Positions 1 to 32,000 of a stretch of 32,000 nucleotides of DNA are shown here, in pieces; the first letter of the stretch is position 1, and the number at the start of each line of letters is the position of its first letter. This DNA is from Candidatus Saccharimonadota bacterium. GTDB lineage: Bacteria; Patescibacteriota; Saccharimonadia; Saccharimonadales; Saccharimonadaceae. Location of the stretch: assembly GCA_002421785.1 (NCBI GenBank), contig DIRZ01000002.1:330001-362000 (forward strand), in the 5' to 3' direction. The notes under the pieces were generated by a model. The model saw only the letters and a program-made list of their open reading frames with translations, did not search any database and was not told where the DNA came from. The position numbers were made by a program, and so were the translations under genes.

Positions 1-696
1 CAGCGCACAGAAAGTAACCGTAATTTAGATAACCCCTATGTTACCGGCGCTTTTACTGATAACTCTGTAGCTGCTACTATTGACCCGACTCAGCTAAAGC
101 AGCTGGTTGAGTTTCGCAACGCACTCGGCGAAGCACAGCAGGTATTTGGTGATAGGTTCGACGAGCCACAGCTCCAAGACGCCTATACCCGCGTTCGTCA
201 ACTCGCGATTGGCGAAGCGAGCGAACTGGGCGATGACACGCGCATTTTTCCTGTAATGTTTGCAGCTGATGAGAGTGAACAGTCCGATGATGCCCCTGAG
301 CGGGTACGGGGAACAAACAGTCGAAGCGGTGAAAGCATCTCTGTCGGTTGCTATATGATCGCCCTGACTCTTTCTGAAGACGGCCCTACGATGATTGCAG
401 AACCGATTGAGTACGAATACGGTAACGCGACCTATGTGTCACGTGATCCTCGCTGTGGTAAAGCCGATGCATTGGCGAGTGCCGATGGCATGACAAAGGG
501 TCGGTTTAAAACCGAGACAGGGGCGCTGAGCATTAATCATACTGGTGGAATGGACGCACTGCAGAAGCGAGTCGATGAACTAGCAAGCCTCACACCCGAA
601 GCCTTTGCGGATGAACGTGCGCGTCGTGAACGTCGAAACCGCGTTCGTCGTACAATCGCTCATCGCGCAGAACAGGCTCACGCCGTCGGCGTATAG
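1..696 (+). CDS. hypothetical protein, 5' end lies outside the window
   Basis: I translated frame 1 from nt 1 (QRTESNRNLDNPYVTG...). It has no stop before TAG 694-696, so track ORF 256..696 is only the Met-initiated tail. No family recognised. Confidence 0.45.
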   Translation, partial: QRTESNRNLDNPYVTGAFTDNSVAATIDPTQLKQLVEFRNALGEAQQVFGDRFDEPQLQDAYTRVRQLAIGEASELGDDTRIFPVMFAADESEQSDDAPERVRGTNSRSGESISVGCYMIALTLSEDGPTMIAEPIEYEYGNATYVSRDPRCGKADALASADGMTKGRFKTETGALSINHTGGMDALQKRVDELASLTPEAFADERARRERRNRVRRTIAHRAEQAHAVGV

Positions 697-766
697 CGCG
701 TTATAAATGACCGAACACTATAGTGTACCAGTCGAAACAACTCTAGGCCCTTTTCGTATCCGCCGA

Positions 767-1243
767 CTAATCGTTAAAGTTATCCAGGACAACAGTTGGC
801 TGAGGTGTTTCGATGTATGAGCGCAAATCAGCCGTTTGCAGCAAGGCGGGGTAGATGAGTATGGTTGACGGGTCCATGAACCCGCAAAACGCCAGCTCCT
901 CATTGCCATGAGTGGTGGATGACACGTCAATGTTCAAAAAGTCCTGCGTGTTTGTGACTTCGAAGAAGAACTCCAGCTCCTCGGTGTACCCCTCGCGGTG
1001 TGAATAGAACTGTTGCACGAACAGCAGCTTGCCAACCTCTGCTTGCACGCCTGTTTCTTCCATGACCTCGCGCTTTAGGCCGTCGGCGAGTGACTCGTGA
1101 GGGTCCAGCCCGCCACCCGGCGCCGCATAGTACTCCGAGGCGCTCCCATCGGCCATTTTGTGCTGCACGACAAGTAGTTTGCCGTCACGGTAAATGATTG
1201 CGCGAACGTTAACGCGCTGTTTTGGTACTGTTTGTAGTGACAC
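767..1243 (-). CDS. NUDIX hydrolase
   Basis: Nudix box GGGLDPHESLADGLKREVMEETGV (GX5EX7REUXEEXGU). GTG start at 1243-1241, preceded by AGGAG with 5-nt spacing. Confidence 0.9.
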   Translation of the reverse strand: MSLQTVPKQRVNVRAIIYRDGKLLVVQHKMADGSASEYYAAPGGGLDPHESLADGLKREVMEETGVQAEVGKLLFVQQFYSHREGYTEELEFFFEVTNTQDFLNIDVSSTTHGNEELAFCGFMDPSTILIYPALLQTADLRSYIETPQPTVVLDNFND

Positions 1244-1376
1244 GGTATCTCCTATAGTTACATTATTGAATGAAGCTAGAGGTAGGGCTCGTCCCTACGT
1301 GCGCGACAGTAAGCGGAACACGCATGATGTTCGTAACTTTACTTAGTGTACCACAGGGAAAGAATCAAACCAGCTA

Positions 1377-1405
1377 TTTACAAAAGTAGACTTATTTGGT
1401 ATAAT
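1377..1405 (+). promoter_or_regulatory. near-consensus sigma70-type promoter, TTTACA-N17-TATAAT
   Basis: TTTACA at 1377-1382, 17-nt spacer, TATAAT at 1400-1405. It points into a region containing only a 35-codon ORF. Confidence 0.5.
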
Positions 1406-1418
1406 AACCATCAGTATT

Positions 1419-1526
1419 ATGAATTCACAAGACAATTCTGGTGGGAATTCGGACGTGAACAAACAAATACTCGCTGACCTCGGGAGCCGTTATGGTGACG
1501 ATTCAGTCGAGTATATCTTTACATAG
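1419..1526 (+). CDS. possible 35-aa small protein (MNSQDNSGGNSDVNKQILADLGSRYGDDSVEYIFT), or simply part of a small RNA
   Basis: ATG lies 13 nt after the TATAAT box. No SD sequence. Too short for the ORF track; I translated it by hand. Confidence 0.2.
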   Translation: MNSQDNSGGNSDVNKQILADLGSRYGDDSVEYIFT

Positions 1527-1578
1527 GAGTAAGCCACGCTCATACAAAAGTGTACATCGATGCTTTTGTTGTGGAATT

Positions 1579-1611
1579 GAAAAAAGCCTTGAGCGCGTGA
1601 GCACTCAAGGC
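1579..1611 (-). terminator. intrinsic terminator of the GC-rich minus-strand gene
   Basis: Hairpin GCCTTGAGCGC-GTGA-GCACTCAAGGC (1586-1611, one mismatch, GNRA-like loop), followed on the minus strand by a U-tract (A-run 1579-1585 on plus). Confidence 0.6.
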
Positions 1612-1637
1612 GTAGGGTTTGCGAAGGGTGGCTTCGC

Positions 1638-1943
1638 TTAGTTGCCCGGAGGCGGCAGGGGTGATCCCTGGGCTGCGGCGTGCATCTCGGCGCGGCGGAC
1701 CTCCCGCTCATCGCGGTAGGGCTTGATGATTTCGTCGGCCAGTGCTTGCCGCTCCCTGCGATGGACGTCCTTCAGGTCGTCGCGCTCACCGCGCTGGATG
1801 GTGCGCTGCTGCTTGCGCTCGGCGGTCTGGACGGCCTTGAGCTCTCTCAACCGGGCCTTGCCATCGGCGATGCGCTTCACGAGCTCATCGTCGTTGAACT
1901 GCCTCGGATCGACGGCGGTGTTCTGCGTCTCGGACATGGCCAT
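1638..1943 (-). CDS. GC-rich, highly charged, coiled-coil-like hypothetical protein (101 aa, MAMSETQNTAVDPRQF...)
   Basis: Internal Met of track ORF 1638..2078, preceded by AAAGGAA. About 67% GC (40/60 at 1741-1800). It has its own promoter and terminator. The upstream 45 codons of the track ORF are AT-rich and contain the promoter. Confidence 0.6.
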   Translation of the reverse strand: MAMSETQNTAVDPRQFNDDELVKRIADGKARLRELKAVQTAERKQQRTIQRGERDDLKDVHRRERQALADEIIKPYRDEREVRRAEMHAAAQGSPLPPPGN

Positions 1944-1971
1944 TCCTTTCACTAGGGGGCGACCAGTGTGT

Positions 1972-2000
1972 ATGATAAATATAAGTTGCGTCTTTGTCAA
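1972..2000 (-). promoter_or_regulatory. sigma70-type promoter, TTGACA-N17-TATCAT (read on the minus strand)
   Basis: Reverse complement of 1995-2000 is TTGACA and of 1972-1977 is TATCAT, with a 17-nt spacer. It lies 28 nt upstream of ATG 1943. Confidence 0.55.
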
Positions 2001-2145
2001 ATATGGTCTATCTATGTTGATGGTCCAGAGCACGCAGCTATCTTTCGTTCGCCGGTTGCGGTATAATAGCCACAGCACTCCCGCGGTAGGTGGTGGATAG
2101 AATAACTTGTTGTACTCCTAGTGAACAAATTATTATACCCGTTAC

Positions 2146-2170
2146 TTACTCGCACTCAGAAGGCGAGTGA
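2146..2170 (+). promoter_or_regulatory. pnp 5' leader hairpin
   Basis: TTACTCGC-(9 nt)-GCGAGTGA, 8 bp including one G-U pair. It ends 8 nt before the AAGGAGG SD (2178-2184). Confidence 0.35.
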
Positions 2171-2191
2171 ACAATAAGAAGGAGGACATAT

Positions 2192-4309
2192 ATGTCTATT
2201 ATTAACCCAAGTGGCAAGGATATTATTTCTGTTACCACTGAATTTTGTGGCAAGCCACTCACACTCGAAGTAAACCGCGTCGGTTTCCGTACTACCGCGA
2301 GCGTTCTGGTCACCTACGGTGACACCGTGGTGCTCGGTTCAGCAATGGTGGGCAGTCGCCCGGTGCAGATGGATTATTTTCCCCTCAGTATCGACTACGA
2401 AGAAAAAATGTATGCAGCTGGTAAAATCAGCGGCAGCCGCTTTATCAAGCGTGAAGGTCGCCCAAGCGATGAAGCAATCTTGATTGGTCGTTTAATCGAC
2501 CGTCCAATTCGTCCACTCTTTCCAAAAGGCTATCGCCAAGAAGTCCAGGTCGTTTCATCGGTCCTTTCAATGGACCCAAGCTTCCGCCCTGACATGGTTG
2601 CAATGATTGCTGCCAGTAGCGCGCTGATGCTAACAGGTACGCCGTTTGACGGTCCTGTGGCTGGCGTCCGTGTGGGCCGCGTCAATGGTGAATTCCAGGC
2701 GTTTATGAACAGCGAAGACCGTGATGCGAGCGATCTCGACCTTGTCGTTGCAGGTATTGAAAGCGGTATCACCATGGTCGAAGCCGGCGCGAACGAAGTT
2801 GCTGAAGATGTGCTTATCGATGCAATGAAGTGGGCATTCGAAGCGATTCAGCCGGCAATCAAGCTACAAAAAGAGCTTGAACAAAAAATTGCCCCAGCAG
2901 TTCAGGACTACACACTTATTTTGCCAAACGAAGAAATTCAGACAGCCGTGGACGCATGGGTCGAAGGGAAGATCGGCGAAAAACTCCGCAAGCCTTACCC
3001 TGAGCGCAACGAAATGGTCAACGAACTTCGCTGGGCATTCCACGAAGCAATGGCCGAAAAACTCGGTGACGAATACGATGCCGTTCATGATGAATATGAC
3101 GAAGCCTTCACGATGGCGATTCACAAAGATGTTCGTGCAGGCATTGTAAAAGATGGTTTGCGCCCAGATGGTCGTAAGCTCGATGAAATCCGTGTTCTTA
3201 GCAGTGAAGTCGGCTTTTTGCCACGTGCTCACGGAAGCAGCCTCTTTACCCGTGGTGTTACCCAGGGTATGAACATCGTGACCCTCGCACCACTCAGCTA
3301 CGCTCAGATGGTTGACACAATGGAAGTCAACGACGGTGAACGCAGCTACATGCACCATTACAACGCGCCAGGCTACACTGTCGGTGAAGTTCGCCGCCTC
3401 AGCGGCCCTGGTCGCCGCGAAATCGGCCACGGCTACCTTGCAGAGCGCGCGCTGATGCCGGTCCTGCCTAGTCCTGAAGAGTTTCCGTATGCTATCCGTA
3501 GCGTGACCGAAATCATGAGCCAGAACGGAAGCACCAGTATGGCGGCTACGTGTAGCTCAACCTTGGCTCTGATGGACGCCGGCGTGCCACTCAAGGCCCC
3601 TGTATCTGGTATTGCCATGGGCCTCATGATGGACGGCGACACCGCCTATGTACTGAGTGACATCGCTGACGCCGAAGACTTCGCAGGCGACATGGACTTT
3701 AAGGTCACCGGTACCGCCAAGGGTATTACCGCTGTGCAAATGGATATGAAGCTCCATGGTCTTCCTGTTGATGTGCTCGCCGAAGCAATCAAAAAAAGCA
3801 CCCCAGGCCGCATGCACATTCTGGAGCACATGCTCACCACACTGGCTGCGCCACGGGAAGCACTCAGCCCATATGCACCACGTATCGAAAAGATTAAAAT
3901 CAACCCTGAAAAAATTGGTGCAGTCATTGGTAAGGGCGGGGAAGTGATTAATAAGATTACAGCCGAAACTGGTGCCATGATCGACATCAAGGACGACGGG
4001 CTTATCACAGTCGCTTCGAACGATACCGCAAGTATCGAGCGTGCGCTGGAATGGATTCGCGGTCTTACCGAAGAACCAGAAGTTGGCAAAGTGTACACTG
4101 GTACTGTTGTAACCATTAAAGACTTTGGTGCATTCGTGAACATCATGCCTGGCACTGATGGCATGGTGCACATTAGCCAGCTGTCAGATGCTCGTGTCGA
4201 GCGTGTCGAAGACGTCCTCGAGGAAGGTCAAACAGTAAAAGTGCTGTTGACTGGTATCGATGAGCGTGGACGACTAAGCCTGACTATGAAGGGCGTTGAA
4301 CAGAAGTAG
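2192..4309 (+). CDS. pnp: polyribonucleotide nucleotidyltransferase (PNPase)
   Basis: 705 aa with two RNase PH-like halves, then a KH region (GKGGEVINKI) and an S1 region (GTVVTIKDFGAFVNI). Strong SD. Confidence 0.97.
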   Translation: MSIINPSGKDIISVTTEFCGKPLTLEVNRVGFRTTASVLVTYGDTVVLGSAMVGSRPVQMDYFPLSIDYEEKMYAAGKISGSRFIKREGRPSDEAILIGRLIDRPIRPLFPKGYRQEVQVVSSVLSMDPSFRPDMVAMIAASSALMLTGTPFDGPVAGVRVGRVNGEFQAFMNSEDRDASDLDLVVAGIESGITMVEAGANEVAEDVLIDAMKWAFEAIQPAIKLQKELEQKIAPAVQDYTLILPNEEIQTAVDAWVEGKIGEKLRKPYPERNEMVNELRWAFHEAMAEKLGDEYDAVHDEYDEAFTMAIHKDVRAGIVKDGLRPDGRKLDEIRVLSSEVGFLPRAHGSSLFTRGVTQGMNIVTLAPLSYAQMVDTMEVNDGERSYMHHYNAPGYTVGEVRRLSGPGRREIGHGYLAERALMPVLPSPEEFPYAIRSVTEIMSQNGSTSMAATCSSTLALMDAGVPLKAPVSGIAMGLMMDGDTAYVLSDIADAEDFAGDMDFKVTGTAKGITAVQMDMKLHGLPVDVLAEAIKKSTPGRMHILEHMLTTLAAPREALSPYAPRIEKIKINPEKIGAVIGKGGEVINKITAETGAMIDIKDDGLITVASNDTASIERALEWIRGLTEEPEVGKVYTGTVVTIKDFGAFVNIMPGTDGMVHISQLSDARVERVEDVLEEGQTVKVLLTGIDERGRLSLTMKGVEQK

Positions 4310-4356
4310 TGAAGTTTTTCACTGGGCGCGCGGAGTAAGTGCGGTACGCTGAGAGT

Positions 4357-4482
4357 ATGAATAAATCTGTTCAGAAACTCGGCACCGCACTCCGCAACCC
4401 AACCGTCCAGCGCATTCTTGCGTGGGGACTTCCCGTATTGTTCGGTTGGATTCTGAGTAAGCTCGACAAAAAACCTCGCTAG
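4357..4482 (+). CDS. possible 41-aa small membrane protein (MNKSVQKLGTALRNPTVQRILAWGLPVLFGWILSKLDKKPR)
   Basis: Hand-translated. One hydrophobic helix with a basic tail. It sits between the pnp stop and a strong terminator. Confidence 0.35.
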   Translation: MNKSVQKLGTALRNPTVQRILAWGLPVLFGWILSKLDKKPR

Positions 4483-4496
4483 GTTTTCGTGTCCGT

Positions 4497-4526
4497 AAAC
4501 GGCTACCCCAGGGTGGCCGTTTTGTT
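4497..4526 (+). terminator. intrinsic terminator after pnp and the small ORF
   Basis: 11-bp stem AAACGGCTACC / GGTGGCCGTTT (one G-U pair), 4-nt loop, then TGTT. Confidence 0.75.
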
Positions 4527-4539
4527 CGTTGCGGCAGTT

Positions 4540-4548
4540 TGCTACCAT
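4540..4548 (+). promoter_or_regulatory. extended -10 (TGC-TACCAT) 6 nt from the UDG ATG, a candidate leaderless promoter
   Basis: TG at 4540-4541, TACCAT at 4543-4548, ATG at 4555. It lies just downstream of the terminator, so the gene needs its own promoter. Confidence 0.4.
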
Positions 4549-4554
4549 AGGAAC

Positions 4555-5139
4555 ATGACAAAGTCCAAACTCCAACAGCTCCGCATGCTTGAACAGCAGA
4601 TAATCCGGCAGGATACCTGCCCACAGCTGCGACAGCAGGCGACCCAGCTAGTGATGGGCAGCGGAAGCGTAGAGGCGGCATACGTGTTTATCGGCGAAGC
4701 TCCTGGTAAACAGGAGGACTTGCAGGGAAAACCGTTTATAGGTGCGGCGGGGAAGTTTTTAGATGAAATGCTGGCTGCGGCTGGCATGAACCGCGAAGAT
4801 GTTTACATTACGAATATCGTCAAGTATCGTCCCCCTAATAACCGCGACCCGCTTCCTGCGGAGAAACAGGCGTTTTGGCCTTTTTTGCTCCGTGAACTTG
4901 CCATTATTCAACCCCAAGCTATCGTGACGTTGGGGCGTCATAGTATGGAGTATTTTTTGCCCGGGGCCAGTATCAGTGAGGTGCACGGCCAACCGCAGCG
5001 TGTCATGGTGGGGGATCACCAGCTCACGATTGTTCCGTTGTACCACCCGGCGGCCGCTCTGTATAACGGGAGTCTTCGCCAAACACTGATGGACGATTTT
5101 ACCCACTTGCCGGCACAGTTAGCTCCGTTTAACGCTTAA
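4555..5139 (+). CDS. uracil-DNA glycosylase, family 4
   Basis: GEAPGKQEDLQGKPFIGAAGKFL motif and a C-terminal HPAAALY motif. Start moved to the internal Met (MTKSKLQQ) because the 4489 start would span the terminator hairpin. Confidence 0.85.
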   Translation: MTKSKLQQLRMLEQQIIRQDTCPQLRQQATQLVMGSGSVEAAYVFIGEAPGKQEDLQGKPFIGAAGKFLDEMLAAAGMNREDVYITNIVKYRPPNNRDPLPAEKQAFWPFLLRELAIIQPQAIVTLGRHSMEYFLPGASISEVHGQPQRVMVGDHQLTIVPLYHPAAALYNGSLRQTLMDDFTHLPAQLAPFNA

Positions 5140-5140
5140 C

Positions 5141-5172
5141 AAAAATGCCGCAGGGGTAGGAGCGGCATTTTT
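5141..5172. terminator. bidirectional intrinsic terminator between convergent genes
   Basis: AAAAATGCCGC-(10 nt)-GCGGCATTTTT. The A-tract and T-tract flank a GC stem, so it can work on both strands. Confidence 0.8.
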
Positions 5173-5196
5173 ATTAGTAGAGGGGTGGATCAGGTG

Positions 5197-5400
5197 CTAT
5201 TCGCCTGTTGTAGGCGCAGTGTTTGTAGTTGGGGTTGGCACGCTTGTTGAGGTGCCTGTGTTCGTGCTGTCGCCCGTTGACCCGTTGAAGAGTCCAGGGA
5301 GCACAAAGATTGCTGCGAGAACGAGGAGTACGATTGCAATAACAGTGACAATGGTCCCGGTATTACTGTGATTCTCTTTCTCGATGATTGTATCAGCCAT
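5197..5400 (-). CDS. small membrane protein with a Thr/Ser/Pro-rich tail (67 aa)
   Basis: AAGGAG SD upstream of the ATG. One TM helix (IVTVIAIVLLVLAAIFVLPGL). Followed by the terminator. Confidence 0.7.
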   Translation of the reverse strand: MADTIIEKENHSNTGTIVTVIAIVLLVLAAIFVLPGLFNGSTGDSTNTGTSTSVPTPTTNTAPTTGE

Positions 5401-5518
5401 AGGTTCTCCTTATTAGTTTGTACATTTCCGAGTATAGCGAGAAGAGGCTCCGCCCGAAGCAATAAATTTCACAAAATGGTGAAGAACGAGCAAAAAGGGC
5501 GAGCGGGGCGCCACGCTA

Positions 5519-5547
5519 TTGCTTTTGCAACCGAAATTTGCTATAAT
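5519..5547 (+). promoter_or_regulatory. promoter TTGCTT-N17-TATAAT with TGC extended -10
   Basis: TTGCTT at 5519-5524 and TATAAT at 5542-5547, preceded by TTTGC. This leaves a leader of about 100 nt before the RNase J start. Confidence 0.6.
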
Positions 5548-5655
5548 TCAGTTACTAGCAAAGAGAGGGCATTCTGTCTTTTACCTTTACAGCCTCTTTT
5601 GTCTCAATCAATTTAGAAATTATTTATACACATCAAATAAGGAGAAAAATAATTT

Positions 5656-7794
5656 ATGGGTCAACGAAGACTCTCAAAGCCACAAGGTGACGATACTAAC
5701 AAACGTCCTATGCAGGCGAAGCAAAAATCAAATAACACCATCCTGAACGCCACGACGACTCGCAAGGGCGAAGTGTTCCGCGCGCAGCGTCGCACCAGCG
5801 AAGGTGTGAATATGCAGGCGAGCCAGCACATCATTAACGTGCCGGTAAACAAAAGCATCTATAACGGCTATGGTGGCCGACAGTTTAGTCTGGCCGACCA
5901 GCCGAAGCGCCCACGCGCGCCACGTCCAACACTGAAGGTTATTCCTATTGGTGGTGTGGGCGAAATGGGTATCGGGAAGAACATGACCGCCATTGAATAC
6001 GACAACGACATTATTGTAATCGACATGGGCTTTTTGTTCCCAGGGAGCGATTACCCTGGTATCAACTACATCACGCCAGATATTACTTGGCTTGAGCAGA
6101 ACAAGCACAAAATCCGCGCACAGGTCTTTACCCACGGGCACCTTGACCACATCGGGGCATTCCGCCACCTTGCTGCCAAGATTCCTGCACCTGTTTATGC
6201 GAGCCGCTTCACCATCGGTATGCTTCAGCGACAAATGGAAGAAACCGATGGCAGCTACGAGCCAAACTACAACGAAATGAACCCTGAAGCGCACGAAGTT
6301 GTACAGGTATGTGATTCATTTAGCATCGAACTTGTTCGTGTGAACCACAGTATTCCTGACGCTACGGCTGTTATCATTCGTACGCCACTTGGCAACATTT
6401 TAAGCAGTGGTGACTGGCGTATTGAAGAAAACCCTGTCGACGATAAAAAATTCGACTTTAACCGCATTACCGAAGTTGCGAGCAAAGAAGGCTTCTTGCT
6501 CTTCATGAACGAAAGCACCAACTGTGAAAGCGACGGTACGCACGAGCACGGTGAATTCGACATCCAACGCAGTATGGGTGAAGTGATGGATAAATATCCA
6601 AACGGTCGCGTGATTATTTCGAGCTTCTCGAGCCAGTTGCACCGTATGCAGTTGATTCTCGACGAAGCCCAAAAGCATGGGCGCAAGGTGGCGTTTGCTG
6701 GGTACAGCATGATCCAAAACCTTGAAGTCGCACTGCGCACCGGGGCGATTAAAGTTCCTAAAGACACCGTCGTCAAAATGGAGGATATCATCAAGCTTCC
6801 CGACAGCAAAATTGCTATCGTTTGTACCGGAAGTCAGGGCGAATTTAGCGCTGTGCTTAACCGCATGGCAACGGGTGCTCACAAATACATCAAGATTAAA
6901 AACACCGATGTTGTTGTGTTCAGTAGTAACCCAATTCCAGGTAACGAAAAGTACGTTGTTCGCACCGTTGATGGGCTGATGCGCGAAGGCGGTGAGATCA
7001 TCCAGAATGGCAAAACTCACCTCACAGGCGTTGGTCCACTTCACCTCAGCGGTCACGGTTACTATGAAGATCACATCCGCGTAATTAACGCTGTCAATCC
7101 TAAGTACTATTTGCCAAATCACGGTGAATTCCATATGCTCGTGCACAACGCACGACTTGCCGAAAAAGAATGCGGTATCCCGCGCGATAACATTTTTGTT
7201 TGTGATGCGGGTGACGTGGTTGAGTTTGATCACGAGGGCGCACGCAAAGTTGGTCGTGTCCCTGTTGGTGGCATCATGTACGACGATAGTGGCGCAATCG
7301 TGAGCGAAGTTGTGCTCAAAGACCGTATCCACATGAGCCAAGAAGGTATGTTTGTCGTTGTGCTGACCATTGGTCGTGGCAATGGCCGACTTCTCACCAG
7401 CCCCGACATCATTAGCCGTGGGTTCATCTACCTGCGCGATAGCGAAGAGCTGATGGGCATGATTCGCCAGTACCTCAAGCAGAAGGCAGCACGTGCATTT
7501 AGTGGCCGCTATGACCTCGATGTCATCAAGAAAGAAATCAAAGACGAAGTCACGCACATTTTGTACGACCAGACTCGCCGCACGCCAATTGTTATCCCTG
7601 TGATTAACGAAATTGGTACCTCTGGCCCTAAGCCACAGGGTAGGGCACCACAAGGTACCGACCAGCCACAGCGTCAACAGCAGCGCCCTGACCGCGCGCC
7701 AATGCCTGCACCATCTGGCAAAACCTTCCCACCAAAGCAGTACCCTGACACCGAAGTCACTGCACCACGGGAACGTCCGAACCAGTCGTACTAG
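5656..7794 (+). CDS. rnj: ribonuclease J (metallo-beta-lactamase / beta-CASP family)
   Basis: HGHLDHIG motif and a GGVGEMGIGKN N-terminal core. AAGGAG lies 11 nt upstream of ATG 5656. Alternative starts at 5710 and 5812 cannot be excluded. Confidence 0.9.
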   Translation: MGQRRLSKPQGDDTNKRPMQAKQKSNNTILNATTTRKGEVFRAQRRTSEGVNMQASQHIINVPVNKSIYNGYGGRQFSLADQPKRPRAPRPTLKVIPIGGVGEMGIGKNMTAIEYDNDIIVIDMGFLFPGSDYPGINYITPDITWLEQNKHKIRAQVFTHGHLDHIGAFRHLAAKIPAPVYASRFTIGMLQRQMEETDGSYEPNYNEMNPEAHEVVQVCDSFSIELVRVNHSIPDATAVIIRTPLGNILSSGDWRIEENPVDDKKFDFNRITEVASKEGFLLFMNESTNCESDGTHEHGEFDIQRSMGEVMDKYPNGRVIISSFSSQLHRMQLILDEAQKHGRKVAFAGYSMIQNLEVALRTGAIKVPKDTVVKMEDIIKLPDSKIAIVCTGSQGEFSAVLNRMATGAHKYIKIKNTDVVVFSSNPIPGNEKYVVRTVDGLMREGGEIIQNGKTHLTGVGPLHLSGHGYYEDHIRVINAVNPKYYLPNHGEFHMLVHNARLAEKECGIPRDNIFVCDAGDVVEFDHEGARKVGRVPVGGIMYDDSGAIVSEVVLKDRIHMSQEGMFVVVLTIGRGNGRLLTSPDIISRGFIYLRDSEELMGMIRQYLKQKAARAFSGRYDLDVIKKEIKDEVTHILYDQTRRTPIVIPVINEIGTSGPKPQGRAPQGTDQPQRQQQRPDRAPMPAPSGKTFPPKQYPDTEVTAPRERPNQSY

Positions 7795-7821
7795 TCGGCG
7801 AATGCCGCACCATCATGATTA

Positions 7822-7850
7822 TTGACTTTTTGTAAAGTTTATGCTAATGT
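7822..7850 (+). promoter_or_regulatory. promoter TTGACT-N17-TAATGT with TGC extended -10
   Basis: TTGACT at 7822-7827 and TAATGT at 7845-7850. The spacer ends with TTTATGC. Confidence 0.6.
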
Positions 7851-7899
7851 ACAAGTACGTACATCGTACCAACATAAACAAATAACAAATAACACTATC

Positions 7900-8238
7900 A
7901 TGGACATTCTCGGTATCGCGTATATGGTCGCCTCAACGTCACAAATAGTGGCTGGGGTTCCACACATAACCAAAGTTATTCGTGCCAAGAGCTCGAAAGA
8001 ACTGAGCCTCACGTCGTGGGGCTCTTGGTCTATCACACAGTTTGTATGCCTGGCCTATACCATCAGCACGGGTGAGTTCGTGTTGATGTCAATGTCGGCG
8101 CTGTGGACGCTGTACTATATGATTATGATGACCTTTATCGCGTATTACCGCTGGCCTCAGTACTTCAAGTCGCCGTTTACCCGGCTACGAGTTCGGCCAC
8201 AGGTTGCTCGGGTCGATACCACTGACGTCCCGTCATAG
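7900..8238 (+). CDS. PQ-loop / SemiSWEET-like three-TM membrane protein (112 aa)
   Basis: Three hydrophobic helices. The segment GVPHITKVIRAKSSKELSL resembles the PQ-loop motif, with PH in place of PQ. Start moved to Met 7900 because the 7822 start overlaps the promoter. Confidence 0.55.
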   Translation: MDILGIAYMVASTSQIVAGVPHITKVIRAKSSKELSLTSWGSWSITQFVCLAYTISTGEFVLMSMSALWTLYYMIMMTFIAYYRWPQYFKSPFTRLRVRPQVARVDTTDVPS

Positions 8239-8273
8239 GGAATAGCTGGCGGGAACAAAAAGCATAACCGGTA

Positions 8274-8302
8274 TTGCATTTTGTGGTAATTTATGCTACA
8301 AT
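8274..8302 (+). promoter_or_regulatory. promoter TTGCAT-N17-TACAAT with TGC extended -10
   Basis: TTGCAT at 8274-8279 and TACAAT at 8297-8302. The spacer ends with TTTATGC. Confidence 0.6.
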
Positions 8303-8349
8303 AAGAGCATATCTATCAGATAACAAACAGGGTACAATAAATAACAGTT

Positions 8350-10584
8350 ATGGCAAAAAAGAAATCTACTCGTTCCCGCAAATCATCCCGCAAGTCTGAA
8401 GCCGTTCAGCACACACTTCCTACGGGGTTTTGGTCGCAAGTCGCTGCGTTTGTTCTGATCGCATTTTCGTTGCTGCTCGTTGTGTCGTGGTTTGGAGCGG
8501 GTGGTCCCGCGTTTAACTGGATTCGTGACGCATCGATTGACACCATTGGCTACGCGACCTACGTGCTGCCAATTATCAGCGTGTATGTTGCCGTGGCAGT
8601 GTTCCGTGTCGAAAAAAACAAGCTTCCTGCAGTCATGAAATTTGCTTCACTGCTTCTTGTAGTGTGGTTTGCATCGCTGTTTGGGCTGCTGCGCCAGGAT
8701 GGGCAGGCGAGTACGGGTGGCGTGATTGGTGATACCATGAACAGCCTGATGCTATCGCTCGTGAACATCCCGGTAGGCGCGTTTATTTACTTTTTGCTGA
8801 TTATTATTACGTCGCTGTTCGTACTGCAAAAGAACATTGGCGACGTGTTGATGGCGTTCGTACAGTTGTTTAAACGTGACCGTTCCGAAGATGACGCTAA
8901 TGTAGCGGTCATGCGTAAAGCAGCGGTTGCTGACATGAAATCGAGCGCGCCGATTGCTGATTTCAAGCTGAATGCCGGCGTGCCCATGCTGACGCCTGCC
9001 GAGCAAAAGCGCGCGCGCCTGGCGAGCCTAAAAAACAGCGTACAGCCAGACAAAGATGCCGAAGAAAAGGCCGCCATGCTGGCGGTGAGTGATCCGAACT
9101 GGCGATTTCCAAGCCTTGAACTGCTGGAAAAGAAGCAAAGCCCAGCCGACGCGGGCGATATTCAGCAGAATGCACATATTATTCAGGACACGCTACGCGA
9201 ATTTAGTATCGACGTGGAAATGGAAGGCGCCAACATTGGGCCGAAGGTAACGCAGTATACCCTGAAGCCGCCGGCAGGCATCAAGTTGAGCCGCATCACG
9301 GCGCTTGAAACCAACATCGCACTCAACCTTGCGGCCAGCAGCCTGCGCATGGAAGCGCCAATTCCTGGGCAAAAGGCCGTCGGTATCGAAGTGCCAAACC
9401 GCAAAGCTGCCGATGTGCGCATTCGCGGTATTTTGGATAGCAAAGAGTGGCGAAGCGTTGAAGAGCCACTCGGGTTCGCTGTGGGTAAGGATATTTCTGG
9501 CGCACCTGTTGTGGGTGAGCTGAACAAAATGCCCCACGTGTTGATTGCTGGACAGACGGGTAGTGGTAAGTCGGTGATGATTAATACGCTGCTTTGTAGC
9601 TTGCTGTACCGCAACGCGCCGAGTGATATGAAGCTGATTCTGGTTGACCCTAAGCAGGTAGAAATGGCGCCGTACGCGGACATTCCGCACCTGCTAACAC
9701 CCGTGATCGTCGAACCCGAAAAGACCATCAGCGCCCTCAAGTGGGCCGTGAACGAAATGGAGCGCCGCTATACGCTACTTGCGGAAGAAAAGGTCCGTGA
9801 CATCAAGAGTTATAACGACAAGGTGAAGGACAAGCATGTCAGCGTTGAAGATGACGACGGCAATATGCAGGAAGTCGACGAAGGACGAATGCCATACGTC
9901 GTGATTGTGATTGACGAGCTGGCAGACCTGATGATGGTCGCAGCGCGAGACGTTGAAGCTCTGATTGTACGCATTGCGCAGAAGGCCCGCGCAGTCGGCA
10001 TCCACTTGGTGCTGGCCACGCAGCGCCCAAGCGTTGATGTCATCACCGGACTGATTAAAGCGAATATTCCTGCTCGTATTGCCTTTACGGTAGCGAGCCA
10101 GGTTGACTCGCGTACTATTCTGGACCAGATTGGCGCCGAAAAGCTGCTGGGTCAAGGTGACATGCTGATGAAGACGGCCACAATGCCAAAGCCAAAGCGC
10201 ATCCAGGGTGCATGGGTAATGGACCAGGAAGTCGCCAAAATTACCGATCATCTGCGCATGCAGAGTGCGCCGCAGTATAACGATGAAATCATTAGCCAGC
10301 CTGTTCATTTGAACGGTAAGGGCGGCGTGGTGATGGACTTTGATCACGAAGGCGGGGATGATATGTTCCGCGATGCTGTGCAGGTCGTATTGCAGAATCA
10401 TAAAGCCAGCACGAGCCTGTTGCAGCGTAAGCTCCGCGTAGGCTACTCGCGTGCCGCGCGTATTATGGAAGAAATGGAGGAGCAGGGGATTATCGGCCCC
10501 GCAGACGGCGCGAGGCCACGTGAAGTGCTGATTAGCAGCATGTCTGACCTGGACGGTGACATGTCTGAAGACGAGCTATCGTAA
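8350..10584 (+). CDS. ftsK: DNA translocase FtsK/SpoIIIE
   Basis: N-terminal TM helices, Walker A GQTGSGKS, VVIVIDELADL, and a C-terminal gamma-like winged helix (LLQRKLRVGYSRAARIMEEME). Confidence 0.95.
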   Translation: MAKKKSTRSRKSSRKSEAVQHTLPTGFWSQVAAFVLIAFSLLLVVSWFGAGGPAFNWIRDASIDTIGYATYVLPIISVYVAVAVFRVEKNKLPAVMKFASLLLVVWFASLFGLLRQDGQASTGGVIGDTMNSLMLSLVNIPVGAFIYFLLIIITSLFVLQKNIGDVLMAFVQLFKRDRSEDDANVAVMRKAAVADMKSSAPIADFKLNAGVPMLTPAEQKRARLASLKNSVQPDKDAEEKAAMLAVSDPNWRFPSLELLEKKQSPADAGDIQQNAHIIQDTLREFSIDVEMEGANIGPKVTQYTLKPPAGIKLSRITALETNIALNLAASSLRMEAPIPGQKAVGIEVPNRKAADVRIRGILDSKEWRSVEEPLGFAVGKDISGAPVVGELNKMPHVLIAGQTGSGKSVMINTLLCSLLYRNAPSDMKLILVDPKQVEMAPYADIPHLLTPVIVEPEKTISALKWAVNEMERRYTLLAEEKVRDIKSYNDKVKDKHVSVEDDDGNMQEVDEGRMPYVVIVIDELADLMMVAARDVEALIVRIAQKARAVGIHLVLATQRPSVDVITGLIKANIPARIAFTVASQVDSRTILDQIGAEKLLGQGDMLMKTATMPKPKRIQGAWVMDQEVAKITDHLRMQSAPQYNDEIISQPVHLNGKGGVVMDFDHEGGDDMFRDAVQVVLQNHKASTSLLQRKLRVGYSRAARIMEEMEEQGIIGPADGARPREVLISSMSDLDGDMSEDELS

Positions 10585-11394
10585 ATCGGGTGCGCTGACG
10601 TATTCACCGAGAAGAGTGACCTCGTGGTCACTTTTTTCGATACGTTCGACGAGCTGGTAGAGCGTGTCGCCAGCGCAGTCGACAACAATGAAGAATTTGT
10701 ATTGCCACGGTGAGCCGATGATGGGCTGCGATTGCAATTTGACGAGGTTGACGCCCGCATCGGCGAATACCTGTAGCACCTCGACCAGCGCGCCTGGTTT
10801 GTGGGTAGTCGTGATAACAAGTGACGCGCGATTGGCCTGGGGGGATGTATCTGTCGCTTCGAGCACCAGAAAGCGTGTGAGGTTATTGCCGCTGTCCTGA
10901 ATGGAACGACGCAGAATCGGGAGGCTGTGAAGGCGCGCGGCTTGCTCGCCGGCAATCGCGGCCATGTGGACGTCACCTTCTGCCTTAATGAACTCAACGG
11001 CACCCGCCGTATCGAAAAACTCGATAATTTCGGCGTTTGGGAGGTGAGTCTTGAGGAACTTGCGGCACTGGGCAAGGGCAACGGGGTGTGAATATACTTC
11101 AGTAATATCCTTGAGGGCCACACCAGGCTGCGTGATGAGCATTTGATCAATCGATAGCTTCACCTCGCCAATAATGGGCGCCGAGCACTCTTCGATGCGT
11201 TGGTAAACTTCGTTGATGGAACCATAGAGCGTGTTTTCGACAGCGGTGACGATAGCGTCTGCTTCGCCGGCTTCGTAGGTGTCAAACACTTCGGTAAAGG
11301 TGGTGCAGGGGATGCACTCAGCCTGTGGTCCATACCATTGCCGAGCGACTTGTTCGTGGAATGAGCCTGCTTGGCCCTGAATCGCAATTCGCAT
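10576..11394 (-). CDS. pheA: prephenate dehydratase
   Basis: 272 aa with an NLTRF motif and an ACT-domain-like C-terminus (LQSQPI...WQYKFFIV). Confidence 0.88.
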   Translation of the reverse strand: MRIAIQGQAGSFHEQVARQWYGPQAECIPCTTFTEVFDTYEAGEADAIVTAVENTLYGSINEVYQRIEECSAPIIGEVKLSIDQMLITQPGVALKDITEVYSHPVALAQCRKFLKTHLPNAEIIEFFDTAGAVEFIKAEGDVHMAAIAGEQAARLHSLPILRRSIQDSGNNLTRFLVLEATDTSPQANRASLVITTTHKPGALVEVLQVFADAGVNLVKLQSQPIIGSPWQYKFFIVVDCAGDTLYQLVERIEKSDHEVTLLGEYVSAPDLR

Positions 11395-11400
11395 AGGTAC

Positions 11401-11409
11401 ATTGTATCA
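11401..11409 (-). promoter_or_regulatory. extended -10 (TGA-TACAAT) 6 nt from the pheA ATG, a candidate leaderless promoter
   Basis: Reverse complement of 11401-11409 is TGATACAAT. The ATG is the reverse complement of 11392-11394. No SD sequence. Confidence 0.4.
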
Positions 11410-11446
11410 GCTTGTGTGCGCTACAGGGGTATGATTAAATAAGCTT

Positions 11447-11986
11447 ATGCAAATGAGGGCATCAAAACAAAAAGGGTTTACTATCGTGGAGCTGCTTGTT
11501 GTTATTGTCGTTATCGCGGTGTTAGCGGCGGTAACCGTTGTGGCCTACAACGGGATGCAGCAACGCGCACAGATGAGCAAAATACGCAGCGACGTCGCGC
11601 TGTTTAGTAAGGCCATACAGGCGGCGCGGGTGAATTCGGGGGAAGTTGCCACACGCTATGTCACAGGGTCAACAGGGACAGCATCGCTGTGTGTTTCGTT
11701 ACCATCTGACGCAGATCTATCTGACAAGGTTGTGGCAGCAAACTGCTGGACTTCGTATACTAATGCGCTGAACGCTATCAGCACGGCATCGAACATTAAT
11801 ATCCGTAACCTTGTGGATCCATGGGGCCGACCGTACTTTATTGATGAGAACGAAAAAGAAGGCGTGACATTTTGCGGTAACGGCCGGGATGTCCTGGGAG
11901 CGTATCCGTTGCCGCGAACGCAATCCAGCTGGGCTCAGATGTCGGGAACTAGGATTGACGTTCCGTACGTAACGGCGGGCTGCTAA
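11447..11986 (+). CDS. type IV pilin / pseudopilin (prepilin-type N-terminal cleavage and methylation domain)
   Basis: N-terminus MQMRASKQKG|FTIVELLVVIVVIAVLAA (class III signal peptide). Cys pairs in the C-terminal region. Confidence 0.85.
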   Translation: MQMRASKQKGFTIVELLVVIVVIAVLAAVTVVAYNGMQQRAQMSKIRSDVALFSKAIQAARVNSGEVATRYVTGSTGTASLCVSLPSDADLSDKVVAANCWTSYTNALNAISTASNINIRNLVDPWGRPYFIDENEKEGVTFCGNGRDVLGAYPLPRTQSSWAQMSGTRIDVPYVTAGC

Positions 11987-12735
11987 TGAGAGGACGAGCA
12001 ATCCGCCAGGGGTTCACGATCGTTGAGCTATTAATTGTTATTGTGGTTATTGCTATTCTGGCGGTTGTTACGGTTGTTGCGTTTAATGGCGTCCAAGACA
12101 GAGCGCGGCGGACGGCGCTGTCGTCAGAAGTGGTTGCAATCGCTAAACAGCTTCGTCAAGACCAGGCAATTAATGCTGCTTACCCGGCGACGCTTGCCGA
12201 TGCGAATGGCGGCGCCGGCGTTAAAACCAATGCTGGGTTAACGCTCCGGTATTCGGTGAATAACGCAACGAATCCCCAGACGTTTTGTGTGACGGCAACC
12301 GATGGAAAGCTGAGCTACATGGTGGGTGAGGCCGGGGTTGCAAGCGAAGGTGGCTGTGTGAACGTGGCGCTGGGCTCAACAAGCCCGAATGCACTGCTAA
12401 CTGATGGCATCACGACTTCGAGCCCGTACCATAGCGGTGCGGTAGGGCTGGTATCTGTCACTGTTACGCTCCCTGCGACGCACACAATTTCGACGGTGAA
12501 GGTGTGGCATTACTATGCGGACGGGCGCCGTTACAACGCAACGCGAACAGAAGTCAGCGCAGATAACGTGACGTGGACCACTATATTCGACAGCGCATCG
12601 AGCGGTACGTATGTCGAAACCTCTGCCGGCAAGACCCATACATTTTCGGCACAACCTGTCAGGTACATTCGCGATTGGATTAACGGTTCGACAAGCAATA
12701 CAGGTAATCACTGGGTAGAAATTCAGGCGTACTAG
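11986..12735 (+). CDS. modular type IV pilin with a C-terminal discoidin (F5/8 type C, CBM32-like) domain
   Basis: N-terminus MRGRAIRQG|FTIVELLIVIVVIAILA. C-terminus VKVWHYYADGRRYNATRTEVSADNVTWTTIF...VRYIRDWINGSTSNTGNHWVEIQAY. The start shares 1 nt (TAATG) with the upstream stop. Confidence 0.85.
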   Translation: MRGRAIRQGFTIVELLIVIVVIAILAVVTVVAFNGVQDRARRTALSSEVVAIAKQLRQDQAINAAYPATLADANGGAGVKTNAGLTLRYSVNNATNPQTFCVTATDGKLSYMVGEAGVASEGGCVNVALGSTSPNALLTDGITTSSPYHSGAVGLVSVTVTLPATHTISTVKVWHYYADGRRYNATRTEVSADNVTWTTIFDSASSGTYVETSAGKTHTFSAQPVRYIRDWINGSTSNTGNHWVEIQAY

Positions 12736-12739
12736 GCAA

Positions 12740-13702
12740 ATGCGTAAGCAATCGATGCAAAAACAGGGGTTTACGGTTGTGGAATTACTGATTGTTATTG
12801 TCGTTATTGCTATTCTTGCAGTGATAACAATCGTGGCGTTTAACGGGATACAGCGACGTGCGCAGGCCGCTGCGGTGAGCAGCTCGCTGAATCATGTTGC
12901 GAAAAAGCTCAGGCTCTATCAAGTTGATAATGGAGTGTACCCACCGACTTTGGCTGATGCGGGCGTTACCGATGATGCGGTAACGTACCAATACGCTAGC
13001 ACGACAAGTACGTACTGCATAACCGGAACGCAGGGGAGCACGAGCCTGTATGTCAGTACAACCCAGCAGACGCCTACCGCCGGCGGTTGTCCTGGTCATG
13101 GGCAAGGTGGGACTGCTGCGGTCACTAACTTGCTTAGTAACCCAAGCGTGGAATTGAGTGATGCTGGGCTGTATCGATGGTTCGGTAGCAGCCCGGGTGC
13201 GGGCATCAATGAGCGGGTCGCTTCTATAGGGTTAAATGGGGGATATGCGGTGCGAAAAACGTGGTCCGTGTCGCCAGGTACTTCAGCGGATGCAGGATTT
13301 CAGTGGGCGTATTCAGCACCGACGGTTGGTCAAACCTACACCTGCTCGGCATATGCGACGGCTTCTGTGAATCAACAGATGCATGCACGGCTTGAATTTT
13401 ATGATATAGCCAACACGCGCTTTGCTAATGCAAATGGCGGCACAATGTCGGTATCGGCGAATACGCTGACCCGTATGAATGTGACGGGGACCGTGCCAGC
13501 TAATACCGTTCGTTTGCAATGTGTTGTGGAGGTAGCTACTGGTGGTTCATACGTGAACTTTGTGCCGGGGAATAGCATGTGGGCAGATGCAGCTATGCTA
13601 ACAGAAGGAACCACGCTTCATCCTTACGCCGATGGGGCGTCTTCAAACTGGGTTTGGAATGGTGCGACCCATGCGTCAACCTCAACAGGCCCGGCCCTGT
13701 AA
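12740..13702 (+). CDS. modular type IV pilin with a C-terminal CBM4/9-like jelly-roll module
   Basis: N-terminus MRKQSMQKQG|FTVVELLIVIVVIAILA. C-terminus TNLLSNPSVE...W...MWADAAMLTEGTTLHPYADG. Confidence 0.85.
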   Translation: MRKQSMQKQGFTVVELLIVIVVIAILAVITIVAFNGIQRRAQAAAVSSSLNHVAKKLRLYQVDNGVYPPTLADAGVTDDAVTYQYASTTSTYCITGTQGSTSLYVSTTQQTPTAGGCPGHGQGGTAAVTNLLSNPSVELSDAGLYRWFGSSPGAGINERVASIGLNGGYAVRKTWSVSPGTSADAGFQWAYSAPTVGQTYTCSAYATASVNQQMHARLEFYDIANTRFANANGGTMSVSANTLTRMNVTGTVPANTVRLQCVVEVATGGSYVNFVPGNSMWADAAMLTEGTTLHPYADGASSNWVWNGATHASTSTGPAL

Positions 13703-13737
13703 GATGGTGCGAGGTTGAAGATGTTTCATGCTTACGC

Positions 13738-13743
13738 TATGAT
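13738..13743 (+). promoter_or_regulatory. -10 box TATGAT 6 nt from the ATG of the fourth pilin gene
   Basis: TATGAT at 13738-13743 and ATG at 13750. No SD sequence. Confidence 0.3.
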
Positions 13744-13749
13744 ACAACT

Positions 13750-14256
13750 ATGAAAAGACGATGGATTGACCGAGGGTTTACGGTAATTGAGTTACTGATG
13801 GTCATTGTGATAATTGCTGTTCTGGCTGTGGCGACGGCAGTGACGTACCGTGGCGTGCAGGACCGAGCAAAAGACGCCGTGCGGGTCCAGGACGCAGCGA
13901 TGATTAATAAAGCACTACAGGCATACAATGCCCGTAATGGGAACTACCCTAATGAGCAGAGCTCGGACTGGGAATATAGCTATAACTATCCCACAACGTT
14001 CATTTCCGCGCTCGTAGCTAGTGACACTGTCAACGCGGTACCGGTCGACAAGGTCAACACACTCAGTGGTGGCTACTATCGTTACTACCGTTATACGGCC
14101 GGTAATTATAGTTGCGATGCGACCAAGGGCGATTTTTATGTGTTCCAAATCATTAAGCCGGGCGGGGGACAGTCGCCGCAGTCACCGGGGTTTAGCTGTA
14201 GTGGTCGTAACTGGGCGTCAGAAGCCTGGTATACGATGGGCGGCTACCAGCTGTAA
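13750..14256 (+). CDS. type IV pilin / pseudopilin (168 aa)
   Basis: N-terminus MKRRWIDRG|FTVIELLMVIVIIAVLA and an NGNYP motif. Start moved to the internal Met because the track ORF 13579 start overlaps the previous pilin gene. Confidence 0.8.
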   Translation: MKRRWIDRGFTVIELLMVIVIIAVLAVATAVTYRGVQDRAKDAVRVQDAAMINKALQAYNARNGNYPNEQSSDWEYSYNYPTTFISALVASDTVNAVPVDKVNTLSGGYYRYYRYTAGNYSCDATKGDFYVFQIIKPGGGQSPQSPGFSCSGRNWASEAWYTMGGYQL

Positions 14257-14286
14257 ACGCGTGGGGTGCTTCAACACAATAAACAC

Positions 14287-14315
14287 TAGTCAATTCTGCC
14301 ATAATCTGGTATACT
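14287..14315 (+). promoter_or_regulatory. candidate promoter TAGTCA-N17-TATACT with TGG extended -10
   Basis: TAGTCA at 14287-14292 and TATACT at 14310-14315, preceded by TGG. Confidence 0.4.
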
Positions 14316-14387
14316 TATAAGGTTATTAACCTAAGGTTGCCCACATGTGAGGTAACCATCCATACGGATTCCAAAGGAGGTATCTAT
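14316..14387 (+). promoter_or_regulatory. structured rpsF 5' leader, a candidate S6:S18 autoregulatory element
   Basis: 13-nt palindrome AGGTTA-T-TAACCT (14320-14332). Hairpin GGTTGCCCA-CATG-TG(A)GGTAACC (14335-14357). SD AAAGGAGG at 14373-14380. Confidence 0.3.
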
Positions 14388-14747
14388 ATGAAGGAATATG
14401 AACTAACTGTTCTTATCCACCCCGATCTGGAAACAGATCTCGAAGCGCCACTCGAAAAAGTGCGCACACTTGTTACTGCGAACGGCGGTAACGTTATTAA
14501 AGAAGACAACCAGGGCAAAAAGCGCTTGGCATACCGAATCAAGGGCGAAGATTTTGCCGTTTATGTATACATGGACGTTGAACTTCCTGCTGAAGCACTG
14601 CTAAAAATTAGCAACACGCTTAATATCACCGACGAAGTACTTCGCTACCTGCTCGTCAAAGTTGACGAAAAGGGCCGCGCATTGCTTGCTGAAGCAAAAG
14701 AACGAGCGAAGAATAACGATAACGCCGAAGACGACAGCGAAGAGTAA
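14388..14747 (+). CDS. rpsF: 30S ribosomal protein S6
   Basis: MKEYELTVLIHPDLE... with an acidic tail. Strong SD. Start moved to Met 14388. Confidence 0.95.
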   Translation: MKEYELTVLIHPDLETDLEAPLEKVRTLVTANGGNVIKEDNQGKKRLAYRIKGEDFAVYVYMDVELPAEALLKISNTLNITDEVLRYLLVKVDEKGRALLAEAKERAKNNDNAEDDSEE

Positions 14748-14782
14748 ATAGTAACCAGGGTAGGCGTAAAGGAGAGTAGGGT

Positions 14783-15235
14783 ATGGCAAAGGGATTCAAT
14801 AAAGTAACATTGATGGGTAATTTAACCCGCGACGTTGAAATGCGTACGACGCCTAGTGGTCAGTCTGTGGCGAATTTCAGCTTGGCAGTTAGCCGAAGCT
14901 GGAAAGGCCAGGACGGCCAAACTCAGGAGCAGACCAGTTTCATTAACTGTGTTGCCTGGGGCAAAGCCGGCGAGATTATCGCTCAGTACGTCAAAAAAGG
15001 TGATGCACTCCTCGTGAGTGGCCGCCTAGACCAACGTAGTTGGGATGACAAAGAGTCAGGGCAGAAGCGCTCAACTATCGAAGTGAACGTCGAAGACTTC
15101 AATTTCGTTGGCGGTAACCGTGGTGGCGACAATGCCAGCGCACCAGCCAGCAGCCCATCAAGCAGTAAAAGTAAAGATGTCGTGATTGAGGATATTGACG
15201 ATAAGCCAATCGACCTCAGCGAAATCCCATTCTAG
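14783..15235 (+). CDS. ssb: single-stranded DNA-binding protein
   Basis: OB-fold N-terminus (NKVTLMGNLTRDVEMRTTPSG), Gly/Ser-rich linker, acidic tip DLSEIPF. Conserved rpsF-ssb-rpsR gene order. Confidence 0.95.
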   Translation: MAKGFNKVTLMGNLTRDVEMRTTPSGQSVANFSLAVSRSWKGQDGQTQEQTSFINCVAWGKAGEIIAQYVKKGDALLVSGRLDQRSWDDKESGQKRSTIEVNVEDFNFVGGNRGGDNASAPASSPSSSKSKDVVIEDIDDKPIDLSEIPF

Positions 15236-15247
15236 GAGATAAGAATT

Positions 15248-15448
15248 ATGATGAAACGATTTAAAAAAGACGCACCTGCGTTTTTCGACTACAAAGATGC
15301 GAAAACACTCATGCGCTATATCAATGTGTATGGTCAGATTGAGCCAATCAGCAAAACTGGTCTAAGCGCTAAGCAGCAGCGCCAGCTTGCAGTCGCGATT
15401 AAGCGCGCACGTCACCTTGCGTTGATGCCATTCGTAGCGCAGGGCTAG
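15248..15448 (+). CDS. rpsR: 30S ribosomal protein S18
   Basis: [50 protein letters not shown]. The start could equally be 15251. Confidence 0.95.
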
Positions 15449-15451
15449 TCG

Positions 15452-16012
15452 ATGTATCAGCCAACTGATTTGAAAAAAGGCGTGGTTTGCCAGATTGACG
15501 GTAAGCCTTACCGCGTGATTGACTATGGCCAGAAGGTTATGGGGCGTGGCGGTAGTATCGTGAATGTGAAGCTCAAAAACCTGATTGACGGAAGTGTTAT
15601 TCCCAAAACATTCAAGGGGCAGGACAAGATTGAAACCGCTGAAGTAAGTAACAAAACCGTCCAGTACTTGTACAGTGACGGCGATACGTACTACTTCATG
15701 GATCCAGAAACCTTTGAGCAGTTTGAGCTTTCGAGCGACACTGTTGACGACGCAAAAAGCTACCTAAAAGAAGGGGATAGCCTGACGCTGCAGTTCTTTG
15801 GTGAGCGCATCATCAATGTCGAGCTACCAAAGAACTTGTTTTTGGAAGTTACCTACACCGAAGACGTGGTCAAAGGCGACACCACTAGCAGCGTGCTTAA
15901 GGACGCTACCCTTGAGACCGGTCTAACTGTGAAGGTGCCGTCATTCATCAAGACGGGTGACGTCATCAGTGTTGACACCGGCACAGGTGAATACCGCGAA
16001 CGTAAGAAGTAA
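15452..16012 (+). CDS. efp: elongation factor P
   Basis: 186 aa, DLKKGVVCQIDGKPYRVIDYGQKVMGRGGSIVNVKLKNL. Confidence 0.96.
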   Translation: MYQPTDLKKGVVCQIDGKPYRVIDYGQKVMGRGGSIVNVKLKNLIDGSVIPKTFKGQDKIETAEVSNKTVQYLYSDGDTYYFMDPETFEQFELSSDTVDDAKSYLKEGDSLTLQFFGERIINVELPKNLFLEVTYTEDVVKGDTTSSVLKDATLETGLTVKVPSFIKTGDVISVDTGTGEYRERKK

Positions 16013-16027
16013 CGATAAGCGGTTTAG

Positions 16028-16036
16028 TGATAAAAT
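16028..16036 (+). promoter_or_regulatory. extended -10 (TGA-TAAAAT) 6 nt from ATG 16043, a candidate leaderless promoter
   Basis: TG at 16028-16029, TAAAAT at 16031-16036, ATG at 16043. It overlaps the left arm of the efp terminator. Confidence 0.4.
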
Positions 16037-16070
16037 AGGCGTATGTGGAAGCACAAGCGCCTATTTTTTG
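16033..16070 (+). terminator. efp intrinsic terminator
   Basis: 9-bp stem AAATAGGCG (16033-16041) / CGCCTATTT (16058-16066), 16-nt loop, and a T-run to 16069. Confidence 0.7.
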
Positions 16071-17713
16071 TGGCAGGGGGAATCCTGATTGCCGCTATTT
16101 GTGCGCAGCTACTGTACCCGTATGACATGGCGTTGCCACTGGCGCGTTCACAGGGGAGTGTGGTCGGGTTCCGAACACGTAACGAGCTGGCTGCACAGTT
16201 CCAACAGCAATTTGAATCCGCCTCGGTTGCGGTTGCAAATGGTGATCGTACGGCGACTAGAAAACTTTCCGCGCTCGGAGCGACGCTCAATGCGGACCGG
16301 ATGGCCGATACTCTGACCGCCTACCCTTTATGGCTGCGATTTATTCCATTTTCCGCGATTATTATGCAGCCTCAGGTAAAGACACTCGATGTCGAACTAG
16401 CCGGTACAAAGCTGCAGGAGAACACTGCAAGTATCGCGACCGAGCTTTCGTACAGTCCTACCGATGCGACGCTCGCTATCAATGACGGTAAGCTAGCGGT
16501 CGTGGCTGCACGTAACGGAAAAACCGTCACCGCAAAAGACGTGAGAAGCGCGCTGATTACGACGCAGTACACGGCGGGTATCACGAAGATGACCGTAAAG
16601 GCAGTAAATGCGCCCCCGGCGCGGGCAGATACAGATATCGCAACGGCAAAAGCTCAGGCTGAGCTGGCGCTGTCACGGACTATTACCCTGAATATTCAGG
16701 GTAAGGGGGAGTTTACTCCTGACGTCGCGACGCGTGCAAGCTGGCTTGTCATTAAGCTTGACGTTACACCCGCCACACTGACCGTTGACCGCGATAAGGT
16801 GCTGCAGTACGTCAACGGCGTTAATGGCAAAGTTGCCGTAGCGCCGCAAAGTATGACGGTGACAGTTGTTGACGGTAACGAAACAGGGCGAAGCGGTGGC
16901 ACAAATGGCAGCGCTCTCGATACGGCCGCCGTCACAGACGAACTGTCGGTAGCCCTAATCGATGGGGCGAAGCCCGCTACCGTGACAGCTGCGATGCAGC
17001 CAGTGGCACCCGGAATCATATATGCGAGGAGCTATACAAACAGTCAGGAGGGACTGCGAGCGTATGTTGCCTATGCGACGAGCACGCAAAATGTCCGCAT
17101 CGTCGTGCAGCAGCTCGATGGGCCGGGGTGGGGTGCGAGCGGGCGAGCGGATGAAAGCCTGCCAAGTGCCAGTACCTATAAGCTATTTGTGGCAAAGATG
17201 CTGTTCAAGAAGATGGACGAGGGCGCAATTCACTGGGATGACCCTATTCTTGATACGAATGTGAGCGGCTGTTTTGATCGCATGACGATAGCCAGTACGA
17301 ACCCCTGTGCTGTTGAGTGGCTGCAGCAGTTTGGCCGCGACAACATGAATGATTACGTGCACTCCCTCGGGTTCAGCGGGGGAACATCGTTTACTCACCC
17401 TACAGCCGTGCACACGACTGCGGGCGATTTGGCAAAGTTCATGATTGGCCTAGAAAACGGCAGCCTGATAGGCGGGGATTATCGTAACCGGTTGTATCAG
17501 TCGCTGTCGTCGCACCCGTACCGGAATGGCATACCTACTGGGGTAAAAGGAACGGTGTACGACAAGGTTGGCTTCTTGTGGGATTACGTGCATGATTCGG
17601 CAATCGTTTACGGGCCGAAGGGGACATATGTGTTGGTGATCATGACCAAAGGCTATTCCTATGCCTATATTGCGAACGTCGCCCGCCAAATTGAATCGAT
17701 AATGTACCCTTAG
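16043..17713 (+). CDS. membrane-anchored serine hydrolase with a class A beta-lactamase-like C-terminal domain
   Basis: N-terminal TM helix (LFFVAGGILIAAICAQLL). SxxK motif (SASTYKLF), SDN-like ASTNPCA, KTG-like DKVGF. Confidence 0.75.
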   Translation: MWKHKRLFFVAGGILIAAICAQLLYPYDMALPLARSQGSVVGFRTRNELAAQFQQQFESASVAVANGDRTATRKLSALGATLNADRMADTLTAYPLWLRFIPFSAIIMQPQVKTLDVELAGTKLQENTASIATELSYSPTDATLAINDGKLAVVAARNGKTVTAKDVRSALITTQYTAGITKMTVKAVNAPPARADTDIATAKAQAELALSRTITLNIQGKGEFTPDVATRASWLVIKLDVTPATLTVDRDKVLQYVNGVNGKVAVAPQSMTVTVVDGNETGRSGGTNGSALDTAAVTDELSVALIDGAKPATVTAAMQPVAPGIIYARSYTNSQEGLRAYVAYATSTQNVRIVVQQLDGPGWGASGRADESLPSASTYKLFVAKMLFKKMDEGAIHWDDPILDTNVSGCFDRMTIASTNPCAVEWLQQFGRDNMNDYVHSLGFSGGTSFTHPTAVHTTAGDLAKFMIGLENGSLIGGDYRNRLYQSLSSHPYRNGIPTGVKGTVYDKVGFLWDYVHDSAIVYGPKGTYVLVIMTKGYSYAYIANVARQIESIMYP

Positions 17714-17719
17714 CTAGGG

Positions 17720-17725
17720 TAGAAT
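17720..17725 (+). promoter_or_regulatory. -10 box TAGAAT 6 nt from the tlyA ATG
   Basis: TAGAAT at 17720-17725 and ATG at 17732. No SD sequence. Confidence 0.3.
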
Positions 17726-17731
17726 AGATAT

Positions 17732-18454
17732 ATGAAGATACGACTTGACCAAGCCCTCGCGCGGCAAGGGCTCACGCCGACACGCTCTCAGGCAGAGAGC
17801 TGGATTAAGCTTGGCAAGGTAACGGTAGATGGACGGGTTGTCACAAAACCGGGGCATTTTGTGGATGAAGCAGCTATGATTGCACTGACCGCCACTGAAC
17901 AGTATGTTAGCCGAGCGGGGCTGAAGCTGGCGAGTGTGGCAGGCAAGTTCCGTGTGACGTTTGAGGGTAAGGTAGTGCTCGACGTTGGCAGCAGTACGGG
18001 CGGATTTACCGACTATGCGCTGCAGCATGGCGCCAAGCTGGTGTATGCGGTTGATGTGGGTACCGACCAGCTTCACCCGAGCCTGCATGGTCACGAGCGC
18101 ATTGAACTCCACGAAAAGACGGATATCCGTTCATTTCGGCCAGCTGAGGTACCCGACGTCGTAGTGATTGATGTGTCATTCGTGAGTCTACGGGATATCC
18201 TCCCTCATGTTGCGACTATCACAGGCCCGCAGACACTCATTCTGGCCATGGTCAAGCCACAATTTGAAGCCAATCGTGCCCAGGTGGGGAGTAGCGGGGT
18301 TATCAAAAACGACACTGTTCGACGTACTATTTTGCGCGATTTTGAACAGTGGTCGCGAACGTATTTTATGATACAAGACAAAGCCGATAGTGAAGTAAAG
18401 GGCTCTCGCGGTAATCAAGAGCGTTTTTATGTGCTACGAACCCTGGTGAAGTAG
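17732..18454 (+). CDS. tlyA: TlyA-family rRNA 2'-O-methyltransferase (S4 domain plus FtsJ-like methyltransferase)
   Basis: MKIRLDQALARQGL..SRSQA-type S4 N-terminus and SAM motif LDVGSSTGGFTDYALQHGA. Confidence 0.9.
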   Translation: MKIRLDQALARQGLTPTRSQAESWIKLGKVTVDGRVVTKPGHFVDEAAMIALTATEQYVSRAGLKLASVAGKFRVTFEGKVVLDVGSSTGGFTDYALQHGAKLVYAVDVGTDQLHPSLHGHERIELHEKTDIRSFRPAEVPDVVVIDVSFVSLRDILPHVATITGPQTLILAMVKPQFEANRAQVGSSGVIKNDTVRRTILRDFEQWSRTYFMIQDKADSEVKGSRGNQERFYVLRTLVK

Positions 18455-18464
18455 GGGTAAATAC

Positions 18465-18492
18465 TTGCATTTAATGCAAAATATGATATTAT
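18465..18492 (+). promoter_or_regulatory. promoter TTGCAT-N16-TATTAT with TGA extended -10, overlapped by a palindrome
   Basis: TTGCAT at 18465-18470 and TATTAT at 18487-18492, preceded by TGA. The palindrome TTGCAT-TTA-ATGCAA (18465-18479) covers the -35. Confidence 0.5.
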
Positions 18493-18621
18493 AAAACGTA
18501 ACGGTGGCTTGTCTTTCATGGCAAGCCAGTGTTGTGTTCGACCAGAACGCGTAGTTTTAGCTGCTCGTCTGGTGCGAGTAGTTAAAAATCTGGTCATTAC
18601 CAACAAAGAAGGGAGACGTAG

Positions 18622-20190
18622 ATGCCTCGCATCACGTCGTGGCTCAAGAAGTCACTCACGGTCTTCATGACCGTGGCTCTCGTGGGCAGCCTGGGAGCTG
18701 GTGCCGCGCATGCGGAAACCACCCCGCCTCCGAGCGCCACCGCGACGATCACGGAAGTGATCATCCCCGAGAAGCCCCCGTTCGATGACCCCTGCAACCC
18801 TGTGGGTGTCACGAGCAACATCGACTGGACAGGGCCGCTTCCGGCCTCCACCGACGAGATCCTGTGGATCGAGAACGCCAAGGGTGATGTCCGCACGGCG
18901 TCGCTCATCGACACGGCCAACACGGTCTGGTCCGACGGCACGGTGAGCCCCAAGCCCTACCGTCTCGTCGATTCCGGCGTCGCCTGCGAGGTTCCCATCG
19001 TCAAGGTCACGAAGCCCTCGGCTCCGTTGCCCCTCGACGAGTGCAACCCCGTCGGCGTCACGAGCAACATCAAGTGGAAGGACCCGCTTCCGGCCGACAC
19101 GGCCCAGATCAACTGGACCGAGAACGCCGCGGGCACCGTCCGTACCGCTGCGCTGGTCGACACCGAGAAGACCACCTGGGACGACGGTTCCGTCGCACCC
19201 CTGACCTTCACGCTGCCGGCTGATTCCGGCGTCGCCTGCGAGGTTCCCATCGTTCAGACCAAGGCATTCGTGTGCAAGTACGTGGGCACGGGCGAGAACG
19301 AGCGTCTGCAGACGGGGAACAACCCGATCATGATCGACCGCAAGGACGACATGGTCATCGGTTCGTTCTTCGGCGACGCGCAGAACCGCAGCGTCGTCAT
19401 CGGTTTCGGCAACCCGGGCGATCCGGACATGCCGATTTCCGCCTGCCCGGCTCCGCCCGAGACCCCGGACCCTGTCGTGACTGTCACGACCGAGTCCCGG
19501 GACAACTGCGAGCTCGGCTACGTCCAGACCCGGACGGTCACCACCACGCGTTCCTACACGTGGCAGGGAACCGACGGTTGGGTACTGGGCGACCCTGTGT
19601 CCAGCTACGGCGAGTGGGTTAACACCGACACGCCGGCAGCTGACTGCGAGGTCGTGTACCTGGACTTCACTCCTGTGACCGTCACCGCCACCTGTGGCGC
19701 CGTGACGTTCGCGAATCCGACCGGCAACCCTGCGGTCACCGTGTACTACGGTGACTTCATGCTGGGTGCGCCGGATGGTTCAGTGGTCGTGAAGCCCGGC
19801 AAGTCGGTGAAGGTGAAGACCGAACGGACTTCGCTGGACGGCATCGTCTTCGCCGAGGGGTACTACGATCAGCTGTTCGAGAACGTGGCCGTGGAGCAGA
19901 AGTGCGCCACACCGGTCGATCCCAAGCCCCCGGTCAAGCCGGAGCCTCCGGTTGTCACCAAGCCTCAGCCGCCGGCTCCGCAGAGCGAATGGGTCGACAC
20001 CGAGAAGCTGGTGAAGCCCGTGATCGACGCGGGCATCGACACGCCGGCAACGGTGACCTCGCTGGTCGGCGGCTCGGTGTTCAACACCACCGCTACCGGC
20101 ATCGCTGTGGCAACCCTGCTGCTCATGCTGAGCGTGGCTCTGGCCTGGCGTCAGCGCAGCAAGCTCGCCGCGGTGTTCACCCGGCGGTAA
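18622..20190 (+). CDS. secreted, C-terminally anchored, GC-rich repeat-containing surface protein (522 aa)
   Basis: Signal peptide ...GAGAAHA|ET. Two tandem modules of about 84 aa. Pro-rich stalk PVDPKPPVKPEPPVVTKPQPPAPQ. C-terminal hydrophobic helix plus RQRSK...RR tail. About 67% GC (40/60 at 18661-18720). Confidence 0.85.
   Translation: MPRITSWLKKSLTVFMTVALVGSLGAGAAHAETTPPPSATATITEVIIPEKPPFDDPCNPVGVTSNIDWTGPLPASTDEILWIENAKGDVRTASLIDTANTVWSDGTVSPKPYRLVDSGVACEVPIVKVTKPSAPLPLDECNPVGVTSNIKWKDPLPADTAQINWTENAAGTVRTAALVDTEKTTWDDGSVAPLTFTLPADSGVACEVPIVQTKAFVCKYVGTGENERLQTGNNPIMIDRKDDMVIGSFFGDAQNRSVVIGFGNPGDPDMPISACPAPPETPDPVVTVTTESRDNCELGYVQTRTVTTTRSYTWQGTDGWVLGDPVSSYGEWVNTDTPAADCEVVYLDFTPVTVTATCGAVTFANPTGNPAVTVYYGDFMLGAPDGSVVVKPGKSVKVKTERTSLDGIVFAEGYYDQLFENVAVEQKCATPVDPKPPVKPEPPVVTKPQPPAPQSEWVDTEKLVKPVIDAGIDTPATVTSLVGGSVFNTTATGIAVATLLLMLSVALAWRQRSKLAAVFTRR
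18784..19254 (+). repeat. in-frame tandem duplication, two modules of about 252 nt (84 aa)
   Basis: CNPVGVTSNI(D/K)W...DSGVACEVPIV occurs twice. There is an exact 32-nt identity GATTCCGGCGTCGCCTGCGAGGTTCCCATCGT at 18970-19001 and 19222-19253. Confidence 0.85.
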
Positions 20191-20295
20191 TGGCCACCCT
20201 CGCTCCGCTTCCTAGGAAGTAGGGCACTTTGGGGTCGTTCCCGGTTCGCTTCGTGCGTTCCGGGGGCGGCCCCCTCTTTAATATCCATGAGTCGA

Positions 20296-20324
20296 TTTAC
20301 AAAATATCATATTTATGCTATAGT
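20296..20324 (+). promoter_or_regulatory. promoter TTTACA-N17-TATAGT with TGC extended -10
   Basis: TTTACA at 20296-20301 and TATAGT at 20319-20324. The spacer ends with TTTATGC. Confidence 0.6.
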
Positions 20325-20411
20325 TTATAATAAGCTCTCGTCGTGAGGGCATGTATCTGGTTTATCCAGATGTTCGACAATTCGATTCCAAGACAGGTGA
20401 AGGAGGTGACT

Positions 20412-21182
20412 ATGCGTCACGCATCGCGAATGAAAGCCTGGGTGTTCTGGATGATCGCCCTCGCTGCAAGTACGCTCGTCGCAACGCTGGTCTACGTACT
20501 TTTCAGTCAGCCACCCCAGCCGACGCCGGTAGTCACCGCACCAGTTGCCACGCGTTCAACGCCGCCGCCAGTTGCAGTCAGCCCGACGTCCACACCTACG
20601 CCATCACCCACGCCCAGTCCGACGGTATCACCACCCGTGCTAATCGAGCAGTCGATGCCCGAGGAGCTGTATGTGCCATCATTGGACATCAAACGTGATG
20701 TGGCCAAGGCGCCCTGCCCGATAGTCAACGGCAAGATCGATCCTGCTCGCGACGACTACATGCGCACGTGTGCAGTACGTGGGGCGGGCCTTCGCACCGA
20801 ATTGCCTGGTACGTCAGCGCCAAACACCACGATGATCGTGGGGCACACCTGGCACGCTAAGCCCACCTGGCAGGCAAGTGTCGACTCTGCTGCTTTCAAC
20901 GCCCTGTACAACTGGGACAAGGGAGACGCAGGGGAATACACCCTGAGGGTAGGTGATGAAGTGTGGGTGCGCACGGAGGCAAGCGGTAGTCGCTGGCTGG
21001 TGTACACCGTCACAGGCTTCGACGAGCCCACCAAGACTGTCGGCAACGACAACTTGTGGGGTTTTCAGGAGCAACCGGTGCCTGGCCAGCTCAAACTTGT
21101 CGGGTGTCAGCAGAAGACCGATGGCACCAAGTCCACCAACAACATTGTGGTAAACGCCCAGTTTACCCGTGTTCAGGGCTAG
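20412..21182 (+). CDS. sortase-like transpeptidase (class E/F-like), membrane-anchored with a Pro/Thr-rich linker
   Basis: GAAGGAGG SD 6 nt upstream of the ATG. TM helix, then MIVGHTWH (His), VGDEVWV...YTV, LKLVGC (TLxTC-like Cys) and NNIVVNAQF. Start moved from 20343. Confidence 0.65.
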   Translation: MRHASRMKAWVFWMIALAASTLVATLVYVLFSQPPQPTPVVTAPVATRSTPPPVAVSPTSTPTPSPTPSPTVSPPVLIEQSMPEELYVPSLDIKRDVAKAPCPIVNGKIDPARDDYMRTCAVRGAGLRTELPGTSAPNTTMIVGHTWHAKPTWQASVDSAAFNALYNWDKGDAGEYTLRVGDEVWVRTEASGSRWLVYTVTGFDEPTKTVGNDNLWGFQEQPVPGQLKLVGCQQKTDGTKSTNNIVVNAQFTRVQG

Positions 21183-21205
21183 CAAGTCTGCCAGGAATCG
21201 AATAC

Positions 21206-21251
21206 GCCCCCAATCCATGCCGAAAGGTGTGGAGCGGGGGCTTCTTTATTT
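21206..21251 (+). terminator. possible terminator between the sortase-like gene and ychF
   Basis: GCCCCC-(24 nt)-GGGGGC followed by TTCTTTATTT. The long loop makes it weak. Confidence 0.35.
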
Positions 21252-22328
21252 GGACACGTTAAAGCGGAATTCGACCACGTCGTCGGGTTTCATGACATAC
21301 TCGCGGCCCTCGGTGCGGACTTTGCCCGCAGCTTTGGCGGCGGCTTCTGAGCCTGCGCTCACCAGGTCGTAATAATCGACGATTTGCGCTGCAATGAAGC
21401 CGCGCTCGAAATCAGTGTGAATCACTCCGGCAGCTTGGGGAGCGGTAAAACCTTGTTTAATCGTCCAGGCGCGAACTTCTTTGGGCCCTGCGGTCAGGTA
21501 GCTTTGGAGGCCGAGGATGTCGTAGGCAGCATGAATCATTTGCGTCAGGCCCGCTTCGGGAATGTCGTATGCAGCCAATAGCTCGGCTGCGTCAGAAGGG
21601 TTTAACCCTTTAATTTCGTCCTCAAGCTTTGCGCAAATGAATAGCGCATGGCTCCCCTCGGCGAGTTCTTTTAGCTCGGCTTTTTTGGCGTCATCTCCTA
21701 GCGTTTCTTCATTTACATTGAACACGTAAATGACGGGTTTGGCTGTCAGCAGGTGTAAGTCCTGAATGAGTTCTGTCTGCAAATCACTCACATGGGTAAG
21801 CAGGACGCCACTTTCAAGGTGGGTTTTGAGTGATGCAAGGTATTCGGCCACACTTTTTGCCTTTGGGTCGGCTTTTGCTTCTTTGTGCAGGCGTAGTAAT
21901 CGGGTCTCAATGGTCTGCAGGTCGGCTAGCGCAAGCTCGGTATTGATTGTTTCGATGTCACGCTTGGGGTCAACGCCATCTTCGACATGTAATATGTCTG
22001 AATTCTCGAACGCCCGAACAATATGCACGATGGCGTCGCATTGGCGAATGTTGGCCAGGAACTTGTTGCCCAGGCCTTCACCTTTGCTAGCGCCAGCGAC
22101 GAGGCCAGCGATATCTACAAAGGTAACGGTTGCGGGGATGATTTTCTCGGCATTATAGAGCCGTGCTAGCATGCCAAGTCGCTTGTCGGGTACTGGCACG
22201 ATACCGGTGTTAGGCTCAATGGTGGCGAATGGGTAATTAGCCGCCAAAATGTCGTTATTTGTCAGGGCGTTAAACAGGGTAGATTTGCCTACATTTGGTA
22301 GGCCAACGATGCCTATACTGAGAGACAT
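21246..22328 (-). CDS. ychF: ribosome-binding ATPase YchF (Obg-like GTPase family)
   Basis: [24 protein letters not shown]1 motif. 360 aa with a TGS-like C-terminus. Confidence 0.95.
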
Positions 22329-22755
22329 GGTTGACCTTTTCGTAGGCTGGCGTTAGTGATGGTAAGGGAATGTGTCCCCATATTGTGATCTCCTTTGGAC
22401 TTGCAACGATTTTATCGATGACGCGCTCTATTATAAATTTCTTTTGCTCAAACTCTAGCATGCCAATTTTCCGGGTTGCTTTAAGAATGAGCTCTTCAAT
22501 GTCTATTTTATCAATAATACCTCTGTTTTTCGAACTATTGGCCAATTGTGTGGACAGAGTATTTATTTGCTTGTTGGTTTCGGACATCTGCGAGCTGAAT
22601 AACTCTTCGTCGATCAGACCTTTGCCATATGCATCCAAGTACCGTTTCTGCTCGTTCTTAAGCGATCTAAGAGACTCATCATATGATTGTGAGTTCGCGT
22701 TCGTCTTCTGTATGATTCGCTGCTCTTGCCATCTTTCAGCATGCTCACGGATCAT
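22270..22755 (-). pseudogene. C-terminal remnant of a large serine recombinase (coiled-coil and tail only, no catalytic or zinc-ribbon domains)
   Basis: YLDAYGKGLIDEELFSSQM...coiled coil...FIIERVIDKIVASPKEITIWGHIP matches the typical tail of large serine recombinases. The recombinase-like part is about 22366-22755. The ORF then reads out of frame into the ychF 5' end. Confidence 0.55.
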
Positions 22756-22800
22756 TTTAGGATCCGATAGGAGCTTATTCGCATAGGCGTCGAACCAAAT

Positions 22801-23061
22801 ATGTGCAACACGGCTACTGAAGCTGTCTTCGAGAATTTTGAACTACCAGTACAGGAACGCAAATTGTTTTATGAGCGGGTATCTCAGTATCAAACGATGG
22901 ATCATACTAAAGTTGCCGAAAGTTTTATTAATAATCTGAGCGTAGATGATTTTCCGGAGACCTACAAAGACTCTTCAAACAGAATACTTGGTGAGCAGTT
23001 TGGCGATCTCTCGGCTGCAATTAAGAGGTATGTAAATGATCAACTCAAAGCAGTTAAGTGA
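22801..23061 (+). CDS. hypothetical protein (86 aa)
   Basis: ORF only, with no clear SD and no recognised motif. It is the first plus-strand ORF of the island. Confidence 0.35.
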   Translation: MCNTATEAVFENFELPVQERKLFYERVSQYQTMDHTKVAESFINNLSVDDFPETYKDSSNRILGEQFGDLSAAIKRYVNDQLKAVK

Positions 23062-23143
23062 TGCTGATATAGCAGTTTTAGTGGACTATTTTAAACTTTT
23101 AATAGAAATTGAAACCGAACAGAGAATTAACAGAGACGAATAA
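23036..23143 (+). CDS. possible 35-aa protein (MINSKQLSDADIAVLVDYFKLLIEIETEQRINRDE)
   Basis: Hand-translated. AAGAGG lies 8 nt upstream. It overlaps the previous ORF by 26 nt. Confidence 0.25.
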   Translation: MINSKQLSDADIAVLVDYFKLLIEIETEQRINRDE

Positions 23144-23176
23144 CCGTTCAGTGTGCGATAATTATCTTTAAGAGTC

Positions 23177-24004
23177 ATGAGTTTTTTAGATAACTACGTA
23201 ACGCTTGAAGAAGTACAAGAGGACAATTGCCTATGGCTTAAATACCAGGTTGTTTACGCTGCGGATGCAACGGTAGACATGTTGGCCGATAAAATAGCCG
23301 AGTTGATAATCGAAACAAGATGCCCTGCTGTAATTTACAATCAATGGGTTGATGCGCATGCAGAGGCGGTGACCTTATCCGATATTCAAAAGGAGGCGCT
23401 TCGTATATATATCAAGCCGAGCATAGGGTTACCCGGTAAGTCGGCAACGGATAATGAGTTACAAGCGGTAGTTGCAGAGTATTTCTGGTATGAGATTGTG
23501 AAAAGTAGGGAAGAGCCTGAAGATTTGGTGGATATCCATAAGCCAAGCCTCAGGGTGACAGAGCCGGGTGGCGATGGGTTGGTGATTTATCAGGCTGATT
23601 ATGAATCGTATATTTTCCGTTTGTGGGAGGTTAAGAAGCATGTCACTGATGTCTCGGCTACGAGTAAAATCACCAAAGCTAGTAAGCAGCTGAAAGATAA
23701 CGGGGCGGAGTATCTTGCGAAATTAAGCAAGGTTGAACAAGAGCGTGATCGTGAATATCCGGGACTTTCTCAATATTACGCAGAGCTTGTGCCTAAGTGG
23801 TTAGAATCTTCAAGCGATGCGCACGCGGGGGTTTCGTTATCAAAAGACGACGTAAGCACGGTGACGACGAACCCGATAGGAATTATGAAGACTTATCTAC
23901 CGGGCTTAAACGGCGATAAGCAGCTATCGGCAATTATTATATCAATGCCCGATTTTGCTGAATTTACTAAAAAAGTACAAAGATCTTTATGGAAAGATAT
24001 TTAA
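23177..24004 (+). CDS. PD-(D/E)xK-like nuclease candidate (HamA/DUF1837-like by architecture, unverified)
   Basis: 275 aa. Motif GGD133G...(17 aa)...E151-V-K153 after a helix AEYFWYEIV. AAGAG SD. The 3' end overlaps the helicase start by 16 nt. Confidence 0.6.
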   Translation: MSFLDNYVTLEEVQEDNCLWLKYQVVYAADATVDMLADKIAELIIETRCPAVIYNQWVDAHAEAVTLSDIQKEALRIYIKPSIGLPGKSATDNELQAVVAEYFWYEIVKSREEPEDLVDIHKPSLRVTEPGGDGLVIYQADYESYIFRLWEVKKHVTDVSATSKITKASKQLKDNGAEYLAKLSKVEQERDREYPGLSQYYAELVPKWLESSSDAHAGVSLSKDDVSTVTTNPIGIMKTYLPGLNGDKQLSAIIISMPDFAEFTKKVQRSLWKDI

Positions 24005-27000
24005 AGCTTGAGAATATAGAGATGGCACTTGGCGGTCAGGCTAATTTGCCTACCGCAGAAGAACTTCAGGTTGCATTATCTAAAGCGGAGTCTGACCTTT
24101 TTACCGAACAAGGAATTATATCAGAGGACTTGTTAAAATCTGCATGGTATTTGTACAGTGTCGCGGCGGCCCGCAAGAGCCTCGAGTTATATAGTGTTGA
24201 CAGGCAACGTCGGGCATACCAAGTATCGGCGCATATATTTGATTTAGCACTTCAAATTAATAGGGATAGCGCAAACGATCAATTAAGCTTGGTGTTTGCC
24301 GCGCAAGTCGGGTATATGAAGGGTGATCTCAATCCTAATGCTGCTGCTATTTATAGGAGGTTTGGATATGCCGACGGTGTTGCCGACATTGAGGACGAGA
24401 ATTTACCGTTGATTATAGGCACTATGTTTTTGGCTATGGATAGGTCGAGACTTTTTAGAGTATTGCCATTCTTAAGACAGAAAGTTGCAAGCTTTGAGTC
24501 CTCGACAGAAGGACGACTGGGCGTGTTAAGTCTGTTACTCGATGCATGTTGGGACTTACTCCGGTATGTTTCTTACGGAGATAATGAAGCGTATATTAAC
24601 TCACTAACTTCATTAGAAAATATTGTTAGGTCTGATGTAGGCTTGGATGATGTAGATATGAGATGGGTCGCTGCGCACCTATTGGATATTGCGGAAGACT
24701 TTGGCAATTCATCAGTTTGGTCGATGCTGCCACCCGATGTACCTCCTGAAGCGGCTCGAGCCATGACCCTAGGGTCACCGCCTGTACTTAATCTATGGCC
24801 GCCACAGGCAAGGCTTATACGAAGCGACGATACGAACAATCCATTACTGCTGACTACTAAAAGGTTGTTCTTATCCATTCCAACGAGTGCAGGTAAGACG
24901 CTTCTCGCACAGTATATCGCTGTAGCGCACTTAGCACAAAATGGTGGGGGAATTTGCTTTGTAGCGCCTACGCATAGCTTGTGTAGAGAGATCAGAAAGT
25001 CTTTAAGTGATCGACTTCGTCTTCTTAGGCAAGAGGTTGCTCCGGAAGTTCCTGTTGGTTTTTTAAGTTTTTTCGATGATGAGATCGAGGGGAATGAATC
25101 GTCACCAGTTGAGGTGGTAACTCCTGAAAGATTAGCCTTCATGCTAAGGTACCGGCCGAAAGAAACCCTCGATAAATTTAAGCTTTTTATTATTGATGAG
25201 GCACATCTAATAGCTGAAGACTCCAGAGGCTTGGCTCTAGAGTCGACGTTAAGTCTTTTGCAGATGCTCACTAAAGACAGCGAACATAGAATTATTCTTA
25301 TGTCCTCATCACTGGGCGAGGGTGGACACGTGGTGGACTGGATGGGTGTTGAAGGATCCAACAGAACGTTCCACTCAGAATGGCGAGGGCCTAGAAGGCT
25401 ATACGGATTGTATAGCGTTGAACGTAGCGATACTGAGCCGCAAGTTATTGAGCATGAGCACCGAGGCGTGAGCGAGAGACATTTTCTGTACAAGAACAAT
25501 GGCGTGATCGCACTGAAACTGGCGGATACCCCGCAAATTCATAGATCCCTTATTGCTCGTGATGTAGGAGTTACTCGTACTCGACCAAGAACTCGAGGAA
25601 ATAACGAAGGGGCTTATAAAGTTTATTCCGAAAAATCGACACCGTTTTACAAAACCCTAGTTCCTCTTGTAGATAGTGTGGCGAAGTCTGGCCCCGTTCT
25701 AGTTATTATGCCTACAAGGGTGATGGCTCAAGGTTTAACCCGTGCAATAGCGGAGGCTAGGCCGGTAGATGACCAAATGGATGAGCTGGTTGAACTTGCT
25801 GAAGCCAGGGTGGGTTCAGAGCACCTAATTACGAAAATGCTAAGAAAAGGCGTTGCTTTCCATCATGCGGCGTTACCAGTTGACTTACAGGTTGCGATTG
25901 AACAGGCCGTAAGAAGTGGAAAGATAAATATATTAGTGTCAACTACGACACTTGCTGATGGTGTTAACTTACCGGTAAAAACTGTGATCATTGGGAGTAC
26001 AGGCGCCTATGGAGCGGAAGGTTTTAACGACTATATTTCTGGTGCAAAGTTGGTTAATGCAATCGGAAGAGCAGGAAGAGCGGGCAGGGAGACTGAGGGC
26101 TGGATTATTCTTGCTGACAGTCAATATAATGAACAAAACTTTAGTCGACTCGAGATGGCTAATCCATCAGAGAGTGCTCTTGTTTCTCGGTTGACTAGTG
26201 AGATTGCGTTACTATCATTATCAAATATGGAAGCCTCGATAAGGGGCGGTGAGCGTGAACTGTTTGATTTTAATGACGCTTTTGCAAGTGATTTCGCAAG
26301 TTATATTTGGATCGTAGCGAACACGCTTCTGGAAGTTAAAGATGCAGTTGTTGTCGAAGATATCGATTCGTTCCTGGAGTCGACATTAGCATGGCGGCAG
26401 ATGGATGAAGATCTGCGTACTCGTTGGAAAGACATTGCACGCGAATCCTTTGCTATATATGAAGCAACGCCCGCTGCTAAGAGGAAAAGGTGGGCACAAT
26501 CTGGTATTAGTGTCTCTTCTGCTCGTAAGCTGGAGGAATTGTCTGACGATATATTGGGTCGTTTTTTAATTGCCTCAATCGATGCGGATGGCAACCTAGA
26601 TCCTAATCAGGATGCTGACTTACTTTTGACCGATGACACACTAGATCTTCTCTTCACGCTACCTGAAGCTCCGAAGACGGATTTCAGACCTTTTAGATCG
26701 GCCAGTGCAGACAATAGCATACAAGTGAGTCATCGACAGCTTGTTAAGGACTGGATTAACGGAGTGGATTTGACACAGCTTGTCGAAACGCACTTATCGA
26801 GTATTGAAGATAGAGAATATGCTTACGAGATATTAGGAGACTATATTACAAACGTTTTTCAGCACTATCTGCCTTGGACGCTAGGCGTGCTAATTGACTG
26901 GGTGAATATTAACTCTGATGAAGTAATGGAGGGTAAGCCACTTATAAACCCCCAAATTGCTTCATTTGTCAGGTATGGCGTGGATAGCCCTTACGCACTG

Positions 27001-27516
27001 CAACTAATGATGAATGGTGTAATCTCCAGGCAACTCGCCCTAGAGGTTAATAGGGTTTTTGTGGATGACGATTCATTAGACCTTTCGAAGTGGTTACAGC
27101 GCATGAAGATTAGTGGCTTCGTTGATTCGTTTGGTGTTAACGAAACGGAAGCACGAGAGTTATTAGCGTATCTAAGACCAAAGGATAGTAATGTTTTGGC
27201 TGACTTTATATCAGGAGAAGCTGTTGAATTGGATTACAGAATATCTTCGGATAGCGAGCTGGTGGGAGATGTCGAATTTGCATATTTAGACGGCGATACT
27301 ATCATGCACAGACTTGGTATCAGACAGGGCAGCATGACTTGTGATATGCCTTTACGACTATATCTTGATATGGAGGAGATTCTTCAGAGTGGATTGCCAT
27401 ATAAAGCAACTCTATTTCCAAGAAACGGAGGCGGATATGGCTTGCGAGTTAAACTTCAAACATTTGTTGAAGACCGGGAAGTTTCTGTTGAGGATTTTGA
27501 CCAGTTCGATTTTTAA
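23989..27516 (+). CDS. DEAH-box SF2 (Ski2/Hel308-like) helicase, 1175 aa (HamB-like by architecture)
   Basis: LWPPQ (Q-like), PTSAGKT (motif I, K303), APTHSL (Ia), TPERL (Ib), IIDEAH (II, 403-406), MSSS (III), GVAFHHAALP (IV region), TTTLADGVNLP (V), GRAGRAG (VI). An alternative start exists at 24022. Confidence 0.9.
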   Translation: MERYLKLENIEMALGGQANLPTAEELQVALSKAESDLFTEQGIISEDLLKSAWYLYSVAAARKSLELYSVDRQRRAYQVSAHIFDLALQINRDSANDQLSLVFAAQVGYMKGDLNPNAAAIYRRFGYADGVADIEDENLPLIIGTMFLAMDRSRLFRVLPFLRQKVASFESSTEGRLGVLSLLLDACWDLLRYVSYGDNEAYINSLTSLENIVRSDVGLDDVDMRWVAAHLLDIAEDFGNSSVWSMLPPDVPPEAARAMTLGSPPVLNLWPPQARLIRSDDTNNPLLLTTKRLFLSIPTSAGKTLLAQYIAVAHLAQNGGGICFVAPTHSLCREIRKSLSDRLRLLRQEVAPEVPVGFLSFFDDEIEGNESSPVEVVTPERLAFMLRYRPKETLDKFKLFIIDEAHLIAEDSRGLALESTLSLLQMLTKDSEHRIILMSSSLGEGGHVVDWMGVEGSNRTFHSEWRGPRRLYGLYSVERSDTEPQVIEHEHRGVSERHFLYKNNGVIALKLADTPQIHRSLIARDVGVTRTRPRTRGNNEGAYKVYSEKSTPFYKTLVPLVDSVAKSGPVLVIMPTRVMAQGLTRAIAEARPVDDQMDELVELAEARVGSEHLITKMLRKGVAFHHAALPVDLQVAIEQAVRSGKINILVSTTTLADGVNLPVKTVIIGSTGAYGAEGFNDYISGAKLVNAIGRAGRAGRETEGWIILADSQYNEQNFSRLEMANPSESALVSRLTSEIALLSLSNMEASIRGGERELFDFNDAFASDFASYIWIVANTLLEVKDAVVVEDIDSFLESTLAWRQMDEDLRTRWKDIARESFAIYEATPAAKRKRWAQSGISVSSARKLEELSDDILGRFLIASIDADGNLDPNQDADLLLTDDTLDLLFTLPEAPKTDFRPFRSASADNSIQVSHRQLVKDWINGVDLTQLVETHLSSIEDREYAYEILGDYITNVFQHYLPWTLGVLIDWVNINSDEVMEGKPLINPQIASFVRYGVDSPYALQLMMNGVISRQLALEVNRVFVDDDSLDLSKWLQRMKISGFVDSFGVNETEARELLAYLRPKDSNVLADFISGEAVELDYRISSDSELVGDVEFAYLDGDTIMHRLGIRQGSMTCDMPLRLYLDMEEILQSGLPYKATLFPRNGGGYGLRVKLQTFVEDREVSVEDFDQFDF

Positions 27517-27663
27517 TTTTTTTTGCGCATGGACCAAGTACGGAAAAACGAAATGTAAAAGGGAAGGTAGGGGTATGTTTATTTCTGAGAACTAGAGGGG
27601 GGGGGAGAACTTACACACGTAGAGAAGGAGCAAGTCCTGAGGATAACTACCTCTGTTGACTGT

Positions 27664-28662
27664 TTAAAGCTCATCATCCTTTGTTTTTCGGTTGAAAGGT
27701 GAGCTGATTCTGGTGTGCGGCTTTGTTGCCCTATGGTCTTTGAACATTTGGCTTATCCGTTTCGACTTTATGTTACTAAATATCCACCTGTCCGCGTAGT
27801 AGTAGGTGAAGAAATTTATGTGATCAACGTCGTTGCCACCGTAATCAAAAGTACTCATCTCCATATTTTTATTGATTAGCAGTATACAACGAGTTGGTGT
27901 GATCGGAATTTGGAAGATGGCATTAATATAGCCCAGACCTAGTGCTTTTTGCTCGGGGAGGCCGTAGTGAGTGACGGGATTGTCTGATGTTACAAAGACT
28001 TTCGAAGTGCCCTTAGTACTTACTAAAACGGCCTGTTTGCGTTCCATAAGTATTAGATAAAGATCTTTGGTGATAGATAAAGTATCACCGAGAAAGTGTT
28101 GATCCATATAGTCATACTCAATTTCGAACTTGTCGTCTAGTACAGAGAGCCTCGTTTGTTCAATTTTTTCTTGGTCGTACTTTTCGCCAAATACCTTAAA
28201 TGTATCTTGGTGGAATTTGTCTTTATTTGATGCCAGAGTTTTTAAGTAGACGAGAGACATTTGCCCCATTGATGTTGCTCGGTGCTTACGCTCCTGAATG
28301 TTGCGTGTATGTAAGTAGGCAATATACGTGAGGAGATCTGCCTGTTCTTTTTCCGGCAAAGTGAAATAGCCATCAGGCATACTATCTAGCTTGTGAAGAA
28401 GGTTTGCGCCTTTATCATCGATTTCTGCAAATACATTTTCAAGTGCGGCATTCTCATCTCCGGTTGATTGTTCAGTATAAGTATATAAATCTCTTTGGGC
28501 TGCCACATTCTTAACATTGCTCGGGTAGGGTTCCTTGTCCAGTTCGTATGCGTAAATCTGATCTGGCTTGCCGTCAATCGCAAACCTACGTAAATAACTT
28601 TGAGGCACAAAGTGATGCAGTGCTCGCAACTTGTCGTCTTTCGGATAGTTTTTATCTGCCAT
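27664..28662 (-). CDS. DUF4238-like protein (332 aa from ATG 28662)
   Basis: N-terminal LHHFVPQSYLRRF motif, characteristic of DUF4238 as I recall it. The track start 28668 is a TTG; the ATG two codons downstream is preferred. Confidence 0.7.
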   Translation of the reverse strand: MADKNYPKDDKLRALHHFVPQSYLRRFAIDGKPDQIYAYELDKEPYPSNVKNVAAQRDLYTYTEQSTGDENAALENVFAEIDDKGANLLHKLDSMPDGYFTLPEKEQADLLTYIAYLHTRNIQERKHRATSMGQMSLVYLKTLASNKDKFHQDTFKVFGEKYDQEKIEQTRLSVLDDKFEIEYDYMDQHFLGDTLSITKDLYLILMERKQAVLVSTKGTSKVFVTSDNPVTHYGLPEQKALGLGYINAIFQIPITPTRCILLINKNMEMSTFDYGGNDVDHINFFTYYYADRWIFSNIKSKRISQMFKDHRATKPHTRISSPFNRKTKDDEL

Positions 28663-28668
28663 AGTCAA

Positions 28669-28674
28669 ATTATA
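28669..28674 (-). promoter_or_regulatory. -10 box TATAAT 6 nt from the DUF4238-like ATG
   Basis: Reverse complement of 28669-28674 is TATAAT. The ATG is the reverse complement of 28660-28662. No SD sequence. Confidence 0.35.
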
Positions 28675-28900
28675 CTAGGAGTGATCTAGAGATAGGATAT
28701 TATTCTGTATGTATTGAGATGAATAGCCGCGTCCACTGTCGGGTTTTGGCATCATGAAGGTGATTGCGAAAGGTATAGCTAAGTCCTCGCTATGCCGATG
28801 GATAAACTCATAGTTATAGTATAGAGGTAGTGGGCCTTCATATCAAGCAGTACAGGGGTAGTGGTAATCGTGCGGAATAGTTGCGGTGGGGCAGGGCGCG

Positions 28901-28909
28901 TGATACCAT
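28901..28909 (+). promoter_or_regulatory. extended -10 (TGA-TACCAT) 7 nt from ATG 28917
   Basis: TG at 28901-28902, TACCAT at 28904-28909, ATG at 28917. Confidence 0.35.
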
Positions 28910-28916
28910 AAGTGAT

Positions 28917-29438
28917 ATGAAACGCATGGGTCGGCGCACATTTATTCTCCTGTTTGTCGTTTTAGGAGCGTTGCTCGTCGGGGCGATTATTTACATTGTC
29001 TTTTTGCTCATGGCTAATCAGCCGAACGTGAGTGACGAAAAACCAATTATCCCCGTTCCACTTTCACAGGTATGTACAGACGACATGGTGCGGCGCGTTG
29101 GTCAGCCAATCGCTGATTCTGATATTGCCGCGATTCGGGCTGTGTACGATGAATTTAAAGACAACACAGCCTACACTGGCGACGCAACCTGCAACTATAT
29201 TGCAACGCGCTACTTCATCGCGATTGGTAATGTCGACGAGGCAAAGACCAGCTTGAATGCTCTCAAATATGCCATTAGCGCAGGTGGAACTGTTAGCATG
29301 AACTTTGCGCCACCCGCTCAGCCGACAGAGGTGCTTGAGCAAGTCATTGCAGACATTGGGCTGAAGAAGGATAACGGCATGAGTAAGACAACGGCCGAGG
29401 AGCTAAATGAAATGGACAAGGTCGCGCCACAGCAATGA
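28917..29438 (+). CDS. single-pass membrane protein (173 aa)
   Basis: MKRMGRRTFILLFVVLGALLVGAIIYIVFLLM signal anchor. Its stop overlaps the next start (ATGA at 29435-29438). Confidence 0.65.
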   Translation: MKRMGRRTFILLFVVLGALLVGAIIYIVFLLMANQPNVSDEKPIIPVPLSQVCTDDMVRRVGQPIADSDIAAIRAVYDEFKDNTAYTGDATCNYIATRYFIAIGNVDEAKTSLNALKYAISAGGTVSMNFAPPAQPTEVLEQVIADIGLKKDNGMSKTTAEELNEMDKVAPQQ

Positions 29439-31597
29439 ACAAATTTGTAATTCGCCTTAGTATTGCGTTGGCACTGGGGGCCGGTTTAGTCGTGATTGCG
29501 CCAGCGCAGCCCGCAGGGGCGGCGTATAGCAGCGCGCAAATCGAAGATATGCTCGAAAATGGTGTTGCGACGGCTCATGGGATGGATGCATATTGTTTTG
29601 ACAACATGCGCAGTCGAGCATACAGCAGCAACTTTACTTCGACCGGTGGTGGTGACTTGCGCAATGTTATTAATAGCGGCTCATCCTATGACTACGCGAC
29701 ATGGCTCTCAAAGCGGGGGCGGGGGAATGCTGCCGTACCCGTGACGGTGAACGCAGGTACGACGCTGCTGCCTTTGCAGATAAACGACGTACTCTTTTTG
29801 TGTGGGCCACTCGTCAGCCCAAACCTTGACGGTTCACCACCGTGTAGTACGAGTATCTATGGAAGGCACATCCTATACGCCAACAGTACGGGTGGCACAC
29901 CTGCCTCGCGTTGGATTGTTAACGACTGGAATGCGAATGACCGCGCTCCAAATGCGTTTGGTTCTGGGTGTATGTACCCCGCAAAAGCGTTTGAGCGTAC
30001 GAAGATTGTTAGCCTTTCGGTAGCAGGTGATTCGACGATTCCGGGCACCGTGTCTGGCGGTGCGGGTAGTGTGTTCAATACGTTTCGTAACGAAACAAGT
30101 CGCTATTGGTTTGCCACACCGATTAACGTAAACTTTAATGCTGCTAGTCCTATCAACGCGAGCGGCAGGATCCATATCGTTATGCGCTACAAAAAGTTTT
30201 CCGCCTATCATACAACGAATGAATATAGCGCAACCAAGGGGTGTCAGGCGAGTGGTCCATCATCCGTCACAAATGGATGGCTGAACGTCGATGACTGTGG
30301 TATTCAGGAGGCGCACCTCTATATCCGCCTTGTGCTCGCCAGCGACTTTAACCTTTCGCCACAGATTAGCATTAGTGCGCCTCATATCTCGACTGTGGGT
30401 GGAACCGAAAGGGTGAGTCCGTCAGTTGTTAACTCGGGGACGCTGGCAGCAGACCGTGATATCGAGTGGCGCGTCACGCGATTTGTGTTAGCGCCAAATA
30501 GGAACTATGGTACCTCGCCTGGGTCAAACGTCCCTTGTACGTATTTTACGGGATATCAAGGCGCGACATGCCAAACCATTGCGACCGGGACACGGCGTTT
30601 TGCGCGCGGGACTACCAGTCTTGCGGCATTTGATGATGCGATTGGCGCATATGCAATCGGCACCAAGATATGCTATGCCACGTCGGTTAACCCGTATAAG
30701 TTTGACGTTAATGAATGGCGCCATAGTGTGCCACAATGCACCGTGGTGGGTAAGCAGCCTACAGCGCAACTATGGGGTAACGACCTACGAACAGGAAGCG
30801 CCTTTACAGGCACTGGTAACTCTAACGCAAAGGCGGTAGGCGCGCTCATCGCTGCACCGACTGGCTACAAGGGGACGTGGGTGGAATATGGCGTATTGGC
30901 TCCAAGGGCAGTAACGTTTTTGTCTTCCGGGTCTGGACTGGCCCGGTCGGGCGCACTGGCGGCACAGGCTGAATGGAGCAAACTGACGGCAGCAAACACT
31001 ACCGCGGTATACGGTAACTTTGTGCCGACAGCGGCGAGCCTTGGGCTTCAGCCTGATATCGCAGCGTATTTCTTGCAGCCGGGACTAAAAGGAATTACTG
31101 TCGACAACGCTCCCGGTAATCTTTCACTAGGGAATATGCTTAACGTAACAAAGGCCAATAGTCGTGTGTATGTACGCCTAACGGGAACGGTGACGATTAC
31201 GGACAATATCACGCTTGATGACGATACGAACCTTCAAGACAATAGTCTCTTTCCGCAAATCGTGATTATTGCAAATAATATTAATATCCATAGTAATGTC
31301 AGCCGCTTGGACGCATGGCTCATCGCTAAGGCAGACGCGGGGGGTGTAGGGGGTGTTATTAATACCTGCTCGAACCAGCCTGCGACACTGACAAGTGCCA
31401 TATGCGACACACCGCTCGTCGTGAATGGCCCTATGATTGCAAAACAGCTCTTACTGCGCCGAACGGCTGGTGATTTAGGCACGCCAGCAGAGATTGTAAA
31501 CTTGCGATCGGACGCCTACTTATGGGCGAACTACATCAGTTCACTCAATAGTAATTGGGTGACAACCAGTTCGTCCGAGCTACCACCTCGCTACTAG
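29435..31597 (+). CDS. large secreted protein of unknown function (720 aa)
   Basis: Sec signal peptide ...VIAPAQPAGA|AYSS. Multiple Cys. The C-terminal region has beta-rich, repeat-like character (VTITDNITLDDDTNL..IVIIANNINIHSNV). Confidence 0.8.
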   Translation: MNKFVIRLSIALALGAGLVVIAPAQPAGAAYSSAQIEDMLENGVATAHGMDAYCFDNMRSRAYSSNFTSTGGGDLRNVINSGSSYDYATWLSKRGRGNAAVPVTVNAGTTLLPLQINDVLFLCGPLVSPNLDGSPPCSTSIYGRHILYANSTGGTPASRWIVNDWNANDRAPNAFGSGCMYPAKAFERTKIVSLSVAGDSTIPGTVSGGAGSVFNTFRNETSRYWFATPINVNFNAASPINASGRIHIVMRYKKFSAYHTTNEYSATKGCQASGPSSVTNGWLNVDDCGIQEAHLYIRLVLASDFNLSPQISISAPHISTVGGTERVSPSVVNSGTLAADRDIEWRVTRFVLAPNRNYGTSPGSNVPCTYFTGYQGATCQTIATGTRRFARGTTSLAAFDDAIGAYAIGTKICYATSVNPYKFDVNEWRHSVPQCTVVGKQPTAQLWGNDLRTGSAFTGTGNSNAKAVGALIAAPTGYKGTWVEYGVLAPRAVTFLSSGSGLARSGALAAQAEWSKLTAANTTAVYGNFVPTAASLGLQPDIAAYFLQPGLKGITVDNAPGNLSLGNMLNVTKANSRVYVRLTGTVTITDNITLDDDTNLQDNSLFPQIVIIANNINIHSNVSRLDAWLIAKADAGGVGGVINTCSNQPATLTSAICDTPLVVNGPMIAKQLLLRRTAGDLGTPAEIVNLRSDAYLWANYISSLNSNWVTTSSSELPPRY

Positions 31598-31619
31598 ATA
31601 AGTTTCCCTGTAAAAGTAC

Positions 31620-31649
31620 TTGCATCAATCGATGCCGCTTATGTATACT
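31620..31649 (+). promoter_or_regulatory. promoter TTGCAT-N18-TATACT upstream of pilM
   Basis: TTGCAT at 31620-31625 and TATACT at 31644-31649. The ATG follows 10 nt later. Confidence 0.45.
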
Positions 31650-31659
31650 AGGAAGCAGC

Positions 31660-32000
31660 ATGAATATATTAAAAGGGATGGGCGACTTTTTTGCACTGGA
31701 TATCGGTACCAATGCAATTCGTGTCGTAGAACTTCGGAAAGCTGGCGGCGGCTGGTCTCTTGAGCACTACGGATACGCGCCGATTGATAGCCGGTTGACG
31801 AGTAGCGACTCCGAAGAAGCGCGACGTAAAGTGGCAGAGGTTATTATGACTGCCGTGGGGCAAAGTGGTATCAAAACCAAGAATGTTGTGATTGGACTAC
31901 CGTCCAGCAAAACCTTCACTACGGTCATCGACGTACCAATGTCAAGTGAAGCAGAGCTACGCTCTACCATGAAGTACCAAATCGACCAGTATATTCCTAT
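31660..32000 (+). CDS. pilM: type IV pilus assembly protein PilM, 5' part (runs off the window)
   Basis: Hand-translated: MNILKGMGDFFALDIGTNAIRVVELRKAGGGWSLEHYGYAPI...VVIGLPSSKTFTTVIDVP...YQIDQYIP. This is an actin-like ATPase N-terminus typical of PilM. It is absent from the track because there is no stop in the window. Confidence 0.8.
   Translation, partial: MNILKGMGDFFALDIGTNAIRVVELRKAGGGWSLEHYGYAPIDSRLTSSDSEEARRKVAEVIMTAVGQSGIKTKNVVIGLPSSKTFTTVIDVPMSSEAELRSTMKYQIDQYIP

Follow-up and report, generated by a model that had tools for sequence, protein, structure and literature searches.

The window, a stretch of 32,000 nucleotides from a genome of Candidatus Saccharimonadota, contains a two-gene cassette between tlyA and ychF, in which a gene for a modular surface protein is followed by a gene for a divergent sortase (Table 1). 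A preliminary description of this DNA had guessed at an epibiont lineage, and the backbone is that of Saccharibacteria, with Candidatus Saccharibacteria UBA2952 and UBA2951 among the syntenic loci and type IV pilins encoded in the window. In the following, W denotes the window locus, and L001, L002 etc. denote homologous loci from other assemblies. A description of a surface-protein/sortase locus between tlyA and ychF was not found in the literature.

Table 1. Features of the cassette and its borders, with positions counted from the first nucleotide of the window.
Feature	Position	Strand	Details
tlyA-type rRNA methyltransferase (S4 + FtsJ), left boundary	17732..18454	+	Pfam PF01728, PF01479; GC3 0.54
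Promoter of the surface-protein gene	18465..18492	+	TTGCAT (18465-18470), 16 nt, extended -10 TGATATTAT (18484-18492); read from sequence
Structured 5' leader RNA, ~130 nt, then RBS GGGAGAC	18493..18621	+	folding, covariation
Surface-protein gene	18622..20190	+	522 aa, GC 0.653, GC3 0.859
Signal peptide, aa 1-31	18622..18714	+	cleavage between AHA and E; read from translation
Two 83-aa A repeats (aa 44-126, 127-210)	18751..19251	+	2 Cys each; DNA repeats D1, D2
B (VCKYVG) domain, aa 211-292, with FVCKYVGTGENERLQTGNNPI	19252..19497	+	most widespread part, 104 proteins
Sorting-signal-like C-terminal region	20014..20187	+	KPVIDAGID, 19-aa spacer, TM helix, Arg-rich tail
Intrinsic terminator	20231..20280	+	GC-rich hairpin (20231-20274), then TCTTTA
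Promoter of the sortase gene	20296..20324	+	TTTACA, 17 nt, TG-TATAGT; 10/12 consensus positions, extended -10
Divergent sortase, 256 aa	20412..21182	+	N-terminal TM helix, Pro/Thr linker, catalytic domain; GC 0.60, GC3 0.68
Terminator-like hairpin, cassette end	21231..21254	+	abuts the ychF 3' end
ychF GTPase, right boundary, convergent with the cassette	21246..22328	-	Pfam PF06071, PF01926; GC3 0.56

The surface-protein gene is a compositional outlier. The other 24 genes of the window have a GC content of 0.41-0.55 and a GC3 of 0.39-0.65, on a backbone of ~51% GC. The excess is carried by the third codon positions, while GC1 and GC2 are backbone-like. In agreement with the preliminary description, the composition switches at the start codon, with 47% GC in the leader and a GC3 of 0.77 in codons 1-30, and alternative-frame ORFs are present at 18597-18953(-), 18957-19250(-), 19254-19505(-), 19272-19622(+), and 19902-20222(+). 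The third positions (A 0.03, C 0.49, G 0.38, T 0.11) are indistinguishable from those of actinomycetotal homologues and the gene uses codons as actinobacteria do, which bears out the view of a compositionally foreign gene; the amino acid composition is of the type of a mid-GC organism (GARP/FYMINK ratio 1.58). The anomaly, previously taken to end at 20280, extends into the adjacent sortase gene (GC 0.598), which that description had overlooked, and GC3 drops stepwise from 0.86 in the surface gene to 0.68 in the sortase gene and 0.56 in ychF.

An assembly chimera was ruled out by identical junctions in independent NCBI, ENA, JGI, and Logan assemblies. Translational selection was rejected as the cause of the high GC3, as rpsF, ssb, and efp have GC3 values of 0.47-0.60 and both G- and C-ending codons are favoured, and so was amino acid composition, the excess being limited to GC3. 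Neither an integrase nor a transposase nor a boundary repeat was found in the cassette interval (18455-21245); a recombinase fragment lies beyond ychF, inside a separate low-GC insert. Of the hallmarks of a genomic island, deviating composition and patchy presence were found, whereas foreign closest homologues and mobility genes were not.

The surface protein has the parts listed in the preliminary description, namely a signal peptide, two Cys-bearing repeats, the VCKYVG segment, a Pro-rich stalk, and a C-terminal anchor. The signal peptide predicted from the translation, MPRITSWLKKSLTVFMTVALVGSLGAGAAHA, would be cleaved before E, and the N-terminal pattern M[PR]RITSxLxKxL is common to the window protein, L001, L002, L080-82, L085, and L086. 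The A repeats follow the pattern DPCNPxGVTxN..W...LPADT...RTA.L...W.DG...LPADSGVAC, and AlphaFold models their region (aa 41-208) as all beta with pLDDT values of 84-95. This repeat was found in 57 proteins, and its core is almost confined to Saccharibacteria. At the C-terminus, KPVIDAGID (aa 465-473) is followed by a hydrophobic TM helix (aa 493-509; GIAVATLLLMLSVALAW) and a positively charged tail (RQRSKLAAVFTRR); the putative sorting-signal stretch reads KPVIDAGIDTPA. About 20 residues before the helix, W, L002, L083, L086, and P0006 share the conserved motif KPxx[ND][AT]G[IV][DE]. Neither LPXTG nor LAXTG precedes the C-terminal helix of the window protein; distant homologues bear LPQTG, LPATG, LADTG or LAxTG. 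The sorting pentapeptide is non-canonical, and we infer both anchoring and host contact. Relatives of the protein are rare, with only 292 among 1.84 billion representative proteins. Searches of Pfam and NCBIfam yielded no match for the protein or its B domain, and a sequence search of the PDB returned noise only for the surface protein and the sortase. As part of the overall explanation given below, we regard the product, with moderate confidence, as a Sec-secreted modular protein with disulfide-type beta repeats.

The sortase is only marginally recognized by Pfam PF04203 (28.5 bits versus a gathering score of 26.6, E 1.4e-6), and no NCBIfam model matches it at E <= 0.1. Its AlphaFold model (pLDDT 77) yielded 96 Foldseek matches in the PDB with E <= 0.001, all listed ones being sortases, with S. 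coelicolor sortase E1 (5cuw) as the best match (E 3.5e-7, probability 1.0); the model thus predicts the eight-stranded beta-barrel fold of sortases. Across 14 sequences, His146 (GHTW) and Cys233 (LVGCQQ) never vary, while two of the sequences have another residue in place of the candidate Arg (in F-x-R-V, close to the C-terminus). An invariant LPGT motif and a Cys pair are specific to the lineage, and this type of sortase is known almost exclusively from Saccharibacteria. In hhalign, the window sortase family matched a class-F-like sortase of Nocardioides zhouii with 96.7% probability. For the syntenic sortases of L004 and L007 and for actinobacterial neighbours the class F model (NCBIfam NF033748) was the best match, with 33-87 bits, under its cut-off of 166 bits. 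The window sortase probably works like a class F enzyme but stays below the NF033748 cut-off, and we call it class-F-like.

The sortase gene lies directly downstream of the surface gene in W, L001, L002, L083, L085, and L086. L004, L007, L008, and L039 possess another class-F-like sortase together with other signals (APHTG, FDTG, APHAG, SAHTG). Hence, the surface gene is genetically linked to the sortase, and the type of signal co-varies with the type of sortase.

Among known systems, class F sortase/substrate pairs of Actinomycetota (N. zhouii, L066; N. alpinus, L053) have the same order, a secreted protein followed by a small membrane-anchored sortase. In the actinomycetotal substrate, VCKYVG comes first, and xxV[ND]AG, a TM helix and a tail rich in Arg form the C-terminus; the third-position composition of the substrate gene equals that of the window gene. 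In contrast to these pairs, the window sortase, ~31% identical to theirs, is below the NCBIfam and barely past the Pfam threshold, the window substrate has two additional A repeats before VCKYVG as well as unrelated C and D regions, and the window genome has a GC content of 51%, not 70%. Class E sortases (S. coelicolor SrtE1, 5cuw; T. fusca SrtE) are the best structural match (TM 0.64 on target), and LAxTG endings (LALTG, LASTG, LAFTG) are frequent among the actinobacterial members of the family. Sequence identity to class E is however 13-18%, the window substrate carries neither LAXTG nor LPXTG, and the window sortase differs by its LPGT motif and Cys pair.

The preliminary description had proposed a TTGCAT-N16 promoter of backbone style. 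The extended -10 block, AAATATGATAT, is invariant across 7 relatives, and the style recurs in the window, where TGNTATWAT occurs five times versus 1.8 expected, once upstream of RNase J. A consensus scan missed this promoter because its -35 element fits TTGACA at only 3/6 positions. AATATGATATT of the surface-gene promoter reappears as AATATCATATT at the sortase promoter, which is conserved in L001, L002, L083, and L086. The palindrome TTGCAT-TTA-ATGCAA (18465-18479), suggested as an operator, does overlap the -35 element, but it is kept in the closest relatives only and is missing from L002 and L004. The GC-rich hairpin noted after the stop codon is terminator-like and has been maintained through compensatory changes in L002, L083, and L086.

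The leader is predicted to fold into one hairpin, followed by a long-range helix around a second hairpin (MFE -50.6 kcal/mol, z = -5.66). Compensatory changes affect 10 of its 33 pairs, a level reached by none of 500 shuffles, with the covariation resting on only ~4 independent sequence types; 89.6% of the alignment cells are paired, compared to 36-46% with the partners slid. The covariance model matches solely upstream of the surface gene, in 10 relatives. It has no match in L007, L008, L039 or 80 further tlyA loci, and the leader is therefore clade-specific and no general feature of the site. No Rfam family reached its gathering score for the window or the leader, the best matches being noise at 13-18 bits. 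By sequence comparison, both promoter and leader are conserved and of native type.

The cassette is not confined to the window. At least 10 other Saccharibacterial assemblies carry it at the same tlyA/ychF site with a surface-gene GC3 of 0.80-0.91 (high-GC3 syntenic loci L001, L002, L004, L007, L008, L039, L083, L085, and L086), and tlyA is located upstream in every syntenic locus. These relatives have TlyA identities of 64-75% to the window, and 0.59-0.75 of the four-fold sites in the backbone differ, which equals saturation. Matches to most of the product sit at tlyA/ychF wherever the contig is readable (L001, L002, L080-L082), while in more distant matches only one or two domains are common. 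The high GC3 together with the saturated backbones of the syntenic relatives shows that the cassette is old, so that its undiluted foreign composition is a real puzzle.

The preliminary description had concluded that the gene was recently acquired from a high-GC Gram-positive organism such as an Actinobacterium. A recent direct uptake from such a host would be in line with the strong GC3 contrast and its sharp boundary at the start codon, with the actinobacterial codon usage, and with the VCKYVG domain, whose suspected association with Actinobacteria is confirmed by ~45 Actinomycetota loci. We nevertheless consider recent uptake very improbable. The finding that the preliminary description had named as refuting applies, as the best homologues share the lineage of the flanking genes and have just as high a GC content in it, at the same site and in relatives with saturated synonymous sites, while the best actinobacterial match to the product reaches 51% over one 83-aa domain. 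Moreover, the gene has a promoter, a leader and a signal peptide that are native and have been conserved, and the adjacent sortase is too divergent for every NCBIfam sortase model. Of the earlier conclusion, an origin in Actinomycetota stays plausible, whereas its recency does not hold.

The tlyA-ychF interval behaves as a variable hot spot. Among 69 resolvable tlyA loci it is empty in 18, occupied by native-GC DNA in 25 and by high-GC DNA in 26, and these states are patchy across the TlyA tree; in about 17-18 related metagenome loci tlyA is directly adjacent to ychF. The cargos with high GC are signal-peptide proteins of diverse kinds bearing LASTG, LPKTG or LAQTG signals, and small sortase-like ORFs follow several of them. 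Between the window and L001, identity forms a mosaic of 74-99.7% in which the anchor segment is swapped, a pattern that points to strain-level allele shuffling via homologous recombination. The low dS between window and L001 was dismissed as a sign of cassette-specific transfer: the low-divergence tract also spans ychF and rpsF/ssb and therefore reflects general mosaic recombination. The surface gene, with a dN/dS of 0.25-0.55 compared to 0.01-0.07 in the flanks, is under relaxed or diversifying evolution.

A genome scan with a permuted A+B domain alignment was used to locate the domains in other organisms. The B domain was found at ~45 loci in Actinomycetota, ~20 in Saccharibacteria/Patescibacteria and some in Chloroflexi, the actinomycetotal lineages (at least 10 named) including Microcella, Microbacterium, Occultella, Nocardioides, Marmoricola, Aeromicrobium, Demequina, Nakamurella, Gaiella, and Ilumatobacteraceae. 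It has native GC in the ~45 actinomycetotal loci and lies 0.10-0.19 above the flanks in ~13 Saccharibacterial ones. In Nocardioides and other Actinomycetota a class-F-like sortase directly follows the surface-protein homologue, and TAVNAG/TAVDAG signals occur (L053, L066, L073). The B domains of both phyla interleave in the tree, a weakly resolved neighbour-joining tree of ~84 columns, and L083 and L011 share 86% amino acid and 80% nucleotide identity. Since domain, gene order, signal and a native matching composition all exist in Actinomycetota (Nocardioides, Microcella, Occultella), an origin of the cassette there is plausible. No actinobacterial protein resembles the whole product, which counts against such an origin.

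Alternatively, the A/B proteins could be indigenous to Saccharibacteria/Patescibacteria, or an ancient shared family, with VCKYVG passed on to Actinomycetota and the high GC in some Saccharibacteria stemming from another cause. Family members with native GC3 (~0.5) occur in four Saccharibacteria, so that the family may be partly indigenous, and native-GC loci extend to other Patescibacteria and Chloroflexi (L018, L031, L034, L050, L052, L067, L070, L021, and L035 in total); the near confinement of the core A repeat to Saccharibacteria points in the same direction. We judge this reverse direction unlikely, as it leaves unexplained why the ~13 Saccharibacterial copies and unrelated hot-spot cargos have exactly actinobacterial third positions, and as the B domain has a far wider distribution and greater diversity in Actinomycetota.

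Gene acquisition by these organisms has precedents. Mammal-associated TM7 acquired an arginine deiminase system (PMC8764695), and a survey of groundwater Patescibacteria, which expects loss of the GC signature in old transfers, counted only one event from Actinomycetota to Patescibacteria (PMC12455944). Shared with these documented acquisitions is an ultrasmall epibiont gaining accessory functions by transfer, with composition among the signals; what differs in the window is that a surface module has the composition of the host phylum at a conserved hot spot, and that the signal has lasted across deep divergence.

Imported DNA is said to drift to the composition of the recipient, a model of amelioration reportedly proposed by Lawrence and Ochman in 1997. 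The intermediate GC3 of the sortase gene fits this model, whereas no such drift is seen in the surface gene, although its alleles differ by ~1.2 substitutions per four-fold site. Four-fold differences between the alleles of W, L002, and L083 amount to 0.51-0.58, close to the composition-limited maximum of 0.60-0.64, and divergent alleles have a GC3 of 0.86-0.91 and are GC-rich through their first and last 30 codons. Polarised synonymous changes, in small counts, comprise 27 S>W and 12 W>S, implying an equilibrium GC3 of 0.7-0.8; the outcome of this test is intermediate between amelioration and equilibrium. The persistence of a GC3 near 0.87 goes beyond what simple amelioration explains, and repeated imports and maintenance in place are the candidate explanations.

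With maintenance in place, the cassette would have been inherited since the ancestor of the clade, and a gene-specific force, either gene conversion biased towards GC at a hot spot of recombination or selection acting on mRNA properties or on codons that end in G or C, would keep synonymous G/C; composition would therefore be uninformative on the date of acquisition. In agreement with this, alleles bearing the Saccharibacteria-specific leader, MxRITSxL, KPxx[ND][AT]G and sortase approach four-fold saturation and still have a GC3 of 0.86-0.91. The sortase itself is saturated (0.64-0.73 of its four-fold sites differ) and keeps its GC3 above that of the backbone (0.45-0.60), at 0.58-0.72, in every sortase-profile match. 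The locus also visibly recombines, and the steps in GC3 lead away from the surface gene towards ychF. On the other hand, the GC3 excess of +0.35 is well beyond any reported bacterial gene-conversion effect, which Lassalle et al. in 2015 reportedly put at a few percent. High GC is enforced neither by the site nor by the family, since in other lineages the interval harbours genes of native GC, and family members with native GC are known from other Saccharibacteria. In addition, the 27 to 12 bias gives an equilibrium below the observed GC3, and the base-for-base third-position match to Actinomycetota would be a coincidence. We regard it as clearly the less probable explanation that the gene is actively held at a GC3 of ~0.87 and its neighbour at ~0.65, past synonymous saturation in a 51% GC genome. 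Equally tentative and tied to this are its possible causes, strong GC-biased conversion at a surface-antigen hot spot or selection via use of host DNA or mimicry, and the suggestion that, across Saccharibacteria, the tlyA-ychF hot spot might serve specifically to express sortase-anchored attachment proteins of the host-phylum type, under a structured leader RNA of its own.

The explanation we favour, if by a modest degree of confidence, is an ancient two-gene surface module of Actinomycetota type at the variable tlyA-ychF hot spot, with turnover of alleles. On the same footing, the cassette would be the module of a Saccharibacterium (TM7), with codons in the style of the host phylum, and would provide both a surface protein anchored to the wall and the sortase dedicated to it. 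The native promoter and the structured leader RNA would drive its expression. Most likely, the sortase would cleave the KPVIDAGID-type signal and attach the surface protein to the peptidoglycan of the epibiont, where it may serve in contact with the host cell. The type of module would derive from Actinomycetota, the host phylum, and would not be a recent arrival, having been in place, equally GC-rich, throughout a Saccharibacterial clade with saturated backbones. As a working view, surface-gene alleles would turn over fast in a pool re-seeded by high-GC donors, and the sortase would persist longer and be partly ameliorated. Re-seeding is hard to reconcile with the signal peptide, sorting signal and leader that W, L002, and L083 have in common and that are specific to their lineage. 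The saturation and uniform GC3 (0.60-0.72) of the sortase look equilibrium-like rather than like decay.

Saccharibacteria attach to Actinomycetota hosts, and apart from type IV pili little is understood of how they recognize and hold them. Candidate attachment or mimicry factors are provided by a conserved hot spot in which sortase-anchored proteins of the host-phylum type recur, and tlyA-ychF is a defined locus for comparing strains of differing host ranges. Strong outliers in GC3 are commonly interpreted as recent transfers. The outlier described here is old and stable, which leaves two readings, continual re-supply of the genes by the host or a divergent composition that has been held for long. 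In the case of re-supply, the locus would record gene flow between epibiont and host, and either outcome bears on the detection of horizontal gene transfer by composition in reduced genomes.

The window has a mean GC content of 51% and carries genes for PNPase, RNase J, FtsK, prephenate dehydratase, a row of type IV pilins, RpsF, SSB and EF-P, as well as a PBP-like protein, TlyA and YchF. The gene order is shared by loci with a TlyA identity of 64-96%, among them MAGs with the titles Candidatus Saccharibacteria UBA2952 and UBA2951; this match assigns the backbone to a Saccharibacterium (TM7), all taxon labels being those of the MAG titles. Metagenomes of sewage or bioreactors are the source of several relatives. 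In agreement with the preliminary description of a GC-rich gene in a lower-GC backbone, the surface-protein gene has a GC content of 0.653 and a GC3 (GC at third codon positions) of 0.859, against 0.39-0.65 in the remaining genes of the window, and the overlapping alternative-frame ORFs are present. The excess resides in the third positions; GC1 (0.60) and GC2 (0.50) resemble those of the backbone, and the amino-acid usage is typical of a mid-GC organism. Codons ending in A are nearly missing (A3 = 0.03), with a preference for G- and C-ending codons alike. The anomaly is confirmed and wider than noted, comprising a two-gene cassette. Its second gene, with a GC3 of 0.68, is preceded by a promoter of its own and by a short leader, which is conserved.

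A signal peptide, a pair of 83-aa A repeats, the B domain (VCKYVG), two regions of low model quality and a Pro-rich stalk make up the surface protein, together with its C-terminus. The A repeats contain Cys, as described before, with 2 in each, and are confidently predicted as all-beta by the structure model. No LPXTG was found in the protein, which ends in KPVIDAGID, a spacer of ~19 aa, a TM helix and an Arg-rich tail. The second product is predicted to be a sortase from Pfam (PF04203, score just over the cut-off), fold model, catalytic residues (His146 and Cys233, invariant in the family) and an N-terminal membrane anchor. The model (pLDDT 77) gave 96 Foldseek matches in the PDB at E <= 0.001, all of them sortases among the matches listed, with S. 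coelicolor SrtE1 as the best (E 3.5e-7). This sortase is very divergent: no sequence match was found in the PDB or NCBIfam, and only 16 relatives among 5.8 billion clusters. KPxx[ND][AT]G[IV][DE] is kept wherever the window-type sortase occurs; where syntenic cassettes have a different class-F-like sortase, their signals differ too (APHTG in L004, FDTG in L007, APHAG in L008, SAHTG in L039). This co-variation of signal and sortase type argues for a dedicated enzyme-substrate pair. From sequence, as for every functional statement on the cassette, we infer that the sortase would cleave the surface protein and anchor it to the wall.

An LPGT tetrapeptide (residues 132-135) and a Cys103/Cys121 pair, both N-terminal of the catalytic His, are also invariant in the sortase family; the LPxT-like sequence could be a lid or pseudo-substrate. 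Surface proteins of L085 (748 aa) and L086 (569 aa) differ in length next to identical sortases, and the homologue P0001 has three A repeats instead of the two in the window, which indicates repeat and domain copy-number variation within species. In the 422-aa protein P0009, on a 1.3-kb JGI contig, the last ~96 residues of the D/E region are fused to the signalling domain of methyl-accepting chemotaxis proteins (PF00015); the fusion probably arose as a chimera during assembly or gene calling.

Upstream of the surface gene, an extended -10 was found in the AT-rich promoter described earlier, and its -10 block AAATATGATAT is invariant in 7 relatives; the proposed -35, TTGCAT, fits the consensus at just 3/6 positions. 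The palindrome over it is present, with conservation limited to the closest relatives. The GC-rich hairpin 3' of the stop codon is a conserved intrinsic terminator. The transcript would begin with a structured leader (fold z = -5.66). Compensatory changes affect 10/33 pairs, 89.6% of the alignment cells are paired compared with 36-46% when the partners are slid, and the observed covariation was reached by 0/500 shuffles. Covariance-model matches, which are the sequences the model was built from and their close equivalents, comprise the window and 10 relatives, all upstream of the surface gene and in the window clade only. No Rfam match was obtained, and the leader is a candidate new cis-regulatory RNA, with support from just ~4 independent sequence types. 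An 11-nt near-palindrome, AATATSATATT, has exactly two occurrences in the 32 kb window (0.41 expected by chance), one in each cassette promoter at or just 5' of the -10; it may be an operator common to both.

Positions of features in the window and in related loci, with identities between the window and L001
Feature	Position	Details	Identity, window vs L001
Region compared	13730-22322; L001 5106-13683
rpsF, ssb			98-99%
efp, pbp, tlyA			73-89%
Type IV pilin-like genes	11447-14256	four in tandem	68-75% (nucleotide)
tlyA/ychF interval	18455-21245
AATATSATATT	18480-18490; 20303-20313
Leader RNA	18493-18621	130 nt, three helices
Leader equivalents	L001 9872-10003; L002 9869-10003; L004 7869-8003; L083 5729-5855
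Surface-protein gene	18622-20190	522 aa	89-99.7%
Anchor and terminator	19.9-20.3 kb	400-bp segment in 97-99% context	74%
Sortase gene	20412-21182
Sortase gene, ychF			97-99.7%
Low-GC insert	22270-28800	41-45% GC
Recombinase C-terminal fragment	22270-22755	in low-GC insert
275-aa ORF		in low-GC insert
DEAD/ResIII helicase	23177-27516	1175 aa, in low-GC insert
DUF4238 protein	27664-28668	in low-GC insert
Surface-protein alleles	L085 5538-7784; L086 6075-7784
B+A-domain homologues	L005 6999-8660; L006 5184-7331

Only 292 among 1.84 billion representative proteins are detectable relatives of the surface protein. On all readable contigs, those that match most of the product sit between tlyA and ychF, with Saccharibacterial surroundings. 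Their GC3 is 0.85 in L001, L080-82 and L007, 0.91 in L002, 0.90 in L085 and L086, 0.88 in L008, 0.86 in L083, 0.84 in L004 and 0.81 in L039, with flanks of 0.41-0.62 throughout. Cassette-bearing relatives share 64-75% TlyA and 71-86% YchF identity with the window, and 0.59-0.75 of the backbone four-fold sites differ, which equals saturation. The recent acquisition originally proposed is not borne out by these syntenic GC-rich homologues; the best homologues belong to the same lineage as the flanks and are equally GC-rich. The B+A-domain homologues of L005 and L006 lie on contigs of 45-48% GC; their GC3 is native (0.34 and 0.42) and their signals are canonical (LADTG and LPQTG). One A repeat in L005 shares 76% identity with its counterpart in the high-GC gene of L008, so that one domain lineage exists at GC3 0.33 and 0.88.

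Identity between the window and its relative L001 is mosaic, which indicates frequent homologous recombination between diverged strains. Such recombination also accounts for the low dS between these two genomes in the surface gene (0.14; flanks 0.6-1.7); the dN/dS of this gene is 0.25-0.55, compared with 0.01-0.07 in the flanks. The pilin-like genes, which have N-terminal methylation motifs, differ in order from those of L001 and are flanked by genes of 98-99% identity; they appear to be another fast-evolving surface locus.

Scanning genomes for the A and B domains gave 73 loci. The B domain is present in ~45 Actinomycetota (Microcella, Microbacterium, Occultella, Nocardioides, Marmoricola, Aeromicrobium, Demequina, Nakamurella, Gaiella, Ilumatobacteraceae and Acidimicrobiia among others), in ~20 Saccharibacteria/Patescibacteria and in some Chloroflexi. 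The actinomycetotal genes match their flanks in GC (difference ~0; GC3 0.64-0.94). At ~13 Saccharibacterial loci the gene exceeds its flanks by 0.10-0.19, and at four it is native (GC3 ~0.5). In third-position base composition the high-GC Saccharibacterial genes are indistinguishable from their actinobacterial homologues. The C-terminus of the homologue in Nocardioides alpinus, N. zhouii and one more Actinomycetota MAG has TAVNAG or TAVDAG and a TM helix, and the gene is directly followed by that of a class-F-like sortase related to the window's family (hhalign 96.7% probability). In a neighbour-joining tree on ~84 columns, which is weakly resolved, B domains from the two phyla are intermixed; identity between them reaches 86% aa and 80% nt (L083 and L011), and 90% nt over 73 nt (L004 and L012). 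Composition, signals, sortase order and B domains together indicate a module type that the host phylum also has, with that phylum's composition. Against a simple transfer, however, the best actinomycetotal match to the surface protein reaches just 51% over 83 aa, and both the core A repeat and the sortase of the window type are essentially confined to Saccharibacteria.

With 80 further tlyA loci from metagenomes (L087-L166, 61-74% identity), the convergent tlyA/ychF interval emerges from sequence comparison as a hot spot that varies across Saccharibacteria. Of these loci, ~18 have an empty interval (gaps of 1-319 bp), ~25 have native-GC genes in it and ~26 have DNA 6-18 GC points over the flanks, and these states are scattered across the TlyA tree; in the clade of the window itself, the interval is high-GC in 9/11 loci and empty in one pair. 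Among the high-GC loci, the cargos of 14 were examined; they are mostly outside the A/B family and encode proteins with a signal peptide, a TM helix and an Arg tail, some with LASTG, LPKTG or LAQTG; several have a small sortase-like ORF 3' of them. Among the papers that could be searched, none was found to describe the surface-protein/sortase locus. Just upstream of ychF, the low-GC insert probably marks a second integration site, occupied by a mobile or defence island. It is missing from L002, L085 and L086, where homologues of 28881-31597 come right after ychF, and L083 and L084 have a serine-recombinase element at its spot.

In homologous parts of the surface genes of the window, L002, L004 and L083, 0.51-0.58 of the four-fold sites differ (composition-limited maximum 0.60-0.64; counts are small for single segments), a divergence of ~1.2 substitutions per site. 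Under the backbone substitution regime more than half of the GC3 excess should be gone; all these alleles have a GC3 of 0.84-0.91 from the first through the last codons. The sortase is saturated at four-fold sites too, yet its GC3 is 0.58-0.72 in all lineages. That something at the locus keeps GC3 high in place would fit the shared leader, signal peptide, sorting signal and sortase, but it requires an effect far bigger than any known in bacteria, and native-GC occupants of the same site speak against it; we consider it rather unlikely. The alleles may instead have diverged within high-GC donors and entered separately; this agrees with composition, diverse cargos and patchiness, but poorly with the four shared features just named, which are specific to the lineage. 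Polarised synonymous singletons (27 from G/C to A/T, 12 from A/T to G/C) imply an equilibrium GC3 of 0.7-0.8, between the two models. The preliminary interpretation is partly right, in a module of host-phylum type with a surface function in an epibiont, and wrong on timing. We slightly favour an origin of the module in Actinomycetota, after which it would have resided in Saccharibacteria for long, with its alleles turning over.

Follow-up and report, generated by a model that had tools for sequence, protein, structure and literature searches.

Characterised Hachiman acts against phages (PMC12278908). Both the literature and the detection tools define the system by the DUF1837 domain of its nuclease, HamA, and in the published definitions this domain is carried by all HamA proteins (PMC11914072, PMC13064477). 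HamA and the helicase HamB are reported to co-evolve (PMC13064477). Hachiman of the E. coli ECOR31 type, with an active HamA that consists of DUF1837 only, is classified as type I-A in one scheme (PMC11914072) and as type III-A in another (PMC13064477), and its structures are available as PDB 8VX9, 8VXA and 8VXY. The 32,000-nucleotide stretch of Saccharimonadota DNA analysed here (the window) contains two overlapping genes that we consider likely to be a two-gene Hachiman-type (HamAB) defence module, belonging to a divergent and sequence-cryptic clade. This clade appears to have the architecture of Hachiman with an active HamA, and its function would, by analogy, be anti-phage.

The first gene (23177–24004, forward strand) encodes a 275-aa protein, a HamA-like PD-(D/E)xK nuclease as indicated by its predicted fold and conserved residues. 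The second (23989–27516, forward strand) encodes a 1175-aa HamB-type SF2 helicase of the Ski2/Hel308-like group. The coordinates of both open reading frames were borne out on recheck, and all the sequence-level statements of an earlier note on this DNA hold, apart from a remark on the size of the helicase. The end of the first gene, with its stop codon, and the beginning of the second share 16 nt (23989–24004, forward strand, ATGGAAAGATATTTAA). The same 16-nt overlap, of the form ATGGA...T(AA/AG/GA), recurs in 51 of 64 loci when starts are assigned by a simple first-start rule. All 46 curated pairs have it too, and most of these show a GGAG-like Shine-Dalgarno sequence 7–12 nt upstream. The overlap is likely, as read from the sequence, to be a translational-coupling junction; through it, the two genes are coupled transcriptionally and probably also translationally. 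Two adjacent genes on the same strand in the order hamA and then hamB are typical of Hachiman, canonical loci have gene overlaps of 4–17 nt, and in ECOR31 HamAB the nuclease gene likewise comes first and overlaps the helicase gene.

The 1175-aa helicase is HamB, as established by HMM matches, a profile alignment of about 1000 residues, and a full-length fold. HamB models made up 23 of its 25 top PADLOC matches (best E 5.8e-67, to HamB1 models); they cover residues 74–476, and the best score is only about 224 bits. A phmmer search against the PDB matched HamB 8vx9_B (E 7.5e-28), and hhalign aligned the protein to ECOR31-type HamB with a probability of 100% (E 5e-40) over residues 53–1052 and 908 columns, an alignment that takes in the HamA-binding N-terminal region from residue 53 onwards. 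The SF2 motifs described in the earlier note are all present, namely PTSAGKT (298–304), TPERL (378–382), IIDEAH (401–406), MSSS (438–441), TTTLADGVNLP (652–662), and GRAGRAG (693–699), and Pfam identified DEAD and Helicase_C domains. The Walker A, DE, and arginine-finger residues (G302, K303, D403, E404, R694, and R697) are invariant in 46/46 pairs, and the protein reads as an SF2 Ski2-like helicase with intact ATPase motifs, as HamB is. Identity to ECOR31-type HamB is about 23%, and motif II is DEAQ or DEAH in the present clade, whereas it is DEGH in the ECOR31 type. The remark in the earlier note that the helicase is unusually large was mistaken because 1175 aa is the normal size of HamB: the ECOR31 protein has 1174 aa, and six annotated HamBs range from 1042 to 1204 aa.

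An AlphaFold2 model of the helicase (pLDDT 83.7) gave HamB chains as the top three Foldseek matches (8vx9_B, 8vxa_A, and 8vxy_B; TM 0.64–0.69, E 5e-32), all over the full length. The model comprises an N-terminal helical bundle (residues ~1–265), RecA1 (~285–455), a beta-rich insertion (~458–545), RecA2 (~560–715), a helical region (~720–1075), and a putative C-terminal beta-barrel (~1079–1156). ECOR31 HamB, which also belongs to the Ski2/Hel308-like group and has about 1170 aa, is built in a similar order: a helical bundle at the N terminus, RecA1/2, a helical region towards the C terminus, and at the end a beta-barrel that the present protein may share. Residues 1–265 are all-helical, like the N-terminal bundle (NAH/TPR) of HamB, and binding of HamA there is predicted. 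The OB-like barrel at the C terminus of HamB in the active-HamA subtype may have a counterpart in the beta-rich unit of the model at 1079–1156, but the sequence alignment ends at residue 1052. Hel308, Ski2, and Brr2 have the SF2 Ski2-like motor core and a ratchet-like helical region in common with this protein; however, they are without the N-terminal HamA-binding bundle or a partner nuclease and match about 40% of the model, and the HamB fold match is some nine orders of magnitude better than that of Hel308, which is limited to the core (TMq 0.42). PADLOC also returned the PDC-M23B model PDLC04531 (E 7.9e-63, residues 259–1039), with a score close to the best HamB score but not above those of the HamB models; this match leaves out the N-terminal bundle. 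An assignment to PDC-M23 was rejected, as only one of its two components was matched: PDC-M23A had no match among the 124 relatives of the small protein. Our search found nothing published on PDC-M23.

The 275-aa protein carries the nuclease motifs that the earlier note had recognised, GGDG at 131–134 and E-V-K at 151–153, with E151 placed 18 positions after D133 (17 residues between). D133, E151, K153, and Q171 do not vary among 124 family members (21–68% identity) or in any of the 46 intact pairs, which at the sequence level puts the motifs beyond chance; G131 is also invariant in the family alignment, and position 101 holds E in 42 of the 46 pairs and Q in the other four. The predicted catalytic residues are E101 (in a helix), D133 (in GGDG), E151, and K153, together with the invariant Q171, so that the D-E(x)K active site of the active-HamA subtype appears to be kept. 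The E...D...ExK spacing is 32 + 18 residues, as against 34 + 20 in DUF1837 HamA. The AlphaFold2 model (pLDDT 92.8) has the topology alpha(92–110)-beta-beta(134–141)-beta(144–155)-alpha(162–183)-beta and suggests a PD-(D/E)xK core with HamA-specific elaborations. Its only significant fold matches in the PDB were the HamA chains 8vx9_A, 8vxy_A, and 8zue_A, which come from two independent structures of Hachiman (E 2e-6 to 5e-5, probability 1.00, TM 0.52–0.63); these were nearly full-length, and no other PD-(D/E)xK nuclease was significant. The similarity to HamA is moderate (TM ~0.6, rmsd 7 Å, 13% identity in the structural alignment) and concerns a predicted model. Its size of 275 aa compares with 259–280 aa for HamA, and, like the ECOR31 nuclease, it would combine a length of about 260–280 aa with a PD-(D/E)xK fold whose D...ExK site is intact. 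The match to 8zue_A (E 5e-5) falls on the DUF1837 part of AbpA from AbpAB, the type I-B Hachiman (PDB 8ZUE), in which a HamB-type helicase is also paired with a partner of DUF1837 fold. AbpA, however, has 531 aa and carries a Cap4 nuclease at its N terminus, and its DUF1837 domain is catalytically dead, whereas the protein described here is single-domain and has kept its catalytic residues.

Sequence searches gave a different picture. Neither the small protein nor its relatives (sets of 36 and of 124) matched Pfam PF08878 (DUF1837) at E<=1, while positive controls did, and the protein and the 124 relatives had no match among PADLOC HamA models or in NCBIfam and PDB profile searches. Alignments with verified HamA by hhalign reached probabilities of 0.1–1%, the value of 1% being that of the family profile against a shallow HamA profile of 10 verified sequences. 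In RefSeq, the protein is named "hypothetical protein". Compared with ECOR31 HamA, it is without the DUF1837 sequence signature and has its own invariant GGDG, FRLWE(V/I)KKH, and Q171. Of the nuclease fold and the PF08878 match that the earlier note had asked for, the model shows the former and the searches did not give the latter; the proposed relationship to HamA is one of modelled fold, partner, and operon layout, with no DUF1837 link in any of the sequence searches.

These results also bear on the choice that the earlier note had left between a divergent Hachiman and a nuclease-helicase system without a name. Both proteins matched Hachiman structures in fold searches, PADLOC recognised the helicase as HamB and nothing as HamA, and the models of the two reproduce the HamA and HamB folds and domain order and keep their catalytic residues. 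The HamB helicase, the HamA fold, and the synteny favour a divergent Hachiman, and an unnamed system is less favoured. One version of the latter is a distinct sister system in which a HamB-like sensor helicase works with its own nuclease family (FRLWE(V/I)KKH/Q171) and responds to a trigger, or acts on a substrate, unlike that of canonical HamAB; we regard this as unlikely. It is distinctly unlikely that a HamB-like helicase independently recruited a PD-(D/E)xK nuclease that is unrelated to HamA or akin to it only at the superfamily level, with a convergent or generic likeness to HamA and possibly a different trigger and substrate. Such recruitment would fit the lack of DUF1837 similarity even between profiles, the invariant features absent from HamA (FRLWE(V/I)KKH, Q171, and W104), the published placement of DUF1837 in all HamA proteins (PMC11914072, PMC13064477), and the fact that PADLOC lists PDC-M23B, a further HamB-like helicase family, as a candidate of its own. 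It fits less well with a nearly full-length fold match to HamA chains and to no other PD-(D/E)xK nuclease, with a protein size, an order and overlap of the genes, and a spacing of the catalytic motifs that all agree with HamA, and with the kept and alignable HamA-binding region of the helicase. Moreover, since HamA and HamB reportedly co-evolve (PMC13064477), one would expect a HamB that has diverged strongly to have a partner HamA that has done so too.

Synteny, to which the earlier note had tied the idea of a pair, is complete: the helicase gene lies directly downstream of the nuclease gene in 64/64 testable loci, the remaining three of 67 ending at contig edges and being left out of the count. 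The pair is also present at loci L004–L008, L011, L083, and L084. Nuclease and helicase trees are congruent (mirror-tree r = 0.953; 0/2000 permutations as high), and the two genes are inherited and diversify together, in regions that are variable, rich in defence genes, or mobile. The family was found in 67 of 185,579 species genomes, a lower bound from a pattern-limited search, and in 339 clusters at 50% identity among 1.84 billion representatives. It is rare and patchy, with most occurrences in Actinomycetota, Chloroflexota, and Acidobacteriota. Canonical Hachiman is far commoner, being reported in 3.4–5% of genomes. The helicase is frameshifted in about 9/64 loci; therefore, not every copy is functional.

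In the window, the pair sits in a variable, foreign-looking island (22329–28880) between ychF and genes for pilus and surface proteins. As the earlier note had observed, the island is low in GC (43.2%, vs 52.9% on its left side and 51.3% on its right), and the pair has a recombinase remnant and a DUF4238 gene beside it, both of which proved to be real. The former (22270–22755, reverse strand), at the left edge and outside the system, is the C-terminal remnant of a large recombinase/integrase (PHROG 95 integrase, E 6.1e-10, profile positions 452–562 of 651) with a weak match to CcrC, and at its 3' end it shares 59 nt with the start of ychF. A copy of 55% identity occupies the same ychF junction in a Saccharibacteria MAG (L012), where the insertion point holds different cargo genes. 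No flanking direct repeats and no tRNA were found at the island. The DUF4238 gene (27664–28668, reverse strand; PF14022, E 2.3e-37; PADLOC DUF4238-Pers, E 5e-11) is absent from all other loci with the pair and is a candidate single-gene defence independent of it. Among genomes, the closest relative is a Candidatus Saccharibacteria MAG with the ychF-orf161 junction in common, and a small-genome Saccharibacteria epibiont is a plausible host.

Across loci, the neighbours of the pair, tallied without a background control, include type I RM, LlaJI/McrB-like, Mrr, Abi_C, Schlafen-type helicase, NACHT, Lit-like peptidase, RmrA, AbiEii, AbiJ, GmrSD, SspB, Argonaute-associated effectors, and a defence reverse transcriptase, as well as integrases, transposases, conjugation genes, and plasmids. 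ECOR31 HamAB is likewise found in defence islands and mobile elements. The many copies on plasmids (17 plasmids), in ICE-like or conjugative regions, and beside integrases and transposases could suggest a module for competition between elements or for their maintenance (plasmid/ICE exclusion or addiction) and not for dedicated anti-phage defence. This is very improbable, as such locations are equally typical of defence systems, known anti-phage genes dominate the uncontrolled tally of neighbours, and the characterised homologue is anti-phage (PMC12278908). That the pair serves housekeeping DNA repair, as a Hel308-, Lhr-, or RecQ-type helicase to which the nuclease is an accessory, is highly improbable despite the Ski2/Hel308-like core, given scores of 124–128 bits against NCBIfam Hel308/Lhr equivalog cut-offs of 887–1216, a Hel308 fold match confined to the core, and a rare, patchy spread on plasmids and in a low-GC island, with frameshifted copies in several genomes.

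For a divergent Hachiman, homology with the HamAB of E. coli suggests a mechanism (Tuck et al. 2024, PMC12278908; PMC11914072). The nuclease would dock on the N-terminal helical bundle of the helicase and be kept inactive there, while the helicase would survey DNA. The co-evolution of the two proteins speaks indirectly for such a HamA:HamB heterodimer. Loading on damaged or free-end DNA made in phage replication may then cause an ATP-driven remodelling that frees the nuclease, which would degrade DNA indiscriminately and abort the infection.

Hachiman itself is known; what is new is a clade whose putative HamA escapes Pfam, PADLOC, and NCBIfam. Its loci are scored as an orphan helicase with a hypothetical protein, and the prevalence of Hachiman is therefore underestimated, notably in Actinomycetota, Chloroflexota, and Acidobacteriota. 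The family alignment, with 339 clusters and invariant G131/D133/E151/K153/Q171, could seed a new HMM, and so distant a HamA/HamB pair could be used to ask what in the interface and the activation of Hachiman is truly essential. If the pair were instead a sister system, it would be among very few suicide-type immune modules in obligate epibiont Saccharibacteria and would prompt the question how abortive infection is to be understood in a host-attached cell. Few defence systems have been identified in Saccharibacteria/Patescibacteria (PMC12366544), and the locus adds a probable helicase-nuclease immune module to them.

The small protein and the helicase genes form one unit. The 275-aa ORF (23177..24004, + strand), which carries GGDG at residues 131-134 and E-V-K at residues 151-153, overlaps with its last 16 nt the start of the 1175-aa helicase ORF (23989..27516, + strand). 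Both lie in an island (22329-28880) of 43.2% GC, flanked by DNA of 52.9% and 51.3% GC. The ORFs, their overlap, the small-protein motif, all the SF2 motifs listed in the earlier note and the lower-GC island were confirmed in full. Searching a single genome per species yielded 67 loci. The synteny that had been proposed for checking was borne out, as a helicase homologue lies directly downstream on the same strand in all 64 loci that are long enough, and the other three stop at contig edges. The identical 16-nt overlap was found in 51 loci under a naive start rule and in 46 of 46 curated pairs, usually with a GGAG Shine-Dalgarno sequence just upstream. When distant helicase homologues (35-40% identity) were taken as the starting point, the gene preceding them was in every case another member of this small-protein family (hhalign E 1e-37 to 1e-61). 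The identity values of the small protein and of the helicase, compared pair by pair, are strongly correlated (r = 0.953, and still 0.906 when only pairs with less than 60% helicase identity are counted; 0/2000 permutations as high), their NJ trees are congruent, and the catalytic residues of both are invariant in 46/46 pairs.

About nine loci, isolate genomes included, contain frameshifted helicases (L020, L033, L039, L052, L057, L064, L068, L073 and L074), in which tblastn similarity runs on to approximately residue 1020-1160. The isolates include Homoserinibacter, Streptomyces aidingensis and S. specialis. Either gene decay or assembly error would account for these broken frames.

The left limit of the island is formed by ychF and a 161-aa ORF (22270-22755, - strand), which runs 59 nt into the start of ychF and whose match to a phage integrase family (PHROG 95, E 6e-10) falls in the C-terminal third of that family. 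The right side is occupied by a DUF4238 gene (27664-28668, - strand), convergent to the helicase and matched by Pfam (E 2e-37), the PADLOC model DUF4238-Pers (E 5e-11) and PHROG 29785 (E 4e-10). This gene is probably an additional single-gene defence candidate that is independent of the pair. No match in Pfam, PADLOC, NCBIfam or PHROGs was obtained for an 86-aa ORF that shortly precedes the pair (22801-23061, + strand) or for the ORFs of 185 aa and 720 aa that follow the island (within 28881-31597, + strand). A third conserved gene, comparable to HamC, was also considered. The DUF4238 gene and the 86-aa ORF were seen beside the pair only in the window's own contig sequence, and neighbours vary widely; the two genes do not travel with the pair, and therefore no third component is assigned. 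At the island boundaries, no flanking direct repeats, tRNA or Rfam matches were found, and a promoter and terminator scan gave counts at or below shuffled expectation. Elsewhere, the window encodes sortase and type IV pilus genes, among other features in keeping with a Saccharibacteria lineage, and the product of the 720-aa ORF precedes PilM-like pilus genes. A markedly high-GC stretch (18622-21182; 60-65% vs ~52%) codes for a 522-aa protein, secreted or anchored, that has a C-terminal membrane anchor and an internal tandem duplication of ~100 aa (CNPVGVTSNI...GVACEVPIV, twice), followed by a sortase-like 279-aa protein.

The 1175-aa helicase is a HamB. HamB models account for 23 of its 25 best PADLOC matches (best E 5.8e-67), some of them spanning the N-terminal region 74-476. 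In a phmmer search of solved structures with the helicase, E. coli HamB (8vx9_B, 7.5e-28) appears among Ski2, Brr2 and Hel308 helicases. A profile of 44 helicase homologues was aligned by hhalign with an ECOR31-type HamB, a Klebsiella plasmid protein annotated beside 'Hachiman ... HamA'. The alignment covered residues 53-1052 (908 columns, probability 100%, E 5e-40) and takes in the N-terminal helical bundle, which is described by Tuck et al. as the HamA-binding, HamB-specific domain (PMC12278908). In the AlphaFold model (pLDDT 83.7), an all-helical N-terminus (1-265) is followed by two RecA domains and then by a helical C-terminal region, and the chain ends in a beta-rich unit (1079-1156). 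ECOR31 HamB chains are the best three PDB fold matches of this model, in full-length alignments (E 5e-32, TM 0.64-0.69). The helicase had been thought unusually large, but its size is ordinary: ECOR31 HamB has 1174 aa, and six annotated HamBs have 1042-1204 aa. Motif II reads DEGH in ECOR31 HamB, in contrast to DEAH or DEAQ in this family. At residue 406 (25204-25206), the window and 20/46 family members have DEAH, and 26/46 have DEAQ.

The small protein is, according to its predicted model, HamA-like by fold and not by detectable sequence. DUF1837 membership was not detectable by sequence: hmmscan returned zero matches in Pfam, PADLOC (up to E=10) and NCBIfam, and 36 and 124 aligned relatives scanned singly gave no match to PF08878 (currently named HamA in Pfam), to PADLOC HamA or to component A of PDC-M23, a PADLOC candidate system whose B model also matches the helicase. 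Searches of PDB sequences by phmmer with the protein and by two profile searches with its family were empty. When the family was compared by hhalign with individual HamAs and with an alignment of 10 HamA sequences, verified DUF1837 proteins whose controls match PF08878, the probability was 0.1-1%; this HamA profile is shallow because the best 120 listed HamA homologues are all at least 78% identical. In a word-indexed search of 5.8 billion proteins, only 37 clusters emerged, 0 with a Pfam domain, and an exhaustive profile search of 1.84 billion representatives recovered 339 of the family.

The confident AlphaFold model of the small protein (pLDDT 92.8, pTM 0.91) follows the canonical PD-(D/E)xK order: helix 92-110 (E101), strand 134-141 after D133, strand 144-155 (E151-x-K153) and helix 162-183. 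In a Foldseek search of the PDB, just three matches were significant, and each of them was a HamA chain (8vx9_A, 8vxy_A and 8zue_A). The best, 8vx9_A, had E 2.2e-6 and TM 0.59/0.63, and the hit after these three had E 0.07. The proposed nuclease-like fold is thus supported by the model. G131, D133, E151, K153 and Q171 are invariant in 124 members of 21-68% identity. The E-to-D and D-to-E spacings, 32 and 18, resemble those of DUF1837 HamA, 34 and 20. A sister system, in which a HamB-like helicase independently recruited its nuclease, would fit the empty sequence searches; set against the exclusively HamA fold matches, it is improbable, though the strongest of the alternatives. PHROG 37270 (unknown function) matches the small protein (E 3e-26) over nearly its full length, yet tblastn against 50,697 deposited phage genomes found no homologue, and phage carriage was rejected; a search of viral predicted structures with the model also gave no match. 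Members of this PHROG may derive from prophage regions.

Published definitions state that DUF1837 is present in all HamA proteins (PMC11914072, PMC13064477). The clade of the pair matches Hachiman in operon layout, conserved active sites and, by predicted models, in fold, with a putative C-terminal barrel in the helicase, but lacks the DUF1837 sequence signature. It is best regarded as a sequence-cryptic branch within Hachiman rather than as a system of a new type. Between the divergent Hachiman and the unnamed nuclease-helicase system suggested earlier, the HamB-type helicase and the HamA-like predicted fold favour the former. No description of the clade was found in the searchable literature, the coverage of which is incomplete, and none of PDC-M23 or Hachiman-like systems.

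To the operon coupling, co-inheritance, conserved active sites, context and model-based folds established here, a mechanism can be added by analogy with ECOR31 HamAB and AbpAB (PMC12278908, PMC11914072). The nuclease would be kept on the N-terminal bundle of the helicase while the latter surveys DNA. Loading of the helicase on damaged or free-ended DNA, together with ATP hydrolysis, would switch the nuclease on, and indiscriminate DNA degradation would lead to abortive infection. That the pair is a Hachiman homologue working like Hachiman is likely.

The neighbours of the pair change from one genome to another, and many of them are defence or mobility genes. Single loci contain type I RM, LlaJI/McrB-like, Mrr, Abi_C, Schlafen-type helicase, NACHT, Lit-like peptidase and TA pairs, as well as integrases, transposases and conjugation genes beside the pair. 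Among 143 flanking ORFs of 63 loci, scanned without a background control, were RmrA, CapP-type regulators, Argonaute-associated effectors, a defence reverse transcriptase, AbiEii, AbiJ, GmrSD, SspB and TOTE. On the Mycobacterium JS623 plasmid pMYCSM01, where the orthologous pair lies at 219560-223905, the gene immediately before the pair encodes an XRE-family regulator (L011, 1443-2645), and Peptidase_M78/HTH (CapP/CapH-like) genes make up 4/143 flanking ORFs (flanks of L013-L078). In some members, such neighbours may form a regulatory module that responds to DNA damage. The pair is found on 17 plasmids (13 Streptomyces, 2 Deinococcus, 1 Mycobacterium, 1 Rhodococcus). The plasmid copies of the small protein are always annotated 'hypothetical protein', whereas that database labels canonical HamAs as Hachiman proteins. 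A role in mobile-element competition would suit the plasmids and mobility genes, but beside the defence genes its probability is small. So is that of housekeeping repair by an enzyme of the Lhr or Hel308 type raised in the earlier note: the NCBIfam Hel308 and Lhr equivalogs score 124-128 bits, far under cut-offs of ~900-1200, and the Hel308 fold match is to the core only (TMq ~0.42).

The closest genomic relative is a Candidatus Saccharibacteria MAG (small protein 49%, helicase 56%), which has the pair at the same ychF-integrase-remnant junction with different cargo. A Saccharibacterium is accordingly the probable host. The 161-aa remnant is kept there (L012, 18-494) at 55% identity with its frame still open, which suggests a recurrent integration hotspot beside ychF or a domesticated fragment. 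In crude NJ trees, the pairs of the window and of this MAG form a clade beside Chloroflexota/Acidobacteriota members and outside actinomycete clades. This placement and the low GC of the island argue against recent acquisition from an actinobacterial host of Saccharibacteria, an origin that is not supported.

The clade is unsurprising in kind. It can serve defence-system annotation as well as comparative work on the Hachiman mechanism, and it adds noteworthily to the immune repertoire of Patescibacteria, so far sparse (PMC12366544).
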